Shown here: piece after piece, positions 1 to 64,000 of the stretch
How the letters are laid out: each line of letters opens with the position of its first letter
Numbering within the stretch: the first letter of the stretch is position 1
Translations under genes and position numbers: made by a program
Origin: Escherichia coli
Lineage (GTDB): Bacteria > Pseudomonadota > Gammaproteobacteria > Enterobacterales > Enterobacteriaceae
Direction: 5' to 3' (one strand)
Assembly: GCF_013315695.1 (NCBI RefSeq)
Contig: NZ_CP054353.1
DNA: 64,000 nucleotides
Notes under the pieces: generated by a model
Databases searched by the model: none
Seen by the model: the letters and a program-made list of their open reading frames with translations, nothing else
What the model was told of the DNA's origin: nothing

Positions 1-138
1 GGTTTAAGTGCCGCTCAGGTTGACCGACTACGTGAGGAGTTTGGTGTTTACCTGATTACCAGCGGGCGCATGTGTGTCGCCGGGTTAAATACGGCAAATG
101 TACAACGTGTGGCAAAGGCGTTTGCTGCGGTGATGTAA
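1..138 (+). CDS. tyrB: Aromatic amino acid aminotransferase, 3' end (partial, runs off window start)
   Basis: Frame 1 from position 1 translates without stop to ...[23 protein letters not shown] and ends at TAA 136-138; matches the TyrB C-terminus by recall. Confidence 0.8.
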
Positions 139-148
139 TGCAGGAAAG

Positions 149-171
149 CAGGCTGGAGCTACCCAGCCTGC
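149..171 (+). terminator. Stem-loop downstream of tyrB (gcaggctgg...ccagcctgc); no clear U-tract
   Basis: 9-bp inverted repeat seen directly; the absence of a T-run makes it a weak intrinsic terminator call. Confidence 0.35.
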
Positions 172-360
172 AGTGAAATTAAACTGTCGTCGCTTTCACT
201 CTTGCTTTATAGATGATTTTTTTGATGCCATCGTTTTACGTGAGGGATAATAAAAGGTTGTCAGTTCTTTTATTGTTAAGTTTATCCCAATTATCTGGAA
301 TTCCTTTCCCTGTTTTTTCGTGTGGAGTAATAATTTTTGCACATCTAACCATTATTAAAT

Positions 361-903
361 TTAATAATAAGTATCGGGTTTGTTACGATAGAATATTTCT
401 ATATCCTCAAGAATATGCTTTGCCTTATTGCCTGTGACTTTCTGAGATTCAATTATAGTATCGTTAAATTCTAATGTTAAAGAGAACTCTTTTTTTCCGC
501 TTTGTGTAAGTTTAACCTTATATTGATTACCAATATCAAATAAAAAGGTCCTGTAATGAGAATAATCACCTTTAACCTCCTCGGCAAAACAGCAAAGTGT
601 GCAAATATACATACAATCTTTCTTGCCTCTGATTTTGTTAACTAAATCAATAAATGCATGAAAAACTGTACTTGCAATAGAACTTGATACTTCTTCTCCA
701 GGTCTACAAAAATCTTTTGCAATTTTTAACTGTGTTTCTATATATAAAAAGAAATCTTTGGCATAAGAAAAATCTTTGGAATAAGAGATATCTTTATTAT
801 TTAGTGCATCTAGCTCAACAGGTAAAGATGTCATTTTGTTGCTATTCACATATGATATATTCATATCATCATCTCCTTCGAGAGTAATAAAATTAGTCAC
901 CAT
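361..903 (-). CDS. Hypothetical protein (180 aa), AT-rich orphan ORF between tyrB and aphA
   Basis: Longest ORF in the 1.1-kb tyrB-aphA spacer; Lys/Asn/Ile/Phe-rich composition; no recognisable motif. May correspond to an extended form of the small K-12 gene at this position (recalled as yjbS), uncertain. Confidence 0.35.
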   Translation of the reverse strand: MVTNFITLEGDDDMNISYVNSNKMTSLPVELDALNNKDISYSKDFSYAKDFFLYIETQLKIAKDFCRPGEEVSSSIASTVFHAFIDLVNKIRGKKDCMYICTLCCFAEEVKGDYSHYRTFLFDIGNQYKVKLTQSGKKEFSLTLEFNDTIIESQKVTGNKAKHILEDIEIFYRNKPDTYY

Positions 904-1075
904 TGTAGGGTAGGGTTCTGGTCAACCAGAAATCATCTTTATAAACTTCGATTGTTTTTGTAATGCTGTATCATTAAGTTCATTAAATCGTACAGCAGAT
1001 AAATGTTCTATCAAATTTCGCTCATTTGCAGAGGATTCATCATAATAAACGTAAAATTAATGTATCCTTCATTGA

Positions 1076-1978
<903 letters not shown>

Positions 1979-1983
1979 CAGAG

Positions 1984-2020
1984 CGGGAGAGCGTGACACT
2001 CTCCCGAATGCTGTTTTTTT
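1984..2020 (+). terminator. Intrinsic terminator of aphA
   Basis: Hairpin gggagagcgtgacactctccc followed by ctgttttttt. Confidence 0.6.
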
Positions 2021-2088
2021 AATCACACCTTTATCCTTTCTCTGTCTTGCTGCAAACTGATTAAGAGAGTTTTATCAAGGAGCAGCAC

Positions 2089-2505
2089 ATGTGGTATCAA
2101 AAGACGCTCACGCTTAGCGCCAAATCTCGTGGGTTTCATCTGGTAACGGATGAAATTCTGAATCAGCTGGCTGATATGCCGCGCGTTAACATCGGTTTAC
2201 TGCATCTGTTGCTGCAACATACCTCCGCCTCTCTGACACTTAATGAGAACTGCGATCCCACCGTACGCCACGACATGGAGCGTTTTTTCCTCCGCACCGT
2301 TCCCGACAACGGAAATTATGAGCATGACTATGAGGGAGCAGACGATATGCCTTCTCATATCAAATCCTCAATGCTGGGAACATCGCTTGTATTGCCGGTG
2401 CATAAAGGGCGTATTCAGACCGGCACCTGGCAAGGCATCTGGCTGGGGGAACATCGCATCCACGGCGGATCGCGTCGCATTATCGCGACACTACAAGGGG
2501 AGTAA
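2089..2505 (+). CDS. yjbQ: YjbQ-family protein (138 aa)
   Basis: ORF in conserved position downstream of aphA; translation consistent with E. coli YjbQ by recall. Confidence 0.85.
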
Positions 2506-2508
2506 AAA

Positions 2509-2865
2509 ATGACCATTTCGGAGTTGCTACAATATTGCATGGCAAAACCAGGCGCAGAACAGAGCGTGCATAACGACTGGAAAGCGACGCAGATCAAAGT
2601 GGAAGATGTACTGTTTGCGATGGTGAAAGAAGTAGAAAATCGCCCGGCGGTTTCGCTGAAAACCAGCCCGGAGCTGGCGGAGCTGCTACGTCAGCAGCAC
2701 AGCGATGTGCGTCCAAGCCGCCATCTGAATAAAGCGCACTGGAGCACCGTGTATCTCGACGGTTCGCTGCCAGATTCGCAAATCTATTATCTGGTGGATG
2801 CGTCTTATCAGCAGGCGGTGAATTTGCTGCCGGAAGAAAAACGTAAATTGCTGGTGCAACTCTGA
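2509..2865 (+). CDS. yjbR: YjbR-family protein (118 aa)
   Basis: ORF starts 1 nt after the yjbQ stop (coupled); conserved position. Confidence 0.85.
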   Translation: MTISELLQYCMAKPGAEQSVHNDWKATQIKVEDVLFAMVKEVENRPAVSLKTSPELAELLRQQHSDVRPSRHLNKAHWSTVYLDGSLPDSQIYYLVDASYQQAVNLLPEEKRKLLVQL

Positions 2866-2867
2866 AA

Positions 2868-2892
2868 GGAAAAGGCCGCTCAGAAAGCGGCC
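2868..2892. terminator. Bidirectional terminator between convergent yjbR and uvrA
   Basis: Hairpin aaggccgct-cagaa-agcggcctt in the 34-bp gap between two convergent stop codons. Confidence 0.6.
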
Positions 2893-2899
2893 TTAACGA

Positions 2900-5722
2900 T
2901 TACAGCATCGGCTTGAGGAAGCGTGCCGTATGCGAAGCTTCGCACTCCGCGACGGTTTCTGGCGTACCGGAGACGAGGATCTCGCCGCCGCCACTGCCGC
3001 CTTCCGGTCCCAGGTCGACAATCCAGTCAGCGGTTTTGATCACGTCGAGATTGTGTTCAATCACCACAATGGTATTGCCCTGATCGCGCAGTTTATGCAG
3101 TACGTCGAGCAGTTGCTGAATATCGGCGAAGTGCAGACCGGTGGTCGGCTCGTCGAGAATATACAGTGTCTGCCCGGTGCCGCGTTTTGACAGCTCACGC
3201 GCCAGCTTCACGCGCTGGGCTTCACCGCCTGAAAGGGTGGTTGCGGACTGCCCCAGGCGAATGTACGTCAGGCCAACGTCCATCAACGTTTGCAGCTTAC
3301 GCGCCAGTGCAGGTACGGCATCAAAGAACTCACGCGCCTCTTCGATGGTCATATCCAGCACTTCGTGGATGGTTTTGCCTTTGTACTTAATTTCCAGCGT
3401 TTCACGGTTATAGCGTTTACCTTTACACTGGTCGCACGGTACGTAAATGTCCGGCAGGAAGTGCATCTCCACTTTGATCACGCCGTCGCCCTGACAGGCT
3501 TCGCAGCGTCCGCCACGGACGTTAAAGCTGAAACGTCCCGGCGTATAGCCGCGCGCACGGGATTCCGGTACGCCCGCAAACAGTTCGCGCACAGGCGTAA
3601 ACACGCCGGTATAGGTCGCTGGGTTAGAACGCGGAGTACGACCAATTGGGCTTTGGTCGATATCGATCACTTTATCGAAATGCTCCAGCCCCTGAATATC
3701 GCGATACGGTGCCGGTTCGGCGATGGTCGCACCATTCAACTGGCGTTGGGCAATCGGGAACAGTGTGTCGTTAATCAGTGTCGATTTACCGGAACCTGAA
3801 ACCCCTGTGATGCAGGTAAACAGACCGACTGGCAGCGTTAGCGTCACGTCTTTCAGGTTATTACCGCGTGCACCCGTCAGCTTCAGCACTTTTTCCGGAT
3901 TCGCCGGAACGCGTTTCTTCGGCACTTCAATCTTGCGTTTACCGCTCATGTACTGTCCGGTCAACGACTCCGGCACCGCCATAATCGCTTCCAGTGGACC
4001 TTCCGCGACCACTTCACCGCCGTGAACACCCGCACCAGGACCGATATCGATCACATGGTCAGCCGCGCGAATCGCGTCTTCGTCGTGCTCCACCACAATC
4101 ACGGTATTACCGAGATCGCGCAGATGGATAAGCGTACCCAACAGGCGCTCGTTATCGCGCTGGTGCAGGCCGATAGACGGCTCATCCAGCACGTACATAA
4201 CGCCAACCAGGCCCGCACCAATCTGGCTCGCCAGACGAATACGCTGGGCTTCACCGCCAGAAAGCGTTTCTGCCGAGCGGGAAAGCGTCAGGTAATTCAG
4301 GCCGACGTTAACGAGGAATTTCAAACGATCGCCGATCTCTTTAAGAATTTTTTCCGCAATCTTCGCCCGCTGACCTGCGAGTTTGAGATTGTTGAAGAAT
4401 TCCATCGCATGACCAATGCTCATGTCGGAAATGGCGGGCAGCGGCGTATTCTCGACATACACGTGGCGCGCTTCCCGACGCAGACGCGTCCCTTCGCAGC
4501 TGGCGCACGGGCGATTGCTGATGAACTTGGCTAATTCTTCGCGTACCGCGCTGGACTCCGTCTCTTTATAACGGCGCTCCATATTGTGCAGCACGCCTTC
4601 AAACGGATGACGACGAATGGAGGTATCGCCACGATCGTTCATGTATTTGAATTCAATGTTTTCTTTGCCAGAACCGTACAACACCACTTTATGCACGTTC
4701 GCGCTCAGGCTGCCCCACGGCGCTTCGACGTCGAACTTATAGTGATCTGCCAGCGATTTCAGCATCTGGAAATAATAGAAGTTGCGGCGATCCCAGCCAC
4801 GGATCGCACCGCCAGCCAGCGACAGTTCCGGATTCTGGATCACGCGGTCAGGATCGAAATATTGCTGTACGCCAAGGCCGTCGCAGGTCGGGCAGGCCCC
4901 CGCCGGGTTGTTAAACGAAAACAGTCGCGGCTCCAGCTCGCGCATACTGTAACCGCAAATTGGGCAGGCGAAGTTGGCGGAGAACAGCAGCTCTTCCGCT
5001 TTCGGGTCGTCCATATCCGCCACTACCGCGGTACCACCGGAAAGCTCTAGCGCGGTTTCAAACGACTCGGCCAGACGTTGGGTAAGATCGTCACGCACCT
5101 TGAAGCGATCAACCACCACTTCAATAGTGTGTTTCTTTTGCAGTTCCAGTTTCGGCGGATCGGAAAGATCGCAGACTTCGCCATCAATACGAGCACGGAT
5201 GTAACCCTGGCTTGCCAGGTTCTCCAGCGTTTTGGTGTGTTCGCCTTTGCGCTCTTTAATGATTGGCGCAAGCAGCATCAGACGCTTGCCTTCCGGCTGT
5301 GACAGCACGTTATCCACCATCTGGCTGACGGTTTGCGCCGCCAGCGGGACGTCGTGGTCCGGACAGCGCGGCTCGCCGACGCGGGCGAACAACAAACGCA
5401 AATAGTCGTGGATTTCGGTGATTGTCCCCACCGTAGAACGCGGGTTATGAGACGTTGATTTCTGCTCAATTGAGATGGCAGGAGAAAGCCCCTCAATATG
5501 ATCGACGTCCGGCTTTTCCATCAGTGACAGAAACTGCCGCGCGTAGGCGGAAAGGGATTCAACGTAACGGCGCTGCCCTTCGGCATATAAGGTGTCGAAA
5601 GCGAGCGAGGATTTGCCAGAACCCGAAAGCCCGGTCACGACAATGAGCTTGTCGCGGGGGATAACGAGGTTGATGTTTTTGAGATTATGGGTGCGGGCGC
5701 CCCGAACTTCGATCTTATCCAT
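2900..5722 (-). CDS. uvrA: Excinuclease ABC subunit A (940 aa)
   Basis: Two ABC ATPase modules (GLSGSGKSS and GVSGSGKST Walker A, LSGGE signatures) and zinc-finger Cys clusters ([25 protein letters not shown]); length 940 aa. Confidence 0.97.
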
Positions 5723-5807
5723 TCACCTTTCCCGGATTAAACGCTTTTTTGCCCGGTGGCATGGTGCTACCGGCGATCACAAACGGTTAATTATGACACA
5801 AATTGAC

Positions 5808-5823
5808 CTGAATGAATATACAG
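5808..5823. promoter_or_regulatory. LexA (SOS) box in the divergent uvrA-ssb control region
   Basis: Minus-strand reading CTGTATATTCATTCAG matches the CTGT-N8-ACAG operator; known to control uvrA and ssb. Confidence 0.7.
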
Positions 5824-5976
5824 TATTGGAATGCATTACCCGGAGTGTTGTGTAACAATGTCTGGCCAGGTTTGTTTCCCGGAACCGAGGTCACAACATA
5901 GTAAAAGCGCTATTGGTAATGGTACAATCGCGCGTTTACACTTATTCAGAACGATTTTTTTTCAGGAGACACGAAC

Positions 5977-6513
5977 ATGGCCAGCAGAGGCGTAAACAAG
6001 GTTATTCTCGTTGGTAATCTGGGTCAGGACCCGGAAGTACGCTACATGCCAAATGGTGGCGCAGTTGCCAACATTACGCTGGCTACTTCCGAATCCTGGC
6101 GTGACAAAGCGACCGGCGAGATGAAAGAGCAGACTGAATGGCACCGCGTTGTGCTGTTCGGCAAACTGGCAGAAGTAGCCAGCGAATATCTGCGTAAAGG
6201 TTCTCAGGTTTATATCGAAGGTCAGCTGCGTACCCGCAAATGGACCGATCAATCCGGTCAGGATCGCTACACCACAGAAGTCGTGGTGAACGTTGGCGGC
6301 ACCATGCAGATGCTGGGTGGTCGTCAGGGTGGTGGCGCTCCGGCAGGTGGCAATATCGGTGGTGGTCAGCCGCAGGGTGGTTGGGGTCAGCCTCAGCAGC
6401 CGCAGGGTGGCAATCAGTTCAGCGGCGGCGCGCAGTCTCGCCCGCAGCAGTCCGCTCCGGCAGCGCCGTCTAACGAGCCGCCGATGGACTTTGATGACGA
6501 TATTCCGTTCTAG
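5977..6513 (+). CDS. ssb: Single-stranded DNA-binding protein (178 aa)
   Basis: [32 protein letters not shown]... OB-fold N-terminus, Gly/Gln/Pro-rich linker, acidic tip DFDDDIPF. Confidence 0.97.
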
Positions 6514-6551
6514 AGTTAACTTGTGAGTTATTTGTAAAGAATCCATACGCA

Positions 6552-6580
6552 GGCCCCTGTTAATTCAGGGGTTTTTTGTT
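6552..6580 (+). terminator. Intrinsic terminator of ssb
   Basis: Hairpin caggcccctg-ttaattc-aggggttttttg. Confidence 0.7.
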
Positions 6581-6650
6581 TCTATCGTCGGAAAAAGTGT
6601 CTTGTATAAATTGGTGATTTTTCACATAAAGTGTACCTTGTAATTGTGTA

Positions 6651-7919
6651 ATGTTTATGGGGTGTGAGTGCATGGAAAAGAACTACAGAGTTACAACATT
6701 TGTCATGGATAGTGGCGAGCGCTATTGCATGGTAGTGGATCGTGCTTCTGGGCTTCCCATGTATTACCCCACTCTGTTTCTAACAACTCAAATCCGCAAT
6801 AGAGAGGATGCTTTTTCAACGATGTTGGCGGCGGCTAACAACCTGGTTATGTTGTTACGCTTTGTAGAGAGTCGCGACATTGACCTTGAGCAGCGGTTTT
6901 TGACCAAAGACTTCTTCAAGCCACATGAGCTGGATGATCTGCGAGATTTTGCTCAGTGCAAACAAAGAAAGGGGCCATTAACTGTGTCCTCTACCTCTTG
7001 GTTGGCCGATGCGATGACCGATATCGTTGATAACGGGACACAGCATTCCCGGCTAACAACGTTTGCCAACTATTTACACTGGTATGCGATGCATATCTTA
7101 AAGACGACAGAACTGGAAGTTGTCGAAAAGATCAATGCTATGGCGGCGCAGATAAAGACGCGCCGACCATCTAAAAAGCGCAGAAACCACGACTTACAAG
7201 ACAGGTCATTGAGTGATGTTCAATTGGACGCGCTATTTGAAGTCATCCAGCCTAGATCAGAGTTAAACCCTTTCTCAATAGATGTGCAGCGCCGCAATCG
7301 GCTGATGATCTTACTTCTGTTTTATCTTGGCATCCGAGGTGGTGAATTATTAAATATAAGAATACAGGACATAGATTTTAGCGCTAACAGGATCCGTATC
7401 GTTAGGAGAGCAGATGAACAAGCTGACTCTAGAACCAATGAGCCTAATGCTAAAACTAGAGAACGGCTCTTACCGTTGGCTGAATCCTTAGCTCAAGAAC
7501 TGCATAGTTATATCCTTCAAGATCGCCGGAAAGTCAGAAATGCGAAGAAAAATGACTATCTGTTTGTAACTTACAAGAGTGGACCAACTCTGGGAAATCC
7601 TATCTCCAAAGGGGGATATCATAAAATTTTTTCCGTAGTCAGGTCTATATCACCGCAATTGTATGCAGCGACAGGACATTCGCTCCGCCACACTTGGAAT
7701 CGCAAGTTTTCAGAAAGAATGGATGCCATGAATGAGCAAGTCAGCGAGGAACGCCAAGAGCAACTTCGTTCGTACTTAATGGGCTGGAGAGATGGCTCGG
7801 GAACCGCAGCGACTTACAACAAGCGTTTCATTCGGCAAAAAGGTTTTGAGGCCGCCTTGGCATTACAAGCAGGTAACGGCACTAGCTTGCCAGAGGACTT
7901 CAAGGATGACCATGAATAA
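6651..7919 (+). CDS. Tyrosine recombinase 1 of trio (integrase family, 422 aa; start may be the internal Met at 6672)
   Basis: Catalytic signature seen in translation: ...GIRGGELLNI... (Arg), HSLRHTW (His-x-x-Arg), LMGWRDGSGTAATYNKRF (Tyr nucleophile). Confidence 0.8.
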   Translation: MFMGCECMEKNYRVTTFVMDSGERYCMVVDRASGLPMYYPTLFLTTQIRNREDAFSTMLAAANNLVMLLRFVESRDIDLEQRFLTKDFFKPHELDDLRDFAQCKQRKGPLTVSSTSWLADAMTDIVDNGTQHSRLTTFANYLHWYAMHILKTTELEVVEKINAMAAQIKTRRPSKKRRNHDLQDRSLSDVQLDALFEVIQPRSELNPFSIDVQRRNRLMILLLFYLGIRGGELLNIRIQDIDFSANRIRIVRRADEQADSRTNEPNAKTRERLLPLAESLAQELHSYILQDRRKVRNAKKNDYLFVTYKSGPTLGNPISKGGYHKIFSVVRSISPQLYAATGHSLRHTWNRKFSERMDAMNEQVSEERQEQLRSYLMGWRDGSGTAATYNKRFIRQKGFEAALALQAGNGTSLPEDFKDDHE

Positions 7920-9444
7920 CCTCTTACTTGGGTTAGTACCAGAACGAATCCGTGCCAGGGCCAATGGCTACTCTTTTCTGTTGTATGACACATCGTGGAC
8001 ATTGGATAGAAATATCACTATTAATCTTGCTGATATTCACCATTACTTGTCAGATGGGACGCTAGATGGCTGCCTGCGTACACTGGCGTTTTATGCATCC
8101 AATCGTTCTTCTTCTCATACAAAAAATATTCTTGAACGGTTTCAGCACATGCTGCGTGAGACTGACGCGAGAGAAATTACTGATACGGTATTGATTAATT
8201 ATCGGTCGATGCTGTCGCCTGCAACAGAATGGTATCTAGCAACCATCCGTGGCTTTCTTCGATCCTGGCACGAACTGGGCTATCCCGGCATCAGTAAGGA
8301 GGTGAACCGCTTGCTAGATGGCTGGACGCTAAAGGGTAATCGTAAGGGGGATGCGGTTAAGCGCATGGATCCTCAAGAGGGGCCACTGACGGATAATGAG
8401 CTGACAGCGTTTAACGAGGGGGCTGTTCGGGCTTATGAAAAGAGCTTAATTACTATAGCTGAGTTGGCTATAGCACTTGGCACCAGTCATACAGGACGTC
8501 GTCCCATTCAGATCTCGCTGCTTCGTGTGGTCGATGTCCTTTGTGGTAAAAATGGAAAGGGAGAGCCCTTCTATGTGTTGAATGTGCCGCGAGCCAAGCA
8601 GCGCAGCAGCTCTTTCCGAATAAACTTCAAACCATTTGCAATATCACTGGAACTATGGGCAATCCTGAGTGCTCAGGCAAGAAATGCGATTGCGCAGGTT
8701 GAAAATCGTTTGGGGTTTGAATTGCAGGAAGATGACCGGCAGCAAATCCCTCTTTTTCCTGATCTTGATGTGTTAGATGCCGTCCAATCTCCTTATGAAT
8801 TCCGCCAACTGCATGCTACCGACAAACTCCACATTCCCGCCGCAGAGATAACCGACACCCTCCAATACATCGTAGAAAAGTCCGACATCCGGTCGGAACG
8901 TACCGGTGAGCTATTACATATCAATGCTCGTCGTTTTCGTTATACCACAGGCACACGAGCTGCCCGGGAAGGCTTTGGCGAGCTGGTGATTGCGGAACTG
9001 CTTGACCACGCGGACACCCAAAACGCAGGCGTTTACATCAAGAATATCCCCGAGCATGTGAAAAAGCTTGATGAGGCGGTTGGCTTCCAATTAGCACCAT
9101 ACGCTCAGGCCTTTGTCGGGGCACTTGTCGATTCAGAGAGAGACGCGCATCGAGGTAACGACCCTACCAGTCGTATTCGGACCGAAATGGGTCAGGGTGT
9201 TGGTACTTGTGGAGAACATGGCTTTTGTGGTGCCAATGTTCCTATTCCTTGCTACACCTGCATGCATTTCCAGCCTTGGCTGGACGGCCCACATGAAGAT
9301 GTCTATCAAGGACTGCTCAACGAACGTGAACGGGTGAAAGAGATAACTGGCGACATCCAGATTGCTGCCGTACTTGATCGCAGTATTATCGCGCTGGCAG
9401 ATGTGATCATGCGTTGTGCAAAACGTCGTGAAGAGCTTAGTTAA
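7906..9444 (+). CDS. Tyrosine recombinase 2 of trio (about 513 aa)
   Basis: C-terminal region with RRFRYTTGTRAAREG and LLDHADTQNAGVYI (R/H...Y pattern); ATG at 7906 or 7912 overlaps the upstream stop at 7917-7919. The ORF-track start at 7792 is rejected as an overlap artefact. Confidence 0.75.
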   Translation: MTMNNLLLGLVPERIRARANGYSFLLYDTSWTLDRNITINLADIHHYLSDGTLDGCLRTLAFYASNRSSSHTKNILERFQHMLRETDAREITDTVLINYRSMLSPATEWYLATIRGFLRSWHELGYPGISKEVNRLLDGWTLKGNRKGDAVKRMDPQEGPLTDNELTAFNEGAVRAYEKSLITIAELAIALGTSHTGRRPIQISLLRVVDVLCGKNGKGEPFYVLNVPRAKQRSSSFRINFKPFAISLELWAILSAQARNAIAQVENRLGFELQEDDRQQIPLFPDLDVLDAVQSPYEFRQLHATDKLHIPAAEITDTLQYIVEKSDIRSERTGELLHINARRFRYTTGTRAAREGFGELVIAELLDHADTQNAGVYIKNIPEHVKKLDEAVGFQLAPYAQAFVGALVDSERDAHRGNDPTSRIRTEMGQGVGTCGEHGFCGANVPIPCYTCMHFQPWLDGPHEDVYQGLLNERERVKEITGDIQIAAVLDRSIIALADVIMRCAKRREELS

Positions 9445-9460
9445 CAGGGAGCAATAACCA

Positions 9461-11494
9461 ATGGCTGAGATTTTCCTGTTTAAGCCAAAGGCTACGCTGA
9501 CAGCAGCAGAAAACCTTGAAGCATTCATATCCCAGTGCCGAGATCAATTGACTGTATTCGGCTCTGATCTCACTTGGGAAGATCCTGTTTGGCCAAACAT
9601 AACTGTATTTGCCAAGTTGGGCATTATTACGAGAAAACCCATACTGGAAGAGACGCAAGACCCTGCTTTCATTGATTTTGCCAAAGCCTATTTCCGTTAC
9701 CAGCAGGGGCATAGCCTCTCTAGGGCAAAGAATGAAAGTAAAGCCCTCCGTGCGGTTGAGGCGGCTTTGCTTCAAGTAAATGGAAACGCAAATATTGATG
9801 GCCTGTCGATTTCTGTGCTGGATGAAGCAGCTGAATTGGCAAAGCATTACTACTCCGATGGCTCCGCATATCATTGTGGCCGTGAGATTGAGCGGCTGGC
9901 TAAGTTTGTAGCTGAAAACCAGCTTGTATCAAGTGCTGTACAAAATTGGGTCAATCCAATTAAACGTGCAGAGGATAAGAACAAAACGAGCAGAAAGGCG
10001 AAGAAAAATAGGGAAGATAAACTTCCGAGTGATATTGCTCTTAATGCGTTGGCGGAAATTTTTGCCAACGACCCAATTCATGAGCGAGACATATTTACAA
10101 CATCGGTTTTTGCCATGTTGATGTCGGCACCTTCACGTATTACTGAGGTGTTAGCACTGCCTGTGGATTGCGAGGTTTTTGAAACGGATCGTGAAGGGAT
10201 AGAACGATATGGTTGGCGTTTTTTTGCGGGGAAAGGCTATGAGGGTGATATCAAATGGATACCCACCGTGATGGTCGGTATAGCTAAGACAGCCGTAGCT
10301 AGAGCTAGAGTGCTCTCTGAAAATGCACGACAACTGGCCAAGTGGATCGAGAAACACCCGAATAAGTTTTACCGCCATGCTAACTGTCCCAGTGTAGCCG
10401 ATGATGAGCCATTGACGATGAAGCAGGTTTGTATGGCGCTCGGTTTTGCACATTACTCTAAAAAGACGTGCAGGTCGTGTCTTGGTAATCGAGGTTTAGC
10501 TAAAGAGGATGGTGTACATACTCTAAATAGCCTGTGGCAGCACACAATGGCGCGTTTACCGGATGGCTTTCCGTGGTTTGATAAAGACAAGGGAATTAGG
10601 TACAGCAATGCCTTGTTTGTACTGAACGTAAATCAGTTCCACGGGAACAGAGGATGCATACCAGTTGAGTTACATAAGCCAACCAATAATTTCTTCAACA
10701 GTGATCTGACGCCTCGTCTGTCCTTGAAAGGAAAACATGCCAGTATCTTTGATCGCCATGGTTACCATGCTGTAAACGGAGAGCCGGTGAAATTAACCTC
10801 ACATCAGGCTCGACACCTGCTCAACACCATTATCCAGCGCGGTGGCCTGTCAAACTTGGAAATTGCCAAGTGGTCGGGGCGGGCAGATGTGAAACAGAAT
10901 CGAACTTACAACCACATGACTGAATACGAACTGGTTGGCATTGCTGAACGCCTTGATCCCACAACAGCGCTATTTGGGCCTGCTGGCGAGGTGGCAAAGC
11001 ATCTGCCCGTGACTATGCAGGAGTTCAATACCTTAGAGCATGCCGCAGTCCATGTGACGGAGTATGGCTACTGTGTGCATGATTACACCATGAGTCCTTG
11101 TGAGAAATTCCGAGATTGCGTCAATTGTACCGAACAGGTTTGCATCAAAGGCGATGATGCTGAAAAGTTGGATCGCATTAAGATACGTCTGGAGAAATTA
11201 GAGCGACTGTTTTTTCTTGCTGACGCAGCAGTGGAAAGTGGTGAGATAGGAACTGATCGCTGGTATCAGTACCACAAGAAAACTGTTACCCGGCTTCGTG
11301 AACTAGTGGCTATTTTAGAGAATCCAGACATTGAAAATGGTGTCCAGATTAAGCTCCGGGGCAATGATTTCAGCCAGCTTCGCCGTGTTGTCGCAAAGAC
11401 GTCTATTGTGGCCATCGAGCAAAAAGGCAAAGAAAGTGAAGAAGCTGTGATGTTAGATGATTTGACAACTTTGTTAGGAGGTGGCCTTGGCTAA
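9461..11494 (+). CDS. Tyrosine recombinase 3 of trio (677 aa)
   Basis: LTSHQARHLLNT (H-x-x-R-H) and WSGRADVKQNRTYNHM (Tyr) motifs; RBS-like cagggag 8 nt upstream of ATG. Confidence 0.75.
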   Translation: MAEIFLFKPKATLTAAENLEAFISQCRDQLTVFGSDLTWEDPVWPNITVFAKLGIITRKPILEETQDPAFIDFAKAYFRYQQGHSLSRAKNESKALRAVEAALLQVNGNANIDGLSISVLDEAAELAKHYYSDGSAYHCGREIERLAKFVAENQLVSSAVQNWVNPIKRAEDKNKTSRKAKKNREDKLPSDIALNALAEIFANDPIHERDIFTTSVFAMLMSAPSRITEVLALPVDCEVFETDREGIERYGWRFFAGKGYEGDIKWIPTVMVGIAKTAVARARVLSENARQLAKWIEKHPNKFYRHANCPSVADDEPLTMKQVCMALGFAHYSKKTCRSCLGNRGLAKEDGVHTLNSLWQHTMARLPDGFPWFDKDKGIRYSNALFVLNVNQFHGNRGCIPVELHKPTNNFFNSDLTPRLSLKGKHASIFDRHGYHAVNGEPVKLTSHQARHLLNTIIQRGGLSNLEIAKWSGRADVKQNRTYNHMTEYELVGIAERLDPTTALFGPAGEVAKHLPVTMQEFNTLEHAAVHVTEYGYCVHDYTMSPCEKFRDCVNCTEQVCIKGDDAEKLDRIKIRLEKLERLFFLADAAVESGEIGTDRWYQYHKKTVTRLRELVAILENPDIENGVQIKLRGNDFSQLRRVVAKTSIVAIEQKGKESEEAVMLDDLTTLLGGGLG

Positions 11495-11906
11495 GCATCT
11501 GGACAATAGAGACATTAACGCCATCGTAAATCTAATTCGAGGATGGAAGGAACCAAAACTGTCCTGGTCAGCAATTTGTGAGGCGGCAGAACCATTGGTC
11601 GGAAAGTTGCCGTCAAGACAGTCCCTTAATGCACATGAGGCAATAGTGACTGCCTATCAAACAAAGAAAGAGGCGCTTAAAGGCCGTGGCCCCAAAAATC
11701 CGCGTCCAGCTAGTTTGAACATTGCAGCCGCGAGGATTGTGAATCTTGAAAGCGAAATCGAAGAGCTTAAGGAAGAGAACCGGAGGTACAAACAACAGTT
11801 TGTGATCTGGCAATACAATGCATACAAATATGGAATGACAGAACATCAACTTAATGCGCAGCTGACAAAGATTGACCGTGAGCGCTCTGATGGAGAAAGA
11901 AGATAG
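11481..11906 (+). CDS. Small protein (about 140 aa) coupled to recombinase 3; possible ginD-like accessory factor
   Basis: ORF overlaps the 3' end of recombinase 3 (GTG 11481 or TTG 11487 just after aggagg); C-terminal half has coiled-coil character (LESEIEELKEENRRYKQQ). Function not recognisable. Confidence 0.5.
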   Translation: MALAKHLDNRDINAIVNLIRGWKEPKLSWSAICEAAEPLVGKLPSRQSLNAHEAIVTAYQTKKEALKGRGPKNPRPASLNIAAARIVNLESEIEELKEENRRYKQQFVIWQYNAYKYGMTEHQLNAQLTKIDRERSDGERR

Positions 11907-11981
11907 TTGCTGAGTACGATATCGAGGGTACATTTCTCTGTGTAGGGGTAGTTATTTACAAAAAAATAGGAGAATAATTAA

Positions 11982-14900
11982 ATGGTCAAACCAAACTGGG
12001 ATAACTTTAAAGCTAAATTTAGTGAGAATCCTCAAGGTAATTTTGAGTGGTTTTGCTACTTGTTGTTCTGTCAAGAATTCAAAATGCCCGCAGGTATATT
12101 TAGATATAAGAATCAATCTGGTATCGAAACTAATCCAATAACCAAAGATAATGAAATTATCGGTTGGCAATCTAAATTCTATGACACAAAATTGTCGGAT
12201 AACAAAGCTGATCTTATAGAAATGATTGAGAAAAGCAAAAAGGCTTATCCAGGATTAAGTAAAATCATTTTCTATACTAATCAAGAGTGGGGGCAGGGGA
12301 GAAAGTCCCATGAACCTGAAGGCGATAAGAACGCTGATAATTATTTGGAAACTGTCGGAAATAGTAACGATCCCAAAATAAAAATTGAAGTTGATCAGAA
12401 AGCATATGAGTCGGGTATCGAAATAGTATGGAGAGTTGCTAGTTTTTTTGAATCACCGTTTGTAATAGTTGAGAATGAAAAGATTGCTAAACATTTCTTC
12501 TCCCTTAATGAAAGCATCTTTGATTTATTAGAAGAAAAGCGCAAGCACACAGAAAATGTTTTATATGAAATTCAAACCAATATAGAGTTCAAAGACAGAA
12601 GTATTGAAATTGACAGACGACATTGTATAGAACTTCTACATGAGAATCTAGTTCAGAAAAAAATTGTCATCGTCAGCGGAGAAGGTGGGGTTGGAAAAAC
12701 AGCAGTTATCAAAAAAATTTATGAAGCAGAAAAACAATACACTCCTTTCTATGTCTTTAAGGCTAGCGAGTTTAAAAAGGACAGTATTAATGAGCTATTC
12801 GGTGCGCATGGCTTAGACGATTTCTCTAATGCTCATCAAGACGAATTACGTAAAGTCATAGTCGTAGATTCTGCTGAAAAGCTTTTAGAACTGACCAATA
12901 TCGATCCTTTTAAAGAATTCCTGACTGTTTTAATAAAGGATAAATGGCAGGTTGTTTTCACAACCCGTAACAACTACTTGGCAGATCTGAACTATGCTTT
13001 CATAGATATTTATAATATAACTCCTGGAAACTTAGTAATAAAGAACCTTGAACGCGGCGAGCTAATAGAGTTATCTGATAACAATGGATTTAGCCTTCCT
13101 CAAGATGTTCGATTATTAGAACTAATCAAAAATCCATTTTATCTAAGTGAATATTTGAGGTTCTATACCGGTGAAAGCATCGATTATGTGAGCTTCAAAG
13201 AAAAGCTTTGGAATAAGATTATTGTCAAAAATAAACCTTCTCGGGAGCAGTGTTTCTTAGCGACTGCTTTTCAGCGGGCTAGTGAGGGCCAATTTTTTGT
13301 CTCCCCGGCATGTGATACTGGAATTTTAGATGAGTTAGTTAAAGACGGAATTGTCGGCTATGAAGCTGCTGGTTACTTCATTACACATGATATATACGAG
13401 GAATGGGCATTAGAAAAGAAAATTTCTGTCGATTATATCCGTAAAGCGAACAATAACGAGTTCTTCGAAAAAATAGGAGAATCACTTCCTGTTCGCCGTA
13501 GTTTTCGGAATTGGATATCTGAACGATTGCTTTTAGATGACCAGTCCATAAAGCCTTTTATCGCAGAAATAGTCTGTGGAGAAGGAATATCAAATTTTTG
13601 GAAAGACGAGTTATGGGTAGCTGTCCTTCTTTCCGATAATTCAAGCATATTTTTTAATTACTTTAAAAGATATTTACTTAGTAGTGACCAGAATCTATTA
13701 AAAAGACTTACTTTCTTATTGAGGCTTGCTTGCAAGGACGTTGATTACGATCTGCTTAAACAGTTAGGTGTAAGTAATTCAGATCTGCTTTCCATTAAAT
13801 ATGTTCTTACTAAGCCTAAGGGAACTGGTTGGCAGAGTGTGATCCAATTTATCTATGAAAATTTAGATGAAATAGGGATCAGAAATATTAATTTTATACT
13901 TCCTGTGATTCAGGAGTGGAATCAAAGAAACAAAGTGGGTGAAACGACTCGATTATCTAGTTTGATAGCCCTAAAATATTATCAATGGACTGTAGATGAG
14001 GATGTCTATTTATCCGGAAGGGATAATGAGAAAAATATTCTGCATACGATTCTTCATGGGGCGGCCATGATTAAACCTGAAATGGAAGAGGTTTTAGTTA
14101 AGGTTCTTAAAAATAGGTGGAACGAGCACGGTACCCCATATTTCGACCTTATGACCTTAATCCTTACTGACTTAGATTCATATCCGGTTTGGGCATCTCT
14201 CCCGGAATATGTTCTACAATTGGCAGATCTGTTCTGGTATCGGCCACTTAAAGAAACAGGCGAACGTTATCACAGTATGGATATTGAAGATGAGTTCGGT
14301 CTATTTAGGTCTCATCACGACTATTATCCAGAAAGTCCATATCAGACTCCTATATATTGGTTACTACAATCACAGTTCAAAAAAACAATAGACTTTATTC
14401 TTGATTTTACGAACAAGACAACGATATGTTTTGCCCACTCCCATTTTGCTAAAAACGAAATTGAAGAAGTCGATGTCTTTATTGAAGAAGGAAAGTTTAT
14501 AAAGCAATATATATGCAATCGTCTGTGGTGCTCATATCGAGGAACACAGGTCTCTACCTACTTACTTTCATCAATTCATATGGCATTGGAAAAATTTTTT
14601 CTTGAGAATTTTAAAAATGCAGACTCGAAAGTGTTGGAAAGTTGGCTTCTTTTCTTGTTAAGAAATACCAAGTCAGCTTCTATTTCTGCAGTAGTTACGA
14701 GTATTGTACTTGCATTCCCTGAGAAGACATTCAATGTAGCTAAAGTACTATTCCAAACAAAGGATTTCTTCCGTTTTGATATGAATCGAATGGTTCTAGA
14801 CAGAACACATAAAAGTTCATTAATCTCCCTCAGGGATGGCTTTGGCGGTACAGATTACAGAAACTCTTTGCACGAAGAAGATAGAATTAAAGCTTGCGAT

Positions 14901-16745
14901 GATGTGCATAGAAATACTTATCTTGAAAATCTTGCCTTGCATTATCAAATTTTCAGGAGTGAAAATGTAACGGAGAAAGATGTCATTGAAAGGCAACAAG
15001 TGCTCTGGGGTATTTTCGATAAATACTATAATCAGCTTCCAGATGAAGCTCAAGAAACTGAAGCCGATAAGACGTGGAGGCTCTGCTTGGCAAGAATGGA
15101 TCGGCGAAAGATGAAAATAACTACCAAGGAGAAAGATGAAGGGATTGAGATATCATTCAATCCTGAGATTGACCCTAAACTAAAGCAATATAGTGAGGAA
15201 GCAATAAAGAAAAACTCCGAGCATATGAAGTATGTAACGCTGAAACTATGGGCAAGCTATAAAAGAGAAAAGGATGAACGTTATAAGAATTATGGAATGT
15301 ATGAGGACAATCCGCAAATTGCTTTACAAGAGACCAAAGAAATAATAAAAAAGCTTAATGAGGAAGGGGGTGAAGATTTCAGACTATTAAATGGTAATAT
15401 ACCAGCAGACGTTTGTTCTGTATTACTGTTAGATTACTTTAATCAGTTGAATAATGAAGAGAGAGAATATTGTAAAGATATTGTTCTAGCATATTCTCAA
15501 CTTCCGTTGAAGGAAGGCTATAATTATCAGGTACAAGATGGGACAACCTCGGCAATTTCAGCCTTACCCGTGATTTATCATAATTATCCAATGGAAAGGG
15601 AGACTATAAAAACAATATTACTTTTGACACTGTTTAATGACCACTCTATTGGAATGGCAGGTGGGCGCTACTCAGTATTTCCTAGTATGGTGATTCATAA
15701 ATTATGGCTAGACTATTTTGATGATATGCAGTCTCTATTGTTTGGTTTTTTGATTTTAAAGCCAAAGTATGTAATTCTTTCAAGAAAAATCATTCATGAA
15801 AGTTATCGTCAAGTAGACTATGACATTAAAAAAATAAATATTAATAAGGTGTTTTTAAATAACTATAAGCATTGCATATCAAATGTCATCGATAATAAAA
15901 TATCTATAGATGATTTGGGAAGTATAGATATAGTTGATCTACATATTTTGAACACAGCTTTCCAATTAATTCCAGTTGATACTGTTAATATTGAACATAA
16001 GCAATTGGTTTCCTTAATTGTTAAAAGATTTTCTACAAGCCTATTGTCAAGTGTTCGAGAAGATAGAGTTGATTACGCTCTTCGGCAGTCTTTCTTGGAA
16101 AGATTTGCCTACTTTACGCTTCATGCGCCCGTGAGCGATATTCCCGATTATATAAAACCTTTTCTTGATGGTTTCAACGGTTCAGAGCCTATTTCAGAGT
16201 TATTTAAAAAATTTATTCTCGTCGAAGATAGATTAAATACTTACGCCAAATTTTGGAAGGTTTGGGATTTGTTTTTTGATAAAGTGGTTACTTTGTGCAA
16301 GGATGGAGATAGGTATTGGTATGTAGATAAAATTATAAAAAGTTACCTTTTTGCTGAATCTCCATGGAAAGAAAACTCTAATGGTTGGCACACATTTAAA
16401 GATAGCAATAGTCAATTCTTTTGCGATGTATCTAGGACTATGGGCCATTGCCCTTCAACTTTATATTCTCTTGCCAAATCTTTGAATAACATTGCCAGTT
16501 GCTATCTTAATCAAGGTATAACCTGGCTTTCAGAAATGTTGTCGGTTAATAAAAAGCTATGGGAAAAGAAATTGGAAAATGATACTGTTTATTTTTTAGA
16601 ATGTTTGGTTAGGCGGTATATTAACACTGAGCGTGAGCGAATTAGACGAACCAAACAGTTGAAAGAAGAGGTCTTAGTAATATTGGATTTTTTGGTAGAG
16701 AAAGGATCTGTTGTTGGTTATATGTCACGGGAAAATATTCTGTGA
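11982..16745 (+). CDS. Large STAND-type P-loop NTPase (1587 aa): N-terminal unknown domain (about 1-220), NTPase core (about 225-330), about 1250-aa helical C-terminal region; candidate anti-phage (Avs-like) protein
   Basis: Strong RBS (aggag, 9-nt spacer). Walker A GEGGVGKT (aa 233-240), Walker B VIVVDSAE (aa 292-299), TTR motif in QVVFTTRN (aa 323-330) typical of STAND NTPases. Very AT-rich codon usage; no transmembrane or secretion signals noticed. Confidence 0.8.
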   Translation: MVKPNWDNFKAKFSENPQGNFEWFCYLLFCQEFKMPAGIFRYKNQSGIETNPITKDNEIIGWQSKFYDTKLSDNKADLIEMIEKSKKAYPGLSKIIFYTNQEWGQGRKSHEPEGDKNADNYLETVGNSNDPKIKIEVDQKAYESGIEIVWRVASFFESPFVIVENEKIAKHFFSLNESIFDLLEEKRKHTENVLYEIQTNIEFKDRSIEIDRRHCIELLHENLVQKKIVIVSGEGGVGKTAVIKKIYEAEKQYTPFYVFKASEFKKDSINELFGAHGLDDFSNAHQDELRKVIVVDSAEKLLELTNIDPFKEFLTVLIKDKWQVVFTTRNNYLADLNYAFIDIYNITPGNLVIKNLERGELIELSDNNGFSLPQDVRLLELIKNPFYLSEYLRFYTGESIDYVSFKEKLWNKIIVKNKPSREQCFLATAFQRASEGQFFVSPACDTGILDELVKDGIVGYEAAGYFITHDIYEEWALEKKISVDYIRKANNNEFFEKIGESLPVRRSFRNWISERLLLDDQSIKPFIAEIVCGEGISNFWKDELWVAVLLSDNSSIFFNYFKRYLLSSDQNLLKRLTFLLRLACKDVDYDLLKQLGVSNSDLLSIKYVLTKPKGTGWQSVIQFIYENLDEIGIRNINFILPVIQEWNQRNKVGETTRLSSLIALKYYQWTVDEDVYLSGRDNEKNILHTILHGAAMIKPEMEEVLVKVLKNRWNEHGTPYFDLMTLILTDLDSYPVWASLPEYVLQLADLFWYRPLKETGERYHSMDIEDEFGLFRSHHDYYPESPYQTPIYWLLQSQFKKTIDFILDFTNKTTICFAHSHFAKNEIEEVDVFIEEGKFIKQYICNRLWCSYRGTQVSTYLLSSIHMALEKFFLENFKNADSKVLESWLLFLLRNTKSASISAVVTSIVLAFPEKTFNVAKVLFQTKDFFRFDMNRMVLDRTHKSSLISLRDGFGGTDYRNSLHEEDRIKACDDVHRNTYLENLALHYQIFRSENVTEKDVIERQQVLWGIFDKYYNQLPDEAQETEADKTWRLCLARMDRRKMKITTKEKDEGIEISFNPEIDPKLKQYSEEAIKKNSEHMKYVTLKLWASYKREKDERYKNYGMYEDNPQIALQETKEIIKKLNEEGGEDFRLLNGNIPADVCSVLLLDYFNQLNNEEREYCKDIVLAYSQLPLKEGYNYQVQDGTTSAISALPVIYHNYPMERETIKTILLLTLFNDHSIGMAGGRYSVFPSMVIHKLWLDYFDDMQSLLFGFLILKPKYVILSRKIIHESYRQVDYDIKKININKVFLNNYKHCISNVIDNKISIDDLGSIDIVDLHILNTAFQLIPVDTVNIEHKQLVSLIVKRFSTSLLSSVREDRVDYALRQSFLERFAYFTLHAPVSDIPDYIKPFLDGFNGSEPISELFKKFILVEDRLNTYAKFWKVWDLFFDKVVTLCKDGDRYWYVDKIIKSYLFAESPWKENSNGWHTFKDSNSQFFCDVSRTMGHCPSTLYSLAKSLNNIASCYLNQGITWLSEMLSVNKKLWEKKLENDTVYFLECLVRRYINTERERIRRTKQLKEEVLVILDFLVEKGSVVGYMSRENIL

Positions 16746-16790
16746 TGTAGTTGAAAATAATAATTTTAATGAGAGCTTTTCCAATTTAGG

Positions 16791-16815
16791 CTCCAGGGAT
16801 TGGAGCCTTTTTATT
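16791..16815 (+). terminator. Intrinsic terminator after the large NTPase gene
   Basis: Hairpin ggctccaggg-a-ttggagcc followed by tttttatt. Confidence 0.6.
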
Positions 16816-16840
16816 ATCGAAAAGATTAATATCTTATAAG

Positions 16841-17059
16841 TCAATCAGTAAAACGCAGCAAAGCTCGTTGCTCTTGAATGTTCACTCCGTGATAAATTCT
16901 TTGATTACCACATAAATAACAAGAACAAGCACAAGGGGTGCAGTAAATTTTCCCTACAACTTTTTCAGTTTTAGCCAACGCAATTCGATATGTTTTTCTC
17001 TTAGATTTTAACCGAGATATATGATGACGACGCCATGCCCGATTTCTAACCATTTCCAT
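16841..17059 (-). CDS. Small basic Cys-rich hypothetical protein (72 aa)
   Basis: ORF with GGAG-type RBS; Arg/Lys-rich N-terminus and a CTPCACSCYLCG cysteine cluster (possible zinc ribbon). No family recognised. Confidence 0.3.
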   Translation of the reverse strand: MEMVRNRAWRRHHISRLKSKRKTYRIALAKTEKVVGKIYCTPCACSCYLCGNQRIYHGVNIQEQRALLRFTD

Positions 17060-17283
17060 TCACTCCAATTTTCTACCGCGGTGTTATACCGCGCCCGTAT
17101 CAATCTTTGGAGTTCGATATCGATCTGACCTTTCATGAATACCTCGGAATTTATCAATAAAGTGAGTGCTATATCATAGCTTATGGGATGAAAGTTTGAT
17201 ATTTAGCACTTTTCAGCTTTAGGTAAAGCTGTCCTCAATAAAGCTAATTTCTTGTTTATTAATGGAATTTCTATGTGGAAGTG

Positions 17284-18105
17284 TTAGAAATCCTGTTTTA
17301 CTTTATCCATCGTTAAAACTTTACTTATTATATAAGGATCATAATTTCTTATACTCATAAGGCAATTTATCAAATTGGAAACGTGGCTATCATCAGGTAT
17401 AAGTATATATTTAATATCATCGAAAGAAAAACCAATGCCAAATTCAGAGAATTTTTTACTTAAGACGGCCTTCTGGTTAGGTTCCACCACTCGCTCTAAA
17501 TTTAGGCTAGGCCATAAATCGCCAACAAACGGATGCGGTACATATCTCCATTCTTTTTCGTCAGCGTAGATATAATTCTCAATGGTTTTTTCGTTCGTCC
17601 TTTCTAATTTCCCTTTATAATTTTTCATATAGCGTAATAAATTATAAAGGTCAGCGTACTCTTCTTTAAGGCTTTCAAAATACTTACGCTCTTTATTATC
17701 AAGGATATGCCTTTTCGACCATAGCGGAATTAACGCATCCTTTAGTTTTCTAATTCTTTTATTATACTTTGAAAATAATTCACTGCCTTGATTCATGTAT
17801 AGAACGGGATGGAGATCATTTTTCTCAGCCCATTCTTTTGTTAACCCAAATCCAAATTCACCATATTTTCCACTATGATCTTTAATCTGAGAAAGCTTGA
17901 TGTCACAGAATGAAACCATTGGTACTGCGAAATTTCTTCTTCCTTTTACTCCGACTATGCGTTCACGGGCAAGAAATGGTTTAAAATAGAGTTCTGTTAA
18001 AATGCTATAGAATGCCTCTTCATTTTTAGTAAAGTGAAACAACGTTGTTGGATGTAAACTATTAACTGCTTGTATAACTGTTTCTTGGTTTTCTATAGCA
18101 CTCAT
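17284..18105 (-). CDS. AbiGi-like abortive-infection family protein (273 aa)
   Basis: N-terminal LFHFTKNEEAFYSILTE... resembles, by recall, the FHFT-type N-terminus of AbiGi-family proteins; AT-rich; convergent with the NTPase gene. Confidence 0.55.
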   Translation of the reverse strand: MSAIENQETVIQAVNSLHPTTLFHFTKNEEAFYSILTELYFKPFLARERIVGVKGRRNFAVPMVSFCDIKLSQIKDHSGKYGEFGFGLTKEWAEKNDLHPVLYMNQGSELFSKYNKRIRKLKDALIPLWSKRHILDNKERKYFESLKEEYADLYNLLRYMKNYKGKLERTNEKTIENYIYADEKEWRYVPHPFVGDLWPSLNLERVVEPNQKAVLSKKFSEFGIGFSFDDIKYILIPDDSHVSNLINCLMSIRNYDPYIISKVLTMDKVKQDF

Positions 18106-18483
18106 ATATTAACTGTTCCATAGTGTAAAACCTGACTTAGCAAAGGTTATCATACTAGTCTTTGTACTGTAAGCACACTTGGTTTAATTCCACGCACTTT
18201 TTGAGATTTCCGGTTTTTTGATCTCTTACCAAAATCTATGCCAGATTGAATCAAAGGTCCGAGCTGGGTCACCAAAAAAAGTAAAATTATGCACTTTGAT
18301 AGATTATATTTTAACTAAATTCTTTACAGTTAAATCATTTCTTATGCCTTAGTTTCTGATAAAAAAGGTTTTTTTTCACGATTTATAAGTATCAGGTTAT
18401 GTGAACCGTTCTGATTTGTCGTTAAAACAATAGGTTATATTGTTTTAAGGTGGATGATTAAAGCATCTGCCAGCCATAAAAAA

Positions 18484-18506
18484 GAAGCCTCCGTTTTGGA
18501 GGCTTC
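18484..18506 (-). terminator. Terminator downstream of yjcB (backbone)
   Basis: Hairpin gaagcctccg-ttt-tggaggcttc with an A-run on the plus strand (U-run on the minus strand), immediately after the yjcB stop. Confidence 0.5.
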
Positions 18507-18512
18507 TACATA

Positions 18513-18794
18513 TCAAGTCAAAATCATTGGCCATTGTGGCGGTGTCTGATTCATCTCTTCTATCATCACCGACTCGATGTTGTGCCAGATGGCGGTGATA
18601 TCCGCCATTGTGATGCCAAGCAACCCCATTGCGAACCAGCAGGCAGAAACCACGCCCAGACCGCTGCTGATCACTGCAAGCCCGACATAATCAGACCGAC
18701 GAAAACGGATGTTGAGTGTGCTGGCCAGAAACATCATTACGGCACTAAGAAGTTGCCAGCGAAGAAGAACCACGCCAGTGGTGAGGGTAGCCAT
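18513..18794 (-). CDS. yjcB: Small inner-membrane protein YjcB (93 aa)
   Basis: Hydrophobic ORF MATLTTGVVLLRWQLL...; position after ssb as in K-12. The ORF track extends to 18893, but a 93-aa product starting at the internal Met is expected. Confidence 0.8.
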   Translation of the reverse strand: MATLTTGVVLLRWQLLSAVMMFLASTLNIRFRRSDYVGLAVISSGLGVVSACWFAMGLLGITMADITAIWHNIESVMIEEMNQTPPQWPMILT

Positions 18795-19223
18795 CAAACA
18801 ATTCCTCTGAAAAGAGCCGATGCCTCGGACAGCGCGGCGTTGTTCACGGGAGGCGTGATACAATCTGGCTATCGCGGGGCTTGCAGAACACAAAAAAGAA
18901 ACACTCTGTTTGTTTCATTAATTTTGTGAACTATATCACAATTGATTGTTTGTTAGCCAGATTAGGCCGTGACTTTTATTGCCGTACAGATTATGTGTTT
19001 TTTCAGCGGCATTAAGGGTATATCTTCCCACCGCCTCTGCATTCCTGTAGGAAATTAGTTTTGAATATCAATGAATTATTTTTATTCAGGTGACGATTAA
19101 AAAGGTATCAATTTCAAATCAGGCAAAAGTGCTATTTATACCGTAAGATTTATCTAAAGACGTCGATAACCAGGGTTCTCGCCTTGCAATGACCGGGTAT
19201 AAACAAGCAGGAAATTGATAGCA

Positions 19224-20810
19224 ATGAGTCATCGTGCACGACACCAATTACTGGCGTTGCCGGGCATTATCTTTTTAGTTCTCTTTCCCATCATTCTGTC
19301 GCTATGGATTGCCTTCTTTTGGGCAAAATCAGAAGTGAATAATCAGCTCCGAACCTTTGCTCAGCTGGCGTTGGATAAATCTGAGCTGGTCATTCGTCAG
19401 GCAGATTTAGTGAGCGATGCAGCTGAACGCTATCAGGGGCAAGTTTGCACCCCAGCCCATCAAAAGCGAATGTTGAATATTATTCGTGGCTATCTTTATA
19501 TTAATGAATTGATCTATGCCCGTGATAACCATTTTTTATGCTCATCGCTGATAGCGCCTGTAAACGGCTATACGATTGCACCGGCCGATTATAAGCGTGA
19601 ACCTAACGTTTCTATCTATTATTACCGCGATACGCCTTTTTTCTCTGGCTATAAAATGACCTATATGCAGCGGGGAAATTATGTGGCGGTCATCAACCCT
19701 CTCTTCTGGAGTGAAGTGATGTCTGATGATCCGACATTGCAATGGGGTGTATATGATACGGTAACGAAAACCTTTTTCTCGTTAAGCAACGAGGCCTCGG
19801 CAGCAACGTTTTCTCCACTGATTCATTTGAAGGATTTAACTGTACAAAGAAATGGCTATTTATATGCGACAGTTTATTCGACAAAACGCCCAATTGCGGC
19901 CATTGTTGCGACTTCATATCAACGTCTTATAGCGCATTTTTATAATCATCTTATTTTTGCGTTACCCGCCGGTATTTTGGGGAGTCTTGTTCTGCTATTA
20001 CTCTGGCTACGTATTCGACAAAACTATTTGTCTCCCAAACGCAAATTGCAACGCGCCCTCGAAAAACATCAACTTTGCCTTTATTACCAGCCAATAATCA
20101 ATATCAAAACAGAAAAATGTATCGGGGCTGAAGCATTGTTACGTTGGCCTGGTGAGCAGGGGCAAGTAATGAATCCGGCAGAGTTTATTCCGCTGGCAGA
20201 AAAGGAGGGGATGATCGGACAGGTAACTGATTATGTTATTGATAATGTCTTCCGCGATCTGGGCGCATACCTGGCAACACATGCCGATCGCTATGTTTCT
20301 ATTAACCTGTCGGCCTCCGATTTTCATACGTCACGGTTGATAGCGCGAACCAATCAGAAAACAGAGCAATACGCGGTGCGTCCACAGCAAATTAAATTTG
20401 AAGTGACTGAACATGCATTTCTTGATGTCGACAAAATGACACCAATTATTCTGGCTTTCCGCCAGGCTGGTTACGAAGTGGCAATTGATGATTTTGGTAT
20501 TGGCTACTCTAACTTGCATAACCTTAAATCATTGAATGTCGATATTTTGAAAATCGATAAATCGTTTGTTGAGACGCTGACCACCCATAAAACCAGTCAT
20601 TTGATTGCGGAACACATCATCGAGCTGGCGCACAGTCTGGGGTTAAAAACGATCGCTGAAGGCGTCGAAACTGAGGAACAGGTTAACTGGCTGCGCAAAC
20701 GCGGCGTGCGCTATTGCCAGGGATGGTTCTTTGCGAAGGCGATGCCGCCGCAGGTGTTTATGCAATGGATGGAGCAATTACCCGCGCGGGAGTTAACGCG
20801 CGGGCAATAA
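19224..20810 (+). CDS. pdeC: Cyclic-di-GMP phosphodiesterase (N-terminal membrane/periplasmic sensor domain plus C-terminal EAL domain)
   Basis: EAL-domain hallmarks ([31 protein letters not shown]) seen in translation; two TM segments flank a periplasmic domain. Confidence 0.9.
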
Positions 20811-20812
20811 AA

Positions 20813-21136
20813 CTACAGGCGGTGGCGATAATCGCTTGGAGTGCGATCAAACTGCCGACGGAAAACGCGGGAGAAGGTCTGCTGCGAGACATAACCCAGG
20901 TCCATTGCGATATCAAAAATCGGACGCTCGGTGGTGCGCAACTCAACGGCGGCCAGTAACAGGCGGCGTTGGCGAATGTAATCACCAAGTGTCTGATGCG
21001 TCACCGTGCGGAACATCCGCTGTAAGTACCACTTTGAATAGCCTGATTTTTTTGCGACGACATCAATGTTAAGCGGCTGGTCAATATGCTCGTCAATCCA
21101 TGCGATAAGATCCTGAATAATTTTCTGATGGGACAT
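20813..21136 (-). CDS. soxS: AraC-family superoxide response regulator SoxS (107 aa)
   Basis: MSHQKIIQDLIAWIDEHIDQPLNIDVVAKKSGYSKWYLQRMFR...; divergent from soxR. Confidence 0.95.
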   Translation of the reverse strand: MSHQKIIQDLIAWIDEHIDQPLNIDVVAKKSGYSKWYLQRMFRTVTHQTLGDYIRQRRLLLAAVELRTTERPIFDIAMDLGYVSQQTFSRVFRRQFDRTPSDYRHRL

Positions 21137-21192
21137 AAATCTGCCTCTTTTCAGTGTTCAGTTCGTTAATTCATCTGTTGGGGAGTATAATT

Positions 21193-21210
21193 CCTCAAGT
21201 TAACTTGAGG
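21193..21210. promoter_or_regulatory. SoxR operator in the soxS promoter spacer
   Basis: Perfect palindrome CCTCAAGTTAACTTGAGG seen directly; the known SoxR binding site. Confidence 0.75.
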
Positions 21211-21221
21211 TAAAGCGATTT

Positions 21222-21686
21222 ATGGAAAAGAAATTACCCCGCATTAAAGCGCTGCTAACCCCCGGCGAAGTGGCGAAACGCAGCGGTGTGGCGGTATCGG
21301 CGCTGCATTTCTATGAAAGCAAAGGGTTGATTAGCAGTATCCGTAATAGTGGCAATCAGCGGCGATATAAACGTGATGTGTTGCGATATGTCGCAATCAT
21401 CAAAATTGCTCAGCGTATTGGCATTCCGCTGGCGACCATTCGTGAAGCATTTGGCGTGTTGCCCGAAGGGCATACATTAAGTGCGAAAGAGTGGAAACAG
21501 CTTTCGTCCCAATGGCGAGAAGAGTTGGATCGGCGCATTCATACCTTAGTGGCGCTGCGTGACGAACTGGACGGATGTATTGGTTGTGGCTGCCTTTCGC
21601 GCAGTGATTGCCCATTGCGTAACCCGGGCGACCGCTTAGGAGAAGAAGGCACAGGCGCACGCTTGCTGGAAGATGAACAAAACTAA
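21222..21686 (+). CDS. soxR: MerR-family redox sensor SoxR (154 aa)
   Basis: MerR HTH at the N-terminus and the C-terminal [12 protein letters not shown] [2Fe-2S] cluster motif. Confidence 0.95.
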
Positions 21687-21830
21687 AGCGCCACAAGGGC
21701 GCTTTAGTTTGTTTTCCGGTCTTTGTCTTTCTCTCTATCCCGCTGGTACACAGGAGGGTTTCCCCCGACGTCAACACACCTCATTCGAGCACGTGGTGGA
21801 GGTTCCGGTTGGTGTTGATGCTTTAATTGT
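21687..21830 (-). ncRNA. ryjA: Candidate small RNA RyjA (convergent with the soxR 3' end); coordinates approximate
   Basis: From recall of the K-12 map only (sRNA between soxR and the ghxP gene); the soxR terminator hairpin aaagcgccacaagggcgcttt is present. Not verifiable by eye. Confidence 0.3.
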
Positions 21831-22231
21831 ATGTTACCGGCGTTTCTTCGCCAGTGTAAAAGTACACTTTTTAGCCGCAATATTTTTGTCATCTCAGACG
21901 ATTTTTTATCGCAATCCTGAACGGTATACGGTTCGATAACGCTGCAATCTTGCGCATCGACGATAACGTTTGCGCATCAATTGCCTGGTTTTTCATCGTC
22001 AAGACAATAAAAGAGAAAAAAGCAGCAAACTTCGGTTGAAAAAGCCGCTATGATCGCCGGATAATCGTTTGCTTTTTTTACCACCCGTTTTGTATGCGCG
22101 GAGCTAAACGTTTGCTTTTTTGCGACGCACCAATTTGTCGCAAACCTGGAGCAGGAAGATAACGTTTCGCTGGCAGGGGATTGTCCGCCACGCATCTTGA
22201 CGAAAATTAAACTCTCAGGGGATGTTTTCTT

Positions 22232-23581
22232 ATGTCTACGCCATCAGCGCGTACCGGCGGTTCACTCGACGCCTGGTTTAAAATTTCACAACGTGGAAGC
22301 ACTGTCCGTCAGGAAGTGGTTGCCGGGTTAACAACGTTTCTGGCGATGGTCTACTCGGTTATCGTCGTTCCAGGCATGTTGGGTAAAGCGGGCTTCCCGC
22401 CTGCGGCAGTTTTCGTTGCGACCTGTCTGGTTGCCGGACTCGGTTCTATCGTGATGGGTCTGTGGGCTAATCTGCCGTTGGCGATTGGTTGCGCCATCTC
22501 CCTGACGGCGTTTACCGCATTCAGTCTGGTGCTGGGGCAACATATTAGCGTACCTGTCGCGCTGGGTGCCGTGTTCCTGATGGGTGTGCTGTTTACGGTC
22601 ATTTCTGCCACGGGTATCCGTAGCTGGATTTTGCGCAACTTGCCGCACGGTGTGGCGCACGGCACGGGGATCGGTATCGGTCTGTTCCTGCTGCTGATTG
22701 CTGCGAATGGTGTCGGTCTGGTGATTAAAAACCCGCTTGATGGTCTGCCCGTTGCGCTGGGTGATTTCACGACCTTTCCGGTGATGATGTCACTGGTAGG
22801 TCTGGCGGTGATCATCGGCCTGGAAAAACTGAAAGTCCCTGGTGGCATTCTGCTGACCATTATCGGTATCTCAATTGTCGGTTTGATCTTCGATCCTAAC
22901 GTCCATTTCTCCGGCGTTTTCGCTATGCCTTCATTGAGCGATGAAAACGGCAATTCACTGATTGGCAGCCTGGATATTATGGGCGCGCTGAATCCTGTAG
23001 TCCTGCCAAGCGTTCTGGCGCTGGTGATGACGGCAGTATTTGATGCCACCGGAACTATCCGCGCCGTCGCCGGTCAGGCGAACCTGCTGGATAAAGACGG
23101 GCAGATCATCGACGGCGGGAAAGCACTGACCACTGACTCCATGAGTAGCGTTTTCTCTGGCCTGGTGGGTGCAGCTCCGGCAGCGGTATACATCGAGTCT
23201 GCGGCGGGTACGGCGGCGGGCGGTAAAACCGGGTTGACGGCTATCACCGTTGGCGTGCTGTTCCTGCTGATTCTGTTCCTCTCTCCGCTCTCTTACCTCG
23301 TTCCGGGGTACGCAACGGCTCCGGCGTTGATGTACGTTGGCCTGCTGATGCTGAGCAACGTGGCGAAAATCGACTTTGCTGATTTTGTTGATGCGATGGC
23401 GGGTCTGGTTACGGCGGTATTCATCGTGCTGACCTGTAACATCGTAACAGGCATCATGATCGGCTTCGCGACTCTGGTGATTGGTCGTCTGGTTTCCGGC
23501 GAATGGCGCAAGTTGAACATCGGTACGGTCGTTATTGCCGTGGCGCTGGTGACCTTCTATGCGGGTGGCTGGGCTATCTAA
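22232..23581 (+). CDS. ghxP: Guanine/hypoxanthine permease (NCS2 family, 449 aa)
   Basis: Polytopic membrane protein of 449 aa in the conserved position after soxR. Confidence 0.92.
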
Positions 23582-23605
23582 TCTTACATAGGATTCTGAA
23601 AACGG

Positions 23606-23618
23606 GTGGCAATGGCTG
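23606..23618. repeat. IS4 target-site duplication, left copy (gtggcaatggctg)
   Basis: Identical 13-mer directly abuts both IS4 ends. Confidence 0.8.
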
Positions 23619-25044
23619 TAATGCCAGTCAGTTAAGCAACTGACTGGCTCTTTTTCGGGGCTGTGGGGTATTTCCAGGGCCTCTCCTTTACCACTCTCGG
23701 GAAGGCCCTTTCCCTTCTTGTCGGTAATTTCACAAGTTGTCCCATACTTGCAAGATCGCGCATCAGCTCCGGTATACGTCCCGGTGAAGCGCCCTGCAAT
23801 GTCATCAGCATTCTCATCACCATTCCGCATGATTCTGAGAAACTCAGTTGATTCGGCCAGTAACCTTTCAGATGTTCCGCCATTTTAATCATCTGATATC
23901 TCACCAGATTATAAGCCAGTAAGACACCCCACAGCTCTTGCTCCACAAGCTCCGGTTTTTTACTTCTCAGCGTCAGCCTGCTCAGTTGCATCGTCTGTTT
24001 TATCTCCCTGTATCCCAGTTCGATTTCCCAGCGATGACTGTACAGATCCGCCATTTCTCCTCCGGGGAAGCGCATGGCGTCCGTCATCGACGTCAGCAGA
24101 TGGCAGACTTTTCCTTTGCGCGTCACGGTCAGCAGGCGGGCTGTCACTTCATTTCCCAGTCCCGGCCACTTTTTTCGTGCCTGCGGGCTGGTTTTCAGCT
24201 TCACCAGATGATCGCCTTTACCCAGTTTTCTGATCTCTTCATATTGCGCTCCCTTTCTGAGAGGTATCATCCAGTGGCGGTGTTCTCCCGCCAGGCTCCA
24301 GGCATTTAACAGTCCCAGTGAGTAATAACCTTTATCCATTAACGTCAGAGTGTTATCGCCGGTTTGTTCTATAAGTTGCTCAGCAAGCTCATTTTCGCTG
24401 TTCTTCATCGTGCCGAAGGCTGCAGCCGTCAGCAGATGGCTGGTCAGTTCCATCTGGCAGACCATTTTGACCTGCGGGTAGAGCGCCGGGTTCCCGGCAT
24501 GTGTCTGGCGGGGGAAGGCTGCATCGTTCTCTGGTGTATCCGGTGTGCGCCAGAACACACCATCGATGGCCAGCAGGGTCAGGCCGCACCAGTGCGGATG
24601 CGGCGTGGCGTTATGCCAGAGCTGCGCTGTTTTCGTGAACACGCGGCGGACAGCCTCACTTCCCAGGCGCTGGCGGGCCTGAATAACGGCACTGGGGGCA
24701 ACGAAGGGGCGATTGCCCGGCAGCATGATGTCCAGGCGATTCACAATCTGGTGAAGAGGTTCTTTACGCTCAAGCGCCATGCCAACAATACACCAGACCA
24801 TCATTTCGAGGGGAAGACGGCGCTTGCGTAGCGTTACAGTACCTGATTCGGCAAGGCAACGAGAGATGAGTTCGGGGTCGAGGTAATCCCCCAGAGAAGT
24901 CAGTGGGTTACGCAGAGAATCGTAACGGGATACCAGATCAAGAGCCTGTCCAATGTGCATAAAAAAATCCGGAAACAAGTGAGCGTTTCCGGATTCTTAC
25001 ACAGCCACTGGATCGGTCAACTGATCCTTAACTGATCGGCATTA
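23619..25044 (-). mobile_element. Insertion sequence IS4, complete (1426 bp)
   Basis: Terminal inverted repeats TAATGCCAGTCAGTTAAG (left) and CTTAACTGATCGGCATTA (right, 16/18 match); length 1426 bp equals canonical IS4; single transposase ORF. Confidence 0.9.
23632..24978 (-). CDS. insG: IS4 transposase (DDE family, 448-aa ORF)
   Basis: ORF fills the IS; translation recognised as IS4 transposase by recall. Confidence 0.88.
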
Positions 25045-25057
25045 GTGGCAATGGCTG
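25045..25057. repeat. IS4 target-site duplication, right copy (gtggcaatggctg)
   Basis: Identical to 23606-23618. Confidence 0.8.
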
Positions 25058-25170
25058 CCCGTTTTTATTTTCTCCGCACATTGTGTGAGCTTTTGCGATA
25101 TTCTGAAAAAATGAGAATTCAGGCATAACGCCTTTCTCAGATCATAAAAAACATCGCAAACAGGGAACGC

Positions 25171-26820
25171 ATGGAAATCTTCTTCACCATACTGATAATG
25201 ACCCTCGTGGTCTCGCTGTCCGGGGTGGTCACTCGTGTCATGCCCTTTCAGATCCCGCTTCCGCTTATGCAAATCGCCATCGGTGCGCTACTGGCGTGGC
25301 CGACGTTTGGTTTGCATGTGGAGTTTGATCCTGAACTCTTTTTAGTCTTGTTTATCCCGCCGTTGCTGTTCGCTGATGGCTGGAAAACGCCGACCCGTGA
25401 ATTTCTCGAACATGGGCGAGAGATTTTCGGCCTCGCGCTGGCGCTGGTGGTGGTCACCGTGGTCGGCATTGGCTTCCTTATTTACTGGGTGGTGCCGGGC
25501 ATTCCGCTGATCCCCGCCTTTGCGCTGGCGGCGGTGCTTTCTCCGACCGATGCTGTGGCGCTCTCCGGGATTGTTGGCGAAGGGCGCATCCCGAAAAAAA
25601 TCATGGGCATTTTGCAGGGCGAAGCGTTGATGAATGACGCCTCTGGCCTGGTGTCGTTGAAGTTTGCCGTAGCAGTGGCGATGGGGACGATGATCTTCAC
25701 CGTCGGTGGTGCGACGGTCGAATTTATGAAAGTGGCCATTGGCGGTATTCTCGCCGGTTTTGTGGTGAGCTGGCTGTACGGTCGCTCGCTGCGATTCCTC
25801 AGCCGCTGGGGCGGTGATGAACCCGCGACGCAGATCGTCCTGCTGTTCCTGCTGCCATTCGCTTCTTATCTGATTGCCGAACATATTGGCGTTTCCGGTA
25901 TCCTCGCTGCGGTTGCCGCCGGGATGACCATCACCCGCTCCGGTGTGATGCGCCGTGCGCCGCTGGCAATGCGCCTGCGCGCAAACAGTACCTGGGCGAT
26001 GCTGGAATTTGTCTTTAACGGCATGGTATTCCTGCTGTTAGGTCTGCAGCTGCCGGGTATTCTGGAGACATCGCTGATGGCGGCAGAAATCGACCCTAAC
26101 GTCGAAATCTGGATGCTGTTTACCGATATCATTCTGATTTATGCGGCGCTGATGCTGGTCCGTTTCGGCTGGCTGTGGACGATGAAAAAGTTCAGCAACC
26201 GCTTCCTGAAGAAGAAGCCGATGGAGTTTGGTTCGTGGACCACACGAGAAATCCTGATCGCGTCTTTCGCCGGGGTGCGTGGGGCGATCACTCTGGCTGG
26301 TGTGCTCTCTATCCCGCTGCTCTTGCCGGATGGTAACGTCTTCCCGGCGCGCTATGAGCTGGTATTCCTGGCGGCTGGTGTCATTCTCTTCTCGCTGTTT
26401 GTCGGCGTGGTGATGTTGCCTATTCTGCTACAACACATTGAAGTCGCGGACCATTCGCAACAATTGAAAGAGGAACGTATTGCGCGAGCGGCAACGGCAG
26501 AAGTGGCGATTGTGGCGATCCAGAAAATGGAGGAGCGTCTGGCGGCGGATACCGAAGAGAATATCGATAACCAGCTGCTCACAGAGGTTAGTTCTCGCGT
26601 CATTGGTAACCTGCGTCGTCGCGCCGATGGACGTAACGACGTTGAAAGTTCCGTGCAGGAAGAGAACCTTGAGCGTCGCTTCCGTCTGGCGGCATTGCGT
26701 TCTGAACGTGCTGAACTGTACCACCTGCGCGCCACGCGGGAGATCAGCAACGAAACGCTGCAAAAATTACTGCACGATCTCGATTTGCTTGAAGCGTTGT
26801 TGATTGAAGAGAACCAATAA
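25171..26820 (+). CDS. yjcE: Putative Na+/H+ (cation/proton) exchanger, CPA1 family (549 aa)
   Basis: Polytopic membrane N-terminal domain plus charged C-terminal tail; conserved position. Confidence 0.9.
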   Translation: MEIFFTILIMTLVVSLSGVVTRVMPFQIPLPLMQIAIGALLAWPTFGLHVEFDPELFLVLFIPPLLFADGWKTPTREFLEHGREIFGLALALVVVTVVGIGFLIYWVVPGIPLIPAFALAAVLSPTDAVALSGIVGEGRIPKKIMGILQGEALMNDASGLVSLKFAVAVAMGTMIFTVGGATVEFMKVAIGGILAGFVVSWLYGRSLRFLSRWGGDEPATQIVLLFLLPFASYLIAEHIGVSGILAAVAAGMTITRSGVMRRAPLAMRLRANSTWAMLEFVFNGMVFLLLGLQLPGILETSLMAAEIDPNVEIWMLFTDIILIYAALMLVRFGWLWTMKKFSNRFLKKKPMEFGSWTTREILIASFAGVRGAITLAGVLSIPLLLPDGNVFPARYELVFLAAGVILFSLFVGVVMLPILLQHIEVADHSQQLKEERIARAATAEVAIVAIQKMEERLAADTEENIDNQLLTEVSSRVIGNLRRRADGRNDVESSVQEENLERRFRLAALRSERAELYHLRATREISNETLQKLLHDLDLLEALLIEENQ

Positions 26821-26840
26821 CGCTTGGCGGTGTAATCGGT

Positions 26841-26867
26841 AAAAAGGTGCAGTACATCGCACCTTTT
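26841..26867. terminator. Bidirectional terminator between convergent yjcE and actP
   Basis: Hairpin aaaaggtgc-agtacatc-gcaccttttt with A/T runs on both sides. Confidence 0.6.
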
Positions 26868-26901
26868 TACCGTTGGTCAGGTGACCAGAGGCTAGTGGAG
26901 A

Positions 26902-28862
<1,961 letters not shown>

Positions 28863-29044
28863 CACAGATTCTCCAGAGGTTCCCCGTCGTCTTTCACGCC
28901 GCAGGTTCGTCAGCCGCACTCGCCTCCCCCAGTCACATAGTTTTCTATGCTCCTGGGGAGATGCTCGCTTGCTTCCTTCCTGCAACGCGAAATACTTAGG
29001 GGAATTTTTATATTTGCCCTTTCCCACTATAAAGAAAGGGGCGT

Positions 29045-29079
29045 GTAGACCGGATAAGGCGTTATACGCCGCATCCGGC
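29045..29079. repeat. REP (palindromic unit) element between acs and yjcH
   Basis: gtagaccggataaggcgttatacgccgcatccggc is the reverse complement of the canonical REP consensus GCCGGATGCGGCGT.AACGCCTTATCCGG.CTAC. Confidence 0.7.
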
Positions 29080-29088
29080 AATTGTGGG

Positions 29089-31047
29089 TTACGATGGCAT
29101 CGCGATAGCCTGCTTCTCTTCAAGCAGCTTCTCGACCACGCCAGGATCGGCAAGCGTCGAGGTATCGCCCAGGTTGCTGGTATCGCCCGCCGCAATTTTG
29201 CGCAGAATACGGCGCATAATTTTGCCGGAGCGGGTTTTAGGCAGGGAGTCGGTCCAGTGCAGCACGTCTGGCGTCGCCAGCGGGCCAATCTCTTTACGCA
29301 CCCAGTTGCGGACTTCTGCGTACAGTTCTGGTGACGGTTCCTCCCCGTGATTAAGCGTGACGTAGGCGTAGATCGCCTGACCTTTAATATTGTGCGGAAT
29401 ACCGACGACAGCGGCTTCGGCAATCTTCGGATGGGCCACCAGCGCCGACTCAATCTCCGCCGTCCCCAGACGGTGACCAGAGACGTTCAGCACGTCGTCC
29501 ACGCGCCCGGTGATCCAGTAATAGCCATCTTCATCGCGACGCGCGCCGTCGCCGCTGAAATACATATTTTTGAAGGTGGAAAAATAGGTCTGCTCAAAAC
29601 GTTCGTGATCGCCAAACAGCGTACGCGCCTGACCCGGCCAGGAGTCGGTGATCACCAGACTGCCTTCGGTGGCCCCCTCCAGCGGATGACCTTCGTTATC
29701 GACCAGCGCCGGTTGTACGCCGAAGAACGGACGTGTTGCCGAACCGGCTTTCAGCTCGGTAGCGCCAGGCAGTGGGGTGATCATGAAACCGCCAGTTTCG
29801 GTCTGCCACCAGGTATCGACCACTGGGCATTTCTCGTTGCCGATTTTTTTCCAGTACCACTCCCACGCTTCCGGGTTGATTGGCTCGCCTACGGAACCGA
29901 GAATGCGCAGCGACGAACGGTCAGTGCCTTCGATCGCTTTATCGCCTTCCGCCATCAGCGCGCGAATCGCCGTGGGCGCGGTATAGAGAATATTGACCTG
30001 ATGCTTGTCCACCACCTGCGCCATACGGGCAGGCGTCGGCCAGTTCGGTACGCCTTCAAACATCAGCGTGGTCGCGCCGCAGGCCAACGGGCCGTACAGC
30101 AAATAACTGTGTCCGGTAACCCAACCCACATCGGCGGTGCACCAGTAGATATCGCCCGGATGATAATCAAAGACATATTTAAAGGTCAGCGCCGCGTACA
30201 CCAGATAACCGCCGGTAGTGTGCAGTACGCCTTTCGGCTTACCGGTAGAACCGGAGGTATAGAGAATAAACAGCGGATCTTCGGCGTTCATCTCTTCCGC
30301 CTGGTGCTGATCGCTCGCTTGCTCAACCAGGTCGTGCCACCACAGGTCGCGCCCTTCCTGCCAGTCAATTTTTCCGCCAGTACGCTTCAGTACCACCACA
30401 TGCTCTACGCTGGTGACGTTCGGGTTTTTCAGCGCGTCATCAACGTTTTTCTTCAGCGGAATACTACGCCCGGCACGCACACCTTCGTCGGAAGTGATCA
30501 CCAGTCGTGAACTGGAGTCGATAATGCGTCCGGCAACGGCTTCCGGCGAGAAGCCGCCGAAAATCACCGAATGTACCGCGCCAATGCGGGCGCAGGCCAG
30601 CATCGCGACCGCGGCTTCCGGTACCATCGGCATATAAATCGCAACTACGTCACCTTTTTTAATGCCCAGTTCGAGCAGGGTATTGGCGAAGCGGCAGACG
30701 TCGCGGTGCAGCTCTTTATAGCTAATATGTTTGCTCTGGCTGGCGTCGTCGCCTTCCCAGATGATGGCGGTACGATCGCCGTTTTCTTGCAGATGGCGGT
30801 CAAGGCAGTTTGCCGCCAGATTCAGCGTGCCGTCCTCGTACCATTTAATGGACACATTACCGGGGGCAAAGGAGGTGTTTTTCACCTTCTGGTAAGGTTT
30901 GATCCAGTCGAGAATTTTTCCCTGTTCGCCCCAGAAGGTATCTGGTGCGTTAATAGATTGTTGATACATCGCCTCGTACTGCTGAGGGTTTATCAGGCAA
31001 CGGTCTGCGATGTTGGCAGGAATGGTGTGTTTGTGAATTTGACTCAT
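29089..31047 (-). CDS. acs: Acetyl-CoA synthetase (652 aa)
   Basis: [31 protein letters not shown]...; AMP-binding signature [12 protein letters not shown]. Confidence 0.97.
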
Positions 31048-31298
31048 GCTTTTGTTCTCCTTGTAGGATGTTAATAATATGTGGCATAAGCGTTAAATGT
31101 AGGGGTATTGGCAGTTTTGTTTAGTATTTGGGCGACAGATCACGCAAAAGTAGAATTGTGCAAATAAACGGCAGGGTAATTTTTGAAGGTCAGCAACAAA
31201 AGTTAATTAATTCTTTGAGGAACATGCAGTTATGCATGCTGTTGAAAAAGAGGAAGATACTGACTAACTCTAAAGTGGTATTTTACATGCACTTACAA

Positions 31299-31312
31299 TT
31301 GATTAAAGACAA
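31299..31312. promoter_or_regulatory. Possible FNR-type half-site pair (TTGATTAAAGACAA) in the nrfA promoter region
   Basis: TTGAT-N4-(g)ACAA about 130 bp upstream of the nrfA start; nrfA is known to be FNR-dependent. Weak match. Confidence 0.3.
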
Positions 31313-31397
31313 CATTCACAGTGTGGTTATTTGTTACACATAGGGGCGAGCAATGTCATGACAGTGTAGGTGCGGTTACTGTCGTGAAAAACAATAA

Positions 31398-32876
<1,479 letters not shown>

Positions 32877-32921
32877 CCCCCGTTCCGCCTCGCAAGGGGC
32901 GGAAAACACAATGGAGTGAAT

Positions 32922-33488
32922 ATGAGCGTATTACGTTCGTTATTAACTGCCGGGGTGCTGGCGTCGGGCCTGTTGTGGAGCCTGAACGGAATTACCGCTA
33001 CCCCTGCGGCGCAGGCATCTGGTGATCGCTATGAAGTTACCCAGCAGCGTAACCCGGATGCCGCCTGTCTGGACTGTCATAAACCAGATACCGAAGGTAT
33101 GCATGGCAAACATGCTTCCGTTATCAACCCGAATAACAAACTGCCGGTCACCTGCACCAACTGTCACGGTCAGCCATCACCGCAACACCGCGAAGGGGTG
33201 AAAGATGTGATGCGCTTTAACGAGCCGATGTACAAGGTTGGAGAGCAGAACAGCGTCTGTATGTCCTGCCATTTGCCGGAACAGTTGCAAAAAGCGTTCT
33301 GGCCACACGATGTCCACGTAACCAAAGTGGCGTGCGCCAGCTGCCATTCCCTGCATCCACAGCAAGATACGATGCAGACGTTAAGTGACAAAGGACGGAT
33401 TAAGATTTGCGTCGATTGCCACAGCGATCAGCGCACCAATCCGAACTTTAACCCGGCGTCTGTTCCGTTGCTTAAGGAGCAGCCATGA
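32922..33488 (+). CDS. nrfB: Pentahaem cytochrome c NrfB
   Basis: Five CxxCH motifs (CLDCH, CTNCH, CMSCH, CASCH, CVDCH) in about 188 aa. Confidence 0.9.
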
Positions 33489-34156
33489 CCTGGTCTCGTC
33501 GCCAGTTTCTCACCGGCGTCGGCGTGCTGGCAGCCGTCAGCGGCACCGCAGGACGCGTGGTGGCGAAAACGTTGAATATCAATGGGGTGCGTTACGGCAT
33601 GGTGCATGACGAGTCGTTATGCATCGGCTGTACTGCCTGTATGGATGCTTGTCGGGAAGTGAACAAGGTGCCGGAAGGCGTCTCGCGCCTGACAATTATT
33701 CGTAGCGAGCCGCAGGGCGAATTTCCTGATGTGAAATATCGCTTCTTTCGTAAGTCTTGCCAGCACTGCGATCGTGCGCCGTGCGTTGACGTCTGCCCGA
33801 CCGGTGCGTCTTTTCGCGATGCCGCCAGCGGGATTGTCGATGTAAATCCGGATCTCTGCGTCGGTTGTCAGTACTGCATCGCCGCCTGTCCGTACCGCGT
33901 GCGCTTTATCCATCCGGTCACGAAGACAGCGGACAAATGCGATTTCTGCCGTAAGACCCATTTGCAGGCCGGTAAGCTGCCCGCGTGCGTTGAGGCTTGC
34001 CCGACGAAGGCGCTGACGTTTGGCAATCTGGACGATCCCAACAGTGAGATTTCGCAACTGCTGTGCCAGAAACCCACTTATCGCTACAAGCTGGCGCTGG
34101 GAACCAAACCGAAGCTGTACCGCATACCGTTTAAATACGGGGAGGTGAGCCAATGA
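33485..34156 (+). CDS. nrfC: 4Fe-4S ferredoxin-type subunit NrfC (Tat signal)
   Basis: Twin-arginine motif SRRQFLTG; four Cys clusters ([27 protein letters not shown]). Confidence 0.93.
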
Positions 34157-35109
34157 CGCAGACTTCCGCATTTCATTTTGAATCGCTGGTGTGGGACTGG
34201 CCGATTGCCATCTACCTGTTTTTGATTGGTATTTCTGCCGGTCTGGTGACGCTGGCCGTGCTGTTACGTCGCTTCTACCCGCAGGCGGGCGGTGCAGACA
34301 GTACGTTGCTGCGCACCACGCTGATTGTCGGGCCTGGTGCGGTGATCCTTGGTCTGTTGATCCTCGTCTTCCACCTGACAAGACCGTGGACCTTCTGGAA
34401 GCTGATGTTCCACTACAGTTTTACCTCGGTGATGTCGATGGGGGTGATGCTGTTTCAGCTCTACATGGTGGTGCTGGTGCTGTGGCTGGCGAAAATCTTT
34501 GAACATGATTTGCTTGCCCTGCAACAACGCTGGTTGCCGAAGCTGGGGATCGTGCAAAAGGTTCTGAGCCTGCTGACGCCCGTTCATCGCGGACTGGAAA
34601 CATTGATGCTGGTGCTGGCGGTGTTGTTGGGGGCTTATACCGGCTTTCTGCTGTCGGCGCTGAAATCGTATCCGTTCCTCAATAACCCGATCCTGCCGGT
34701 GCTGTTCCTCTTCTCCGGCATCTCGTCCGGTGCGGCGGTGGCGCTGATCGCCATGGCGATATGTCAGCGCAAAAATCCGCATTCCACGGAAGCGCACTTT
34801 GTACACCGTATGGAGATCCCTGTGGTATGGGGAGAAATTTTCCTGCTGGTGGCGTTTTTTGTCGGTCTGGCGCTGGGCGATGACGGTAAAGTGCGTGCGC
34901 TGGTGGCGGCATTGGGCGGCGGTTTCTGGACGTGGTGGTTCTGGCTTGGTGTCGCCGGGCTGGGGTTGATTGTGCCAATGTTGCTCAAACCGTGGGTCAA
35001 TCGCAGTTCCGGCATTCCTGCCGTGCTGGCGGCGTGTGGGGCCAGCCTGGTCGGCGTGTTGATGCTGCGCTTTTTCATTCTCTACGCCGGGCAGTTAACG
35101 GTGGCGTAA
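34153..35109 (+). CDS. nrfD: Membrane quinol dehydrogenase subunit NrfD
   Basis: Polytopic membrane ORF overlapping the nrfC stop. Confidence 0.93.
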   Translation: MTQTSAFHFESLVWDWPIAIYLFLIGISAGLVTLAVLLRRFYPQAGGADSTLLRTTLIVGPGAVILGLLILVFHLTRPWTFWKLMFHYSFTSVMSMGVMLFQLYMVVLVLWLAKIFEHDLLALQQRWLPKLGIVQKVLSLLTPVHRGLETLMLVLAVLLGAYTGFLLSALKSYPFLNNPILPVLFLFSGISSGAAVALIAMAICQRKNPHSTEAHFVHRMEIPVVWGEIFLLVAFFVGLALGDDGKVRALVAALGGGFWTWWFWLGVAGLGLIVPMLLKPWVNRSSGIPAVLAACGASLVGVLMLRFFILYAGQLTVA

Positions 35110-35164
35110 GCCAGAACAGAGGTGGTTTCTGGACGTATTCCTTCCTGAAGTCGGTTTTCTGGCG

Positions 35165-36847
35165 TTGTTGTTAAGTCTCGGGGTCAACGTGTTGACCCCG
35201 TTGACGGCCTTTGCGGGAGTGCGGTTGCGCTGGCCTGCCATGATGCGACTCACTTGCATCGGCATTCTGGCGCAGTTCGCGCTCCTGCTGCTCGCCTTTG
35301 GCGTACTGACGTATTGTTTTCTCATCAGCGATTTCTCGGTCATTTATGTCGCCCAACATAGCTACAGCCTGCTGTCGTGGGAACTCAAACTGGCGGCGGT
35401 GTGGGGCGGTCATGAAGGTTCGCTGCTGCTTTGGGTGCTGCTGCTTTCCGCCTGGAGCGCGCTGTTTGCCTGGCATTATCGGCAGCAAACCGATCCGCTA
35501 TTTCCGCTGACGCTAGCCGTTTTATCTCTCATGCTCGCCGCACTGCTACTGTTTGTAGTGCTGTGGTCCGATCCCTTCGTGCGGATATTTCCGCCAGCAA
35601 TCGAAGGCCGCGATCTCAATCCGATGCTGCAACATCCCGGTCTTATCTTTCATCCACCGCTGCTTTATCTCGGCTACGGCGGTTTGATGGTGGCGGCGAG
35701 CGTGGCGCTGGCGAGTTTACTGCGCGGCGAGTTTGATGGTACCTGCGCCCGAATTTGCTGGCGCTGGGCACTACCAGGCTGGGGGGCATTAACGGCGGGG
35801 ATCATCCTCGGTTCCTGGTGGGCCTATTGCGAACTGGGCTGGGGCGGCTGGTGGTTCTGGGATCCGGTGGAAAACGCCTCTTTATTACCCTGGCTTTCTG
35901 CCACTGCGCTGCTGCACAGTTTGTCCCTGACACGCCAGCGGGGGATTTTCCGCCACTGGTCGCTGTTACTGGCGATAGTTACTCTGATGCTGTCGCTGCT
36001 GGGCACCTTAATTGTCCGTTCTGGCATTCTGGTTTCGGTTCATGCGTTCGCTCTGGATAACGTCCGCGCCGTGCCGTTGTTCAGCCTGTTTGCACTGATT
36101 AGCCTTGCGTCTCTGGCTCTGTATGGCTGGCGAGCGCGGGACGGTGGCCCGGCGGTGCGTTTTTCGGGGTTATCGCGGGAAATGTTAATCCTCGCTACGC
36201 TGTTGCTGTTTTGCGCAGTGCTACTGATCGTGCTGGTGGGAACGCTTTATCCGATGATTTACGGCCTGCTGGGCTGGGGACGCCTCTCCGTTGGTGCGCC
36301 ATATTTTAACCGCGCAACGTTACCGTTTGGTCTGTTGATGCTGGTGGTGATTGTGCTGGCGACGTTTGTCTCTGGCAAACGCGAGCAGCTTCCGGCGCTG
36401 CTGGCGCATGCGGGCGTGCTGTTATTTGCCGCAGGGATCGTGGTCTCCAGCGTCAGCCGTCAGGAGATCAGCCTGAATTTACAGCCGGGTCAGCAGGTGA
36501 CGCTGGCAGGATACACCTTCCGTTTTGAGCGTCTCGATCTGCAAGCCAGAGGCAATTACACCAGCGAAAAAGCGATAGTGGCACTGTTTGACCATCAGCA
36601 ACGTATTGGTGAACTGACGCCGGAGCGGCGTTTTTACGAAGCACGTCGTCAGCAAATGATGGAACCGTCAATTCGCTGGAACGGCATCCATGACTGGTAT
36701 GCGGTCATGGGCGAGAAAACCGGACCGGATCGTTACGCTTTTCGTTTGTATGTACAAAGCGGTGTGCGCTGGATCTGGGGGGGAGGATTGTTGATGATTG
36801 CGGGCGCATTGTTAAGCGGATGGCGGGGGAGGAAGCGCGATGAATAA
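35165..36847 (+). CDS. nrfE: Haem lyase / CcmF-like NrfE (start codon uncertain; ORF begins with TTG at 35165, GTG at 35189 possible)
   Basis: CcmF-like polytopic protein with WGGWWFWDPVEN motif. Confidence 0.88.
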   Translation: MLLSLGVNVLTPLTAFAGVRLRWPAMMRLTCIGILAQFALLLLAFGVLTYCFLISDFSVIYVAQHSYSLLSWELKLAAVWGGHEGSLLLWVLLLSAWSALFAWHYRQQTDPLFPLTLAVLSLMLAALLLFVVLWSDPFVRIFPPAIEGRDLNPMLQHPGLIFHPPLLYLGYGGLMVAASVALASLLRGEFDGTCARICWRWALPGWGALTAGIILGSWWAYCELGWGGWWFWDPVENASLLPWLSATALLHSLSLTRQRGIFRHWSLLLAIVTLMLSLLGTLIVRSGILVSVHAFALDNVRAVPLFSLFALISLASLALYGWRARDGGPAVRFSGLSREMLILATLLLFCAVLLIVLVGTLYPMIYGLLGWGRLSVGAPYFNRATLPFGLLMLVVIVLATFVSGKREQLPALLAHAGVLLFAAGIVVSSVSRQEISLNLQPGQQVTLAGYTFRFERLDLQARGNYTSEKAIVALFDHQQRIGELTPERRFYEARRQQMMEPSIRWNGIHDWYAVMGEKTGPDRYAFRLYVQSGVRWIWGGGLLMIAGALLSGWRGRKRDE

Positions 36848-37223
36848 AGGGCTTCTCACGCTACTGCTGTTATTTACCTGTTTTGCGCGCGCTCAGGTTG
36901 TAGACACCTGGCAATTCGCCAATCCGCAACAACAGGAACAGGCGTTAACTATTGCCAGCCAGTTACGCTGCCCGCAGTGCCAGAATCAGAACTTACTGGA
37001 ATCCAATGCGCCGGTGGCAGTCAGTATGCGCCATCAGGTTTACAGCATGGTGGCGGAGGGGAAAAGTGAAGTCGAAATCATTGGCTGGATGACCGAACGC
37101 TACGGAGATTTTGTTCGCTATAACCCACCGTTAACCGGTCAGACGCTGGTGTTGTGGGCGCTGCCAGTGGTGTTGTTACTGCTGATGATACTGATCCTCT
37201 GGCGAGTGAGGGCGAAGCGATGA
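36840..37223 (+). CDS. nrfF: CcmH-like thiol-disulfide protein NrfF (127 aa)
   Basis: LRCPQCQNQ motif; overlaps the nrfE stop. Confidence 0.88.
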
Positions 37224-37816
37224 AACAGCCTCAAATACCGGTGAAAATGCTGACAACACTCACGATTTTGATGGTATTTCTCTGTGTCGGCAGTTATCTG
37301 CTTAGTCCAAAATGGCAGGCGGTGCGTGCGGAGTATCAGCGTCAGCGCGATCCGCTACATCAGTTTGCCAGCCAGCAGACCCCGGAAGCGCAGCTTCAGG
37401 CATTGCAGGATAAAATCCGCGCTAATCCACAAAACAGCGAACAATGGGCGTTACTGGGCGAGTATTATCTGTGGCAAAACGATTACAGCAATTCGCTGCT
37501 GGCGTACCGTCAGGCGTTGCAACTACGTGGTGAGAACGCTGAACTGTATGCGGCGCTGGCGACGGTGCTTTATTACCAGGCCAGCCAGCATATGACCGCC
37601 CAGACTCGCGCAATGATCGACAAAGCCCTCGCGCTGGACTCTAACGAAATCACCGCTCTGATGCTGCTGGCTTCCGATGCGTTTATGCAGGCGAATTACG
37701 CGCAAGCCATCGAACTATGGCAAAAAGTGATGGATCTCAACTCACCCCGGATCAACCGGACACAGCTGGTCGAGTCGATTAATATGGCGAAATTGTTGCA
37801 GCGGAGATCAGATTAA
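37220..37816 (+). CDS. nrfG: TPR-containing haem lyase accessory protein NrfG
   Basis: Starts at ATG overlapping the nrfF stop; TPR-like repeats ([25 protein letters not shown]...). Confidence 0.88.
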
Positions 37817-38157
37817 TCATCTGGTGATGAAGATTATGTTATTGAGCTGCATAAAAAATAATCGAATGAACATATGCCAAAAATAATCACCAATCAGTAT
37901 TATTGCAGATTAAACAAATAAAAATCTTTCCATAACAAATGGTTATTCATTAATCCTGCCATAAACTCGCGTTATTATGCATTAATGCAGCGAAAAGCTC
38001 TGTTGTTAAAGGGTTGCGCAACATACCGCGCAAATGATACTGATCATAAGCGTTAAAAAAATCTACAAACCAACGCAACACAATTCATGCCCTGGCAGTA
38101 TGTCACGTTCTCGCGTTTCTGAACGGGGAACGGCGCTCCATTGAGGAAGTTATTCTG

Positions 38158-39471
38158 ATGAAAAATATAAAATTCAGCCTGGCCTGGCAGATTCTGTTTG
38201 CTATGGTGCTGGGCATTCTCCTGGGAAGCTACCTGCACTACCATAGCGACAGCCGCGACTGGCTGGTCGTCAATTTGCTCTCTCCGGCGGGTGATATCTT
38301 CATCCATCTGATCAAAATGATTGTTGTGCCGATTGTGATCTCCACGCTGGTGGTGGGTATCGCGGGTGTTGGTGATGCCAAACAGCTCGGGCGTATTGGC
38401 GCGAAAACCATTATCTACTTCGAGGTGATCACCACCGTCGCCATCATTTTGGGGATCACTCTGGCGAACGTCTTCCAGCCCGGTGCCGGGGTGGATATGT
38501 CGCAGCTGGCGACCGTCGATATCTCGAAATATCAGAGCACTACGGAAGCGGTACAAAGCAGTTCCCACGGCATTATGGGCACGATTTTGTCGCTGGTGCC
38601 GACGAACATTGTGGCGTCGATGGCGAAAGGCGAAATGCTGCCGATCATCTTCTTCTCGGTGCTGTTTGGTCTGGGGCTTTCCTCCCTGCCCGCGACGCAT
38701 CGTGAACCGCTGGTGACCGTGTTCCGCTCCATCTCTGAAACCATGTTTAAAGTGACTCATATGGTGATGCGTTATGCGCCGGTGGGTGTGTTTGCGCTGA
38801 TTGCGGTGACGGTGGCTAACTTTGGTTTCTCGTCTCTGTGGCCACTGGCGAAACTGGTGCTGCTGGTGCATTTCGCCATTCTGTTCTTCGCGCTGGTAGT
38901 GCTGGGAATTGTGGCGCGCCTGTGCGGGTTAAGCGTCTGGATCCTGATTCGTATTCTGAAAGATGAGCTGATTCTGGCGTACTCCACTGCCAGTTCTGAA
39001 AGCGTGCTGCCGCGAATTATTGAGAAGATGGAAGCCTACGGTGCACCGGCGTCGATCACCAGTTTCGTGGTGCCGACCGGTTACTCTTTTAACCTTGATG
39101 GTTCGACGCTGTATCAAAGTATTGCCGCTATTTTCATCGCGCAGTTGTATGGCATTGACCTGTCCATCTGGCAGGAAATCATTCTGGTGCTGACGCTGAT
39201 GGTGACCTCGAAAGGGATTGCTGGCGTGCCGGGCGTGTCGTTTGTGGTGCTGCTGGCAACGCTGGGTAGCGTAGGTATTCCGCTGGAAGGTCTGGCATTT
39301 ATTGCCGGTGTTGACCGTATCCTCGATATGGCGCGTACTGCGCTGAACGTGGTGGGTAATGCGCTGGCGGTGCTGGTGATTGCCAAGTGGGAACACAAAT
39401 TTGACCGTAAGAAAGCGCTGGCTTATGAGCGCGAAGTGCTGGGCAAATTTGATAAAACTGCGGATCAATAA
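38158..39471 (+). CDS. gltP: Proton glutamate/aspartate symporter (437 aa)
   Basis: DAACS family signatures in translation; 437 aa. Confidence 0.95.
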   Translation: MKNIKFSLAWQILFAMVLGILLGSYLHYHSDSRDWLVVNLLSPAGDIFIHLIKMIVVPIVISTLVVGIAGVGDAKQLGRIGAKTIIYFEVITTVAIILGITLANVFQPGAGVDMSQLATVDISKYQSTTEAVQSSSHGIMGTILSLVPTNIVASMAKGEMLPIIFFSVLFGLGLSSLPATHREPLVTVFRSISETMFKVTHMVMRYAPVGVFALIAVTVANFGFSSLWPLAKLVLLVHFAILFFALVVLGIVARLCGLSVWILIRILKDELILAYSTASSESVLPRIIEKMEAYGAPASITSFVVPTGYSFNLDGSTLYQSIAAIFIAQLYGIDLSIWQEIILVLTLMVTSKGIAGVPGVSFVVLLATLGSVGIPLEGLAFIAGVDRILDMARTALNVVGNALAVLVIAKWEHKFDRKKALAYEREVLGKFDKTADQ

Positions 39472-39510
39472 TTGAAGATTGCCGGGGATATCCACCCGGC
39501 AATGTGTGGA

Positions 39511-39548
39511 TGCCTGATGCGACGCTTGCCGCGTCTTATCAGGCCTAC
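39511..39548. repeat. REP element between gltP and yjcO
   Basis: tgcctgatgcgacgcttgccgcgtcttatcaggcctac matches the REP consensus GCCTGATGCGACGCT.GCGCGTCTTATCAGGCCTAC. Confidence 0.65.
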
Positions 39549-39549
39549 A

Positions 39550-40239
39550 TTAACCGTTAGTTAATTTTTCAAACTCTTCACACCCGGTATCAAACCCTTC
39601 CATACAGCTCAGATTCAACCAGTGCAGCGCCTTTTGCTTGTTCTTCTCGATAAAACCTTCTTCACCGTTTAAGAACATCATTCCCGCCCAGTACTCGGAA
39701 TAACCGGTTCGGGAAATCGCAGAGCTGCGTTTGAAATACCAGGTTGCCTTGTCATCGTCGGCCTTAATGCCCACGCCGTTGGCGTAAATCAAACCAAGCA
39801 GCATTTGGGCATCGACGGCAGAGTCGTTCTCCAGATCTTCCGAGGCGTTTTCTAACAGCGAAATCGCCTTTGGATAATCCGGTTTACCCGCTTGCGTATT
39901 TACCAGAATATGCGCCAGCGTTACTTCACCTTCTTTACTGCCCGCTTGCGCCGCTTTCTCTGCAAGAACTTTTGCTTGTGGATAGTCCAGACTGACCGGA
40001 TTGGTGATTTTGATCTGCGCTAACAGCGCGCAGGCATCAGCATCACCGCTGTCGGCGGCTTTCTGTGCCCAATATTCGGCTTTGCTCAAATCGCCGGAGC
40101 TAAACCAGCTGTCGGCAAGAAAATATTGTGCGCGTCGGTCCCCGGCCTCTGCTGCCTTTAAATACTGGCTGCCAGGCTCGGAGTCGTTCGCGTGGGCAAA
40201 GAATGTCAAAAACAACATCAATGCGATAATTTTTTTCAT
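39550..40239 (-). CDS. yjcO: Sel1-repeat (TPR-like) periplasmic protein YjcO (229 aa)
   Basis: Signal peptide plus repeated A..G...A...(Y/W)...A motifs typical of Sel1 repeats. Confidence 0.85.
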   Translation of the reverse strand: MKKIIALMLFLTFFAHANDSEPGSQYLKAAEAGDRRAQYFLADSWFSSGDLSKAEYWAQKAADSGDADACALLAQIKITNPVSLDYPQAKVLAEKAAQAGSKEGEVTLAHILVNTQAGKPDYPKAISLLENASEDLENDSAVDAQMLLGLIYANGVGIKADDDKATWYFKRSSAISRTGYSEYWAGMMFLNGEEGFIEKNKQKALHWLNLSCMEGFDTGCEEFEKLTNG

Positions 40240-40295
40240 TTTGATAATACGATTGGGTAGGGAGTAACCAGTATAAAGAGTTCGAATGGATAAAA

Positions 40296-40320
40296 AAACA
40301 GCCTCCGAAAGGAGGCTGTA
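40296..40320 (-). terminator. Intrinsic terminator of fdhF
   Basis: Hairpin cagcctcc-gaaa-ggaggctg preceded on the plus strand by aaaaaaa (U-tract on the minus strand). Confidence 0.6.
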
Positions 40321-40332
40321 GAAAGGACTGTA

Positions 40333-42480
40333 TTACGCCAGTGCCGCTTCGCGCAGGCGAGTTTTCAACTTGTTGTACTCGTCAATCACGTACTGCTCGG
40401 CGGCGCGCTGATCGGCGATCGGCTCGACGCGCACGGCGCAGTATTTGTATTCCGGCGTTTTCGTAATCGGGCTTAAGTTTTCGGTAACCAGCTCGTTACA
40501 GGCACCAATCCACCACTGGTAGGTCATGTAAATCGCCCCTTTGTTCGGACGATCGCTGACCTGCGCACGGGTGATAATTTTGCCTTTACGCGAGTGCACC
40601 CAAACCAATGCCTCATCTTCAATACCCAGACGTTTGGCGTCTTCGGTATTGATTTGTGCGTAGCCAGGTTCATCAGCCAGCGCCGCCAGTGCCGCACAGT
40701 TACCGGTCATCGAACGGCAAGAGTAGTGACCAACTTCACGCACCGTTGACAGTACCATCGGATACTCGTCGGTGAGTTTGTCGATTGGCGCTACCCAGTC
40801 GCAGGTGAAGAACTGCGCCAGACCGTTCGGGGTATCAAACTTCTCTTTAAACAGATAAGAAGTCCCCTGATCGGCATCTGAAGTATCGCGGCAAGGCCAC
40901 TGAATGAAGCCCAGTTCGCCCATTTTCTCGTAAGTCGCACCGTAGAAATCCGGGCACAGATGACGCAACTCATCCCAGATCTCCTGGGTGTTGTTGTAGT
41001 GCATCGGATAACCCATACGGGTGGCGATTTCACTGATGATTTGCCAGTCCGTTTTCAAATCCCATTTCGGTTCAACTGCTTTAAAGAAACGCTGGAAGCC
41101 ACGGTCAGCCGCAGTAAACACGCCTTCATGCTCGCCCCATGACGTTGACGGTAAAATGACATCCGCCGCCGACGCGGTTTTGGTCATAAAGATGTCCTGA
41201 ACGATGACCAGTTCCAGATCTTCAAAGGCTTTACGTACTGCCGACAGCTCCGCGTCAGTTTGTAGCGGATCTTCGCCCATAATGTACGCGGCACGCACTT
41301 CACCATGCTCTGCGCGGTGCGGCAGCTCGCTGATGCGATAACCGGTATGAGCGGGCAGGCTTTCCACGCCCCAGGCTTTGGCGAATTTCTCGCGGTTAGC
41401 CGGATCTTTCACATACTGGTATCCCGGATACGTATCCGGCAGCGCGCCCATATCGCAGGCACCCTGCACGTTGTTCTGACCACGAACCGGGTTTACACCC
41501 GCATGCGGCTTACCGAGGTTACCAGTCAGCATCGCGAGGCTGGTCAGAGAACGCACGGTTTCCACGCCCTGGTAGAACTGGGTTACACCCATGCCCCACA
41601 GGATGGCGGCGCTTTTCGCCTGGGCATACATCCGCGCCGCCTGACGAATCTCACTGGCGCTGACGCCGGTGATATCTTCAACCGACTCCGGCGTGTAGCC
41701 TTCAACGATTTTACGATACTCTTCAAAGCCTTCTGTACGGGAAGCGACGAACGCTTTGTCGTACAGATTTTCTTCAATAATGACATGGCCCATCGCATTC
41801 AACAGCGCGATGTTCGAGCCGTTTTTCAATGCAATGTGCATGTCAGCAATGCGCGCAGTTTCAATTTTGCGCGGATCGCAGACGATAATTTTCGCCCCGT
41901 TACGTTTAGCGTTAATTACGTGATTCGCCACGATTGGGTGGGAATCCGCCGGGTTATACCCGAAAACGAACACTAAATCGGTATTATCAATTTCGTTAAT
42001 AGCATTGCTCATTGCGCCATTACCGACCGATTGGTGCAGACCTGCAACCGATGGGCCGTGTCAGACACGAGCGCAGCAGTCAACGTTATTGGTACCAATA
42101 ACGGCGCGCGCAAATTTTTGCATTACATAGTTGGTTTCGTTACCCGTACCACGCGAGGAGCCGGTCGTCTGGATGGCATCCGGACCGTACTTCTCTTTGA
42201 TGGCGCTCAGGCGCTCGGCAACGTAATTCAGTGCCTCATCCCAGGAAACAGGTTCGAGTTTGCCGCCACGCTGGCGACGGATCATGGGGGTTTTCAGGCG
42301 CGGGGTCAGGATCTGGGTATCGTTAATGAAGTCCCAGCCATAATAACCCTTCAGACACAGGGTACCCTGGTTGGTTTTCCCCTGCGCTGCCTCCGCCCGG
42401 ACGATTTTGCCGTTATCGACGACCAGGTTGATTTTGCAACCTGATGCGCAATAGGGGCAAACCGTGACGACTTTTTTCAT
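40333..42480 (-). CDS. fdhF: Formate dehydrogenase H, selenoprotein (715 aa; in-frame UGA at 42058-42060 decoded as selenocysteine)
   Basis: Two ORF-track segments (42061-42480 and 40333-42012) are in the same frame and separated only by TGA; N-terminus MKKVVTVCPYCASGCKINLVV...; SECIS-like hairpin immediately 3' of the UGA. Confidence 0.95.
42010..42057 (-). other. SECIS element (selenocysteine insertion hairpin) within the fdhF mRNA
   Basis: mRNA sense reads UGA CAC GGC CCA UCG GUU GCA GGU CUG CAC CAA UCG GUC GGU AAU; matches the fdhF SECIS stem-loop by recall. Confidence 0.75.
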
Positions 42481-42529
42481 CGGTCTCGCTCCAGTTAATC
42501 AAATCACGCATACGCGCTCTCGACTACAG

Positions 42530-42547
42530 TATGCATCTTTTATGCCA
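42530..42547 (-). promoter_or_regulatory. Sigma-54 (-24/-12) promoter of fdhF
   Basis: Minus-strand TGGCAT-AAAAGA-TGCATA fits the TGGCAC-N5-TTGCA consensus about 50 bp upstream of the fdhF start; FhlA-dependent by established knowledge. Confidence 0.7.
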
Positions 42548-42677
42548 CATTTTATTTGGGGTCATTCCCTGATATTACGGGCACTATTTATTCAAAACTC
42601 TGACGAAAAACAGGCTGTCGTCAGTTTTGACGTGACGAAACGAAATACCGCGTGACAGCCATCACGCGGTAGACATT

Positions 42678-44144
42678 TTATTTTTTCTCGACGACGGGAG
42701 CCGCCTGATACCCGCCGCCCAGCGATTTCATCAACTGAATGCTTTGGATCACCCGGCGGCTGTCCAGCATCAGTAATGACATCTCCTCGGCAAGCACTGG
42801 CAACCGGGCTTCGGTGGCCTGTAAGCGGCTGGTTAAGCCGCGTTGATAGGCGGCCTCGGCAGCGCGCTGGGTGAAGCGCGTTGCTTCCACGCGTTCAGCC
42901 TGCATCTCTCGCTCGTCGTTAAGCGTTTGCAGACGCGTGCCGTTGACGGCAACGTCGCGCACCGCGTTCAGTACTGACTGGTTGTAACGTTCAATCATCA
43001 TGTTGCTGGCGGCGCGCGTGCCTTCGAGATTGGCATTCAACCGTCCACCGTCAAACAGCGGCAATTTCAGACCTGGGATAAAGTTGAACTGGCGACTGGT
43101 TTTTTTGAATAAGGTATCCAGGTGGATAGAATCCAGGCCGAAAAACGCTTTGATATCAAAGCTCGGATAGAACAGCGCCCGCGCGGAATCCACCTGATCT
43201 AATGACGCCTGAACATACCAGCGCATGGCTTGCAGATCCGGGCGTCTGGCGAGCAACTCATAAGAGAGTGTTGCCGGAATGCCGGTCTGGACTCGCGGTA
43301 ATGCCACCGGTTTGAGCTCCGGCATATCGCTGGCGCCCGCGCCAATCAATGCGCGCAGAGATTCCCGCGTTTCAGTGATTTGCCCTTTAACGGCAGCAAT
43401 TTGTTTATCGACCGCCAGAATCTGTGCCCGCGCGCCGTGGAAAGGCACTTGCGCTTCCAGACCGTGCGCCACTTTACTCTGGTGCGCTTTTACCGCGTAA
43501 TCAATCACATTGCGTGTTTGTTCTAACAGATCGAGCATCTGATAGCTGGCCTGCATACTGTAATAAAGCTGCGCTACGCCCGTGGTCAGCGATAGCTCTA
43601 CTGCTGCGGTTTCTGCCAGCGCGGCATTATGCGCGCCAATGGCGGCGGCAACCGCTGAGCGATGCACACCCCACAAATCGAGATCCAGTCCGGCAAACAA
43701 ACCTACTGTGGCTTCCGTATAGTACGGCCCGTCCATCCCCAGTGCGGGCGCATCCATCGCATAAGGGCTTAAAAAGCCGTTCGCCGAGACGCGTTGGCGG
43801 TTAAGCATCCCTAACGCTGCCACCTGCAACTGTGAACCGGCATCTAACAAATCGGCCTGCGATTGCGCTTTTTCTTCCCGCAGTTTCGCTTCGGCGAGGG
43901 TGTGTGAACCACTTAGCGTCCGTTGGATCAAAGCATCCAACTGCGGGTCATTGAGTTGTTTCCACCACTGCGCCTGCGGCCAGACGGAGCTGGCAAGATG
44001 AATATCATCGGCCAGTTTGATTTGTTCCGGTTTGAGCTGTTGATGAGGCGCAGAATCCTTACGTACCAGGGCACAGCCGGAAATCAGCGTCGTGCTGCCG
44101 AGAATGCTGCACAACAGCAGGCGTGAAAGTTGACGATTGATCAT
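42678..44144 (-). CDS. mdtP: Outer-membrane efflux channel (TolC-like), multidrug resistance MdtP (488 aa)
   Basis: Lipoprotein signal (LISGCAL); OMF family; last gene of mdtNOP. Confidence 0.9.
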   Translation of the reverse strand: MINRQLSRLLLCSILGSTTLISGCALVRKDSAPHQQLKPEQIKLADDIHLASSVWPQAQWWKQLNDPQLDALIQRTLSGSHTLAEAKLREEKAQSQADLLDAGSQLQVAALGMLNRQRVSANGFLSPYAMDAPALGMDGPYYTEATVGLFAGLDLDLWGVHRSAVAAAIGAHNAALAETAAVELSLTTGVAQLYYSMQASYQMLDLLEQTRNVIDYAVKAHQSKVAHGLEAQVPFHGARAQILAVDKQIAAVKGQITETRESLRALIGAGASDMPELKPVALPRVQTGIPATLSYELLARRPDLQAMRWYVQASLDQVDSARALFYPSFDIKAFFGLDSIHLDTLFKKTSRQFNFIPGLKLPLFDGGRLNANLEGTRAASNMMIERYNQSVLNAVRDVAVNGTRLQTLNDEREMQAERVEATRFTQRAAEAAYQRGLTSRLQATEARLPVLAEEMSLLMLDSRRVIQSIQLMKSLGGGYQAAPVVEKK

Positions 44145-46192
44145 TGCGTGGCTCCTTGTGCCTGTTCCGTGGCGGGCGTTAATGCCGGGGCTGTCCAGTC
44201 TGGCAAGCGGGCGAAAAGCTGGCAGACGTGTTGCTCCTGTTTTAATAAGGTCGGCAGGATGGCCTGCGAGGCGGGTGTTTCTTCAAGCGTTATTTGAGGA
44301 GAACGACTGAGTGCGGTTGCCAGACCGGCGGCGTATTTCTCCAGGGCGTCGGCAAACTGACCAGCTCTGTCCGGCTGTAGTGCGTTATCCAGCGCCTGCG
44401 CCGAGTTCCAGGTGGCATCCCAGGCGTGAAGAATATCGCGACCCTGACGAATAACCGTTTGCGAACGTTCAATCAGTAAGGCGCGTTCTTCGCTGTCCAG
44501 TTGACGCTCCAGCGCCACGCGTTGGCACATCTCTTCACAGGCATTAAACGCCGCATGCAGACCTATGCGAATTTGCAGATAAGTGCGCAGAGCCGTGACT
44601 TCCTGCTGCCGTGGGATCCGCATTACTTTACTTAACATACCCAGCGCGCCAGCCAGTTTTTGCGGCAGGGTGCGCGCTTCACTTTCAGGCCAGACAAAGG
44701 TGTAAATCACCGCGGACACCACGGTACCAATAATGATACCCAGGGCGCGATCGCGAATTTCCACCAGGTCGTACACCGGGCCAAAAACGTTTTCGAGCGT
44801 GGCGAGCGCGAAGGTGACCACCATCTGTGTGCCGATATAAGAAGAGCGTTCAGAGCTGGTGGCAATCCATGCGCCCAACAGGAAAATCGGTGCCAGCACA
44901 AACAGCAATTCGACAATATTGTCCAGCCAGGGCATGACCAGTAGCGTGAATAACAGCGCCAGAATCGCGCCGCAAAAGGCCCCGCCAAAACGCAGCACCA
45001 TCTTCTGGTACGACGAACCAACATTCGGGTTAGCGACGATCACGCAGGTCAGCATACAGGTGTGAATGCCTTCCCAGTCCACGCCGCTGTAGAAGGTGTA
45101 ACAGATCAAACAGGCGAGCAGCGTTTTTACCGCGTAGCGCATATAGTCTGGATTGGTAAAAGCGTCGGCGACCATTGATGGCGGTTTGGTGGCGGGCGTT
45201 GGCGGCGTATTCGGGTCCATCTGACCCAGTTGCAACAATGTCTGGCAGATATTCTCCAGGTTACATTCCCGTGCCGCCATCGCTTCACTTTCAGTGATCC
45301 GCCAGTCGCTTTGCCAGCACTGACCTTCGGCAATGGCATGCTGCAGCTTGTTGATTTCTGAGGCTAATTTTTGCCGGAATTCAATAATTGCCTGAGAATC
45401 AGCAAAAGAGGTGGGATCGTAGCGATTCAGCGTCGAGTAAATGTAGGTTACCGTTGCCACACAGCTTTGCCACCATGCGCTCTGAGTACGCCAGTCGGCA
45501 TCGTCCGCGAGGCAAAAGACATTGAGTTTTTGCAGCGCCAGCGCCTCTCTTTCAATCCGCGTTTCGGGTAGCGGTGTGAGGCTGTTCGTCAGGTGGCTAA
45601 TGGCATCATCAAGCCGATCATTAAGCGCCTGATGCATCTGCGTGATAGCGCGGCTGGGAAACCACAGCACGCCGATTAACGTCATCAGCAAGGTTGGATA
45701 GAGGCCAACAACGATACACCACAGCGTTAAGCGCACGACCACTTCCGGATAGTCGAGCATGGCGGGGAAGGTTTGCCCGTAAATGGCGACAATGGCGACA
45801 GCGAAAAAGACCAGTCCCAGCCGATGGGTGCGCATCAAAAACATACATCCCATCAGGATCGGCCCTGCGATGATCAATCGGATCAACGGTTCGCCGTATG
45901 ACCATTTGTAGATCAAAAACAGGCTGCCGATCTCCAGCACCGTGGCAACCACAAACAAGATCGCGACAAATTTGGTGTAAAACGCGTTGGACTGAATACC
46001 GTAAAACAGCACCGCCAGCGATAACGCCACAAAGGGGATCTCGAAGGTCATCGAGATCAGAATCACCAGCAGGCAGCCTACCCAGAGTTGCACGGTCTGC
46101 GGCACACGACCTGGCCGCCGCTCGCTTAACTCTTCATGAAAGAACGCCAGCAGCCTGACCACCGGTAATGGCAGGGAGTTGAGCGCGCTCAT
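44141..46192 (-). CDS. mdtO: Inner-membrane efflux component MdtO (FUSC/AaeB-like, 683 aa)
   Basis: Polytopic ORF overlapping mdtP (ATGA) and mdtN. Confidence 0.9.
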   Translation of the reverse strand: MSALNSLPLPVVRLLAFFHEELSERRPGRVPQTVQLWVGCLLVILISMTFEIPFVALSLAVLFYGIQSNAFYTKFVAILFVVATVLEIGSLFLIYKWSYGEPLIRLIIAGPILMGCMFLMRTHRLGLVFFAVAIVAIYGQTFPAMLDYPEVVVRLTLWCIVVGLYPTLLMTLIGVLWFPSRAITQMHQALNDRLDDAISHLTNSLTPLPETRIEREALALQKLNVFCLADDADWRTQSAWWQSCVATVTYIYSTLNRYDPTSFADSQAIIEFRQKLASEINKLQHAIAEGQCWQSDWRITESEAMAARECNLENICQTLLQLGQMDPNTPPTPATKPPSMVADAFTNPDYMRYAVKTLLACLICYTFYSGVDWEGIHTCMLTCVIVANPNVGSSYQKMVLRFGGAFCGAILALLFTLLVMPWLDNIVELLFVLAPIFLLGAWIATSSERSSYIGTQMVVTFALATLENVFGPVYDLVEIRDRALGIIIGTVVSAVIYTFVWPESEARTLPQKLAGALGMLSKVMRIPRQQEVTALRTYLQIRIGLHAAFNACEEMCQRVALERQLDSEERALLIERSQTVIRQGRDILHAWDATWNSAQALDNALQPDRAGQFADALEKYAAGLATALSRSPQITLEETPASQAILPTLLKQEQHVCQLFARLPDWTAPALTPATEQAQGATQ

Positions 46193-47223
46193 TATTGTGG
46201 CTCAAGATTAGCGACTGCCGAAGCGCCGATGCGGAACATTTCCGGGTCAGGTTTTTCAACCATGATTTTGACCGGAAAACGCTGGGCAACGCGGACCCAG
46301 TTAATAGAACGAGACACTTTCGGCAGGCCGCCCAGCACCAGGCCGCCGTCATCCGGTAGCACGCCGTAGCCAATCGAATCCACTTTACCCTCGAAGGTTT
46401 TGCCGCTGTCGCTCATCAGGCGAATCGTTGCGGGTGTACCTGAGCGAATATTTTTCAGATCGGTTTCGCGGAAGTTGGCGATCACGTACCAGTGACGAGT
46501 GTCGATTAGGGTAAAAATAGGGCGCATGGCAGAAGCAAATTGCCCGACGGAGGTTTTGAGGGAAATGACCCGGCCATCAAACGGCGCGCGAACGGTCGCC
46601 ATTTCCAGATGCAGTTTGGTCAGGGCAATATCCGCTTCGACCGCCGCACGTTGGGCGACCAGCGCATCGACGCCGCTGACGGCACTGGCGGCTGACTGCG
46701 CCTGCAACAATACGGCATTAAGATCGGCTTCTGCGGCGCGCTGCGCAGTTCTTGCACGGTCAACGTCTTCCGCTGAGACAAAACCTTCTTTCAGTAATGG
46801 CTCGGTGCGGCGTAATGTATCTGTGGCCTGTTTCGCGGCGGCACGGGCTTTTTCTACCGTGGCATTAACCGAGTCGGCACCAAACTGTTGCGCGTCAACG
46901 CTACGTTGGGTGAGCATAATTTGCTTATCCAGCGCCGCGAGGGAGGCTTCGGCTTTCGCCAGATTGGCTTCGTACGGGCGCGGGTCGATGCGGAACAGCA
47001 AATCGCCCTGTTTCACCGCCTGGTTGTCGGTGACCGCCAGTTCTACAATGCGACCGCTGACTTCCGGCACCACATCAATGGTATCTGCTGACGCGTAGGC
47101 GTCATTAGTTGATGGCGCACTGTCTACGCGCCAGATAACGAAAACAAGGGCAACCAGCGCCAACGCAACCACTAACAGAGCAGGGAATTTACTGCGAGGA
47201 GCTTTTTTCGGCGTACTTTCCAT
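46192..47223 (-). CDS. mdtN: Membrane fusion protein MdtN (HlyD family, 343 aa)
   Basis: Single N-terminal TM segment plus coiled-coil; HlyD-like. Confidence 0.9.
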   Translation of the reverse strand: MESTPKKAPRSKFPALLVVALALVALVFVIWRVDSAPSTNDAYASADTIDVVPEVSGRIVELAVTDNQAVKQGDLLFRIDPRPYEANLAKAEASLAALDKQIMLTQRSVDAQQFGADSVNATVEKARAAAKQATDTLRRTEPLLKEGFVSAEDVDRARTAQRAAEADLNAVLLQAQSAASAVSGVDALVAQRAAVEADIALTKLHLEMATVRAPFDGRVISLKTSVGQFASAMRPIFTLIDTRHWYVIANFRETDLKNIRSGTPATIRLMSDSGKTFEGKVDSIGYGVLPDDGGLVLGGLPKVSRSINWVRVAQRFPVKIMVEKPDPEMFRIGASAVANLEPQ

Positions 47224-47241
47224 GAGCGCGTCTCAAATAGA

Positions 47242-47517
47242 TTAGAAAAATGCCAGCCAGAACAGCATGGCGTAGAGAGCAAAAAGGGCGGTATAAATAA
47301 TTCCGACAAATGCCAGATTGATATTTGCCCTCTGAATAATTCGCCTCGTGATGAGCGTCAAAATAAGGCTGGCAATGGCGCAGAAAAACCAGCTGGGATA
47401 ATAAGCGCCGATCACCGGGATTGCCGGAGATAATGAGCATCCCGAAACCATGAAGACGGGAATTATCCAGGCTGTTTTTTTGAGTTGCATCGCCATGCGA
47501 GAGAGAACTGGTGGCAT
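47242..47517 (-). CDS. ytcA: Small lipoprotein YtcA (91 aa)
   Basis: Lipobox (VSGCSL) and hydrophobic C-terminus, immediately upstream of mdtN. Confidence 0.75.
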   Translation of the reverse strand: MPPVLSRMAMQLKKTAWIIPVFMVSGCSLSPAIPVIGAYYPSWFFCAIASLILTLITRRIIQRANINLAFVGIIYTALFALYAMLFWLAFF

Positions 47518-47725
47518 ATTAAATACATCCTGTCTGCTGCGAACAATATCTGTAGTGAATATCAATATCCATTGAAGGCGTCAGTATGGCTATTTTCTCG
47601 ATGAATAAAAATAGCTTTATTCAGCCACCGCATTCATAACTTATATATTTTATTTATTAATTGTCTGTATATATTTTTAAAATAAATGCTTTTGGGGGCT
47701 TCAGCGCCCCCAAAAGCGAGTGGCA

Positions 47726-49711
47726 TTAATTTGGGGTTACGATATTCACCCACAAATCGAAATTATCCAGACAGGCAATAATTTCTTCCAGTTTTGCGCC
47801 ATTGCCAATAATTTTGGCTTTCTTCGCCTTTACCAGATCCGCCATTTTGGCTTGTCCGACCAGCACGTCGTGCAGATCGCTGCGGCTCATGTAAAACGAT
47901 GCGTCTACCTTCGGTTGCAGTACTTTACGGTAGTTCAATACGCTATTGTTGAGTGAGAGGTTCAGGTTATCGTTGTCAGAGAGATTGAAGTTCAGGCTGA
48001 TGGATTTGCCCGCGGCTTTCTCACTGTTCAGACGAACAGCCATGTAATCAAGCAGCATCTCGACGGTCATACCCTTGATGGTGTCAGGAGAGGCGGTGCT
48101 GGCGTGTTCGATTTTCTTCGCGCCCTCACGCAGTTCTTTCGCTCCCGTCAGGTAGAAGCCGCGCCAGGTGGCTGATTCGGCCTGATAACCCAATTGTTCG
48201 AAGGTATCGGCCTGTAGGTTTTTCGCCACCTGGTCTCCCGGATTGGCAGCAATCACCTGTTTCAGCAGTTCAGAGGCCCAGCGGTAGTCGCCCTGGTTAT
48301 AGGCTTCACGCGCCAGATTGATAGCATGTGCGGAACCTCCCAGCGCTTTGACATAACGTTTACCCATATCGACCTGGCCATACGGATTCAGGTTTGCTGG
48401 GTTACCGTCGTAGTAGCCGAGGTAAAAGTTATATACCGCGCGAGCGTTATGACTGACGGAGCCATAATAGCCACGGCTGGCCCAGTTTTTATCCAGCGTT
48501 TCCGGCAGATGAATCATGTTGCCGATTTCATTCATGGTGTAACCCTGGTTCGCCAGGTGCAGGGTCTGGTCGTGAATATACTTAATGGTGTCGCGATATT
48601 TTCCAATATAATCATTGATATGTTGATTACCCCATACTGGCCAGGTATGTGGCATAAACAGCACTTCTGCTTGTGATCCCCACTTATCCAGCGTTTCATT
48701 CAGGTAATCGGTCCACTTCGCGGTATCACGGGTTTTCGCGCCACGCAGGGTGTAGAAGTTATGCAGGGTATGGGTGCTGTTTTCCGCTGTGCACAGGGCT
48801 TTCAACGCCGGAATATAGAGGTGCATTTCAGACGGCGCTTCGCTGCCTGGAGCCATCAGGAATTCGAAATCCAGCCCGTCGATATTGAGTTTCTCTCCTG
48901 TCTTGGTGATAGATCGCGTCGGCGCGATAATTGTCGGGCCGCCGGTAGTAAGCGTAACACCCAGCCCGTTGCCGATATCTCCCTGTGCATTATGCGGGAG
49001 TAGCAGGCCGTAAGAGTAAAATGCACGGCGACTCATGATATTACCCGCCAGCACGTTTTCACTGATGGCTTCGTCCATAAAGCCTGCCGGGGCGATGATC
49101 TGCACTTTGCCTGCTTTTACATCGGCTTCTGAGACAATACCTTTTACGCCGCCATAGTGGTCAGTGTGGCTGTGGGTGTAGATAACGGCCACAATCGGTT
49201 TTTGTGGGCGGTGTTTGAAATAGAGATCAAGGCTGGCTTTTGCTGCATTTGGCGTCACCAGCGGGTCAATGACGATGATGCCCGTATCACCTTCAATGAA
49301 GGTGATGTTCGAGATATCCTGGCTGCGCACCTGATACATGCGGTCGGTGACTTTAAACAGGCCAGAAATGCCGTTGATCTGCGACTGACGCTACAGGCTT
49401 GGGTTAACGGTTTCGGGCGCGGGCGCATTGATATCAAATTTATAATCTTCTCCGAGATAATATGGTTTGCCATTAGCATCGCGCAGAATACCTTCATCCA
49501 GCAGCGGAGCGATAAATCCACGCTGAGCATCGTCAAAATCCTGACGATCGCTAAACGGTAATGATTTGGCGTAATTCTGATTAACCTGTTGGGTATATTG
49601 AGTGGCGGCTTTCGCTTCATCTGTTGCGTTAGCGGTATTTACCATCATGCCGCTGGCGGCAGTTAACGCAATAACAATCCTGCTCAAACGGAATAACCGA
49701 GAGTTATTCAT
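47726..49711 (-). pseudogene. yjcS: Alkyl/aryl-sulfatase family (MBL-fold) yjcS interrupted by an in-frame TAG at 49391-49393
   Basis: ORFs 49391-49723 and 47726-49339 are in the same frame; direct translation across the gap gives ...[31 protein letters not shown]...; MBL motif [11 protein letters not shown] is downstream of the stop. Confidence 0.8.
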
Positions 49712-49983
49712 ATAAATCTCCATTTATCATTTATGTCGTAAATATGTAATCCATGCAAAATACGTCATTTGAAGCTGGCGTTATCATAATTGGGAATTTG
49801 CGATTTTAATAAGTGGAAGTGTGAGCGGAACGCGCCATTTTATTAGGCATTTGTGCTGAAGAGGGGAAATTACAGTAGAACTATCATTGCTGAAAATAAT
49901 ATGAGCTGTTTTATGTGTTTATTATATATATTGTACTTGTCGTTGGCACAGCGGGACATTGCGTTACGGTGCCAACGCTTTAC

Positions 49984-51592
<1,609 letters not shown>

Positions 51593-51602
51593 GTTTAATT
51601 CC

Positions 51603-52583
51603 TTACTTACTGATAAGACGGTCAAGGGCGACAGCCGCGATAATTAATCCGCCCATCACCACCAGTTGGTAATAGGTTTGTACCTGCAAAATATTCAGAC
51701 CGTTGTTGATGGTGCCGATGATCAACCCGCCAATCACCACAGAGAAAATGCGCCCCTTGCCGCCGAAGAAACTGGTGCCGCCAATGATGGCGCTGGCAAT
51801 GGCATAGGTTTCAAAACCCATACCGGCAAGCGGTTCTGCGGCACCGAGTCGTGCAGTTGAGACGACGCCTGCCAGACCTGCACAAACACCGGAGATGATA
51901 AACACCACCAGGATGTGGAATTTCACGTCAATCCCGGAATAGAACGCCGAGTTTTTGTTGCCGCCCAGTGCGTAGATGTTGCGTCCGAGCCGCATACGCG
52001 TTGTCAGAAACCAAAGGATGAGCGCGACAATTAGCGAGAAGATAACGGGAACAGGTATCCCAATTACGCTGGCGGCAAAGAAGTTCACGAAGTCAAATTA
52101 GAAGCCGTATACCGAGTTGGCATCGGAGATCACCAGCGTGATCCCACGGAAAATAGCGTTGGTACCAAGGGTGATAATAAATGGGTGTAGCCCCGTCCAG
52201 TTGACCAGGCAGCCGTTGATCGCCCCCAGTGCACCGCCAACCAGTACACCGCCAATCAGCGCCGCGAGAAACGGGTCAACACCTGCCAACATCAGTTTGG
52301 CGGTCACCATACCGGAAAGCGCCAGAATCGCGCCAACCGAGAGGTCGATACCAGCGACCAGGATAGCGAAAAACTCGCCCATGCCGATCAATACCGTCAC
52401 GGAGCTTTGCACAAAAATCTGGGTAATATTATTGGTGGTCAGAAAATATTCTGGTGACAGCGAACCAAAGATGGCGACGATGATCGCCAGGATAAAAAAG
52501 GTGCCGTATTTATCCCAGAACAGCGCAAAGTTGAACGGTTTCTTCTCGCTCGCTTCGCTTTTTACTCGTGTGGTAAAGCCCAT
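51603..52583 (-). pseudogene. alsC: D-allose ABC transporter permease alsC interrupted by an in-frame TAA at 52098-52100
   Basis: ORFs 52098-52583 and 51603-52088 are in the same frame; translation reads ...SDANSVYGF*FDFVNFFAASVIG...; total span equals 326 codons, as expected for AlsC. Confidence 0.8.
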
Positions 52584-54094
52584 GCCATAATCTCCTCTTC
52601 GCTCATGTCATCGCGATTCGTCAGGATTTGCGTCAGTCGTCCTTCGCAGAACACGGCGATGCGGTCGCAGACGGTGATAATTTCAGGTAGTTCAGATGAC
52701 ACCATCAGGATGACTTTTCCGTCGTCCGCCAGTTGGCGCATCACTTTGTAAATTTCGGCTTTCGCGCCAACGTCGATGCCGCGGGTAGGTTCATCGAAAA
52801 TGATCACTTCCGGGCAACAGCACAGCCATTTGGAGATCAGGACTTTCTGCTGATTCCCCCCGGAGAGTTCGGTGATATTCTGGTTTATCGAATGACATTT
52901 CAGTGCCAGCAGTTCGCGTTGATTTTCAGCGGTACGTTGCTCGTCAACTTCATGAAACAAGCCCATCGCGCCTTTATAGCCGCCGTCTTTCAGACTGCGG
53001 CTGATCGCCATGTTCTGAGCGATGGAAAAGTTGGGGAAAAAACCGTTATCCCGGCGGCTTTCAGTGATGTAAGCCATCCCTTTTTTCACGGCATCCAGGG
53101 GTGAGCGTGGAGAGATATCTTTGTCATTAAGACGGATTTCTCCGCCAGCGCGTTTATCAACGCCAAACAGGCAGTTCATCAGTTCAGTACGTCCGGAACC
53201 GACCAGTCCGGCAAAGCCTAATATTTCTCCCCGGCAGACGCTAAATGAGATATCCCGGACCTTTTTTCTGTCACGGCTGGTGACGTTGCGCACCTCAAAA
53301 ACCGTATCGTGCGCAAGGTTGCTGACATTCTCCTTCATCGCGTTAAAACGGTTTTGCAGTTCGCGGCCTACCATCAGACGGACGATATCGTCATTTGACA
53401 CATCGCTCACCATGCCGCTGCAAACGCTGCTGCCGTCTTTCATCACCGTATAGCGGTCGCAAATACGGCGAATTTCCGCCAACTTATGCGAGATATAGAC
53501 GATGGCCGTACCCTCTTTACGCAACTGATTCATGATCAGAAACAGATAGTCCACCTCTTTATTGGTGAGTGAGGAGGTGGGTTCATCCATGATGATGACT
53601 TTGGCGTCGAGCATCAGCGTTTTGGCAATTTCCAGCATCTGCTTGTGGCTGATAGATAAGTTCGCCACTTTCTCATCTAAATCAACTTTCAAGCCCACGC
53701 GTAATAACATCATGGCGGCGCGGACACGCATTTCTCGCCAGTCGATAATATTGACGCCACAGATTTTTTTCGTCAGATGACGACCAATATATAAATTTTC
53801 CAGTACGGTTAATTCATCAATAACGCTGAGTTCCTGATAAATGATCCCGATACCGAGTTGTGCCGCTAATTTATGATCCAGCTTGTTATAGTTAATGTTA
53901 TTAATGGTAATGGTGCCTTTGGTTGGCTCATGTATTCCGGATAACACTTTCATTAGCGTGGATTTACCCGCGCCATTTTCTCCTAGTAATGCATGTATTT
54001 CACCAGGATAAACCGTTAAATTAACCGACTTTAATGCGTGAACCGGACCAAAGGACTTGCCGATCCCCGCCATCGATATATATGGCGTGGCCAT
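52562..54094 (-). CDS. alsA: D-allose ABC transporter ATP-binding protein (duplicated ABC domains, 510 aa)
   Basis: Two Walker A motifs (GENGAGKST, GLVGSGRTE) and LSGGNQQK signature. Confidence 0.92.
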   Translation of the reverse strand: MATPYISMAGIGKSFGPVHALKSVNLTVYPGEIHALLGENGAGKSTLMKVLSGIHEPTKGTITINNINYNKLDHKLAAQLGIGIIYQELSVIDELTVLENLYIGRHLTKKICGVNIIDWREMRVRAAMMLLRVGLKVDLDEKVANLSISHKQMLEIAKTLMLDAKVIIMDEPTSSLTNKEVDYLFLIMNQLRKEGTAIVYISHKLAEIRRICDRYTVMKDGSSVCSGMVSDVSNDDIVRLMVGRELQNRFNAMKENVSNLAHDTVFEVRNVTSRDRKKVRDISFSVCRGEILGFAGLVGSGRTELMNCLFGVDKRAGGEIRLNDKDISPRSPLDAVKKGMAYITESRRDNGFFPNFSIAQNMAISRSLKDGGYKGAMGLFHEVDEQRTAENQRELLALKCHSINQNITELSGGNQQKVLISKWLCCCPEVIIFDEPTRGIDVGAKAEIYKVMRQLADDGKVILMVSSELPEIITVCDRIAVFCEGRLTQILTNRDDMSEEEIMAWALPHE

Positions 54095-54127
54095 AAATAA
54101 CCTCTCTGCACGAAATATCGTATTATT

Positions 54128-54210
54128 GCCTGATGGGCTACACTTATCAGGTCTACGTTCAGGTTATTTTGTTGGCCGGATAAGACACTTCATTAGCATC
54201 ATCATCCGGC
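54128..54210. repeat. Two REP-like palindromic units between alsB and alsA
   Basis: gcctgatgggctacacttatcaggtctac and ggccggataagacacttcattagcatcatcatccggc; partial matches to REP consensus. Confidence 0.5.
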
Positions 54211-54221
54211 ATCATTCAGTT

Positions 54222-55157
54222 TTATTGAGTGACCAGGATTGAATCGACCAGTTTAAATTCCGGTGCTTTATCCAGCGGGATAACCTTGCCGGATTTCTCA
54301 GCGTCAACCATCAGCTTCAGACCCGTTGCACCGATATCCGCCGGGTTCTGGGCAACCGTCGCGGTCATTTGTCCGGCTTCCACCATTTTGCGGGCTTCCG
54401 GAATTCCATCTGTACCGACGACCAACACTTTGCCCGTTTTTCCGGCGTTTGCGACTGCCTGAGCAACACCCATTGCCATCGTGTCATTCGCGCAATAGAT
54501 CGCTTTAATATTCGGATTACGTTGCAACACGTTAGTGGCGACATCCAGTGCTTTAATACGGTCCCAGTCGGCAGGCTGGCTGGCGACAAGCTTGATCTGG
54601 CTTGCTTTTTTGAAGGCTTCGGTGGCACCATTACGACGCGCTTCACCGGAGGCGTTACCGGCTTTACCCTCAATGATTGCGACTTCACCCCCTTCGGCAC
54701 CCAGCTTGTCAATAATGAATGACGCGCCTTTCGCCCCGACGGCAACATTATCGGTGGTGACAAAACCTTCCACATTACCGCCTGCTTTTTTCAGATTATC
54801 CATGTCGATTTTTTCATCGAGATTGACCAGATAAATGCCTTTTTTCCATGCGCGGGCGACAGGCATGACCAGATTTACTGAGGATAATGGCGCGAAGGCG
54901 ATACCTTTGTAATTTTTATTACTGAGATCTTCAAATAACTGCAATTGAGATTGAAAATCGCCTTCTGAAGGAGAGGCAAAAATATCAACGCTGACGCCTA
55001 GCGTTTTTGCTTCATCTTCAATGCCTTTTTTCATATCTACCCAAAATGGATTGGAGAGTGTTTTCAATACGACGGCATATTCGGCGGCAGCAAAAGCGCT
55101 GGTTGACAACATTAAGCCCACGAGTGTGCCGCTGAAATATTTCAGATATTTATTCAT
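54222..55157 (-). CDS. alsB: D-allose periplasmic binding protein (311 aa)
   Basis: Signal peptide (LMLSTSAFAAA) plus periplasmic sugar-binding fold. Confidence 0.9.
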   Translation of the reverse strand: MNKYLKYFSGTLVGLMLSTSAFAAAEYAVVLKTLSNPFWVDMKKGIEDEAKTLGVSVDIFASPSEGDFQSQLQLFEDLSNKNYKGIAFAPLSSVNLVMPVARAWKKGIYLVNLDEKIDMDNLKKAGGNVEGFVTTDNVAVGAKGASFIIDKLGAEGGEVAIIEGKAGNASGEARRNGATEAFKKASQIKLVASQPADWDRIKALDVATNVLQRNPNIKAIYCANDTMAMGVAQAVANAGKTGKVLVVGTDGIPEARKMVEAGQMTATVAQNPADIGATGLKLMVDAEKSGKVIPLDKAPEFKLVDSILVTQ

Positions 55158-55215
55158 AATCATGTTCTCACGGTAAGGGGAGAGGTAACTCCGCGATGGC
55201 GGAATTACCTTTTTC

Positions 55216-56106
55216 TTATTTCAGCGCGCCTGGTGAGAAGAAATCAACAATTGCGCCGGTTTTTTGCATATTAATATTAGCTTGTTCAATGTTGAGCTGG
55301 GCGACAGAGACAAAAAACGCGTCCAGCAAAGTTAGTTGTAATATTCTTGCCGAGGCATTACGACCTAATAACGGTGTTTCCGGGGCCGGTGAGCAAATAA
55401 TATAATCGGCCAGCTTCGCTATCGGTGAATGGTAGCTATGCGTTATACAAATAATCTTTGCCCCGTTCTTTTTTGCCAGTTCTACAGCCGCTTTTACATC
55501 ACTGGTTCGCCCGGAATGGGTCACCACCAGCACCACATCTCCTTCCTGTAACAACGAAGCAGACATCATCATGATGTGAGCGTCCGGATAGGCCTGGCAG
55601 CGTACGCCAATGCGTAAAAACTTGTGCTGTACATCAGCACAGATAGCATTTGATCCTCCGGCACCGTACAAATCCCGCTGTCTGGCCTGATAGAAAAAGC
55701 GGGCGGCACGGTGGATCTCATCAACGTTGACGATCGACTGACCTTCCATAATGGTGCGTAAAGTGATGTTAAATACCTTATTCACCACATCCTGCGGCGC
55801 TTCATCAAAAGCCAACTCGGACGGCAATACCTGTTCTGACTGAGAAAAATAATCTTCCAGCGCACTGCGTAAGTTACGAAAGCCGCTAAACCCCAGCAGC
55901 TTTGATACCTTAACGATCATCGCTTCAGATACCGCCAGAGCTTCTGCGACATCTTTAATTGCGGGTGCACAACTCAGGTTACCGGGTTTGAGTAACCACT
56001 CCACGATGCGGCTTTCGTTTTCTGTCATTCCTTCCTGCTTCATTCGCAGGTAAGGCGCTAACCCGATACCGTTCGGAAGCGCTGAATCAAACTCTGACTG
56101 GCTCAT
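55216..56106 (-). CDS. rpiR: RpiR/AlsR transcriptional repressor (HTH plus SIS domain)
   Basis: N-terminal HTH, C-terminal SIS-like region; divergent from rpiB. Start taken at the internal Met for a 296-aa product. Confidence 0.88.
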   Translation of the reverse strand: MSQSEFDSALPNGIGLAPYLRMKQEGMTENESRIVEWLLKPGNLSCAPAIKDVAEALAVSEAMIVKVSKLLGFSGFRNLRSALEDYFSQSEQVLPSELAFDEAPQDVVNKVFNITLRTIMEGQSIVNVDEIHRAARFFYQARQRDLYGAGGSNAICADVQHKFLRIGVRCQAYPDAHIMMMSASLLQEGDVVLVVTHSGRTSDVKAAVELAKKNGAKIICITHSYHSPIAKLADYIICSPAPETPLLGRNASARILQLTLLDAFFVSVAQLNIEQANINMQKTGAIVDFFSPGALK

Positions 56107-56464
56107 CACGTTCTCTTGTCCTTGAATTGAAGACGCCACTATATCACCACAGCAAGAACAGAAAAGATGCTGGCAACTTCATAAAAAAATAAAATTTATA
56201 AAGTTTATTTTGTTGTGAATAATGGAGAGTGGCTTAAAATTTCATTTCATTTAATCACTTTAAAAACATGATGTTATTTGTTTTTCTGGTTTATTGGATG
56301 ATAGATGTTGCTGGATAGTGAGTGTCTTTAACGCTATTGCGCTGCCAGATGTAACTCTGTAAAACAGATCAGGAAGGCGGATTTCATCGATTTTGGGTGT
56401 TTTTAATTCATTAACATCACAAATGTTTTTTGATTGTGAAGTTTTGCGCGGGCGGAGAAGATGA

Positions 56465-56914
56465 ATGAAAAAGATTGCATTAGGCTGTGATCATGTCGGT
56501 TTCATTTTAAAACATGAAATAGTGGCACATTTAGTTGAGCGTGGCGTTGAAGTGATTGATAAAGGAACCTGGTCGTCAGAGCGTACTGATTATCCGCATT
56601 ACGCCAGTCAAGTCGCACTGGCAGTTGCTGGCGGAGAGGCTGATGGCGGGATTTTGATTTGTGGCACTGGCGTCGGTATTTCGATAGCGGCGAACAAGTT
56701 TGCCGGAATTCGCGCCGTCGTTTGTAGCGAACCTTATTCCGCGCAACTTTCGCGGCAGCATAACGATACCAACGTGCTGGCTTTTGGTTCACGAGTGGTT
56801 GGCCTCGAACTGGCAAAAATGATTGTCGATGCGTGGCTGGGCGCACAGTACGAAGGCGGTCGTCATCAACAACGCGTGGAGGCGATTACGGCAATAGAGC
56901 AGCGGAGAAATTGA
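56465..56914 (+). CDS. rpiB: Ribose-5-phosphate isomerase B / allose-6-phosphate isomerase (149 aa)
   Basis: MKKIALGCDHVGFILKHEIVAHLVERGVEVIDKG...; RpiB/LacAB family. Confidence 0.93.
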   Translation: MKKIALGCDHVGFILKHEIVAHLVERGVEVIDKGTWSSERTDYPHYASQVALAVAGGEADGGILICGTGVGISIAANKFAGIRAVVCSEPYSAQLSRQHNDTNVLAFGSRVVGLELAKMIVDAWLGAQYEGGRHQQRVEAITAIEQRRN

Positions 56915-56982
56915 GATTCATCCACTACTTGCATGGATGAGTAATGACTAATGTGGATAGAGTTTCTTTTTGAGGTTGGCTA

Positions 56983-57312
56983 ATGAAACGCTTTCCGCTA
57001 TTTCTTTTATTCACCCTGTTCACGCTGTCCACCGTTCCGGCCCAGGCCGATATTATCGATGACACCATTGGCAATATTCAGCAGGCGATTAACGACGCTT
57101 ATAACCCTGACCGTGGGCGAGACTATGAAGATTCGCGCGACGACGGCTGGCAGCGTGAAGTGAACGACGATCGGCGCAGACAATATGACGATCGCCGCCG
57201 CCAGTTTGAAGATCGCCGCAGGCAGCTGGACGATCGCCAGCGCCAGCTGGATCAGGAGCGTCGGCAGCTAGAAGATGAAGAGCGGAGAATGGAAGATGAG
57301 TATGGGCGGTGA
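56983..57312 (+). CDS. yjdP: Small secreted low-complexity protein YjdP (109 aa)
   Basis: Signal peptide followed by tandem DDRRRQ(Y/F/L)(D/E)DR repeats. Confidence 0.75.
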   Translation: MKRFPLFLLFTLFTLSTVPAQADIIDDTIGNIQQAINDAYNPDRGRDYEDSRDDGWQREVNDDRRRQYDDRRRQFEDRRRQLDDRQRQLDQERRQLEDEERRMEDEYGR

Positions 57313-57346
57313 TGTTGAGTCTAGAGCAGGCATCGCCCCTCACCCA

Positions 57347-58105
57347 TCACTCCACCCCAATCACCATCCCATCAAAACCCGCCTCAAACCCCGACGGCAG
57401 TGCGTTTTCCATCAGCCACGCATCAAACTGGTGGCTGATATGGGTCAGAATCACCCGTGGCGAGCGGATAACCTGATTCAGCGCAAGCACGGTATTTAAA
57501 TCACAGTGATTACGCGGTGCATCCTCGCGCGGCGGGTGGCTGCAATCAATCACCATTACCTGCGGCTGATTATTGCGTAAAAATTTCAGCGTTTTTTCCG
57601 GCAAGCCAGCGGTGTCAGACAGCCACGCCACCCGGCTGTGTGCCGTTTCCAGCAGATAACCGAAGGTCAGTTTTGAGTGGTTGAGCGGCAGGGGCGTGAC
57701 CTGTAACCCCTGTAAATCAAACACCACAAACGGTTCCATCGTGTGGCTGAAATCAAGCAGGCCCGGATGTTTAAACAGATCGTCGCAGCCCTGTTCATCC
57801 GGCGGGCCGTAGACCGGGATCTGATCGCCCACGCCCCAGCGCAGCGGAAACAGCCCCTGGACGTGATCCATATGATAATGCGTCAGCAAAAACTGCTGGA
57901 ACGATCCTGGCGACCAGCGATCGGCGAGATCGTGCAGCCCGGCGTCGATCAGGGTGATTGCGTCGTTAAACTTTACTACGCCGCTGCATGGCTGGCGGCG
58001 ATACTGCGGCGAGCGTCGTGCTCTGGCGCAGGCCACGCACTCACAGCCCCATGCGGGAACGCCCTGTGCGCCGCCAGTGCCAGTAAGTGTGAGGGTCAGG
58101 CTCAT
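57347..58105 (-). CDS. phnP: Phosphonate metabolism phosphodiesterase PhnP (MBL fold, 252 aa)
   Basis: HYHMDH motif; last gene of the phn operon. Confidence 0.92.
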
Positions 58106-58106
58106 G

Positions 58107-58541
58107 TTACAGCGCCTTGGTGAAGCGGAAGTGGCTCTGCTCGTAGCCTTCGCGCAGATAGAAACGGTGCGCGTCGTGGCGCTTGACGTTGGTGGAAAGC
58201 TCAGTCATTTCGGCCCCGGCCTGGCGGGCTTCTTCTTCTGCCCATGCCAGTAATTTGCTGCCGACATTCAGACCGCGCGCCTGCGGCATCACCACCAGTT
58301 CCTGAATTTCGCCGATCCAGTTGACATGATGCAGATGAAACTGCAAATGCAGGCCGATCATGCCGACAACTTCGCCATCCAGCAGCGCCAGATGGTAGCG
58401 CATGTACGGATCGCGCAGATTGGCGTTAAACCCCACGCGAAACGCGTGGTGGTCAAACTCCGCCTGTTTTAGCTCACAAATCAGCGCGTAAACTGCGTCG
58501 GTGTCGTACTGCGTAGCCGGGCGAAGCTCACAAGCAGGCAT
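58107..58541 (-). CDS. phnO: Aminoalkylphosphonate N-acetyltransferase PhnO (GNAT, 144 aa)
   Basis: GNAT fold signatures; 144 aa. Confidence 0.92.
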
Positions 58542-59085
58542 GGTGTTTCTCCTTCTGATGAATCAGCGTCAGCAGCTTGTCGACCGACTGGCGCAGGCTG
58601 CCGTCATTATTGAGCGTAAGACAATCCTGAGGAGTATAGCGGGCAGCGCGCGCCAGCCGGGCGTTAATTTCACTGGCATTTTCACGACCACGGTTTTCCA
58701 GGCGCTGGCGCAGGATCTCTGGCGAAACCTGTAAACAAACGGGCAGCAGCGCCGATTGATAGCGCGCCCGCGCCTGCGGCAGATGGGCGCGTGAGCCGTT
58801 GACCACCACGTCAAATCCAGCGTGCAGCCAGAGGTCAATCTCGACGCCGACGCCATAATACAGACCGTTAGCGTGCCAGCTTAAGGCCAGAAGGTTCTGC
58901 CCCGCGCGGGTAAAAAACTCCTGCTCGCTCAGGGCGATATGGTTTTCACTTCCGGCGCTGGCGGCGCGCGTGATGTAGCGATGCGCTACCAGTAGCTGAG
59001 TTTGTTCCCGCTGGCGGAGTTCCGTCAACAGACTGTCTTTTCCGGAGCCAGAGGCCCCCATTAACCAAATCAGTTTTCCCGTCAT
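58528..59085 (-). CDS. phnN: Ribose 1,5-bisphosphate phosphokinase PhnN (185 aa)
   Basis: P-loop GASGSGKDS; guanylate-kinase-like. Confidence 0.92.
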
Positions 59086-60221
59086 CAGAACACCCTTTTA
59101 CCCTGACGCCAGACGTGGTCGATATGAATGTGGTTGCCCTTGCGATGCGCCAGCACCAGGTCGGCGCGTTTGCCCTCGCCAATCACCCCGCGATCCTGAA
59201 GATTAAGCGCCTGCGCCGGATTTTTAGTCACCAGCTTCACCGCCTGCGGCAGCGTAAAGCGGTTGCTCTCGTCATCGGCGACGCGAAATGCCGCATCGAG
59301 CAGGCTGGCGGGGTAGTAGTCGGAAGAGAGGATATCCAGCAGGCCAAGCTGCGCCAGTTCACTGGCCGCCACGTTGCCGGAGTGCGAACCGCCGCGCACG
59401 ATATTCGGCGCGCCCATCAGCACGTTCATGCCATGCTTGCGCGAGGCTTCTGCCGCTTCGAACGTGGTGGGAAATTCGGCGATCACGCTGCCAAGTTGGT
59501 GGGATTCGGCAACGTGGGCGTGCGTGGCGTCATCGTGGCTGGCGAGGGCAATGTGTCGCGCGCGGCACATTGCGGCGATAGTTTCGCGATTAGGCTGTGA
59601 CCAGCGTGCGGCAAGCGCCAGCTGTTCCTCTTCGTACTGCTGCATCTGCGCATCGGTGAGGGAATATTTGCCCTGATAATATTCGCGATACTTCTCGCGA
59701 TTGGCGAACTGGCGCTGGCCTGGCGAGTGGTCCATCAGCGATACCAGCGTCACCGGTTCGCGCTGCACCAGTTTTTCAAACAGCGGCAACGTGGTGTGGT
59801 GCGGCAGTTCGCAGCGCAGGTGCAGGCGGTGCTCGGCGCGGTTGACGCCGCGTTTCTGCGTCTCTTCGATGGCGTTGATCATCTTCTCCAGATTCTCCAG
59901 CCGATCGCCGCCGTCGCGCACGTCGCCAATCGCCACGGCGTCCAGTACGGTGGTTATGCCGCTTGCCACCATCAGCGCGTCGTGGCTACTCATTGCCGAA
60001 TGGGCGGGCCAGTCGACTTTCGGGCGCGGGGTGAAGAATTTATCGAGGTTGTCGGTATGCAGCTCAATCAGCCCCGGCAGCAGCCAGCCACCTTCGCCGT
60101 CCATCGCTTCCGGCTGGCAGCTCTGGCTTTCGGCAAAGGCGCGAATTTCGCCATCCTGTACTTCCAGTGAACCGTGCACCACTTCGTTTTCCAGCACCAG
60201 TTTGACGTTATTGATAATCAT
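59085..60221 (-). CDS. phnM: Phosphonate pathway amidohydrolase-family enzyme PhnM (378 aa)
   Basis: Metal-dependent hydrolase motifs (HTD...); 378 aa. Confidence 0.92.
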
Positions 60222-60898
60222 GAAGAGACTCCCATTGGGTGCAGGCGGTCGGCGACGTCATTGCGTATGGCTTCGTCATGGAAGATACCGACGATGGCCG
60301 CGCCACGGGCTTTGGCTTCGCGAATGAGTTCCACCACCGCGGCGCTGTTTTTGGCGTCCAGCGAGGCGGTGGGTTCATCCAGCAGCAGAATCGGATAGTC
60401 GACGATAAAGCCACGGGCGATGTTGACGCGCTGCTGTTCGCCGCCGGAGAAGGTCGAGGGTGCCAGGTGCCACAGGCGTTCAGGCACGTTCAGGCGCGTC
60501 AGTAATCGGGCGGCTTTAGCGGCGCAGGCTTCACGCGGTACGCCGGTATCGAGCAGCGGCTGCATCACCACTTCCAGTGCCGAAATACGCGGGATGACGC
60601 GCAGAAACTGGCTCACCCAGCCGATGGTGGTTTTGCGGATCTCCACCACTTTGCGGGCTGGCGCGGTGACCAGGTCTACCCATTCCTCACCGTGTTTGAT
60701 CTGGATTTGCCCTTCGTTGGGCAGATAGTTGGCGTACAGCGAGCGCAGCAGGGTTGATTTTCCGCTGCCGGAGTGGCCGTGAAGCACCACGCATTCGCCT
60801 GCGTTGACGGTGAGCGAGGCACGTTGTAAGACGGGCAGGCGCACGCCGTTTTGCTGGTGCAGGATGAAGGTTTTACTGACGTTTTGTACGTTAATCAT
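60218..60898 (-). CDS. phnL: C-P lyase ABC-type ATPase PhnL (226 aa)
   Basis: Walker [10 protein letters not shown], signature FSGGEQQR. Confidence 0.9.
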
Positions 60899-60924
60899 TT
60901 TTCGCCTCGTGGTTCGCATATTGG

Positions 60925-61074
60925 GGATCGGCGCGCGCATTGCCCCTCACCCTAACCCTCTCCCCGAAGGGGCGAGGGGACCGATTGTGCGCGGTGTTGA
61001 ATACGGCACGTTTTTCTCCCTCTCCCTCCGGGAGAGGGCCGGGGTGAGGGGACCAGCGCGCACGGTGTTGCAAC
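60925..61074. repeat. GC-rich palindromic repeat element (two related units) in the phnK-phnL intergenic spacer
   Basis: Unit 1 ccctctcccc-gaa-ggggcgaggggacc...gcgcggtgttg; unit 2 ccctctccctccgggagaggg...ggggtgaggggaccagcgcgcacggtgttg; outer arms gcccctcaccc / gggtgagggg are mutually complementary. Confidence 0.6.
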
Positions 61075-61833
61075 TCAATTCTGCAAAACAGATGACACCA
61101 GCAGCTGGGTATACGGGTGATGCGGGTCGTCGAGCACGCGGTCGGTTAACCCACTCTCCACTACTTGCCCCTGCTTCATCACCAGCAAACGGTCCGCCAG
61201 CAGGCGGGCGACGCCTAAATCGTGGGTGACAATCACCACCGCCAGGTTCAGCTCCACCACCAGGCCGCGCAGCAGGTCGAGCAGGCGCGCCTGCACAGAT
61301 ACATCCAGCCCGCCGGTTGGCTCGTCCATAAATACCAGCTTCGGATGCGTCGCCAGGTTGCGGGCAATCTGCAAACGCTGCTGCATACCGCCGGAAAAGG
61401 TGGTCGGCAGGTCGTCGATCCGGTTGGCGGGAATTTCCACCTCTTCCAGCCACTTCTGCGTGGTGGCACGAATATCGCCGTAATGACGCGCCCCGGTCGC
61501 CATCAGCCGCTCGCCGATATTGCCGCCTGCCGACACCTGGCGGCGCAGGCCGTCGAGTGGATGCTGATGCACCACGCCCCATTCGGTGCGCAGCAGGCGA
61601 CGGCGGTCGGCCTCGCTCATGCCATAGAGGGAACGGTTTTCATAGCGAATCTCCCCCTGCTGCGGCGTCAGGCGCGCGGAGATCGACTTCAGCAGCGTGG
61701 TCTTCCCGGAGCCGGATTCCCCGACGATGCCCAGCACTTCCCCCGGCCATAAATCAAAAGAGACATCGCTAAAGCCTTTGCCCGGCGCGTAAAGGTGGGT
61801 CAGGTTATTGACCGAAAGTAACGGTTGATTCAT
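61075..61833 (-). CDS. phnK: C-P lyase ABC-type ATPase PhnK (252 aa)
   Basis: Walker A GESGSGKTT, signature FSGGMQQR; start overlaps the phnJ stop. Confidence 0.9.
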   Translation of the reverse strand: MNQPLLSVNNLTHLYAPGKGFSDVSFDLWPGEVLGIVGESGSGKTTLLKSISARLTPQQGEIRYENRSLYGMSEADRRRLLRTEWGVVHQHPLDGLRRQVSAGGNIGERLMATGARHYGDIRATTQKWLEEVEIPANRIDDLPTTFSGGMQQRLQIARNLATHPKLVFMDEPTGGLDVSVQARLLDLLRGLVVELNLAVVIVTHDLGVARLLADRLLVMKQGQVVESGLTDRVLDDPHHPYTQLLVSSVLQN

Positions 61834-62675
61834 TGGTTTTTTGCCTCGCTCTGTTGGCGGCAATAATCGGTATCGGAGCAGACAAACATGCGGTTTCCGG
61901 CGTCATCCAGCACCACTTCATCAAGATAGCTGTGGGTCGATCCGCAGATGGCGCATGGCTCATTCCACTGCTGAACGGTGAACGGGTGATCGTCGAAATC
62001 TAGGCTTTCCACGCGGGTAAACGGCGGCACCGCATAGATGCGCTTCTCGCGCCCCGCGCCGAACAGTTGCAGGGCGGGCATCATGTCCATTTTTGGGTTA
62101 TCGAATTTCGGGATCGGCGACGGGTCCATTACGTAGCGCCCGTTTACCTTCACCGGATAGGCGTAGGTGGTGGCGATATGACCGAAGCGGGCGATATCTT
62201 CATACAGTTTCACCTGCATCACGCCGTACTCCTCCAGCGCGTGCATGGTGCGGGTTTCCGTTTCGCGCGGCTCGATAAAGCGCAGCGGTTCGGGGATCGG
62301 CACTTGGAAAATAATGATCTGATCTTCGGTCAGCGGCGTTTCGGGGATGCGGTGGCGCGTCTGGATAAGCGTCGCATCGTCCGTACGTTCAGTGGTGTTT
62401 ACCCCGGTCACGCGCTTAAAGAAGTTACGGATCGACACCGCGTTGGTGGTGTCGTCCGCGCCCTGGTCAATCACCTTCAGCACATCGCTTTCGCCAATCA
62501 CGCTGGCGGTAAGCTGTATGCCGCCGGTTCCCCAGCCGTAGGGCATCGGCATCTCGCGCCCGCCAAACGGCACCTGATAACCGGGGATCGCCACCGCTTT
62601 TAAGATGGCGCGGCGGATCATGCGTTTGGTCTGCTCGTCGAGGTAGGCAAAGTTGTAGCCGCTCAGATTAGCCAT
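61830..62675 (-). CDS. phnJ: C-P lyase catalytic subunit PhnJ (281 aa)
   Basis: MANLSGYNFAYLDEQTKRMIRRAILKAVAIPGYQVPF...; C-terminal Cys cluster CAICGSTHSYLDEV...CSDTDYC. Confidence 0.93.
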   Translation of the reverse strand: MANLSGYNFAYLDEQTKRMIRRAILKAVAIPGYQVPFGGREMPMPYGWGTGGIQLTASVIGESDVLKVIDQGADDTTNAVSIRNFFKRVTGVNTTERTDDATLIQTRHRIPETPLTEDQIIIFQVPIPEPLRFIEPRETETRTMHALEEYGVMQVKLYEDIARFGHIATTYAYPVKVNGRYVMDPSPIPKFDNPKMDMMPALQLFGAGREKRIYAVPPFTRVESLDFDDHPFTVQQWNEPCAICGSTHSYLDEVVLDDAGNRMFVCSDTDYCRQQSEAKNQ

Positions 62676-63732
62676 GGTTCTGCTCCTGTTGCAGACGTTT
62701 GAGTAGCTCCAGTTCGGCCTGGAAATCGACGTAGTGCGGGAGTTTAAGGTGCGAGACAAAGCCTGCGGCTTCGACGTTGTCGGCATGCGCCAGCACGAAC
62801 TCTTCATCCTGCGCCGGGCCTGTCGCGTGCTCGCCGTACTCCGGGGCTTGTAGAGCGCGGTCAACCAGCGCCATCGCCATCGCTTTGCGCTCGCTCATGC
62901 CGAACACCAGCCCGTAGCCGCGCGTGAAGTGCGGCGGCTCATCCGGCGGGTCGATAAAACCGTTGACCATTTCACATTCGGTCATCAGCAGTTCGCCGAC
63001 GTTCACCGCAAATCCCAGCTCTTCCGGCACAATCGACACGTCGATATAGCCGCTGCGGATTTCGCCTGCGAACGGATGATTGCGTCCGTAACCACGCTGG
63101 GTGGAGTAGGCCAGCGCCAGCAAATAGCCTTCGTCGCCGCGCATTAATTGTTGCAGGCGGGAGGAGCGTGAGCAGGGGTAAACCGGCGGCGTGCGGGTGA
63201 TGTCGTCCGGCTGTGCGCCGCTATCTTCTTCAAACTTCGCCAGCCCCTGACGCGCCAGCAGGCTGAAAACGTGCGGCGACGGCTGTTGTTCGCTGTCGGC
63301 TGTGGTCAGCGTCGGCGCTTCGCCGTTTGCCAGCAGGGTGAAATCGAGCAGGCGATGGGTGTAGTCGTAGGTTGGGCCAAGCAGCTGGCCGCCGGGAATA
63401 TCTTTATAAACCGCTGAAATACGCCGTTCGAGACGCATCTCCGTGGTGTCGAGCGGCTCGCTTACTGCGAGCTTCGCCAGCGTGGTGCGGTAGGCGCGCA
63501 GCAGGAAAATTGCTTCGACGTTATCGCCGCTGGCCTGTTTCAGCGCCAGCGCCGCCAGTTCGCGATCGGCAATGCCGCCTTCGGTCATCACGCGATCTAC
63601 TGCAAGATTAAGCTGCTGTTCAATCTGGGCGACGCTCAGTTCAGGCAAATCGGTATTGCCCCGGCGTCGGCTCTCTTGCAGGGCGTGGGCGGCGTCGATC
63701 GCCTTTTCGCCCCCTTTCACGGCAACGTACAT
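62668..63732 (-). CDS. phnI: C-P lyase core complex subunit PhnI (354 aa)
   Basis: [25 protein letters not shown]...; overlaps the phnJ start. Confidence 0.93.
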   Translation of the reverse strand: MYVAVKGGEKAIDAAHALQESRRRGNTDLPELSVAQIEQQLNLAVDRVMTEGGIADRELAALALKQASGDNVEAIFLLRAYRTTLAKLAVSEPLDTTEMRLERRISAVYKDIPGGQLLGPTYDYTHRLLDFTLLANGEAPTLTTADSEQQPSPHVFSLLARQGLAKFEEDSGAQPDDITRTPPVYPCSRSSRLQQLMRGDEGYLLALAYSTQRGYGRNHPFAGEIRSGYIDVSIVPEELGFAVNVGELLMTECEMVNGFIDPPDEPPHFTRGYGLVFGMSERKAMAMALVDRALQAPEYGEHATGPAQDEEFVLAHADNVEAAGFVSHLKLPHYVDFQAELELLKRLQQEQNHG

Positions 63733-64000
63733 CAGCACACCTCCACATGAGTGGTTCGCGGGATAGCCAGCAGACGCTCGCCGCAAGTCAGGATCAGGTC
63801 GATGCCGAGCGGGAATGGGTGCGGGCGCTCGGTGAGTTCGTGCAGAATGCACTCTGGCAGCTGCGGGGCGATCATTCGTTCTTCGGCAATGCCCGCGCCG
63901 GTAAGGCGCAACATACGCCCGCCGCTCAGGCTGGCGACCTGTAAAATCAGCGTCGCACCTGCTTCCGGCGCAACAGCGGTGCCGGTGGAAAGGGCGTTGA
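63732..64000 (-). CDS. phnH: C-P lyase subunit PhnH, 3' part (partial, runs off window end)
   Basis: C-terminal translation ...[62 protein letters not shown]; stop overlaps the phnI start (ATGA). Confidence 0.85.

Follow-up and report, generated by a model that had tools for sequence, protein, structure and literature searches.

The nearest known counterpart of the operator treated here is the uvrA-ssb SOS box of E. coli K-12, for which PMC9505508 cites Brandsma et al. (1983 and 1985) and Fernandez de Henestrosa et al. (2000) and gives a heterology index (HI) of 6.98. Binding of LexA to the K-12 sequence comes from published work cited in the same paper, which also places the box over the -35 element of uvrA and states that, of three ssb promoters, LexA controls only the most distal one (PMC9505508). 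Salmonella enterica, likened here by its published description, has a divergent uvrA-ssb pair with one shared box of HI 6.99, and its ssb is classed with genes that have LexA-independent basal expression (PMC8072944). In Vibrio and Aeromonas, a high-scoring box of the gammaproteobacterial type lies upstream of uvrA.

We analysed a window of E. coli DNA, meaning the whole stretch of 64,000 nucleotides from which all coordinates below are counted, and found the same 20-mer as in K-12 with the same flanking genes, orientation, and distances. The operator shows no difference from that of K-12; what differs is the downstream side, where an island of 11.9 kb sits at the stop codon of ssb and provides the gene with a new 3' flank. 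A box upstream of uvrA is common to this locus and to Vibrio and Aeromonas but, unlike here, the box in those genera is not shared with ssb.

The operator and its flanking genes

The operator and the two genes that it separates are as follows.

2900-5722, minus strand: uvrA, excinuclease ABC subunit A, 940 aa (open reading frame; NCBIfam equivalogs NF001503, 1628 bits, and TIGR00630)
5806-5825, minus strand: LexA operator (SOS box), TACTGTATATTCATTCAGGT on the minus strand and ACCTGAATGAATATACAGTA on the plus strand
5977-6513, plus strand: ssb, 178 aa (open reading frame; NCBIfam NF006533, enterobacterial SSB subfamily, 360 bits)

The RefSeq annotation of identical DNA names these genes uvrA and ssb1, and SSB has the same protein sequence as in the O157 comparison strain. 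The divergent gap between the genes covers 5723-5976 (254 bp). The box lies 83 nt from the uvrA start codon; on the other side, 151 nt separate its end, and 171 nt its start, from the ssb ATG. An Rfam scan of the spacer returned no RNA family.

The core of the box, CTG-N10-CAG, occupies 5808-5823 and reads CTGAATGAATATACAG on the plus strand; its reverse complement, CTGTATATTCATTCAG, is the minus-strand sequence that the earlier note had given, correctly, for these positions. When the surrounding 20 bp (5806-5825) were set against the consensus TACTG(TA)5CAGTA, both triplets, CTG and CAG, were present. The ssb-proximal half-site (5816-5825, ATATACAGTA) matches the consensus perfectly, and all 5 mismatches to the perfect palindrome fall in the uvrA-proximal half. 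When up to 3 mismatches were allowed, the perfect palindrome TACTGTATATATATACAGTA gave no match because the actual box has 5, which is a matter of threshold and not counter-evidence.

Scores come from a symmetrised position weight matrix trained on 26 LexA boxes of E. coli, the uvrA/ssb box being left out. The training boxes are reportedly those listed by Lewis (1994) and by Fernandez de Henestrosa (2000), as given in the literature and not in a downloaded table. In this leave-one-out matrix the uvrA/ssb box scored 20.4 bits, and the training sites ranged from 13.4 to 27.2 bits with a median of 20.5. The runner-up anywhere in the 64-kb window reached 10.7 bits. Maxima from 200 simulated 64-kb sequences averaged 11.0 +/- 2.5 bits (largest, 18.65), and none of the 12.8 million null positions equalled the score of the box. 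No further LexA box was found in the 254-bp spacer by the same matrix, the second-best score there being -1.9 bits. These values bear out the description of a single good SOS box in the divergent region, for which a score under threshold had been named as the decisive objection. The Berg-von Hippel HI from our own matrix was 6.72, near the value of 6.98 published for this box (PMC9505508).

The bare pattern CTG-N10-CAG occurs 26 times in the window, compared to 13.6 +/- 3.8 expected from dinucleotide shuffles, none of which gave 26; such shuffles do not keep the frequencies of the codons CTG and CAG. The remaining matches in the window score at most 10.7 bits each on the LexA matrix. The excess probably reflects codon usage (CTG for Leu, CAG for Gln) and not additional LexA sites, and the bare count is uninformative on whether the box is real.

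Within the species, the only difference between this spacer and the one in K-12 MG1655 is the length of the T-run at 5955-5962, upstream of the ribosome-binding site of ssb (T8 here, T7 in K-12), in agreement with the earlier description of the arrangement as a known one. The spacer is 100% identical to the one in the island-free O157:H7 strain PV15-279. Of 5426 complete E. coli genomes, 5425 contain the spacer, 5410 of them with at least 99% identity, and the 20-mer was unchanged even in the most divergent strain, whose spacer is 91% identical. One mismatch within 5791-5840 was seen in 981 of the 5425 records; the two that were inspected lie outside the box, at 5805 and 5835. The first, G5805A in strain AH21I008, changes the -35 element of a candidate distal ssb promoter (described below) from TTGACC to TTAACC. 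The second, A5835C in strain D5, is beside the box.

The segment 5806-5825 is almost certainly the canonical E. coli uvrA/ssb SOS box, that is, an imperfect 20-bp palindrome for a LexA dimer that serves as operator of uvrA and of the distal ssb promoter. In this strain the box is intact, ordinary, and already known.

Promoter candidates and conservation across species

A strict sigma-70 scan of 5600-6700 returned no promoter. Candidates were, therefore, taken from a relaxed scan for hexamers and extended -10 elements and cross-checked against conservation, and their assignments are inferred.

5790-5798, minus strand: candidate extended -10 of the uvrA promoter, TGTCATAAT on the minus strand (relaxed scan), within the conserved block 5781-5802
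5803-5832, plus strand: candidate distal ssb promoter (P1-like), TTGACC at 5803-5808, 18-nt spacer, TGGAAT at 5827-5832 (relaxed scan)
5793-5822, plus strand: alternative distal ssb candidate, ATGACA at 5793-5798, 18-nt spacer, TATACA at 5817-5822 (relaxed scan)
5851-5859, plus strand: candidate middle ssb promoter, extended -10 TGTAACAAT, outside the box and weakly conserved
5920-5928, plus strand: candidate proximal ssb promoter, extended -10 TGGTACAAT, about 95 nt past the box and strongly conserved

At normal spacing from the candidate -10, the -35 of uvrA would fall at 5811-5820, wholly within the LexA box. The box also fills the spacer of the candidate distal ssb promoter (TTGACC/TGGAAT). 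The three promoter-like elements on the ssb strand are consistent with the three published ssb promoters, and the proximal one is presumed to be a LexA-independent housekeeping promoter. Judging from these hexamers, LexA could occlude only the distal ssb candidate, the middle and proximal ones being outside the box.

For comparison across species we took one genome per GTDB species and used SSB as the query, which gave 80 loci, mostly from Enterobacterales. In 71 of the 80, uvrA was divergently upstream of ssb, and in 66 of those it was within 600 bp. A box of at least 13.4 bits was present in 65 of the 66 species with adjacent divergent genes. The median distance from the box to the ATG was 83 nt for uvrA and 146 nt for ssb; the distance to ssb was the looser of the two, spanning 114-467 nt. 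Nine ssb copies with no adjoining uvrA provided a natural negative control: the best scores in the 300 nt upstream of them lay between -4.6 and 4.9 bits.

The 65 adjacent pairs and 5 separated pairs made 70 species with a box, among which 31 distinct box sequences were counted. Citrobacter and similar close relatives differ from E. coli by one base. The CTG and CAG triplets were invariant in 69-70 of the 70 species, and variation was confined to low-information positions of the LexA motif. When 67 distinct spacers were aligned, conservation over 20 nt was highest at exactly 5806-5825, with a mean identity of 0.88 compared to 0.51 elsewhere in the spacer. Next came 5781-5802, followed by the ribosome-binding regions and the proximal element at 5920-5928. 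Within Enterobacterales, the TTG of the -35 and the -10 of the distal ssb candidate were moderately conserved, well below the box or the proximal promoter.

Two species stood apart. Zophobihabitans entericus (L082) has the sole adjacent uvrA-ssb pair with no box (best score, 5.3 bits), and the stink-bug symbiont Pantoea sp. Nvir (L017) has CTC in place of CTG, the one exception to the invariant triplets, in a box of 15.0 bits. Both changes may represent decay of SOS regulation in host-associated lineages.

Control of uvrA and ssb by the box

The earlier note had called the operator shared. Physically it is; functionally it is lopsided toward uvrA. LexA dependence of expression is known from published data on identical DNA. 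By RNA-seq, uvrA was induced 3.9-fold after AZT with a lexA-dependent change of 4.4-fold, and the corresponding values for ssb were 1.5-fold and 1.0-fold (PMC11228462). Several older studies, as reviewed in PMC9505508, saw no induction of ssb.

The most serious rival as to physiological relevance is that the box is in practice an operator of uvrA only, its proximity to ssb being an accident of gene adjacency in Enterobacterales with no meaningful effect of LexA on ssb. The absence of lexA dependence of ssb in the RNA-seq data agrees with this, as do the tighter distance from box to uvrA and the weak conservation of the distal ssb candidate beside a strongly conserved proximal element. So does the arrangement in Vibrio (L061, L076, L079) and Aeromonas (L071, L073), where a distance of 1.2-2.2 kb, with other uvrA-strand open reading frames in it, separates uvrA from ssb. 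In these five loci uvrA has a box of 18.5-24.2 bits at a distance of 52-145 nt, and no site within 300 nt of ssb scores above 3.4 bits. This supports the reading that, where uvrA and ssb separate, the box follows uvrA, and it suggests that LexA control of ssb is secondary. However, RT-qPCR showed LexA-dependent induction of ssb by UV and gamma rays, and overexpression under constitutive SOS (PMC9505508); the study of Salmonella, which noted the same shared uvrA/ssb box, lists ssb as upregulated 9.6-fold (PMC8072944); and, on the ssb strand, a near-consensus -35 (TTGACC) directly adjoins the box. On balance, we regard an operator without any meaningful role at ssb as rather unlikely, and prefer an operator of uvrA and of the distal ssb promoter.

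A second rival is that the block is conserved mainly for another regulator, such as ArcA, or for promoter elements alone, with its likeness to a LexA site being secondary. An ArcA site is indeed shown in the spacer in Figure 1 of PMC9505508, and the box overlaps promoter elements of both strands that are themselves liable to conservation. However, what is conserved is the LexA pattern (invariant CTG and CAG, an AT-rich centre, and variation at low-information positions), the -35-like hexamers fall short of the box in both quality and conservation, and the box linked to uvrA is retained in Vibrio and Aeromonas with no ssb promoter there. Another regulator's site was rejected as the primary explanation on the strength of this LexA-type conservation and the retention of the box by uvrA in those two genera, and we consider it very improbable. 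That a chance CTG-N10-CAG palindrome with no regulatory role is at hand has a negligible probability: the bare pattern is common in the window, but the full 20-mer, at a score that no null position equalled, is kept in nearly all species with the adjacent pair as the most conserved part of the spacer and is identical to the experimentally characterised K-12 site (PMC9505508), so that the score and the conservation across species effectively refute it.

For the preferred reading, LexA at both uvrA and the distal ssb promoter, the textbook SOS mechanism is the most probable one. A LexA dimer on the box would cover the -35 and the upstream part of the spacer of the uvrA promoter and hinder RNA polymerase, presumably by steric occlusion. 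RecA on single-stranded DNA would trigger self-cleavage of LexA, and uvrA would be derepressed approximately 4-fold. On the ssb side, LexA would block only the most distal of three promoters; the two proximal ones, outside the box, would give high LexA-independent expression, to which SOS would add a small increment. A site of moderate affinity (5 mismatches, HI of about 7) would suit genes that need substantial basal expression. Substantial basal expression of uvrA and ssb, and a small SOS increment for ssb, would then be expected because of this moderate affinity together with the two LexA-independent ssb promoters. A search of the literature gave no usable ChIP data for LexA at uvrA and ssb.

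The island at the ssb stop codon

By blastn against the island-free strain, 11,901 bp are inserted between window positions 6511 and 18406. The island starts 686 bp past the box, and the spacer, as noted above, matches that of the island-free O157:H7 strain throughout; the earlier statement that the island leaves the box undisturbed thus holds. Its features are listed below.

6505-6511, plus strand: left junction, 7-bp direct repeat CCGTTCT, overlapping the final codons of ssb together with the first stop-codon base
6672-7919, plus strand: ginA-like tyrosine recombinase (PF00589, 2e-15), 159 nt downstream of ssb
7906-9444: second integrase-like protein (PF00589 weak at 0.007, below the Pfam cut-off)
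9461-11494: 677-aa protein with no Pfam or PADLOC match, a putative GinC counterpart by position and size alone
11487-11906: 139-aa protein with no Pfam or PADLOC match, a putative GinD counterpart by position and size alone
11982-16745, plus strand: Avs4, full-length (PADLOC, 2361 bits)
17284-18105, minus strand: AbiGi-like protein (Pfam, 1e-24)
18406-18412: right copy of the CCGTTCT repeat (blastn and junction sequences)

The island-free junction reads ...CCG TTC TGA TTTGTC; the left end in the window reads ...CCG TTC TAG AGTTAAC, and the right end reads GTGAA CCGTTCT GATTTGTC. The island thereby changes the ssb stop codon from TGA to TAG and leaves the SSB protein unchanged. A terminator-like hairpin carried by the island follows at 6551-6574 (-14 kcal/mol, then a T-run). 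No AbiGii partner is annotated in RefSeq beside the AbiGi-like gene.

Elements termed GInts carry a ginABCD module that encodes two catalytic tyrosine recombinases, a third protein (GinC) with the recombinase fold but lacking the catalytic residues, and a small fourth protein. The four co-directional genes at the left end of the island fit GinA-D in order and sizes (PMC5385486, PMC10214605). GInts insert preferentially at the end of ssb, with an attL that overlaps the gene end and leaves the product unaltered (PMC5385486), and they are found in 7.5% of Escherichia replicons (PMC10214605). As for site-specific insertion of a GInt, the junction here is at the ssb stop codon, SSB is unchanged, and a 7-bp repeat flanks the insert. 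Judged by its sequence, the island appears to be a GInt-like element that carries Avs4 defence and targets the ssb stop codon, which matches published behaviour. Most of the region 6500-26500 was present in 347 of 5426 complete E. coli genomes.

GinA-like genes, 27-57% identical to the one in the window, were also found approximately 130-190 nt after ssb in five other species: L050, L070 (Erwinia mallotivora), L077 (Gilliamella), L076 (Vibrio), and L019 (Pantoea stewartii). In one of these five loci, the ssb copy does not adjoin uvrA. Integration has, therefore, recurred at the 3' end of ssb. The overlap of the target with the codons for the conserved C-terminal tip of SSB (..DDDIPF) may explain why the site is common to unrelated elements.

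We also considered whether ssb transcripts, including those from the distal promoter under LexA control, read through the hairpin into the recombinase operon and so couple excision or transfer of the island to DNA damage. Such SOS read-through is quite improbable because a good hairpin terminator intervenes and the weight-matrix scan of the window found no LexA box upstream of the ginA-like gene. If true, read-through could contribute to the preference that unrelated GInts show for the 3' end of ssb.

Three further features were recorded elsewhere in the window. The Hfq-binding sRNA sraL (21679-21819, minus strand; 153 bits) adjoins soxR, and a bacterial SECIS element lies at 42014-42068 (minus strand; 87 bits); both passed the Rfam gathering threshold and are apparently ordinary E. 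coli features. An IS4-family transposase pseudogene with an internal stop lies between ghxP and yjcE (approximately 23632-24978, minus strand), as in the RefSeq annotation of the identical strain MSB1_4I, and is missing from the O157 comparison strain.

Taken together, these data confirm that this strain retains an intact classic SOS operator, unaltered by the adjacent mobile island. The comparison across species adds a small nuance, in that, within Enterobacterales, the box surpasses every other element of the uvrA-ssb spacer in conservation, and outside that order it follows uvrA and not ssb. Of more interest than the operator is the island itself, which, on the likeness set out above, would be a clean example of an Avs4 defence island on a GInt-like element.

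Follow-up and report, generated by a model that had tools for sequence, protein, structure and literature searches.

Results

Gene content of the ssb-yjcB locus

The window –the whole stretch of 64,000 nucleotides of Escherichia coli DNA that we analyzed– carries an island between ssb and yjcB. The ssb gene (SSB1; 5977-6513, + strand) was taken from the open reading frame list and the RefSeq annotation, and its product ends in DDDIPF*. On the right chromosomal flank, yjcB (18513-18794, − strand) was placed from the annotation of an identical record. The initial annotation had outlined a ~11.9-kb ssb-yjcB island inserted site-specifically by a tyrosine recombinase at a short direct repeat. That outline stands; what has to be replaced is the identity of the repeat, the place of the left junction, and the assignment of a terminator.

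At one end of the island, four genes that are all on the + strand and overlap or lie 16 bp apart form a ginABCD operon. The first one, ginA (6672-7919, +), encodes a tyrosine recombinase of 415 aa (PF00589, E = 2.2e-15, together with Xer-type NCBIfam matches), and the motifs IRGGE, HSLRH, and TY can be read in its translation. It is followed by ginB (7906-9444, +), a site-specific integrase of 512 aa (NCBIfam NF041502, E = 8e-204; weak PF00589, E = 0.0069), for which the comparison to the PDB retrieved nothing significant. The largest gene of the operon, ginC (9461-11494, +; 677 aa), is probably related to tyrosine recombinases, as judged from the PF00589 matches of its homologues. Its own PF00589 match is weak (E = 0.2); the C-terminal catalytic part of this domain was matched by 17 of the 23 GinC homologues (best E = 1.5e-6), and NCBI names many of them "integrase". 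Against the PDB, the single GinC sequence gave one insignificant match and the profile gave none, and the AlphaFold model built from the 23-sequence alignment (pLDDT of 46) was too poor for a fold search. GinA and GinB are tyrosine-recombinase related and, at the family level, GinC probably is too. GinC has been described in publications as being without part of the catalytic set. When reading the alignment by eye, we observed that the GinC lineage keeps R...HxxR...W...Y residues, with R226, R451, W471, and Y483 invariant. The last gene, ginD (11487-11906, +), encodes a small protein of 139 aa without family match in Pfam or NCBIfam, and its position and size match GinD, which in GInts is a small protein with a helix-loop-helix at the C-terminus. 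The same ginABCD module is also present in Pectobacterium, Pantoea, Klebsiella, and Pseudomonas aeruginosa.

The cargo comprises two genes. Avs4 (AVAST type 4; 11982-16745, +) is an anti-phage STAND nuclease that matched NCBIfam NF041815 over its full length with 2,066 bits. The second one (17284-18105, −) encodes an AbiGi-family protein (PF10899, E = 1e-24) that scored below the cut-off of the NCBIfam AbiGI model. The island ends with 300 bp of AT-rich non-coding DNA (18106-18405, +) that contain no open reading frame (GC of 0.32 over 18001-18500); within this 3′ end, a scan located a promoter-like site facing abiGi. No phage or transfer genes were found in the island, either in the annotation or with Pfam. 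A lambda-type integrase island, which would have a single integrase next to att together with phage or ICE functions, was discarded for this reason and because recombination is encoded here by four genes.

Junctions and empty sites

In island-free E. coli (two strains, EFF60 and a J53 derivative), the ssb-yjcB spacer measures 98 bp and contains a single CCGTTCT. The alignment of the window to these two empty sites breaks exactly at CCGTTCT: the left flank matches up to GATATTCCGTTCT, and the right flank resumes at CCGTTCTGATTTGTC. The junctions are a 7-bp direct repeat CCGTTCT, with one copy at 6505-6511 (+; attL core) and the other one at 18406-18412 (+; attR core). Between them lie 11,894 bp of island-specific DNA (6512-18405, +), so the inserted length is 11,901 bp when counting one core copy. 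The island boundaries are exact to within the 7-bp repeat.

The attL core is the target-derived copy according to the empty-site alignment, and heterologous targets keep their own sequence at this position. The attR core is the copy travelling with the element: it is constant in all eight contexts examined, and the identity to plasmid copies ends at it. At the left junction, the core corresponds to the Pro-Phe codons and the first base of the ssb stop codon, and the hexamer CCGTTC (6505-6510) is probably the crossover or overlap region. The insertion leaves the SSB product unchanged (WP_000168305.1 in both island-bearing and island-free strains), with a TAG stop codon in the presence of the island versus TGA in the empty sites.

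An island-borne intrinsic terminator (6551-6584, +; hairpin at 6551-6574), detected with a terminator scan, replaces the native ssb terminator. This hairpin had been considered chromosomal in the initial annotation, with the left junction downstream of it; instead, it belongs to the island, since it is present in the plasmid copies, and the true junction falls within the last ssb codons. The native hairpin terminator of the spacer (18483-18507, unstranded), found by the same kind of scan and also present in the empty sites, is now 11.9 kb away from ssb.

CCGTTCT occurs 5 + 4 times in the window, so the 7-bp repeat has no statistical weight by itself. In a general repeat search of 6400-18600, the true core went unreported, since 7 bp are too few to be picked up; the output consisted of numerous chance pairs, with at least 60 direct families and 230 inverted pairs. 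The case for the CCGTTCT junctions rests entirely on comparison.

Copies of the island in other ssb genes

The island, at a minimum of 80% of the query, was found in 357 of the 5,426 complete E. coli genomes (6.6%), and its flanks were matched in nearly all of them. Five further ssb genes, those of IncF, IncI, and IncN plasmids and of two P1-like phage-plasmid types, also carry the same 11,894-bp segment (6512-18405) at their 3′ end. Strain MSB1_4I carries both: its chromosome matches the window at 100% over 13.6 kb, and its plasmid 3, a conjugative IncFIA/FIC replicon, harbors a copy with 0 substitutions and 0 indels, inserted at the 3′ end of the ssb gene of that plasmid. When comparing the window to plasmid 3, the identity stops at the core on both sides. 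The IncI host type of the element is an IncI-gamma/K1 plasmid.

The predicted empty site with a single core was found in island-free records for all five plasmid targets. It was recovered at 100% identity for IncF, IncI, IncN, and the pR15 type, and the P1-type site was read directly in phage P1 and in SJ46 as ATTCCGTTTTGAATG. Together, the other insertion sites and their empty sites fix the ends of the element without reference to the chromosome. Its boundaries and junction positions, its several targets, and its gene content are all established here. We found no report of GInts in plasmid ssb genes when searching the open-access text of the literature.

The attR core reads CCGTTCT in the chromosome and in every plasmid type. 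The attL core reads CCGTTCT in the chromosome and in IncF, CCGTTTT in the P1-like type, CCATTCT in IncI, and CCATTTT in both the pR15-type IncY and IncN. Wherever the cores differ, attL has the sequence of the target and attR that of the element, as seen in four of the four heterologous plasmid targets. An element of EC09 at the chromosomal site presents the same polarity (attL CCGTTCT, attR CCTTTTT), and Pectobacterium probably does too. The hexamer accounts for every difference between the attL and attR cores. For five events, the one-sided probability of such an outcome under a 50:50 expectation is ~0.03. In pEC0430-1, both cores are identical and give no information on polarity. For the element of a Klebsiella oxytoca IncC plasmid, the left junction could be read, but IS and transposon insertions kept us from finding the right end within 20 kb.

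Since the target consists of the conserved C-terminal codons of SSB, the element could enter any ssb gene, including chromosomal, IncF, IncI, IncN, and P1-like ones. Riding on conjugative plasmids or phage-plasmids would give it cell-to-cell transfer.

Anatomy of the element ends

Relatives with ssb directly upstream of ginA were found in the E. coli strains EC09 and MIN9 and in Pectobacterium, Pantoea, Klebsiella, and P. aeruginosa pPAD8. Their GinC identities range from 43 to 89%, and the core and the left-end layout are common to all of them. The left-end plan comprises the core, T-ACCT at a fixed offset, TGTAAAG, a hairpin with variable stem, and an invariant TACCTT ~30 bp before the ginA start. 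The hairpin and the T-run after it are kept in five divergent elements, and the stem sequence varies.

The left terminal arm TAGAGTTAACTTGT (6511-6524, +) contains the family-conserved T-ACCT element, in which T13, A15, C16, and T18 do not vary among the five aligned elements. The arm of the window's own copy is degenerate, with TAACTT versus TTACCT in relatives, and ACCT stands at the same offset in the P. aeruginosa element. At the opposite end, the right terminal block TATCAGGTTATGTGAA (18390-18405, +) abuts the core and contains AGGTTA, the inverted partner of the T-ACCT in the left arm. Directly before the core, TAT(C/T)AGGT(A/T)A...GAA is common to the right ends of the five divergent elements, whose conservation is limited to the last ~16 bp. 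Together, the two arms form an inverted repeat around a 6-bp spacer, with 7-9 matches out of 14 in each of the five elements.

Two recombinase binding sites around a 6-bp overlap are the usual layout. We suggest the left arm (6511-6524) and the right block (18390-18405) as candidate core-type recombinase binding sites, given their conservation and symmetry, and the spacer between them points to 6-bp staggered cuts. In a circular form, the ends would be arranged as an imperfect inverted repeat, AGGTWA-N6-[CCGTTC]-N6-TWACCT, and the junction would read TATCAGGTTATGTGAA-CCGTTCT-AGAGTTAAC. Staggered cuts of 6 nt have been proposed for GInts (PMC5385486), and the spacer observed here agrees with that.

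Motifs near both ends of the island

The initial annotation had proposed two stretches of similar motifs as imperfect attL and attR, with an island running from approximately 6598 to 18367. Its strings are indeed there: AAAAAG begins at 6592 and 18362, and TTTTTCAC at 6618 and 18372; next come ataaagtgta in the left stretch and ataagta in the right one. The motifs lie in the same order, on the same strand, and near both ends. Aligned locally, 6578-6650 and 18350-18405 reach a best score of 13, somewhat above controls for a single comparison that was picked after looking at the sequence (p about 0.01-0.045): 4.5% of mononucleotide shuffles and 1% of real window segments with similar GC reach this score, which the reverse-complement comparison of the motif regions also obtains. 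Besides, an exact 8-mer is expected in common in ~11.5% of the pairs of unrelated AT-rich segments with these lengths. The annotation had itself warned of a chance match in AT-rich DNA, and shuffles, real segments, and the 8-mer control all place the similarity at chance level.

The comparison to the island-free ssb-yjcB spacer, which had been put forward as the way to check the proposal, sets the breakpoints at 6511|6512 and 18405-18412, at CCGTTCT and away from the motifs, which is the outcome that the annotation had named as refuting its proposal. The suggested breakpoints are both internal to the island, the left one (6597|6598) by 86 bp and the right one (18367|18368) by 38-45 bp. The segments beyond them (6512-6597 and 18368-18405) travel with the island into five other ssb contexts. 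Moreover, the motifs are unconserved in related elements. At the position of TTTTTCAC, the left end reads cttcctaac in MIN9, ataaattgc in Pectobacterium, and tttttagga in Pantoea; at the right end it reads tttttttac in MIN9 and is absent elsewhere. We consider it extremely improbable that these motifs are the attachment sites, and they can be dropped.

What the two regions contain can be read from the element itself. The left one (6591-6636, +) is island-internal DNA, upstream or leader of ginA, between the island terminator and ginA. Its conserved pieces in the five-element alignment are TTG (6611-6613) and TACCTT (6634-6639), and TTTTTCAC lies in the unconserved stretch between them. The right one (18361-18400) falls in the AT-rich 3′ end and reaches the conserved terminal block with no more than its final 11 bases (18390-18400), the one part in which the proposed range overlaps the true end. 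The left region may hold a ginA promoter or operator. An internal promoter upstream of ginA has been reported for GInts (PMC5385486), and our sigma-70 scan of 6400-6800 detected no consensus promoter.

Arm-type sites are present in many tyrosine-recombinase elements, and the motifs could represent subterminal sites of this kind, bound by a recombinase or an accessory protein near both ends. Both lie at most ~130 bp from the true ends. All five divergent elements keep TACCTT (6634-6639), which is similar to the T-ACCT in the left core arm, and TTTATAAGT is found again near the right end of a Pantoea element. A 23-nt inverted match of 74% also pairs 6621-6643 with 18383-18405. Against this, the shared words AAAAAG and TTTTTCAC are unconserved, a 9-bp inverted match is missing in EC09 despite a nearly identical left end, and the 12-kb region contains 230 inverted pairs of such quality. 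For GInt 3′ ends, no common feature was found (PMC5385486), and the conserved pieces of the left end are equally explicable as a ginA promoter or operator. On balance, arm-type sites seem an unlikely reading of these motifs. The inverted pair itself (6621-6643/18383-18405), which looked attractive with one arm ending at the island terminus, was set aside, as EC09 does not retain it and the match is probably due to chance.

Assignment of the island to GInts

GInts have three parts, in which the ginABCD operon is followed by cargo and then by a short, AT-rich 3′ end (Bardaji et al. 2017, PMC5385486). Six of them were described at the end of ssb, where their attL extends over the last bases of the gene and leaves its product as it was (PMC5385486). 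The island presents the one-strand four-gene operon at one end, with GinA and GinB as tyrosine recombinases, followed by cargo and an AT-rich, poorly conserved 3′ end (300 bp here, within the 0.2-0.4 kb of GInts), and it is flanked by short direct repeats that are chimeras of the att sites of the element and the target. The published att repeats of ssb GInts are GTGCCGTTCT for Opitutus, CCGTTCTAAT/CCGTTTTGAAT for Ralstonia, and CCGTTTTTAATT/CCTTTTTTAATT for Shewanella (PMC5385486, Table S3), and the CCGTTCT core found here is the core of those repeats. The yjcB/ssb site is E. coli defence hotspot #39, occupied in 38 of 1,292 genomes and shown to hold GInts (Hochhauser et al. 2023, PMC10121019), and its islands were classed as GInts by BLAST to GInt proteins (PMC10121019). 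Our prevalence of 6.6% of the genomes for this one island is in line with GInts being present in 7.5% of Escherichia replicons (PMC10214605). Finally, a full-length GinC homologue (43% identity, E = 2e-168) is encoded in a module adjoining ssb in a P. aeruginosa plasmid. The link to GInts is thus suggested by the architecture, the published classification of the hotspot, and this plasmid homologue.

Another element with several recombinases, either a strand-biased circularizing integrative element (SE; intA-tfp-intB-srap) or a relative of Tn554, would share some of these traits: four genes, two of them clear tyrosine recombinases, a small last protein, target specificity, and no transfer genes. 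The core polarity is also that of SEs and Tn554 (PMC10214605). However, the genes are arranged as in ginABCD and not as in intA-tfp-intB-srap: the proteins measure 415, 512, 677, and 139 aa, and the third one is both the largest and the least similar to an integrase. Published GInts have this ssb target and the CCGTTCT repeat, and the islands of this hotspot were already classed as such (PMC10121019). SEs and GInts form separate protein clusters, and SEs are present in 0.3% of Escherichia replicons versus 7.5% for GInts; Tn554 comprises three genes, and its known hosts are Staphylococcus and Enterococcus, which are Firmicutes (PMC10214605). This makes an SE or a Tn554 relative very unlikely. 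We are confident that the island is a GInt, site-specifically integrated into the last ssb codons with CCGTTC(T) as junctions.

Discussion

Mobility and core polarity

We propose that recombination would take place in the hexamer CCGTTC, which encodes Pro-Phe, or in the 7-mer CCGTTCT when the first base of the stop codon is counted. On insertion, the element supplies a new TAG stop codon for ssb and its own terminator, ginABCD, Avs4 and AbiGi, and the 300-bp AT-rich 3′ end. GInts excise as a circle and need all four gin genes for it. The distribution of the copies suggests that this element excises, forms circles, and integrates, and that it is mobile at present.

Ordinary two-strand exchange followed by replication should yield both polarities of the core. 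The uniform polarity observed here is suggestive of a strand-biased mechanism like that of SEs and Tn554. In those elements, the target hexamer is kept at attL and a 6-bp "footprint" of the donor is left at attR (PMC10214605). For GInts, the question of a strand-biased mechanism "remains elusive" (PMC10214605). The identical chromosomal and plasmid copies in MSB1_4I are compatible with replicative movement. Altogether, it is possible, if still somewhat short of an even chance, that GInts transpose by the strand-biased "copy-out, footprint-leaving" route of SEs and Tn554, and that this element, by aiming at the universally conserved Pro-Phe-stop end of SSB, hops among the chromosome, conjugative plasmids, and P1-like phage-plasmids. 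If true, hopping among replicons that carry ssb would explain how a GInt without transfer genes spreads.

Significance

The island belongs to an already described family at an already catalogued defence hotspot, so there is little new in it as such. Beyond previous studies (PMC5385486; PMC10121019; PMC10214605), it adds only the distribution on plasmids and phage-plasmids and the core polarity. An Avs4 GInt in chromosomal, IncF, IncI, IncN, and P1-like ssb genes would represent a concrete route of spread for an island without transfer genes. The uniform choice of the core hints at a strand-biased mechanism common to GInts, SEs, and Tn554.

Comparison with known systems

When compared to the GInts previously described (PMC5385486; PMC10121019), the island is alike in the order of operon, cargo, and 3′ end, in the insertion at the end of ssb with an unchanged SSB, in the CCGTTCT-based repeats, in a defence cargo (AVAST), and in having no transfer genes of its own. 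Nothing essential differs. The details that we did not find in those studies are the occupation of six ssb genes, the identical chromosomal and plasmid copies within one strain, and the uniform core choice.

Prophages and islands of the lambda type are alike in that a tyrosine recombinase integrates them at the 3′ end of a conserved gene, whose end is restored, with an identical short core. They differ in using Int with or without Xis and often a tRNA target, whereas here we found four recombination genes, a core of 6-7 bp, no phage or conjugation genes, and a family of protein-coding genes as the target on many replicons.

SEs and Tn554 resemble the island in several respects. They have several tyrosine-recombinase genes together with a small essential protein, they are specific for a target site, their imperfect inverted terminal repeats are separated by a 6-bp spacer, and a 6-bp footprint is left at attR. 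They differ in gene order, protein families, hosts, and targets, and for the island the strand bias is only suggested by natural junctions.

Results and discussion

In E. coli MSB1_4I, whose chromosome matches the window, we found a second copy of the island at the ssb gene of a conjugative IncFIA/FIC plasmid. This plasmid copy (plasmid 3, NZ_LR898876.1, 3067-14960) is identical base for base to window positions 6512-18405, and this identity suggests that the island moved recently within a single cell of this strain.

The Avs4 island was also located in the ssb gene of three P1-like phage-plasmids (NZ_CP026475.1, NZ_CP123030.1, and NZ_MK256965.1, the latter being pR15_MCR-1), so that a phage-derived replicon carries an anti-phage defence island. 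Judging by the plasmid name, one of the three also harbors mcr-1. Some plasmid-borne copies were decayed: IS3 copies interrupted ginC in NZ_CP083507.1, and transposon genes replaced the region past ginC in CP008790.1, the IncC plasmid of K. oxytoca KONIH1.

E. coli EC09 presented a related GInt (20614-41512 in its comparison record) at the chromosomal site that the window island occupies, with a gin operon 87% identical to that of the window; a Klebsiella michiganensis record is grouped with it. The cargo of this EC09-type GInt is larger than and different from that of the window island. It encodes, among others, a 1,102-aa protein accompanied by two response-regulator genes, and also contains a QueC/PfkB/nucleoside-transferase cluster, an anti-phage dGTPase, and a number of IS elements. 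For Pectobacterium brasiliense, the main cargo of the related ssb-GInt was a SIR2-STAND (Avs-like) protein (12583-15693 of its record), and the probable attR core of this element is CCCTTTT, vs. CCGTTCT at attL.

On a Pantoea ananatis contig (approximately 19170-19300), the right end of the GInt and its core were directly followed by a sequence resembling a GInt left end, AGAGTTGATCTATGAATTATCTGTA, and then by a hairpin terminator. The gin operon was absent downstream of this left-end-like sequence, which may be left over from an insertion, either tandem or earlier, into this site.

Within the window island, the AbiGi-family gene (17284-18105, minus strand) had no AbiGii-like partner next to it. 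This gene accompanies Avs4 in both lineages examined, the window type and the one represented by E. coli MIN9.

Outside the island, 9 bp beyond the right junction, position 18421 of the window is G, and A is present there (gatttgtcGttaaaac) in the two strains lacking the island as well as in two others that carry it; the difference is probably an ordinary SNP. At the other end of the window, positions 1-1500 showed a low GC content (0.30-0.42), in contrast to the adjoining uvrA region.

Finally, the alignment of 23 GinC homologues displayed R226, R451, H452, W471, and Y483 of GinC (window 9461-11494) as invariant and H448 as nearly invariant. Taken together, these conserved residues resemble a full tyrosine-recombinase catalytic set, although published descriptions of GinC state that some of this set is missing.

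Follow-up and report, generated by a model that had tools for sequence, protein, structure and literature searches.

What separates ssb from yjcB in this Escherichia coli strain, and how did it come to lie there? In MG1655, the two genes are 98 bp apart, whereas in the window analyzed here (a single stretch of 64,000 nucleotides), they are parted by about 12 kb of non-backbone DNA, as a first-pass annotation of the sequence had claimed. That annotation set the borders at 6598 and 18370. Alignment of the window with MG1655 and with an identical plasmid copy moved them to 6512 and 18412, giving an insert of 11,901 bp flanked by a CCGTTCT direct repeat. The reconstructed empty chromosomal site is present at 100% identity over 400 bp in other E. 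coli genomes. The target gene, the junctions, and the flanks are as follows.

5977 to 6513, plus strand: ssb (annotated ssb1), the gene targeted in the host, encoding the same SSB protein as in K-12
6505 to 6511, no strand: attL core CCGTTCT, left copy of the 7-bp direct repeat and crossover region (MG1655, plasmid, and prophage junctions)
6512 to 18412, plus strand: complete element, very probably a GInt, 11,901 bp (MG1655 comparison; 0 differences from the plasmid copy; reconstructed empty site matched)
6551 to 6574, plus strand: element-borne hairpin terminator, now terminating ssb (terminator scan; kept in 86 to 87%-identical elements and missing from the MG1655 site)
18406 to 18412, no strand: attR core CCGTTCT; next come (T)GA, the remnant of the native ssb stop codon, and the backbone (MG1655, prophage, and plasmid junctions)
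18513 to 18794, minus strand: yjcB, the right-flank backbone gene, with its own terminator at 18483 to 18507 (annotation and terminator scan)

The attachment site consists of the final codons of ssb (...GAT ATT CCG TTC). At its left edge, the insert interrupts the ssb stop codon, which changes from TGA to TAG and leaves the SSB protein unaltered; the new stop codon (6511 to 6513) is a hybrid in which the T is host derived and the AG is island derived. An insertion of a related element into a prophage gene, described below, narrows the exchange to TTCT within the core. Because the insert begins at 6512, the hairpin at 6551 to 6574 is island DNA and not the backbone ssb terminator that had been annotated at 6552 to 6580. 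The G+C content is 0.466 in the gin module and 0.346 in the cargo, against 0.50 to 0.53 in the backbone. The window holds no tRNA gene and, by annotation and PHROG search, no phage structural gene, as had been noted from the sequence at the outset.

The left 5.4 kb of the island is a ginABCD-type operon, in agreement with that class in gene order, gene sizes, and translational coupling. All four reading frames are intact, and the layout first described, three tandem recombinase genes with a small coupled gene and then defense cargo, is present in full.

6672 to 7919, plus strand: ginA, 415-aa tyrosine recombinase with R222, H336, R339, H340, W372, and Y382 (Pfam Phage_integrase, E = 5.5e-15; PHROG integrase, E = 2.5e-22)
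7906 to 9444, plus strand: ginB, 512-aa recombinase, with a 14-nt overlap with ginA (NCBIfam NF041502, 678 bits against a cutoff of 350)
9461 to 11494, plus strand: ginC, 677 aa, tyrosine-recombinase fold (residue conservation, AlphaFold2, Foldseek, and the GinC orthologue list of PMC10214605)
11487 to 11906, plus strand: ginD, 139-aa helical protein, with an 8-nt overlap with ginC (conservation directly 3' of ginC; AlphaFold2 model)

The Pfam match of GinB is weak (E = 0.014), and an alignment of homologues shows R198/R199, K231, R343, R345, H368, and Y377 to be invariant; a C-terminal cysteine cluster follows (C435, C441, C449, and C452). GinC carries conserved R226, K258/K265, H448, R451, W471, and Y483 and then a Cys/His cluster (C538, C547, C553, and C556). 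Across 84 representatives at 28 to 55% identity, R451 and Y483 are invariant and the other residues are conserved in at least 90%. The AlphaFold2 model of GinC (pLDDT 90.7) returned Cre, XerH, IntI, XerA, and Tn1549 Int as its top Foldseek PDB matches, all with a probability of 1.0. In published descriptions, the catalytic motif of GinC is partly or wholly missing, and its first arginine is absent according to Bardaji et al. (PMC5385486), whereas the clade of this island keeps a candidate for it, R226. The GinC motif in this clade appears complete, its residues having been assigned by motif conservation and fold rather than by structural superposition. GinA, GinB, and GinC thus all retain the R-H-R-Y signature of tyrosine recombinases. 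The fourth gene lies directly 3' of ginC in 38 of the 39 loci checked, across genera, and we aligned GinD from 34 of those 38 loci with that of the window. Its model (pLDDT 81) shows four short helices at the N terminus and one long helix spanning residues 77 to 114, and searches of Pfam, NCBIfam, and Foldseek gave no match or recognizable fold.

A row of three recombinase genes whose frames overlap or almost touch might also mark a recombinase-in-trio (RIT) element, an alternative raised in the first-pass annotation, or an NCBI "gamma-mobile-trio" element, in either case with unrelated cargo next to it. RITs are compact, are bounded by inverted repeats, and are not known to contain a ginD-like gene or internal cargo. 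The island shares with them the three tyrosine recombinase genes in tandem but fits none of these other traits: ginD is a conserved part of the module, 6.5 kb of cargo lies inside the element borders, and an inverted-repeat scan of the element found no long terminal inverted repeats. We therefore rejected RIT membership. With the GmtY model, which has a cutoff of 340 bits, GinA reaches 17 bits, and the classification in print is GInt (PMC10214605), so that a trio element of either kind is scarcely credible.

The right 6.5 kb of the island is low-GC cargo, for which the expectation of defense genes held.

11982 to 16745, plus strand: avs4 (EcAvs4), the main cargo, a 1,587-aa STAND NTPase and nuclease, antiphage sensor (PDB 8DGF_A, NCBIfam, and PADLOC)
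16788 to 16808, plus strand: hairpin terminator 3' of avs4 (terminator scan)
17284 to 18105, minus strand: AbiGi-family gene, 273 aa, the second cargo gene, without an AbiGii partner (PADLOC AbiGi, E = 1.6e-44)

The Avs4 protein matches PDB 8DGF_A from end to end (3,629 bits); residues 1 to 957 contain 3 substitutions. It also exceeds the NCBIfam Avs4 cutoff (2,066 against 1,500 bits), and PADLOC makes the same call. EcAvs4 is reported (Gao et al. 2022) to cleave DNA once it has sensed the portal protein of a phage. The AbiGi-like protein reaches 45 bits with NCBIfam AbiGI, under the cutoff of 300, and matches PHROG 13416 (E = 3e-98).

Short motifs recur, inverted, at the two ends of the island and are conserved at both ends of family elements.

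6516 to 6539, plus strand: left-end conserved motifs, TTAACTTG (6516 to 6523; family consensus tACCTnag) and TGTAAAG (6533 to 6539) (consensus of 52 ssb-adjacent elements)
18106 to 18405, no strand: AT-rich 3' end of the element, with the inverted left-end motifs CTTTACA (18322 to 18328) and CAGGTTA (18393 to 18399) (inverted-repeat pairs)

The G+C content over 18106 to 18412 is 0.316. The left-end motifs are probably recombinase-binding sites.

Identical or near-identical elements occupy three different genes, the products of which end in DDIPF, each with a matching empty site. Besides the chromosomal copy, strain MSB1_4I carries one behind ssb on a conjugative IncF plasmid, 11,901 bp long and without a single difference from the chromosomal copy; the empty plasmid site occurs elsewhere at 100% identity. 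The third target is a prophage gene encoding a protein with NDDIPF at its C terminus. This gene holds an element of 11,844 bp with a gin operon 99.2% identical, and its empty form is found at 100% identity in 186 genomes. The presence of the same island after ssb on IncF plasmids could suggest that the ssb genes of plasmid and chromosome recombined homologously, carrying a plasmid segment into the chromosome. The chromosomal copy has no flanking plasmid DNA, however, both junctions lie at identical nucleotides in the chromosomal, plasmid, and prophage copies, and the prophage target has only its last few codons in common with ssb. The junction sequences refute such a capture, which we regard as very improbable.

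The island was found whole in 357 of 5,426 complete E. coli genomes (6.6%), and its placements number 405 in 379 genomes. It is not core DNA: the uninterrupted ssb site is present in 4,947 to 4,970 of these genomes (about 91%), with about 8 to 9% of sites occupied. At this chromosomal site, a gin operon of 87% identity also occurs with DRT3 and Hachiman as its cargo instead, and RM, DRT, PifA, and PDC defense systems are the cargo of related elements. Among 62 evaluable relatives from other species, including several Pseudomonas species, 51 lie about 2.9 to 3.0 kb 3' of an open reading frame ending in DD(I/V/L)PF; the Pseudomonas relatives, with GinC proteins 41 to 45% identical, are likewise ssb adjacent.

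Does the island still move? None of the collections searched (the 5,426 E. coli genomes, metagenome contigs, and viral contigs) contained the junction predicted for a circle (or tandem). Several hundred genomes carry the island at >99% identity, many of them in clonal lineages such as ST131, and IS elements break it up in some strains, all of which would suit a now-immobile relic spread by vertical descent and by transfer of larger segments or whole plasmids. Against this, essentially identical elements are precisely inserted in three replicon contexts that are unrelated to one another, and an empty site of 100% identity is present for all three; such a pattern requires recent site-specific insertion. 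The four gin frames are intact, and the catalytic residues are conserved. We consider the relic improbable. Somewhat less so, though still unlikely, is a GInt by sequence that moves by replicative copy-out/copy-in, as do the strand-biased circularizing elements (SEs) and perhaps Tn554, instead of by conservative excision and integration. Chromosomal and plasmid copies coexist in at least three strains (MSB1_4I, MS14385, and KTa008), with 0 of 11,901 bases differing in the first, and placements outnumber the genomes that hold them. Moreover, several strains studied by Bardaji et al. form the circle without a detectable empty site (PMC5385486), which Idola et al. describe as typical of SEs (PMC10214605). 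Two copies would also result, however, if the element were conservatively excised from just one of the copies of a multicopy or replicating plasmid, and GInt and SE proteins cluster apart (PMC10214605).

We propose that GinA, GinB, and GinC together with GinD would recombine the joined ends of the element (attI) with the chromosomal site, by analogy with Pseudomonas GInts (Bardaji et al. 2017). The predicted attI would read ...CAGGTTATGTGAA-CCGTTCT-AGAGTTAACTTG..., and the target here is ATTCC(G/T)TTCT(G/A)A, which encodes the terminal I-P-F of the SSB acidic tail and includes the stop codon. Insertion duplicates the CCGTTCT core, keeps SSB unchanged, and brings in a new stop codon and the element-borne terminator. 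Excision would yield a circle and, as in the Pseudomonas experiments, may require all four gin genes. Seen directly in the present data are the exact junctions, the conserved catalytic residues and recombinase fold, the conserved end motifs, and the three targets with their empty sites.

Taken together, the operon layout, catalytic residues, AT-rich 3' end, ssb site, and published orthologue list bear out the GInt-type reading first suggested, and we hold it highly likely that the island is a ginABCD-type mobile element with Avs4 cargo at the 3' end of ssb. Homology to GInts is based on the published PSI-BLAST list and on the 41 to 45%-identical Pseudomonas relatives of the same layout. The description of such islands as poorly characterized in E. 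coli stands in part: we found no mobility experiment on E. coli GInts in the literature, but the island is already catalogued at this very site (PMC10121019 and PMC10214605). Hochhauser 2023 lists hotspot #39 (yjcB/ssb) as "GInt, AVAST_IV, 12,000 bp, 7 genes" (PMC10121019, Fig 3D and Table S3), for example in strain PPECC42, which in flanking genes, element class, AVAST_IV call, size, and gene count matches ours and is in effect the same island. In that survey, 2.9% of sites were occupied among 1,292 genomes, compared with about 8 to 9% (6.6% of genomes for this island) found here, and it lacked base-level junctions and plasmids, both of which are given here. The identical IncF plasmid copy, the prophage-gene copy, and the empty sites for all three targets go beyond the catalogued facts. 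Idola 2023 includes the island's own ginC and ginD in its GInt orthologue list and places GInts in 7.5% of Escherichia replicons (PMC10214605).

Among the closest known systems are also the Pseudomonas GInts, such as the P. stutzeri DSM 4166 GInt, Pht-PAI, and the ssb-inserted elements of P. syringae UMAF0158 and pv. myricae; the ssb 3' end is a frequent GInt target (Bardaji 2017; PMC5385486). They share with the E. coli island a ginABCD operon at the 5' end with cargo immediately behind ginD, a 3' end rich in AT, and a position at the ssb terminus that does not alter the protein product. The perfect repeat of the E. coli island, at 7 bp, is shorter than the 10- to 17-nt imperfect repeats reported for GInts, and its family has conserved inverted end motifs, whereas Bardaji et al. 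saw no common 3'-end feature (PMC5385486). SEs resemble the island in their four-gene module, small fourth protein, target specificity, and absence of transfer genes, but their second protein, Tfp, lacks the catalytic motif that the island keeps in all three recombinases; SE and GInt proteins form separate clusters, with the island's ginC and ginD in the GInt list (PMC10214605). Bardaji et al. noted a weak similarity between GinD and TnpC of Tn554 (PMC5385486). Tn554 (tnpA, tnpB, and tnpC), from staphylococci (Firmicutes), has two recombinases, compared with three in the E. coli island.

The first-pass annotation had proposed an accessory insert between ssb and yjcB, with edges at 6598 and 18370. 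We read both junctions against the island-free site of E. coli MG1655 (...GACATTCCGTTCTGATTTGTCATTAAAAC...). The left junction in the window is ...GATATTCCGTTCT/AGAGTTAAC... and the right junction is ...GTGAACCGTTCT/GATTTGTCGTTAAAAC..., where a slash marks the point of insertion, so that the insert spans 6512-18412 (11,901 bp). The insert was therefore confirmed with corrected borders, the earlier edges lying 86 bp and 42 bp too far in, and the hairpin at 6551-6574, which had been read as the ssb terminator, belongs to the island. A 7-bp direct repeat, CCGTTCT (attL at 6505-6511 and attR at 18406-18412), bounds the element. The insertion point lies inside the ssb stop codon, which becomes TAG instead of TGA, with no difference between the encoded SSB protein and that of K-12. 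Seven genes of the island separate ssb and yjcB in the window, compared with a 98-bp spacer in MG1655. The features are as follows.

5977-6513, ssb, left neighbour of the island
6516-6523, 6533-6539, 18322-18328 and 18393-18399, end motifs
6672-7919, ginA, 415 aa, Pfam Phage_integrase (E=5.5e-15)
7906-9444, ginB, 512 aa, NCBIfam NF041502 "site-specific integrase" (678 bits, cutoff 350)
9461-11494, ginC, 677 aa, recombinase fold from AlphaFold2 and Foldseek
11487-11906, ginD, 139 aa, overlapping ginC by 8 nt
11982-16745, avs4, first cargo gene, identified from PDB 8DGF chain A, NCBIfam and PADLOC
16788-16808, terminator after avs4
17284-18105, strand opposite to avs4, AbiGi-like gene, second cargo gene
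18513-18794, yjcB, right neighbour of the island

Of 5,426 complete E. coli genomes, 4,947 had no interruption in a 300-bp MG1655 probe spanning the site and 4,970 had none in a 400-bp empty site reconstructed from the flanks of the window, the latter giving many matches at 100% identity. There are 357 E. coli genomes with the whole island, taken as coverage of at least 80% of window 6000-19000, and 373 with the gin module. Because most complete genomes carry the empty site and so few the island, the possibility that this interval is core DNA is ruled out. By G+C content, the recombinase module (0.466) and the cargo (0.346) both fall below the flanks (0.50-0.53). The window contains no tRNA or tmRNA gene; no Rfam family was found inside the island, and the phage collection gave no match. 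Elsewhere in the window, the SraL small RNA (Rfam RF01408, 153 bits) lies at 21679-21819 on the minus strand, under a RefSeq "hypothetical protein" coding sequence beside soxR (WP_001330155.1, about 21673-21939) that may be an over-annotation. The backbone also holds RefSeq pseudogenes with internal stops at about 23632-24978, 47726-49711 and 51603-52583 (IS4 transposase, alkyl/aryl-sulfatase and alsC) and, as expected, the fdhF SECIS element at 42014-42068.

The four gin genes lie on one strand at the 5' end of the island, separated in order by a 14-nt overlap, a 16-nt gap and the 8-nt overlap of ginC and ginD. In GinA the catalytic candidates are R222, H336, R339, H340, W372 and Y382. The Pfam match of GinB is weak; across 25 homologues, its invariant positions include R198/R199, K231, R343, R345, H368, Y377 and a C-terminal Cys cluster. 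GinC had no match in family-model searches, a profile of 20 GinC homologues found no recombinase among PDB sequences, and hhalign comparisons of GinC with GinA and with GinB were insignificant. Since sequence profiles failed, we took the fold of GinC from an AlphaFold2 model (pLDDT 90.7), for which the Foldseek matches in the PDB were exclusively Cre, XerH, IntI, XerA and the Tn1549 integrase, at probability 1.0. The GinC family is large (1,524 representatives at E<=0.001). Among 84 representatives at 28-55% identity, R451 and Y483 are invariant, R226, K258, K265, H448, H452 and W471 are kept at >=90%, and a Cys/His cluster follows the catalytic region. Given these conserved signatures and the GinC fold, the three proteins that had been read as tyrosine recombinases all have the recombinase catalytic residues, assigned here from conserved motifs and fold rather than by superposition.

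A conserved Cys/His cluster sits just past the catalytic tyrosine in both GinC (residues 531-556, with C538, C547, C553 and C556) and GinB (residues 435-454, with C435, C441, C449 and C452). The clusters look like a zinc-binding module, and we know of no description of one for GInts. One protein of the representative library (P0121, 1,194 aa) matches GinC at 43% identity over its own residues 519-1191, with a further stretch also matched, and may be either a fusion of GinB with GinC or an artefact of gene calling. GinC has been described as missing the first arginine (Bardaji et al. 2017, PMC5385486) and as having no catalytic motif (Idola et al. 2023, PMC10214605); in this clade, its catalytic set appears to be complete.

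The fourth gene, ginD, directly follows ginC in 38 of 39 checked relatives, 34 of which were aligned together with the window. In Pfam its product gave only coiled-coil noise, and NCBIfam, PADLOC and PHROGs had no match. The predicted model has four short helices and one long helix, and all its Foldseek matches in the PDB were at E>=2.4, giving no fold match.

The cargo begins right after ginD, with the avs4 start 75 nt past the ginD stop. The avs4 product matched residues 1-1587 of EcAvs4 (PDB 8DGF_A) at 3,629 bits, with three substitutions within the first 957 residues, and it passed the Avs4 family test (NF041815, 2,066 bits against a cutoff of 1,500; PADLOC Avs4, 2,361 bits). The AbiGi-like gene matched PADLOC AbiGi at E=1.6e-44 and the NCBIfam model at only 45 bits against a cutoff of 300. 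We rejected a complete AbiG system, which would be an AbiGi-AbiGii pair: the AbiGi-like gene stands alone, and within the following 540 bp there is just one unannotated ORF, of 72 aa, without a family match. This ORF (16841-17059, minus strand), which is flanked by the avs4 terminator and by the AbiGi-like gene at its 3' end, had no NCBIfam or PADLOC match and may not be a gene, since one plasmid variant has an IS2 inserted into the avs4-AbiGi spacer. The 3' end of the island (18106-18412, 307 bp) is AT-rich (G+C 0.316), and its alignment to the element of strain Y5 (87% identical) is limited to about the last 110 bp. At the ssb/yjcB site of Y5 (4317-18105 of locus L005, NZ_CP013483.1), the gin operon, 87% identical to that of the window, is followed by DRT3a/b and Hachiman (HamA and a helicase) in place of Avs4 and AbiGi, so that cargo swaps on one recombinase backbone.

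We counted 405 occurrences of the gin module in 379 E. coli genomes, 30 of these occurrences being plasmid-borne. In PLSDB, it was found in 38 plasmid records from E. coli, Salmonella, Klebsiella and Citrobacter, 29 of them at >=99% identity and 27 predicted to be conjugative; the whole island was at least 80% covered in 32 records from E. coli and Salmonella, most of them 99.7-99.9% identical. In the rows examined, the plasmid copies always lie directly after the leading-region ssb. The chromosome of strain MSB1_4I matches the window at 100% identity, and plasmid 3 of the same strain (NZ_LR898876.1; IncFIA/FIC, MOBF, conjugative) carries a copy of the 11,901-bp island with zero differences, as follows.

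9001-20901 of the plasmid locus (L006, NZ_LR898876.1), island copy corresponding to window 6512-18412

The plasmid insertion reads ...GACATTCCGTTCT/AG...GAACCGTTCT/AACGAAAG and lies between the leading-region ssb and a DUF905 gene. Chromosomal and plasmid copies of the island also occur together in strains MS14385 and KTa008. Homologous capture from a plasmid was considered and rejected.

In strain NIPH17_0020, the island has a copy in a prophage that lies between rspB and ydfJ, with a 99.2% identical gin region and 11,844 bp between the matching ends. This copy follows a 326-aa protein, WP_023147794.1, that ends NDDIPF (11022-12002 of locus L004, NZ_AP024560.1) and is a third target of the island. 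The protein had no PHROG or PADLOC match, and a nuclease-like motif can be made out by eye in its C-terminal half; it may be a mimic of the SSB tail. The ends of the prophage copy read ATTCCTTTCT/AG at attL and GAACCGTTCT/AA at attR, making the hybrid nature of the att repeats visible as CCTTTCT at attL and CCGTTCT at attR and confining strand exchange to TTCT. The junction nucleotides are the same in the chromosomal, plasmid and prophage copies. Empty sites rebuilt for the plasmid and the prophage were found at 100% identity over 400 bp, the former in many IncF plasmids and the latter, with the 326-aa gene uninterrupted, in 186 E. coli genomes. We considered and rejected a prophage or satellite reading of the island.

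We scanned loci from one genome per species, using the closer GinC alignment (A1) since the 84-sequence alignment was too diverse. The scan gave 73 loci with GinC relatives, from Gamma- and Betaproteobacteria and some MAGs. An ORF ending in DD(I/V/L)PF stops 2.74-3.05 kb upstream of ginC, directly before ginA, in 51 of 62 evaluable loci (at 2.86-3.05 kb in all but one). Several Pseudomonas species are among these 51, with GinC 41-45% identical and the same layout. A contig of an alphaproteobacterial assembly (Martelella alba, NZ_SZPQ01000029.1; L008) has an 87%-identical GinC beside an enterobacterial-type ssb tail, and this contig is probably contamination of the assembly or else reflects very recent transfer.

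Two motifs recur at 52 left ends, both located downstream of the stop codon: tACCTnag spans +5 to +12 and TGTAAAG lies at about +20. Candidate right ends matching ATCAGGTA-N(6-8)-CCNTTYT, in which ATCAGGTA is the inverted partner of tACCTnag, occurred at 11 of 44 loci, compared with 0 of 44 on the control strand. These inverted end motifs are short and emerged only from the family comparison. The layout looks like a 7-bp overlap region between imperfect inverted recombinase-binding arms. The cargo of the relatives differs at the same point after ginD: the eight with delimited ends carry DRT3; PDC-S06/S28; a type I RM system with a UG5-nitrilase reverse transcriptase; a type II RM system; a type III RM system with PifA; or methyltransferases, one of the eight having no PADLOC match and one only a weak match.

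The comparison of occupied and empty sites suggests that the island is, or recently was, mobile and site-specific; by analogy with the Pseudomonas GInts, it would excise to form a circle. The predicted circle junction reads ...TATCAGGTTATGTGAACCGTTCTAGAGTTAACTTGTGAG..., and this circle or tandem junction, searched as a 30-mer and a 120-mer, was absent from assembled E. coli genomes, metagenome contigs and viral contigs. The perfect repeat of 7 bp is shorter than the 10-17 nt reported for GInt repeats. The use of a prophage gene shows that the true target is the codons for I-P-F-stop rather than ssb as such, with ATTCCGTTCTGA and ATTCCTTTCTAA as candidate target sequences. As these codons specify the acidic tip of SSB, it is possible, although we hold the idea tentatively, that the GInt hops among chromosomal ssb, the leading-region ssb of IncF plasmids and prophage genes that mimic the SSB tail, that the plasmid copy would be the missing transfer route of GInts, and that a position amid the early-expressed genes of the leading region might switch the gin operon on at plasmid entry into a new cell. 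The identical copies within one strain, the roughly 30 island-bearing plasmids and the precise empty sites are the basis of this proposal. The ssb gene is LexA-regulated.

If hopping does take place, GInts, which carry no transfer genes of their own, would gain a route of transfer in the plasmid copy. Strains in which the chromosomal copy is paired with an identical plasmid copy make GInt movement genetically tractable in E. coli and could be used to address movement within and between cells, as well as copying, questions left open by the work in Pseudomonas. Carriers of the island, and so of a potent anti-phage sensor, include clinically important E. coli lineages (among them strains labelled O25b:H4-ST131) and about 30 plasmids from E. 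coli and Salmonella, most of which are conjugative; the island therefore bears on the pace at which phage resistance spreads and on phage therapy.

The element is already known from the literature, as are its site and its cargo. GInts are defined by ginABCD, cargo after ginD, an AT-rich 3' end that is short and poorly conserved, and flanking imperfect repeats, the att repeats being attB/attI hybrids (Bardaji et al. 2017, PMC5385486). In Pseudomonas, circle formation was shown and required all four gin genes, 6 of 11 examined GInts lay at the end of ssb with the product unaltered, and horizontal transfer could not be shown (PMC5385486). The yjcB/ssb interval is defence hotspot #39, "occupied by GInt" and filled at 38 of 1,292 sites, and the tables list E. 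coli PPECC42 at this hotspot with a GInt of 12,000 bp and seven genes carrying AVAST_IV (Hochhauser et al. 2023, PMC10121019). GInts were found in 7.5% of Escherichia replicons (PMC10214605), and another island at ssb/yjcB, of 18 kb, carries Detocs and a dGTPase (PMC11728103). Since the GInts, their preference for the 3' end of ssb, the hotspot and EcAvs4 are all published, our finding is a re-discovery. Literature that links a GInt or Avs4 to IncF or to plasmid ssb was sought, and nothing pertinent came up beyond Bardaji et al. (2017), which, with incomplete coverage, is absence of evidence only. Four observations have no counterpart in the literature searched: a strain with the chromosomal island also has an identical copy on a conjugative plasmid, a prophage gene serves as a target, the ends carry conserved inverted motifs, and GinC of this clade has an apparently complete catalytic set.

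The first-pass annotation had likened the layout to GInts or to recombinase-in-trio (RIT) elements. An RIT is a compact unit of three recombinases with inverted-repeat borders and without an extra conserved gene or internal cargo. We rejected this class because the island has a conserved fourth gene and 6.5 kb of cargo inside its borders, and a repeat search of the island found no long terminal inverted repeats. A gamma-mobile-trio (GmtX/Y/Z) was likewise rejected, GinA scoring 17 bits with GmtY (NF040693) against a cutoff of 340 and GinB, GinC and GinD matching no Gmt model in NCBIfam. The GInt reading is supported by the ginABCD layout, the cargo after ginD, the AT-rich 3' end and site-specific insertion with short repeats. 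Homology to reference GInts runs through the Pseudomonas relatives of the same layout and a published orthologue list. That list, from PSI-BLAST seeded with GinC and GinD of P. stutzeri DSM 4166, holds NZ_CP021454.1 4544661-4546694 and 4544249-4544509 (PMC10214605, Additional file 10), and these coordinates map exactly to ginC and ginD of the island in strain H105. The RefSeq protein accessions of MSB1_4I are absent from the Idola supplement; other strains carry different WP numbers.

[quoted passage not shown] The SE module is intA-tfp-intB-srap, in which Tfp lacks catalytic residues, whereas the second protein of the island, GinB, keeps R, K, R, H and Y, and published networks split GInts from SEs and place ginC and ginD of the island among the GInts (PMC10214605). 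Within the GInts themselves, no common 3' feature was found in those of Bardaji et al., whereas the island and its relatives have conserved inverted end motifs.

Follow-up and report, generated by a model that had tools for sequence, protein, structure and literature searches.

The four genes at positions 6672-11906 of the analyzed DNA (hereafter the window, a stretch of 64,000 nucleotides from Escherichia coli) very probably constitute the ginABCD recombination module of a GInt, which is inserted at the end of ssb and carries anti-phage cargo. GInts are an element class that has already been described, and the island at 6512-18412 has already been catalogued, so that its recognition by itself raises no new question. 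What is added here beyond the catalogue is modest, namely the base-level ends of the element and its copies at plasmid ssb genes.

The definition of a GInt, its ssb target and the need for all four genes were given by Bardaji 2017 (PMC5385486). The same locus was entered for ST131 strains by Idola 2023 (PMC10214605) as a ginC-ginD block, and the corresponding entry in Additional file 10 of that paper (NZ_CP015138.1 1429848-1431881) falls within a 100%-identical copy of the island. Furthermore, Hochhauser 2023 (PMC10121019) reported that E. coli hotspot #39 (yjcB-ssb) holds a 12,000 bp, 7-gene GInt with AVAST_IV, and this entry, from E. coli PPECC42, agrees with the island in its length, number of genes and cargo. 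The yjcB-ssb defence island of a further paper (ISME J 2024, PMC11728103) has its site and element class in common with ours. The two papers on hotspot #39 give no base-level ends, and otherwise differ in nothing substantive from our description. Since the surveys of Idola 2023 and Hochhauser 2023 both started from experimentally studied GInt proteins, those of P. stutzeri DSM 4166 and Pht-PAI, and both include the island, its class membership is supported at the level of homology by two published searches.

A four-gene module directly behind ssb

Directly 3' of ssb and all on the plus strand, we found ginA (6672..7919), encoding an ordinary-size tyrosine recombinase of 415 aa, ginB (7906..9444), encoding a large divergent tyrosine recombinase of 512 aa, ginC (9461..11494), encoding a protein of 677 aa that is predicted to fold as a tyrosine recombinase and is extended at its C-terminus by a Cys/His-rich and helical part, and ginD (11487..11906), encoding a small helical protein of 139 aa. 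The ORF list bore out the four plus-strand ORFs of the initial annotation at their places, and the tight packing described there was confirmed: ginA and ginB overlap by 14 nt, a gap of 16 nt separates ginB from ginC, and the fourth gene does overlap the end of the third recombinase gene, by 8 nt. Gene starts were taken with the help of a near-identical RefSeq record, which has 8 mismatches to the window across 64 kb. The longest ORF for ginA runs from 6651 (422 aa), and the start at 6672 was favored by the annotation of this record together with conservation among homologues. For ginD, the TTG at 11487 was favored over the GTG at 11481; homologues begin with MAKHL, and a GGAGG lies 6 nt upstream of the TTG.

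A search for related loci, in which a 20-sequence alignment was used because a 111-sequence one was too diverse, gave 59 loci in species-level genomes with protein identity to the window proteins down to about 28-32%. Identity to the proteins of distant GInts is thus low, down to about 30% in our loci; according to Bardaji 2017, it is less than 35% between families. The A-B-C-D order recurred in those of the 59 loci that were neither truncated nor decayed, in Gamma-, Beta- and other Proteobacteria, which indicates that the four-gene module is not a product of chance. Thus, the 5' end of the island is formed by a packed, one-strand operon of four genes whose order is conserved in related loci, as in GInts.

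An Arg, His-x-x-Arg, Tyr pattern had been claimed for all three large proteins; it was found in GinA and GinC, and in GinB only in part, as the His of HxxR is not conserved there. In GinA, R222, K261, H336-x-x-R339, W372 and Y382 were each conserved in 51/51 sequences, and the protein matched Pfam PF00589 (E = 5.8e-15) and the phrog_1 integrase (2.5e-22); a sequence search of the PDB returned only partial XerC-like and IntI4 matches. GinB conserves R199, K231, R345, H368 and Y377, but varies at position 342, where HxxR would have its His: 27/48 sequences have R there and the others N, T, Q or V. It matched PF00589 with E = 0.015 only, over the C-terminal motif, and NCBIfam NF041502 'site-specific integrase' with 678 bits (cut-off 350). 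Its box I region aligned with that of GinA (hhalign, E = 3e-4), and a single-sequence search of the PDB gave nothing useful. GinA therefore carries the full tyrosine-recombinase set, and the signature of GinB consists of R-K-xxxR-H-Y together with the NF041502 match.

For GinC, 50-52 of 52 loci conserve R226, K265, H448-x-x-R451, W471 and Y483, and the R-K-HxxR-W-Y set showed at least 90% conservation among 111 representatives. The match of GinC to PF00589 was not significant (E = 0.55), and a 20-sequence profile searched against PDB sequences yielded nothing useful. Consequently, in the Pfam check that had been proposed for the three ORFs, GinA was the sole protein to pass, because PF00589 was not significant for GinB or GinC. 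None of the 111 GinC relatives matched this profile at E <= 0.001 (19 did at E <= 0.1), so that sequence profiles alone are insufficient to call GinC a recombinase, and its assignment is by predicted fold. When the AlphaFold2 model of GinC (pLDDT 91) was compared with the PDB by Foldseek, the top 50 matches were all tyrosine recombinases, including Cre, XerH, IntI4, Tn1549 Int, XerA and lambda Int, with E of about 1e-4 and target-normalised TM values of 0.5-0.57. This is consistent with the GinC of a GInt, which is divergent yet folds like a tyrosine recombinase. Profile alignment of GinA, GinB and GinC by hhalign, which served solely to see motif correspondence, gave low probabilities (40%, 1.5% and 2.8%).

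Published GinC was said to be without the first Arg by Bardaji 2017 (PMC5385486) and was described as lacking the Tyr by Idola 2023 (PMC10214605). In contrast, the GinC studied here has kept both the Arg at the box I position and the Tyr. Candidate catalytic residues are kept in all three Gin recombinase-like proteins, which bears on the three-recombinase mechanism of GInts, SEs and Tn554.

The fourth gene had been described as encoding about 140 aa with coiled-coil character, and structure prediction had been proposed as a check. Our results fit this description: the AlphaFold2 model of the 139 aa GinD (pLDDT 83) is built from four short helices and a long one spanning residues 77-115. In the literature, GinD has been given the label 'HLH'. 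Matches of GinD to Pfam leucine-zipper profiles were not significant, and no GinD family was found in Pfam, NCBIfam or PADLOC. GinD thus has the small size (about 130-150 aa), the lack of a known domain and the helical C-terminus that mark this protein in GInts.

Element ends, ssb target and cargo

The target gene ssb (5977..6513, plus strand) ends in the codons ..ATT CCG TTC TAG, which contain attL. The left direct repeat, the attL core CCGTTCT, occupies 6505..6511 and is the point at which identity between chromosome and plasmid copies begins; the attR core CCGTTCT occupies 18406..18412 and is followed by GA, which with it forms the displaced original ssb stop TGA. Bounded by these repeats, the whole GInt extends over 6512..18412, or 11,901 bp counting one repeat copy (plus strand, as are all end features given here). 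On either side, CCGTTCT is the precise point at which identity ends, and the stop of the local ssb is found in attR: TGA in the chromosome and TAA in plasmids, whose copies read CCGTTCT-AA at this point. The TAG that ends ssb at the occupied site is supplied by the element, empty sites reading TGA, and the SSB C-terminus, DDDIPF, is unchanged by the insertion. Published GInts likewise commonly insert where ssb ends, so that attL lies over the stop and SSB is unchanged. In-silico deletion of 6512-18412 restored an ssb|yjcB junction that is contiguous in 4971/5426 complete E. coli genomes, 100%-identical examples among them, and ssb lay directly upstream of the module in 32 of the 43 related loci with enough flank. 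Thus, the base-level ends, the att core and the stop-codon swap are now defined for the GInt at the ssb-yjcB hotspot in ST131-like E. coli.

The direct repeats, CCGTTCTAG / CCGTTCTGA, are perfect over 7 nt and match at 7/9 positions if extended. Short direct repeats are thus present as in GInts, although they are shorter than the published imperfect repeats of 10-17 nt (CCGTTCTAAT / CCGTTTTGAAT). Inverted words common to both ends measure only 8-10 nt. At the left end, a conserved segment, AGTTAACTTGTGAG..TTTGTAAAGAAT (6514..6542), is probably a binding site for a recombinase, as judged from its conservation: of the 34 GInts listed as inserted at ssb, most have xACCTTAGA-N7-9-TGTAAA at a constant distance from the ssb stop. 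A terminator-like hairpin with a T-run (6551..6584) follows inside the element, between ssb and ginA and just after the former, and a GC-rich hairpin then a T-run was seen at the equivalent position in most related GInts. The opposite end is AT-rich and non-coding (18106..18405, 31% GC) and finishes with ..TATCAGGTTATGTGAA; GInts likewise have an AT-rich 3' end, described as short and poorly conserved. That of the island includes ATTCTTTACA (18319-18328), an inverted copy of TGTAAAGAAT from the left end, and its terminal pattern, TATCAGGT.AT...GAA, recurs in a variant GInt.

The cargo adjoins ginD, as it does in GInts. Its first gene, avs4 (11982..16745, plus strand), starts 76 nt past the ginD stop and encodes an AVAST type 4 anti-phage STAND NTPase/nuclease of 1587 aa, which scored 2066 bits against NCBIfam NF041815 (cut-off 1500) and 2361 bits against PADLOC Avs4. 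The minus strand carries an ORF for a Cys-rich protein of 72 aa (16841..17059), which is a hypothetical protein in the annotation of pSD_88 and had no PADLOC match, and a gene for an AbiGi-like protein of 273 aa (17284..18105; PADLOC AbiGi 1.6e-44, phrog_13416 3e-98, only 45 bits against NCBIfam AbiGI with its cut-off of 300). From module to cargo, GC content falls from 47% to 35%. At the same site, a variant element whose module is 87% identical carries other defence cargo (a Gabija-like pair by product names, and a dGTPase), which begins at the corresponding point after the module. The anti-phage defence cargo found here differs from the toxin or resistance cargo of the GInts of Bardaji. A metagenomic GInt relative (P0237, from the GinC representatives of 737-757 aa) has Shedu-like cargo.

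Altogether, like published GInts, the island opens with a ginABCD operon, carries its cargo behind ginD, closes with an AT-rich 3' end, is flanked by short direct repeats and lacks transfer genes. The preference of the initial annotation for a GInt-like over a Tn554-like or RIT arrangement is upheld by these features and by attL lying over the ssb stop, every GInt structural feature that can be assessed from sequence having been found. The increase in gene size along the trio, to which it had also pointed, is real in this locus but is not a defining property of GInts.

Plasmid copies and proposed movement

The module was present in 373-436 genomes, and the plasmid-ssb::ginA junction was found in at least 26 plasmid records. 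The IncFIA/FIC plasmid NZ_LR898876.1 carries the element behind the plasmid ssb with 0 mismatches over 11,901 bp, and its host strain also has a chromosomal copy of the GInt; the copy in Salmonella Dublin pSD_88 has 7 mismatches to the element.

We propose that the element excises as a circle, in which the attI junction would read ..TATCAGGTTATGTGAA-CCGTTCT-AGAGTTAAC. Such excision is supported only indirectly, by the element being identical at two different ssb genes. Integration would then take place inside the CCGTTCT coding for the final Pro-Phe of SSB, through strand exchange of the tyrosine-recombinase type. As the element would supply a stop codon of its own (TAG) as well as a terminator, SSB would stay intact, and the old ssb stop would be pushed to attR. 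With the conserved end of ssb genes in general as its target, the element lands in the chromosome (hotspot #39) as well as behind the ssb of IncF plasmids, and the latter would give a non-conjugative island a ride between cells. The requirement for four Gin proteins, the circular intermediate and the strand-cleavage roles are presumed here by analogy with the Pseudomonas experiments of Bardaji 2017 (PMC5385486).

The landing sites include the ssb that IncF conjugative plasmids carry in their leading region, which goes beyond the literature that we found; no paper mentioning both GInts and plasmid leading regions turned up within the literature searched. Because the chromosomal and plasmid copies do not differ at a single base and one strain has both, this non-conjugative defence island may shuttle between chromosomes and conjugative plasmids via ssb 3' ends, reaching Salmonella. 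Plasmid ssb copies are a plausible route of spread for Avs4, which, if this is true, would sit in the part of the plasmid that is first to enter the recipient. Likewise, the complete and strongly conserved R-K-HxxR-W-Y set in a large family suggests that GinC may act catalytically, as a third recombinase, and not as a structural partner. The joint reading, in which the defence island shuttles via plasmid ssb and GinC is a third active recombinase, is offered tentatively, as somewhat short of probable.

Related elements and alternative explanations

RITs (recombinase-in-trio elements) consist of three recombinases between long inverted repeats and are not known to have a fourth gene or cargo. 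The three adjoining tyrosine-recombinase-like genes of the island resemble this arrangement, and an ordinary recombinase, a large one and a small protein recall tnpA, tnpB and tnpC of Tn554, where a small helical protein also comes last and insertion is also site-specific. However, the conserved fourth gene, the 6.5 kb cargo and terminal repeats that are direct rather than long and inverted distinguish the island from RITs, the inverted words at its ends being those of 8-10 nt described above. Tn554, which was discovered in Staphylococcus and Enterococcus, differs in that it has only two recombinase-like genes, resides in Firmicutes and inserts at another target, and no detectable sequence similarity has been reported between its genes and those of GInts. 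We therefore give almost no credence to a RIT or a Tn554-like transposon. The gamma-mobile-trio (GmtX/Y/Z) was ruled out, GinA scoring 17 bits against the NCBIfam profile of its recombinase GmtY, whose cut-off is 340. Strand-biased circularizing integrative elements of the intA-tfp-intB-srap type (SE-6283, SE-6945 and others), with copy-out-like movement, resemble the island in that four core genes at one end encode two RHRY recombinases, a divergent protein of recombinase fold and, as the fourth, a small helical protein, as well as in site preference, a lack of transfer genes and occurrence on chromosomes and conjugative plasmids (PMC10214605). Variant L063, with CCGTTCT as the attL core and CCATTTT as that of attR, also resembles the SE pattern, in which attL gets the spacer of the target and attR that of the element. 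Nevertheless, the divergent recombinase-fold protein is second in SEs, and the most divergent recombinase-like protein is third here, as in GInts. SEs also have imperfect terminal inverted repeats and hosts that are mostly Vibrionales, Pseudomonadales and Alteromonadales. According to Idola 2023 (PMC10214605), SE and GInt proteins cluster apart, the locus is placed among the GInts, and 0.3% of Escherichia replicons have SEs compared with 7.5% for GInts. An SE is thus an extremely unlikely identity for the island, which we continue to regard as a GInt.

Finally, the island might be a GInt by descent that is now a fixed, immobile remnant in its lineage, with four genes that no longer act. The element occurs at >=99% identity in 361 records, in keeping with inheritance by descent within a successful clone, a promoter scan upstream of ginA gave no sigma-70-like site, and cell-to-cell transfer of GInts could not be demonstrated by Bardaji 2017 (PMC5385486). 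We nonetheless consider loss of activity very unlikely, given that the four ORFs are intact and their catalytic residues conserved. The 0-mismatch copy over 11.9 kb lies at another ssb, that of a plasmid whose host strain has the chromosomal copy as well, and together with the 7-mismatch copy on the Salmonella plasmid it argues for recent site-specific movement of the GInt.

A GInt downstream of ssb

The window derives from the E. coli chromosome and is collinear with NZ_OZ547117.1 (8 mismatches in 64 kb). Directly 3' of ssb (5977-6513, + strand), we found all four + strand genes of the proposed module, i.e., ginA (6672-7919; 415 aa), ginB (7906-9444; 512 aa), ginC (9461-11494; 677 aa) and ginD (11487-11906; 139 aa), with a 14 nt overlap between ginA and ginB, a 16 nt gap between ginB and ginC and an 8 nt overlap between ginC and ginD. 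The gene coordinates of the initial annotation were thus correct, although its starts at 6651 and 11481 are those of the longest ORFs, whereas homologue conservation and the RefSeq annotation favor 6672 and a TTG codon at 11487 that is preceded by GGAGG at a distance of 6 nt.

The module is followed by avs4 (11982-16745, + strand; NCBIfam 2066 bits, PADLOC 2361 bits) and by an AbiGi-like gene (17284-18105, - strand), which was matched by PADLOC AbiGi (1.6e-44) but scored only 45 bits with NCBIfam AbiGI, far below the cut-off of 300, and beside which no AbiGii-like partner is annotated. Between these genes lies a 72 aa Cys-rich and basic ORF (16841-17059, - strand), hypothetical in the Salmonella Dublin plasmid pSD_88 and without a match in PADLOC. 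The AbiGi-like gene is followed by 300 bp of non-coding sequence (31% GC) and then yjcB.

GInts are mobile islands defined by a ginABCD operon together with cargo, a 3' end rich in AT and imperfect repeats of 10-17 nt, e.g. L:CCGTTCTAAT / R:CCGTTTTGAAT; 6 of 11 examined were located at the ssb end, with attL overlapping the gene's end, and experiments in Pseudomonas showed that a circle is formed and that excision and integration need all four gin genes (Bardaji 2017, PMC5385486). A PSI-BLAST search of RefSeq that started from GinC and GinD of P. stutzeri detected GInts in 7.5% of Escherichia replicons, and the resulting list includes a 677 aa protein at 1429848-1431881 of NZ_CP015138.1 (Idola 2023, PMC10214605), a position that falls within a 100%-identical match to our module. 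Furthermore, hotspot #39 was shown to be occupied by GInts (Fig 3D of Hochhauser 2023, PMC10121019); the tables of that study define it as yjcB-ssb and type a 12,000 bp, 7-gene island there as 'GInt' with 'AVAST_IV', and another paper likewise describes a defence island between yjcB and ssb at hotspot 39 (ISME J 2024, PMC11728103). The fit to the published definition and these listings therefore support the initial reading of the island as a GInt, and show that it has been catalogued before. As alternative identities, SE, RIT, Tn554 and the NCBIfam gamma-mobile-trio were considered, and none fits. Our analysis leaves this classification unchanged and adds the element ends at base level with an exchange of stop codons, base-identical copies that follow ssb both on the chromosome and on IncF plasmids, and a full candidate catalytic set conserved in GinC.

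Candidate catalytic residues of GinA, GinB and GinC

Judged by its sequence, GinA is an ordinary tyrosine recombinase: it matches PF00589 (E = 5.8e-15), and R222, K261, H336, R339, W372 and Y382 are each kept in 51 of 51 relatives. This profile match was not shared by the other two proteins, which the initial annotation had also called tyrosine recombinases. GinB gave only a weak Pfam match (E = 0.015), along with 678 bits to the NCBIfam 'site-specific integrase' model NF041502, and hhalign aligned the box I regions of GinB and GinA (E = 3e-4). GinC had no significant Pfam match (E = 0.55), nor did any of 111 relatives at E <= 0.001. The Arg / HxxR / Tyr pattern ascribed to all three proteins was borne out by conserved sets in GinA and GinC; in GinB, R199, K231, R345, H368 and Y377 are conserved, but HxxR lacks a conserved His, position 342 being R in 27 of 48 sequences.

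The AlphaFold2 model of GinC is of high confidence (pLDDT 91), and its top 50 PDB matches are exclusively tyrosine recombinases, including Cre, XerH, IntI4, Tn1549 Int, XerA and lambda Int (~420-520 aligned columns, target-normalised TM 0.5-0.57). R226 (within the box I-like motif APSRITEV), K265 (on strand three of a three-stranded sheet), H448-x-x-R451, W471 and Y483 are kept in 50-52 of 52 loci. Across 111 GinC representatives with identities as low as 29%, R451 and Y483 never vary, and each of the other residues in the set is at least 90% conserved. GinC thus appears to retain a full candidate catalytic set, an assignment based on motif similarity, the order of secondary-structure elements and the weak Pfam alignment (residues 441-487 against positions 124-169 of the 172-position model). 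This differs from previous descriptions, in which GinC was missing the first Arg (Bardaji 2017, PMC5385486) or was a recombinase-fold protein without a catalytic tyrosine or RHRY motif (Idola 2023, PMC10214605). Beyond the catalytic Tyr, GinB and GinC also have in common a conserved region rich in Cys and His (GinB residues ~425-455, 9180-9270; GinC residues 529-563, 11040-11150), which may be a metal-binding module; in GinC, C538, C547 and C556 do not vary, and H540 and C553 hardly do.

Element ends and copies behind plasmid ssb

The final ssb codons are CCG TTC TAG (6505-6513), and a second CCGTTCT, followed by GA, is found at 18406-18412. In silico removal of 6512-18412 yielded an ssb-TGA-yjcB junction, which runs uninterrupted in 4971 of the 5426 complete E. 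coli genomes, in several of them with 100% identity; the four-gene module was found in 373-436 genomes. The entire 11,901 bp element is also present behind plasmid-borne ssb in IncF plasmids, between ssb and DUF905/parB-like/psiB genes. The plasmid copy in NZ_LR898876.1 (locus L061, 11479-23900), whose host strain MSB1_4I carries a chromosomal copy as well, shows 0 mismatches to the chromosomal element, and that of pSD_88 (same locus coordinates) has 7. The plasmid-ssb::ginA junction occurs in at least 26 plasmid records, with ssb alleles of varying sequence. In a literature search of a limited collection, no paper was found that joins 'GInt' with the plasmid 'leading region', which is weak negative evidence.

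When chromosomal and plasmid copies were aligned, the CCGTTCT cores proved to be the exact limits of identity. The attR core continues with GA on the chromosome (CCGTTCT-GA) and with AA on the plasmid (CCGTTCT-AA), i.e., the displaced stop codon of the respective ssb, and attL carries the TAG of the element in both. Altogether, these features indicate that the element would recombine inside the Pro-Phe codons of ssb, leaving SSB intact and supplying its own stop codon.

Related loci and left-end motifs

At E <= 0.001, 1524 cluster representatives of GinC were found. Scanning one genome per species gave 59 loci, most of them from Gammaproteobacteria and Betaproteobacteria and a few from MAGs labelled as Desulfobacterium or Acidiphilium, and the A-B-C-D order is kept wherever the locus is neither truncated nor decayed. 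In 32 of 43 loci with enough flank, ssb terminates no more than 600 bp upstream of ginA. Of the 34 left ends listed next to ssb, most contain xACCTTAGA-N7-9-TGTAAA at a constant spacing from the ssb stop, followed in most by a GC-rich hairpin and T-run, which would end ssb transcription inside the element; the window counterpart spans 6514-6584, with an element-borne terminator-like hairpin at 6551-6584. Part of the left-end motif, TGTAAAGAAT (6533-6542), has an inverted copy, ATTCTTTACA, near the right end (18319-18328), which may represent a recombinase binding site or a coincidence, since it would not be very unlikely for two AT-rich ends to share a 10-mer by chance. A second inverted word, TTCACATAA / TTATGTGAA (6621-6629 and 18397-18405), the right copy of which abuts the attR core, may likewise represent binding sites or chance matches.

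An E. coli variant, NZ_LR536430.1 (17045-37200), occupies the same ssb-yjcB site with a gin module of 87% identity, attR CCATTTT as opposed to attL CCGTTCT, and ~15 kb of different cargo that, by RefSeq product names, includes a UvrD-helicase-domain protein and an ATP-dependent nuclease (Gabija-like by these names), 7-deazaguanine-related genes, dGTPase, MazE-like genes and IS421. A more distant relative on metagenome contigs (L065-L067, 3026-10044; GinC of 741 aa, E = 2.8e-91 to that of the window) is inserted behind a PHP/DNA_pol3_alpha gene, and its first cargo gene is of Shedu type (SduA_C), again defence cargo. The draft genome of the alphaproteobacterium Martelella alba has a gin module 87% identical to that of E. 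coli beside an enterobacterial-like ssb, which may reflect contamination or recent transfer.

Elsewhere in the window, the annotation of a near-identical RefSeq record places an IS4 copy between ghxP and yjcE (23632-24978, - strand) and marks an alkyl/aryl-sulfatase gene (47726-49711, - strand) and alsC (51603-52583, - strand) as pseudogenes with internal stops. Positions 1-1000, in the tyrB to aphA interval, form a 35% GC stretch with a frameshifted hypothetical gene (642-864, - strand) that bears no relation to the GInt.

Follow-up and report, generated by a model that had tools for sequence, protein, structure and literature searches.

The 64 000 nt of Escherichia coli DNA analysed here (hereafter the window) contains an 11.9 kb island at positions 6505–18412, which alignment of the attachment sites showed to be flanked by 7 nt direct repeats, CCGTTCT (Table 1). 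At its left junction the island overlaps the final two codons of ssb (CCG TTC) and the stop codon, such that an island-derived TAG replaces TGA; the SSB protein is left intact by the insertion, and the same product (WP_000168305.1) is found in the empty-site strain RP437 as well as in island-bearing strains. The hairpin and T-run that follow the ssb stop are kept in seven of seven aligned left ends of islands of this type (GInts, discussed below). At the other end, sequence blocks near attR (TAAAATT, TTTAACTAAA and ATCAGGT..GAACCGTTCT) are common to islands with differing cargo. The original prediction placed the right junction at 18,370, whereas the alignment moves it to 18,405/18,406, immediately before the attR core. 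The whole island was present in 358 of 5,426 complete E. coli genomes, with the site mostly empty in the remainder, and the empty version was seen in K-12-type strains.

Four same-strand genes, ginABCD, occupy the 5′ end of the island (5.4 kb), and the cargo begins after the ginD stop. XerC/XerD/XerA-like NCBIfam models matched ginA (E = 2.5e-13), with Pfam PF00589 recorded on its orthologues, whilst ginB scored 677 bits against the 'site-specific integrase' model NF041502 (cut-off 350) and gave a weak C-terminal PF00589 match (E = 0.014). Homologues of ginC were detected by tblastn in four-gene modules on Pseudomonas and Stutzerimonas plasmids (E = 3e-69 to 3e-134). For ginD, family searches with PADLOC, NCBIfam and phrog gave no match; it is the best-conserved part of the module, with a mean pairwise identity of 0.92–0.95 vs ∼0.85 elsewhere, and a four-fold-site identity of 0.88–0.93 vs 0.64–0.75 for ginA–C. 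The spacer that follows contains AGGAGAATAATTAAATG, which is kept in three of the four avs4-carrying GInts compared (one mismatch in MIN9), at a constant spacer length of 75 nt. A scan of this spacer found neither a terminator-like nor a consensus promoter-like site. As avs4 lies only 75 nt past ginD on the same strand with no intervening terminator, it may be transcribed by read-through from the gin operon, rather than needing an AT-rich promoter.

The first and largest cargo gene, avs4, scored 2066 bits against NCBIfam NF041815 (cut-off 1500), and its product matched PDB 8dgf_A across residues 1–1587, with one difference from EcAvs4 in the first 406 residues. Judged by sequence, the product is essentially EcAvs4 (PDB 8DGF); we found no difference from that system, other than that here the gene is seen where it naturally resides in a genome, at the head of the cargo of a GInt. 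In other islands of the same hotspot, the convergent orf72 likewise follows avs4, DRT3 or an AAA_13 gene. The third gene encodes an AbiGi-type protein (Pfam PF10899, E = 1.4e-24; PADLOC AbiGi, E = 1.6e-44), and AbiGi is a family of the ADP-ribosyltransferase superfamily (PMC12522546); by analogy, the protein is probably an ADP-ribosyltransferase effector. It shares the AbiGi domain with lactococcal AbiG, where AbiGi is paired with AbiGii. In contrast, no AbiGii partner was found when looked for at this locus, and the protein scored 45 bits against the NCBIfam AbiGI equivalog, below the cut-off of 300. Its relatives are solitary genes in phage, prophage and defence settings.

Table 1. Features of the island and its borders (window coordinates)
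Feature	Position	Strand	Basis
ssb, target gene	5977–6513	+	Annotated ssb1, product WP_000168305.1
attL core CCGTTCT, left direct-repeat copy	6505–6511		Alignment with empty K-12-type site and plasmid copy
Terminator-like hairpin, island-derived, just 3′ of ssb stop	6551–6574	+	Terminator scan
ginA, tyrosine recombinase (alternative start 6651)	6672–7919	+	RefSeq 'tyrosine-type recombinase/integrase'
ginB, second, larger tyrosine-recombinase-like protein	7906–9444	+	NCBIfam NF041502
ginC, third, most divergent recombinase-fold protein, 677 aa	9461–11494	+	Faint PF00589 match, E = 0.55
ginD, small accessory protein, 139 aa	11487–11906	+	No PADLOC, NCBIfam or phrog family match; conservation across islands
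ginD–avs4 spacer, 75 nt, with GC change point and avs4 ribosome-binding site	11907–11981	+	Change-point scan
avs4 (AVAST type 4), STAND NTPase with N-terminal nuclease	11982–16745	+	PADLOC Avs4, 2361 bits
Terminator-like hairpin 3′ of avs4	16788–16808	+	Terminator scan: 9-pair stem, then T-run
orf72, small basic Cys-rich 72 aa ORF, convergent to avs4	16841–17059	-	phrog_4499, E = 5.7e-16
Solitary AbiGi-family gene, 273 aa, predicted ADP-ribosyltransferase fold	17284–18105	-	PF10899, PADLOC AbiGi
AT-rich non-coding right end, GC 0.31	18106–18405		GC calculation and island alignment
attR core CCGTTCT, right direct-repeat copy	18406–18412		Alignment; backbone homology restarts here
yjcB, beyond attR	18513–18794	-	Backbone

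The sharp compositional split that had been noticed by eye within the island was borne out quantitatively, with GC content falling from 0.466 in the left 5,437 nt to 0.345 in the right 6,457 nt (chi2 = 181.6, p = 2e-41). In sliding windows, GC was 0.44–0.51 over 6651–11906 and 0.30–0.38 over ∼11950–18400, before returning to 0.41–0.58. A two-segment scan inside the island placed the maximum-likelihood change point at 11,948, which is 42 nt beyond the ginD stop (11,906) and within the spacer; the cargo's own edges aside, the 64 kb window has only one other 5 kb step of equal size, at ∼57,600. The drop in GC thus marks where, in a GInt island, the recombinase operon gives way to anti-phage cargo.

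There are, in fact, three compositional tiers (backbone, gin and cargo) rather than two. The 43 backbone genes had a GC of 0.540 ± 0.041 and a GC3 of 0.612 ± 0.077, compared with 0.454–0.491 and 0.443–0.471 for ginA–D (ginA, GC 0.454 and GC3 0.471; ginB, GC 0.491; ginC, GC 0.465), 0.349 and 0.319 for avs4, and 0.331 and 0.288 for the abiGi-like gene. When GC3 was compared in 150-codon blocks, cargo differed from gin (p = 2e-4) and gin from backbone (p = 2e-5). The description of the recombinase module as near-backbone therefore does not hold: its GC3 of 0.46 is ∼2 SD under the backbone mean of 0.61 and its codon adaptation has z-scores of −3.1 to −4.2, values that mark the gin genes as plainly foreign, in GC3 and codon usage, to the backbone of E. 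coli. Measured against pooled backbone genes, the codon adaptation of gin (0.48–0.535) was no better than that of the cargo (0.49).

The cargo proteins are indeed rich in Phe, Tyr, Asn, Lys and Ile (a fraction of 0.33–0.35 vs 0.24 for gin and 0.20 for backbone), and A/T runs of ≥ 10 nt occur in the cargo at 4.3 per kb vs 0.8 per kb, both as originally described. It could be argued that demand for these amino acids lowers GC at codon positions 1 and 2 and in itself creates the split, particularly as avs4 has a GC2 of 0.29 and the Avs4 protein is unusually conserved across phyla (50–70 % identity). The biggest gap, however, is at the silent third position, where GC3 is 0.32 in avs4 and 0.29 in abiGi vs 0.46 in gin and 0.61 in the backbone, and the non-coding cargo segments are likewise AT-rich (GC 0.31–0.36). 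These values rule out protein composition as the sole cause, and we regard such an account as scarcely credible.

Both the island type and its site have already been described. GInts (Tn6571-family; genomic islands with three integrases), together with their targeting of ssb, were defined by Bardaji et al. 2017 (PMC5385486), and they have been reported in 7.5 % of Escherichia replicons (PMC10214605). The homology of the Gin proteins to GinABCD is based on tblastn matches to Pseudomonas and Stutzerimonas four-gene modules, GinC being 29–39 % identical to the Pseudomonas examples, and on the classification of Hochhauser et al. Shared with GInts as defined are a 5′ ginABCD-type operon of overlapping or abutting genes on one strand with cargo from the ginD stop, a GinC commonly annotated as hypothetical, a GinD without a recognised domain, a 3′ end that is short, AT-rich and little conserved, direct repeats on either side, and insertion at the 3′ end of ssb that leaves the protein unaltered. 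The present island differs in having a perfect 7 nt core instead of imperfect repeats of 10–17 nt, gin proteins only distantly related to those of Pseudomonas, and anti-phage defence in place of toxin, resistance or metabolic cargo; moreover, copies of this island type occur on conjugative plasmids, whilst in 2024 the GInt authors called plasmid carriage not yet shown. The site corresponds to E. coli defence hotspot #39, which Hochhauser et al. 2023 (PMC10121019) describe as occupied by GInts; the systems listed in the legend to their Fig. 3 include AVAST and Hachiman. The passages of that paper on the hotspot concern the same type of chromosomal site and of element, with no substantive difference in the element itself; base composition, the att core and plasmid copies are not discussed in them. 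A 2024 ISME J paper (PMC11728103) equates the yjcB–ssb site with hotspot 39 and reports an island there that shares the insertion site, the gin-module family and cargo from the ginD stop, but which is ∼18 kb long and carries Detocs (PADLOC PDC-M60A/B/C) and a moderate-GC block (0.50–0.53) with a dGTPase; the EC09-type gin module is 85.7 % identical to ours (83 % by global alignment). More distantly, the SE and Tn554 elements (2023, PMC10214605) have a comparable design: tyrosine recombinases and a small accessory protein are encoded together at one end, by a module of four genes in SE and three in Tn554, insertion is site-specific, cargo lies downstream and conjugation genes are lacking. The IntA, Tfp, IntB and Srap proteins of SEs nevertheless cluster apart from GinA–D by sequence, and the SE hallmark is a 6 bp footprint with copy-out movement (PMC10214605).

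A comparison of cargo across related islands, which the original prediction had suggested, revealed different PADLOC-confirmed defence cargo at the same site. Seven variants of the gin module, with 80–92 % nucleotide identity, were found at this ssb site or behind plasmid ssb genes, accompanied by avs4 and abiGi, avs4 and PDC-S28, DRT3 and Hachiman, Detocs and a dGTPase block, or Gabija and a dGTPase block. Homology to the Y5 and EC09 islands, with their different cargo, stops at ∼11,900, the ginD stop, ∼40 nt upstream of the GC change point. As relationships amongst the gin modules are shuffled relative to cargo, the proposed mosaic of a recombinase module and exchangeable cargo is well founded. 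The composition of the cargo is cassette-specific: DRT3 has a GC of 0.30–0.32, Detocs 0.31–0.34, Hachiman 0.44 and the dGTPase block 0.50–0.53, a span of 0.30–0.53 compared with 0.44–0.49 for every gin module.

The avs4 gene is AT-rich as a family, with a mean GC of 0.333 and values of ∼0.30–0.35 across many phyla. It lay below the flanking DNA in 52 of 61 genomes, a sample drawn by a peptide-pattern search of species representatives, in which low-GC taxa and metagenome-assembled genomes are abundant and flanks may be island DNA. At synonymous sites it was below host composition in 44 of 54 loci; GC3 was 0.36 vs 0.53 in hosts with a flank GC3 above 0.45, and matched the host in low-GC hosts. 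A low GC is not obligatory for avs4, since a few homologues are GC-rich (GC3 of 0.51–0.68). As avs4 is most frequent in low-GC hosts and blends with their composition, an ultimate origin in such a host is plausible.

The original prediction went further, proposing that an enterobacterial-type recombinase module had recently captured a block from a single low-GC donor, for example a Firmicute, and that this cargo is unameliorated, silenced by H-NS and cryptic in the laboratory. The GC of the cargo (0.345, against 0.466 for gin and 0.54 for the backbone) and the low-GC hosts in which avs4 is at home favour this account, but the single recent donor is not supported, and as a whole we consider it improbable. 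The gin module is not backbone-like, and avs4, orf72 and abiGi each occur independently elsewhere, hence the cargo is not one captured block. Furthermore, the nearest avs4 relatives are all enterobacterial (89 % in Citrobacter and 79 % in E. coli); the search turned up no close low-GC relative, and matches outside Enterobacterales reached ∼69 % at best. Both the Citrobacter and the E. coli variant already lead the cargo of GInts at ssb, behind a spacer of equal length and with the same ribosome-binding site, and they hold a GC3 of 0.319–0.322 despite a four-fold-site identity of 61–78 %. The pairing of avs4 with GInts would thus be old rather than a recent capture, on the assumption that these variants diverged whilst resident in enterobacterial GInts; alternatively, there may have been independent imports into the same slot from an AT-rich pool.

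H-NS silences AT-rich horizontally acquired islands in enterobacteria, and silencing of this cargo is plausible from its sequence: 90 % of 200 nt windows fall below GC 0.40, the composition that H-NS prefers, and sequence matches to the high-affinity H-NS motif are ∼3 times denser than in the backbone. Like silenced islands, the cargo is a multi-kb block, here of GC 0.345 in a genome of ∼0.51–0.53, rich in A/T runs and motif matches; it differs in that avs4 may be reached by read-through from the gin operon. Within the literature searched, no paper links Avs4 with H-NS. That the cargo is cryptic is doubtful, given that its product is essentially the functional and structurally characterised EcAvs4, which, cloned in E. 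coli, is said to have given phage protection in the work of Gao et al. in 2020 and 2022.

We therefore favour, at a probability of roughly 85 %, the reading that positions 6505–18412 are one mobile GInt (Tn6571-family) island, inserted at a specific site (CCGTTCT, within the terminal codons of ssb at hotspot #39), and that it has two compositions because the gin module and the cargo have separate histories, with an old avs4–GInt pairing. The gin module would belong to an enterobacterial GInt lineage stable at a GC of ∼0.44–0.49, whilst each defence cassette would retain the composition typical of its own gene family (∼0.30–0.35 for avs4), with avs4 showing no drift towards E. coli core composition. 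GinABCD would excise the island and integrate it at attB sites at the 3′ end of ssb genes, those of plasmids included, and conjugative plasmids with the island in their ssb could then move it from cell to cell. In the closest-matching strain, a plasmid bears a copy of the island at its own ssb, with 0 differences over 11,908 nt. The island type is also present at ssb on Salmonella, Citrobacter and other E. coli IncF-type plasmids, and on an IncY phage-plasmid. Avs4 acts as a sensor: binding of phage portal protein makes it oligomerise, after which its N-terminal nuclease cleaves DNA; by family resemblance, the island's Avs4 would sense portal protein, oligomerise and degrade DNA in the same way.

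A rival reading is that the AT-richness of the cargo is actively maintained. Selection could hold defence cassettes at low GC with few preferred codons, the benefit being that a self-toxic sensor-nuclease is kept at a low level by H-NS binding, by slow translation or by both. Across the window, MIN9, Citrobacter, the 79 % E. coli variant and Pantoea, avs4 has a GC3 of 0.319–0.325 with four-fold-site identity down to 0.61. Relaxation towards the core genome would have given 0.36–0.42 in a crude two-state amelioration model, which takes the core equilibrium GC3 to be 0.61 and supposes that 60–80 % of substitutions change GC class. The constancy extends to Pantoea, where avs4 sits in a decayed, immobile GInt and core genes have a GC3 of 0.66–0.69, and it accords with the position of avs4 below host composition at most loci and with the equally AT-rich, unrelated DRT3 and Detocs cassettes. 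Conversely, Hachiman and the dGTPase block are defence cargo that is not AT-rich, some avs4 homologues are GC-rich, and an AT bias common to mobile elements and to accessory genes of low expression would produce the same pattern with no selection for silencing. As such, we put this forward tentatively, as an unlikely rival to the preferred reading of separate histories. Were it true, the GC step would divide the island by function, into a readable recombination operon and a damped cargo.

Sliding-window GC and codon adaptation were computed along the island, and the sharp internal split that the original prediction had described by eye was borne out, with GC at 0.44–0.51 across the recombinase module (6651–11906), 0.30–0.38 from ~11,950 to 18,400 and 0.41–0.58 thereafter. 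A two-segment likelihood scan placed the change point within the island at 11,948, GC being 0.466 to its left and 0.345 to its right (chi2 = 181.6, p = 2e-41); the coordinates first proposed for the split were good, save that the right junction lies at 18,405/18,406 and not at 18,370. Gene by gene, the two modules also differ in both GC and third-codon-position GC (GC3), values for which we used the annotation of a near-identical genome with 6 mismatches across the 64-kb window. As had been anticipated, Phe, Tyr, Asn, Lys and Ile are abundant in the cargo proteins (fraction 0.33–0.35 vs 0.20 for the backbone, i.e. the E. coli genes of the window outside the island), and long A/T runs are a true property of the cargo, with runs of ≥ 10 nt ~5 times commoner than in the backbone. 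Amino acid composition as the sole cause of the low cargo GC was ruled out by GC3 and by intergenic GC. What failed was the description of the recombinase module as near-backbone: with pooled backbone genes as the reference, its codon adaptation is 0.48–0.535 vs 0.696 ± 0.051 (z = −3.1 to −4.2), and by this measure the module is as atypical as the cargo. Outside the island, a further and unrelated AT-rich patch (GC 0.29–0.32) occupies window 250–1250 in the tyrB–aphA interval and contains a frameshifted hypothetical gene at 642–864 on the minus strand; in strain MIN9 this interval is annotated with yjbS. An IS4-family transposase pseudogene with an internal stop was also found between ghxP and yjcE (window 23632–24978), and more pseudogenes, including alsC and an alkyl/aryl-sulfatase gene, are annotated in the near-identical genome.

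Features of the island and its borders, with base composition (positions in the window)
Feature	Position	Detail	GC	GC3
Backbone genes		n = 43	0.540 ± 0.041	0.612 ± 0.077
ssb	5977–6513	left neighbour		
Left CCGTTCT repeat	6505–6511			
Terminator-like hairpin next to ssb	6551–6574			
ginA–D operon	6672–11906	three tyrosine-recombinase-like genes and a 139-aa gene; tight operon	0.454–0.491	0.443–0.471
ginD–avs4 spacer		75 nt		
avs4	11982–16745	1587 aa	0.349	0.319
Terminator-like hairpin after avs4	16788–16808			
orf72	16841–17059	72-aa ORF; minus strand, convergent to avs4		
AbiGi-family gene		273 aa; minus strand	0.331	0.288
AT-rich non-coding right end	18106–18405	300 nt	0.31	
Right CCGTTCT repeat	18406–18412			
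yjcB	18513–18794	right neighbour		

The island sits between ssb and yjcB, with uvrA upstream and pdeC–soxS–soxR downstream, and alignment to an empty K-12-type site together with exact-match searches showed it to be bounded by a perfect direct repeat, CCGTTCT; no convincing similarity was found past this 7-nt core. The left repeat comprises the Pro-Phe codons of ssb and the first base of its stop, while the island contributes its own stop codon and a terminator-like hairpin that is conserved; the SSB accession is identical in empty and occupied strains, so that the product is intact. A tRNA-gene integration site was rejected, as window 1–30,000 contains no tRNA or tmRNA gene and the target is ssb. 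Immediately upstream of the left core, the 12 ssb nucleotides at 6493–6504 read GATGACGATATT here vs GATGATGACATT in K-12 and four other aligned E. coli islands, a change made up of two of the ~eight synonymous differences across ssb, with GATATT common to Citrobacter copies. This variant may mark a tract converted on integration, or may reflect a crossover region that reaches left of the 7-nt core.

The genes ginA, ginB, ginC and ginD lie on one strand and either overlap or are 16 nt apart. GinA matches XerC/XerD/XerA-like NCBIfam models, with PF00589 detected on its orthologues; GinB matches NF041502 at 677 bits, and weak C-terminal PF00589 matches are present in GinB and GinC. By tblastn, GinC homologues were found on Pseudomonas and Stutzerimonas plasmids (29–39 % identity, E = 3e-69 to 3e-134), and the one Stutzerimonas module inspected has the order integrase, integrase, small ORF, with a shorter hypothetical gene in the ginA position. 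At the other end of the island, the blocks TAAAATT, TTTAACTAAA and ATCAGGT..GAACCGTTCT are conserved in the sister island of strain Y5 despite its other cargo. The published anatomy of GInts consists of a 5' ginABCD operon, cargo from the ginD stop onwards, a 3' end that is short and AT-rich, and direct repeats, and several GInts are inserted at the end of ssb with the product unaltered (PMC5385486); the present island fits this description in its operon, cargo start, AT-rich 3' end, repeats and ssb insertion. Its repeat differs, however, being 7 nt and perfect, whereas GInt repeats are reported as 10–17 nt and imperfect. The yjcB–ssb site is hotspot 39 (PMC11728103), and Hochhauser et al. (PMC10121019) assign the elements at hotspot #39 to GInts by BLAST against Bardaji's proteins, list GInts as defence-carrying elements and, in Fig. 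3D, depict a GInt at hotspot #39, with AVAST and Hachiman among the systems named in the legend. GInts are reported from 7.5 % of Escherichia replicons (Idola et al., PMC10214605), and in our own search 375 of 5,426 complete E. coli genomes (6.9 %) carry the gin module. Publications already exist for the type of element, for the hotspot where it is inserted and for its main cargo protein (see below).

The largest cargo protein is, by its profile matches and architecture, Avs4 (AVAST type 4). It scores 2065.9 bits against NCBIfam NF041815 (cut-off 1500) over residues 5–1587 and 2361 bits in PADLOC, and is collinear over 1–1587 with the solved EcAvs4 chain 8dgf_A, the sole difference in the first 406 residues being N345K. 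An N-terminal nuclease, a STAND NTPase with a P-loop and a C-terminal sensor are all present; the Walker A motif GEGGVGKT lies at residues 231–238, and G233, G235, G236, G238, K239 and T240 are invariant in 18 homologues. The second cargo protein carries an AbiGi domain (Pfam PF10899, 1.4e-24; PADLOC AbiGi, 1.6e-44) and falls below the lactococcal AbiGI equivalog (NCBIfam NF042957, 45.2 bits vs a cut-off of 300). An AbiGii partner would be expected to have several hundred residues, far more than the small ORFs here: no AbiGii partner was found in the island, where the largest other ORF between avs4 and the right repeat is orf72 and the remaining ones are ≤ 49 aa, nor beside the relatives of the gene. 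Unlike lactococcal AbiG, which pairs AbiGi with AbiGii, the AbiGi-family gene of the island is solitary and below the equivalog cut-off, and its relatives likewise stand alone, whether on a phage-like contig, within a defence cluster or beside a prophage repressor. The AbiGi family has been placed among ADP-ribosyltransferase-like families, in the R-S-ExE clade (PMC12522546), and of the residues in the island protein, R47, E183 and E185 show no variation and S65 almost none. Given this clade listing and these conserved residues, we read it as a putative stand-alone ADP-ribosyltransferase-type effector; a Foldseek search of its structural model against the PDB gave no significant match, the top one being DarT.

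The remaining cargo ORF, orf72, encodes a basic, Cys-rich protein with the motif CTPCACSCYLCGN, which matches phrog_4499 (a PHROG without assigned function) and has no NCBIfam match. Its homologues occupy the same relative place downstream of the 89 % avs4 variant in Citrobacter, of DRT3 (in Y5-type GInts and one further contig) and, in Enterobacter at the same hotspot, of an AAA_13 gene. We considered orf72 as a partner of the AbiGi-family gene and rejected this, as it also occurs after DRT3, after the AAA_13 gene and after avs4 where abiGi is missing; an AbiGi homologue in Serratia is followed by a small ORF as well, but one unrelated to orf72. The role of orf72 could be that of a regulator, or of an element that marks a cassette boundary.

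Cargo was then compared across related islands. Seven gin-module variants of 80–92 % identity were found at the chromosomal ssb site or behind plasmid ssb genes, and their PADLOC-confirmed cargo differs: DRT3 and Hachiman in Y5, Detocs and a dGTPase block in strain EC09, Gabija and a dGTPase block in a Citrobacter plasmid GInt, avs4 and PDC-S28 in a Citrobacter chromosomal GInt, and avs4 variants of 96 %, 89 % and 79 % identity. Relationships among the gin modules do not run parallel to the cargo, the module beside the 79 % avs4 being nearest to those carrying DRT3 with Hachiman and Detocs. Up to ~11,900 the island has an identity of 0.84–1.00 to those of Y5 and EC09, and of 0.3–0.5 thereafter; because this collapse occurs between islands of different cargo, the homology boundary is the ginD stop (11,906), ~40 nt upstream of the compositional change point. 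On these alignments the island is a mosaic of a recombinase module and exchangeable cargo, as originally proposed, and a GC step at the border between the two is to be expected for GInt-type islands. The other half of that proposal, capture from a low-GC donor, did not hold as a single recent event, as avs4 variants occupy the same GInt slot with steady GC3.

Among the GInt variants, window 11364–11863 (the 3' end of ginC, and ginD) has a mean pairwise identity of 0.92–0.95 vs ~0.85 in the remaining module. Four-fold-site identity in this segment is 0.88–0.93 vs 0.64–0.75, so that it is at the nucleotide level that conservation operates; the segment could serve as a homologous-recombination anchor for cargo exchange, or as a cis-acting site. 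A jump in identity had suggested a MIN9-specific recombination breakpoint at ~11,300, which we discarded because the segment is highly conserved in every variant, whatever the cargo.

Cargo GC in these islands is specific to the cassette (DRT3 0.30–0.32, Detocs 0.31–0.34, Hachiman 0.44, dGTPase block 0.50–0.53), and all gin modules lie at 0.44–0.49. Homologues of avs4 with 35–69 % identity occur across Bacteria and Archaea, and their mean gene GC is 0.333 vs 0.394 for distal flanks, falling below the flanks at 52 of 61 loci. The silent-site GC of avs4 matches that of the host in low-GC hosts (0.247 vs 0.246) and trails it where flank GC3 exceeds 0.45 (0.364 vs 0.526). AT-richness is as such a trait of the avs4 family; low GC is not obligatory, since a few homologues reach GC3 of 0.51–0.68. 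Both the 89 % variant from Citrobacter and the 79 % variant from E. coli likewise come first in the cargo of ssb GInts, with equal spacer length and an identical ribosome-binding site. These variants hold GC3 at 0.319–0.322 with a four-fold-site identity of just 0.78 (89 % variant) and 0.61 (79 % variant), where a simple relaxation model with a target of core GC3 0.61 predicts 0.36–0.37 and 0.40–0.42, respectively. On these comparisons the copy in E. coli does not resemble a newly imported gene. A low-GC ultimate origin of the avs4 family is plausible. The data show two stable compositional states that have long stood side by side, and no fresh capture. A decayed GInt was also observed in Pantoea vagans (8955–16379 of its locus), in which the left end and 5' ginA are fused to 3' ginD, with most of ginA–ginD deleted; its cargo of avs4 (95.5 % amino acid identity), orf72 and abiGi is intact, with GC3 of 0.26–0.33 vs 0.66–0.69 in core genes.

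The original prediction had further suggested that the cargo may be silenced by H-NS and so be cryptic under laboratory conditions. With respect to the host the cargo is AT-rich (GC 0.345 over 6.5 kb), 90 % of its 200-nt windows lie below 0.40 GC vs 6 % in the backbone, and TCGATAAATT-like H-NS motif matches number 3.1 per kb vs 1.1 per kb. The cargo therefore has the composition preferred by H-NS and is a candidate target. Within the library searched, Avs4 and H-NS were not found together in any paper, and for defence islands and H-NS silencing in E. coli only general xenogeneic-silencing papers came up. As regards activity, EcAvs4 reportedly recognises the phage portal protein and has anti-phage activity (ascribed to Gao and colleagues, 2022); in their work of 2020 and 2022 it is said to bind portal, to tetramerise and to degrade DNA with its N-terminal nuclease, and plaque assays reportedly showed E. 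coli to be protected by it. That the cargo is cryptic is thus doubtful, as this published activity speaks against it, though it was measured with cloned DNA. In the island, avs4 starts 75 nt past ginD on the same strand. Our scans detected neither a terminator-like site between the two genes nor, at the threshold used, a consensus promoter for avs4 in the spacer, the closest terminator-like sites being the two that flank the stretch from ginA to avs4. Because of this, and because transcription is reported to run on from ginABCD into the cargo (Bardaji et al., PMC5385486), avs4 may be transcribed by read-through from the gin operon.

That the composition of avs4 is so stable may reflect selection, through silencing or dosage control, or an AT bias common to weakly expressed mobile genes. 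We regard as unlikely, at roughly 15 %, the reading in which the GC step is a maintained functional partition and no fading transfer scar. Under it, cargo GC3 would be kept at ~0.3 through extensive synonymous turnover, and this even where a copy in a high-GC host has decayed and become immobile, and AT-richness, by way of H-NS/StpA binding or slow translation, would hold a self-toxic sensor-nuclease at a safe dose while the gin operon keeps a composition that allows free expression.

With respect to spread, the discoverers of GInts stated that how these elements move is not clear, GInts being without transfer genes. A second copy of the whole island is present on the 82-kb plasmid 3 of MSB1_4I, the closest matching strain (L005, 3556–15463), with 0 differences over 11,908 nt. 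This copy has CCGTTCT at either end and is inserted at that sequence where the plasmid's own ssb ends, the order of the leading region being ssb, island, DUF905, parB, psiB, psiA. Salmonella Dublin pSD_88 and E. coli pEC0430-1 have a like arrangement, the latter with a module of MIN9 type, and so does a Citrobacter plasmid whose GInt carries Gabija, such that ssb-borne GInts occur on IncF-type plasmids in E. coli, Salmonella and Citrobacter. In the IncY P1-like phage-plasmid CP083496, a lysozyme gene and ssb are followed directly by a GInt with DRT3 and Hachiman, and the same CCGTTCT core serves ssb genes on the chromosome, IncF-type plasmids and IncY alike. A GinC relative is carried by 83 PLSDB plasmids and the occupied junction by 23; the homologous ssb target is present on at least 5,000, with 4,406 conjugative among the matches listed. 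No GInt was detected in sequenced phage genomes when GinC was searched by tblastn against 50,697 phage records. The identical plasmid and chromosomal copies point to recent movement within one cell, and the plasmid-borne elements point to a plasmid route for GInt spread, for which hopping between chromosomal and plasmid ssb genes would be the obvious path. Given the ssb-borne plasmid copies, such a shuttle is directly testable.

Taken together, a speculative account of a low-GC donor and silenced cargo gives way to a documented one, with its failing parts identified. Modest leads are offered by the route through plasmid ssb genes, by the steady composition of avs4 and by the small ORF that recurs. 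In particular, the persistence of avs4 GC3 near 0.32 in diverged enterobacterial copies poses a testable question: do defence genes inherit their AT-richness, or is it maintained?
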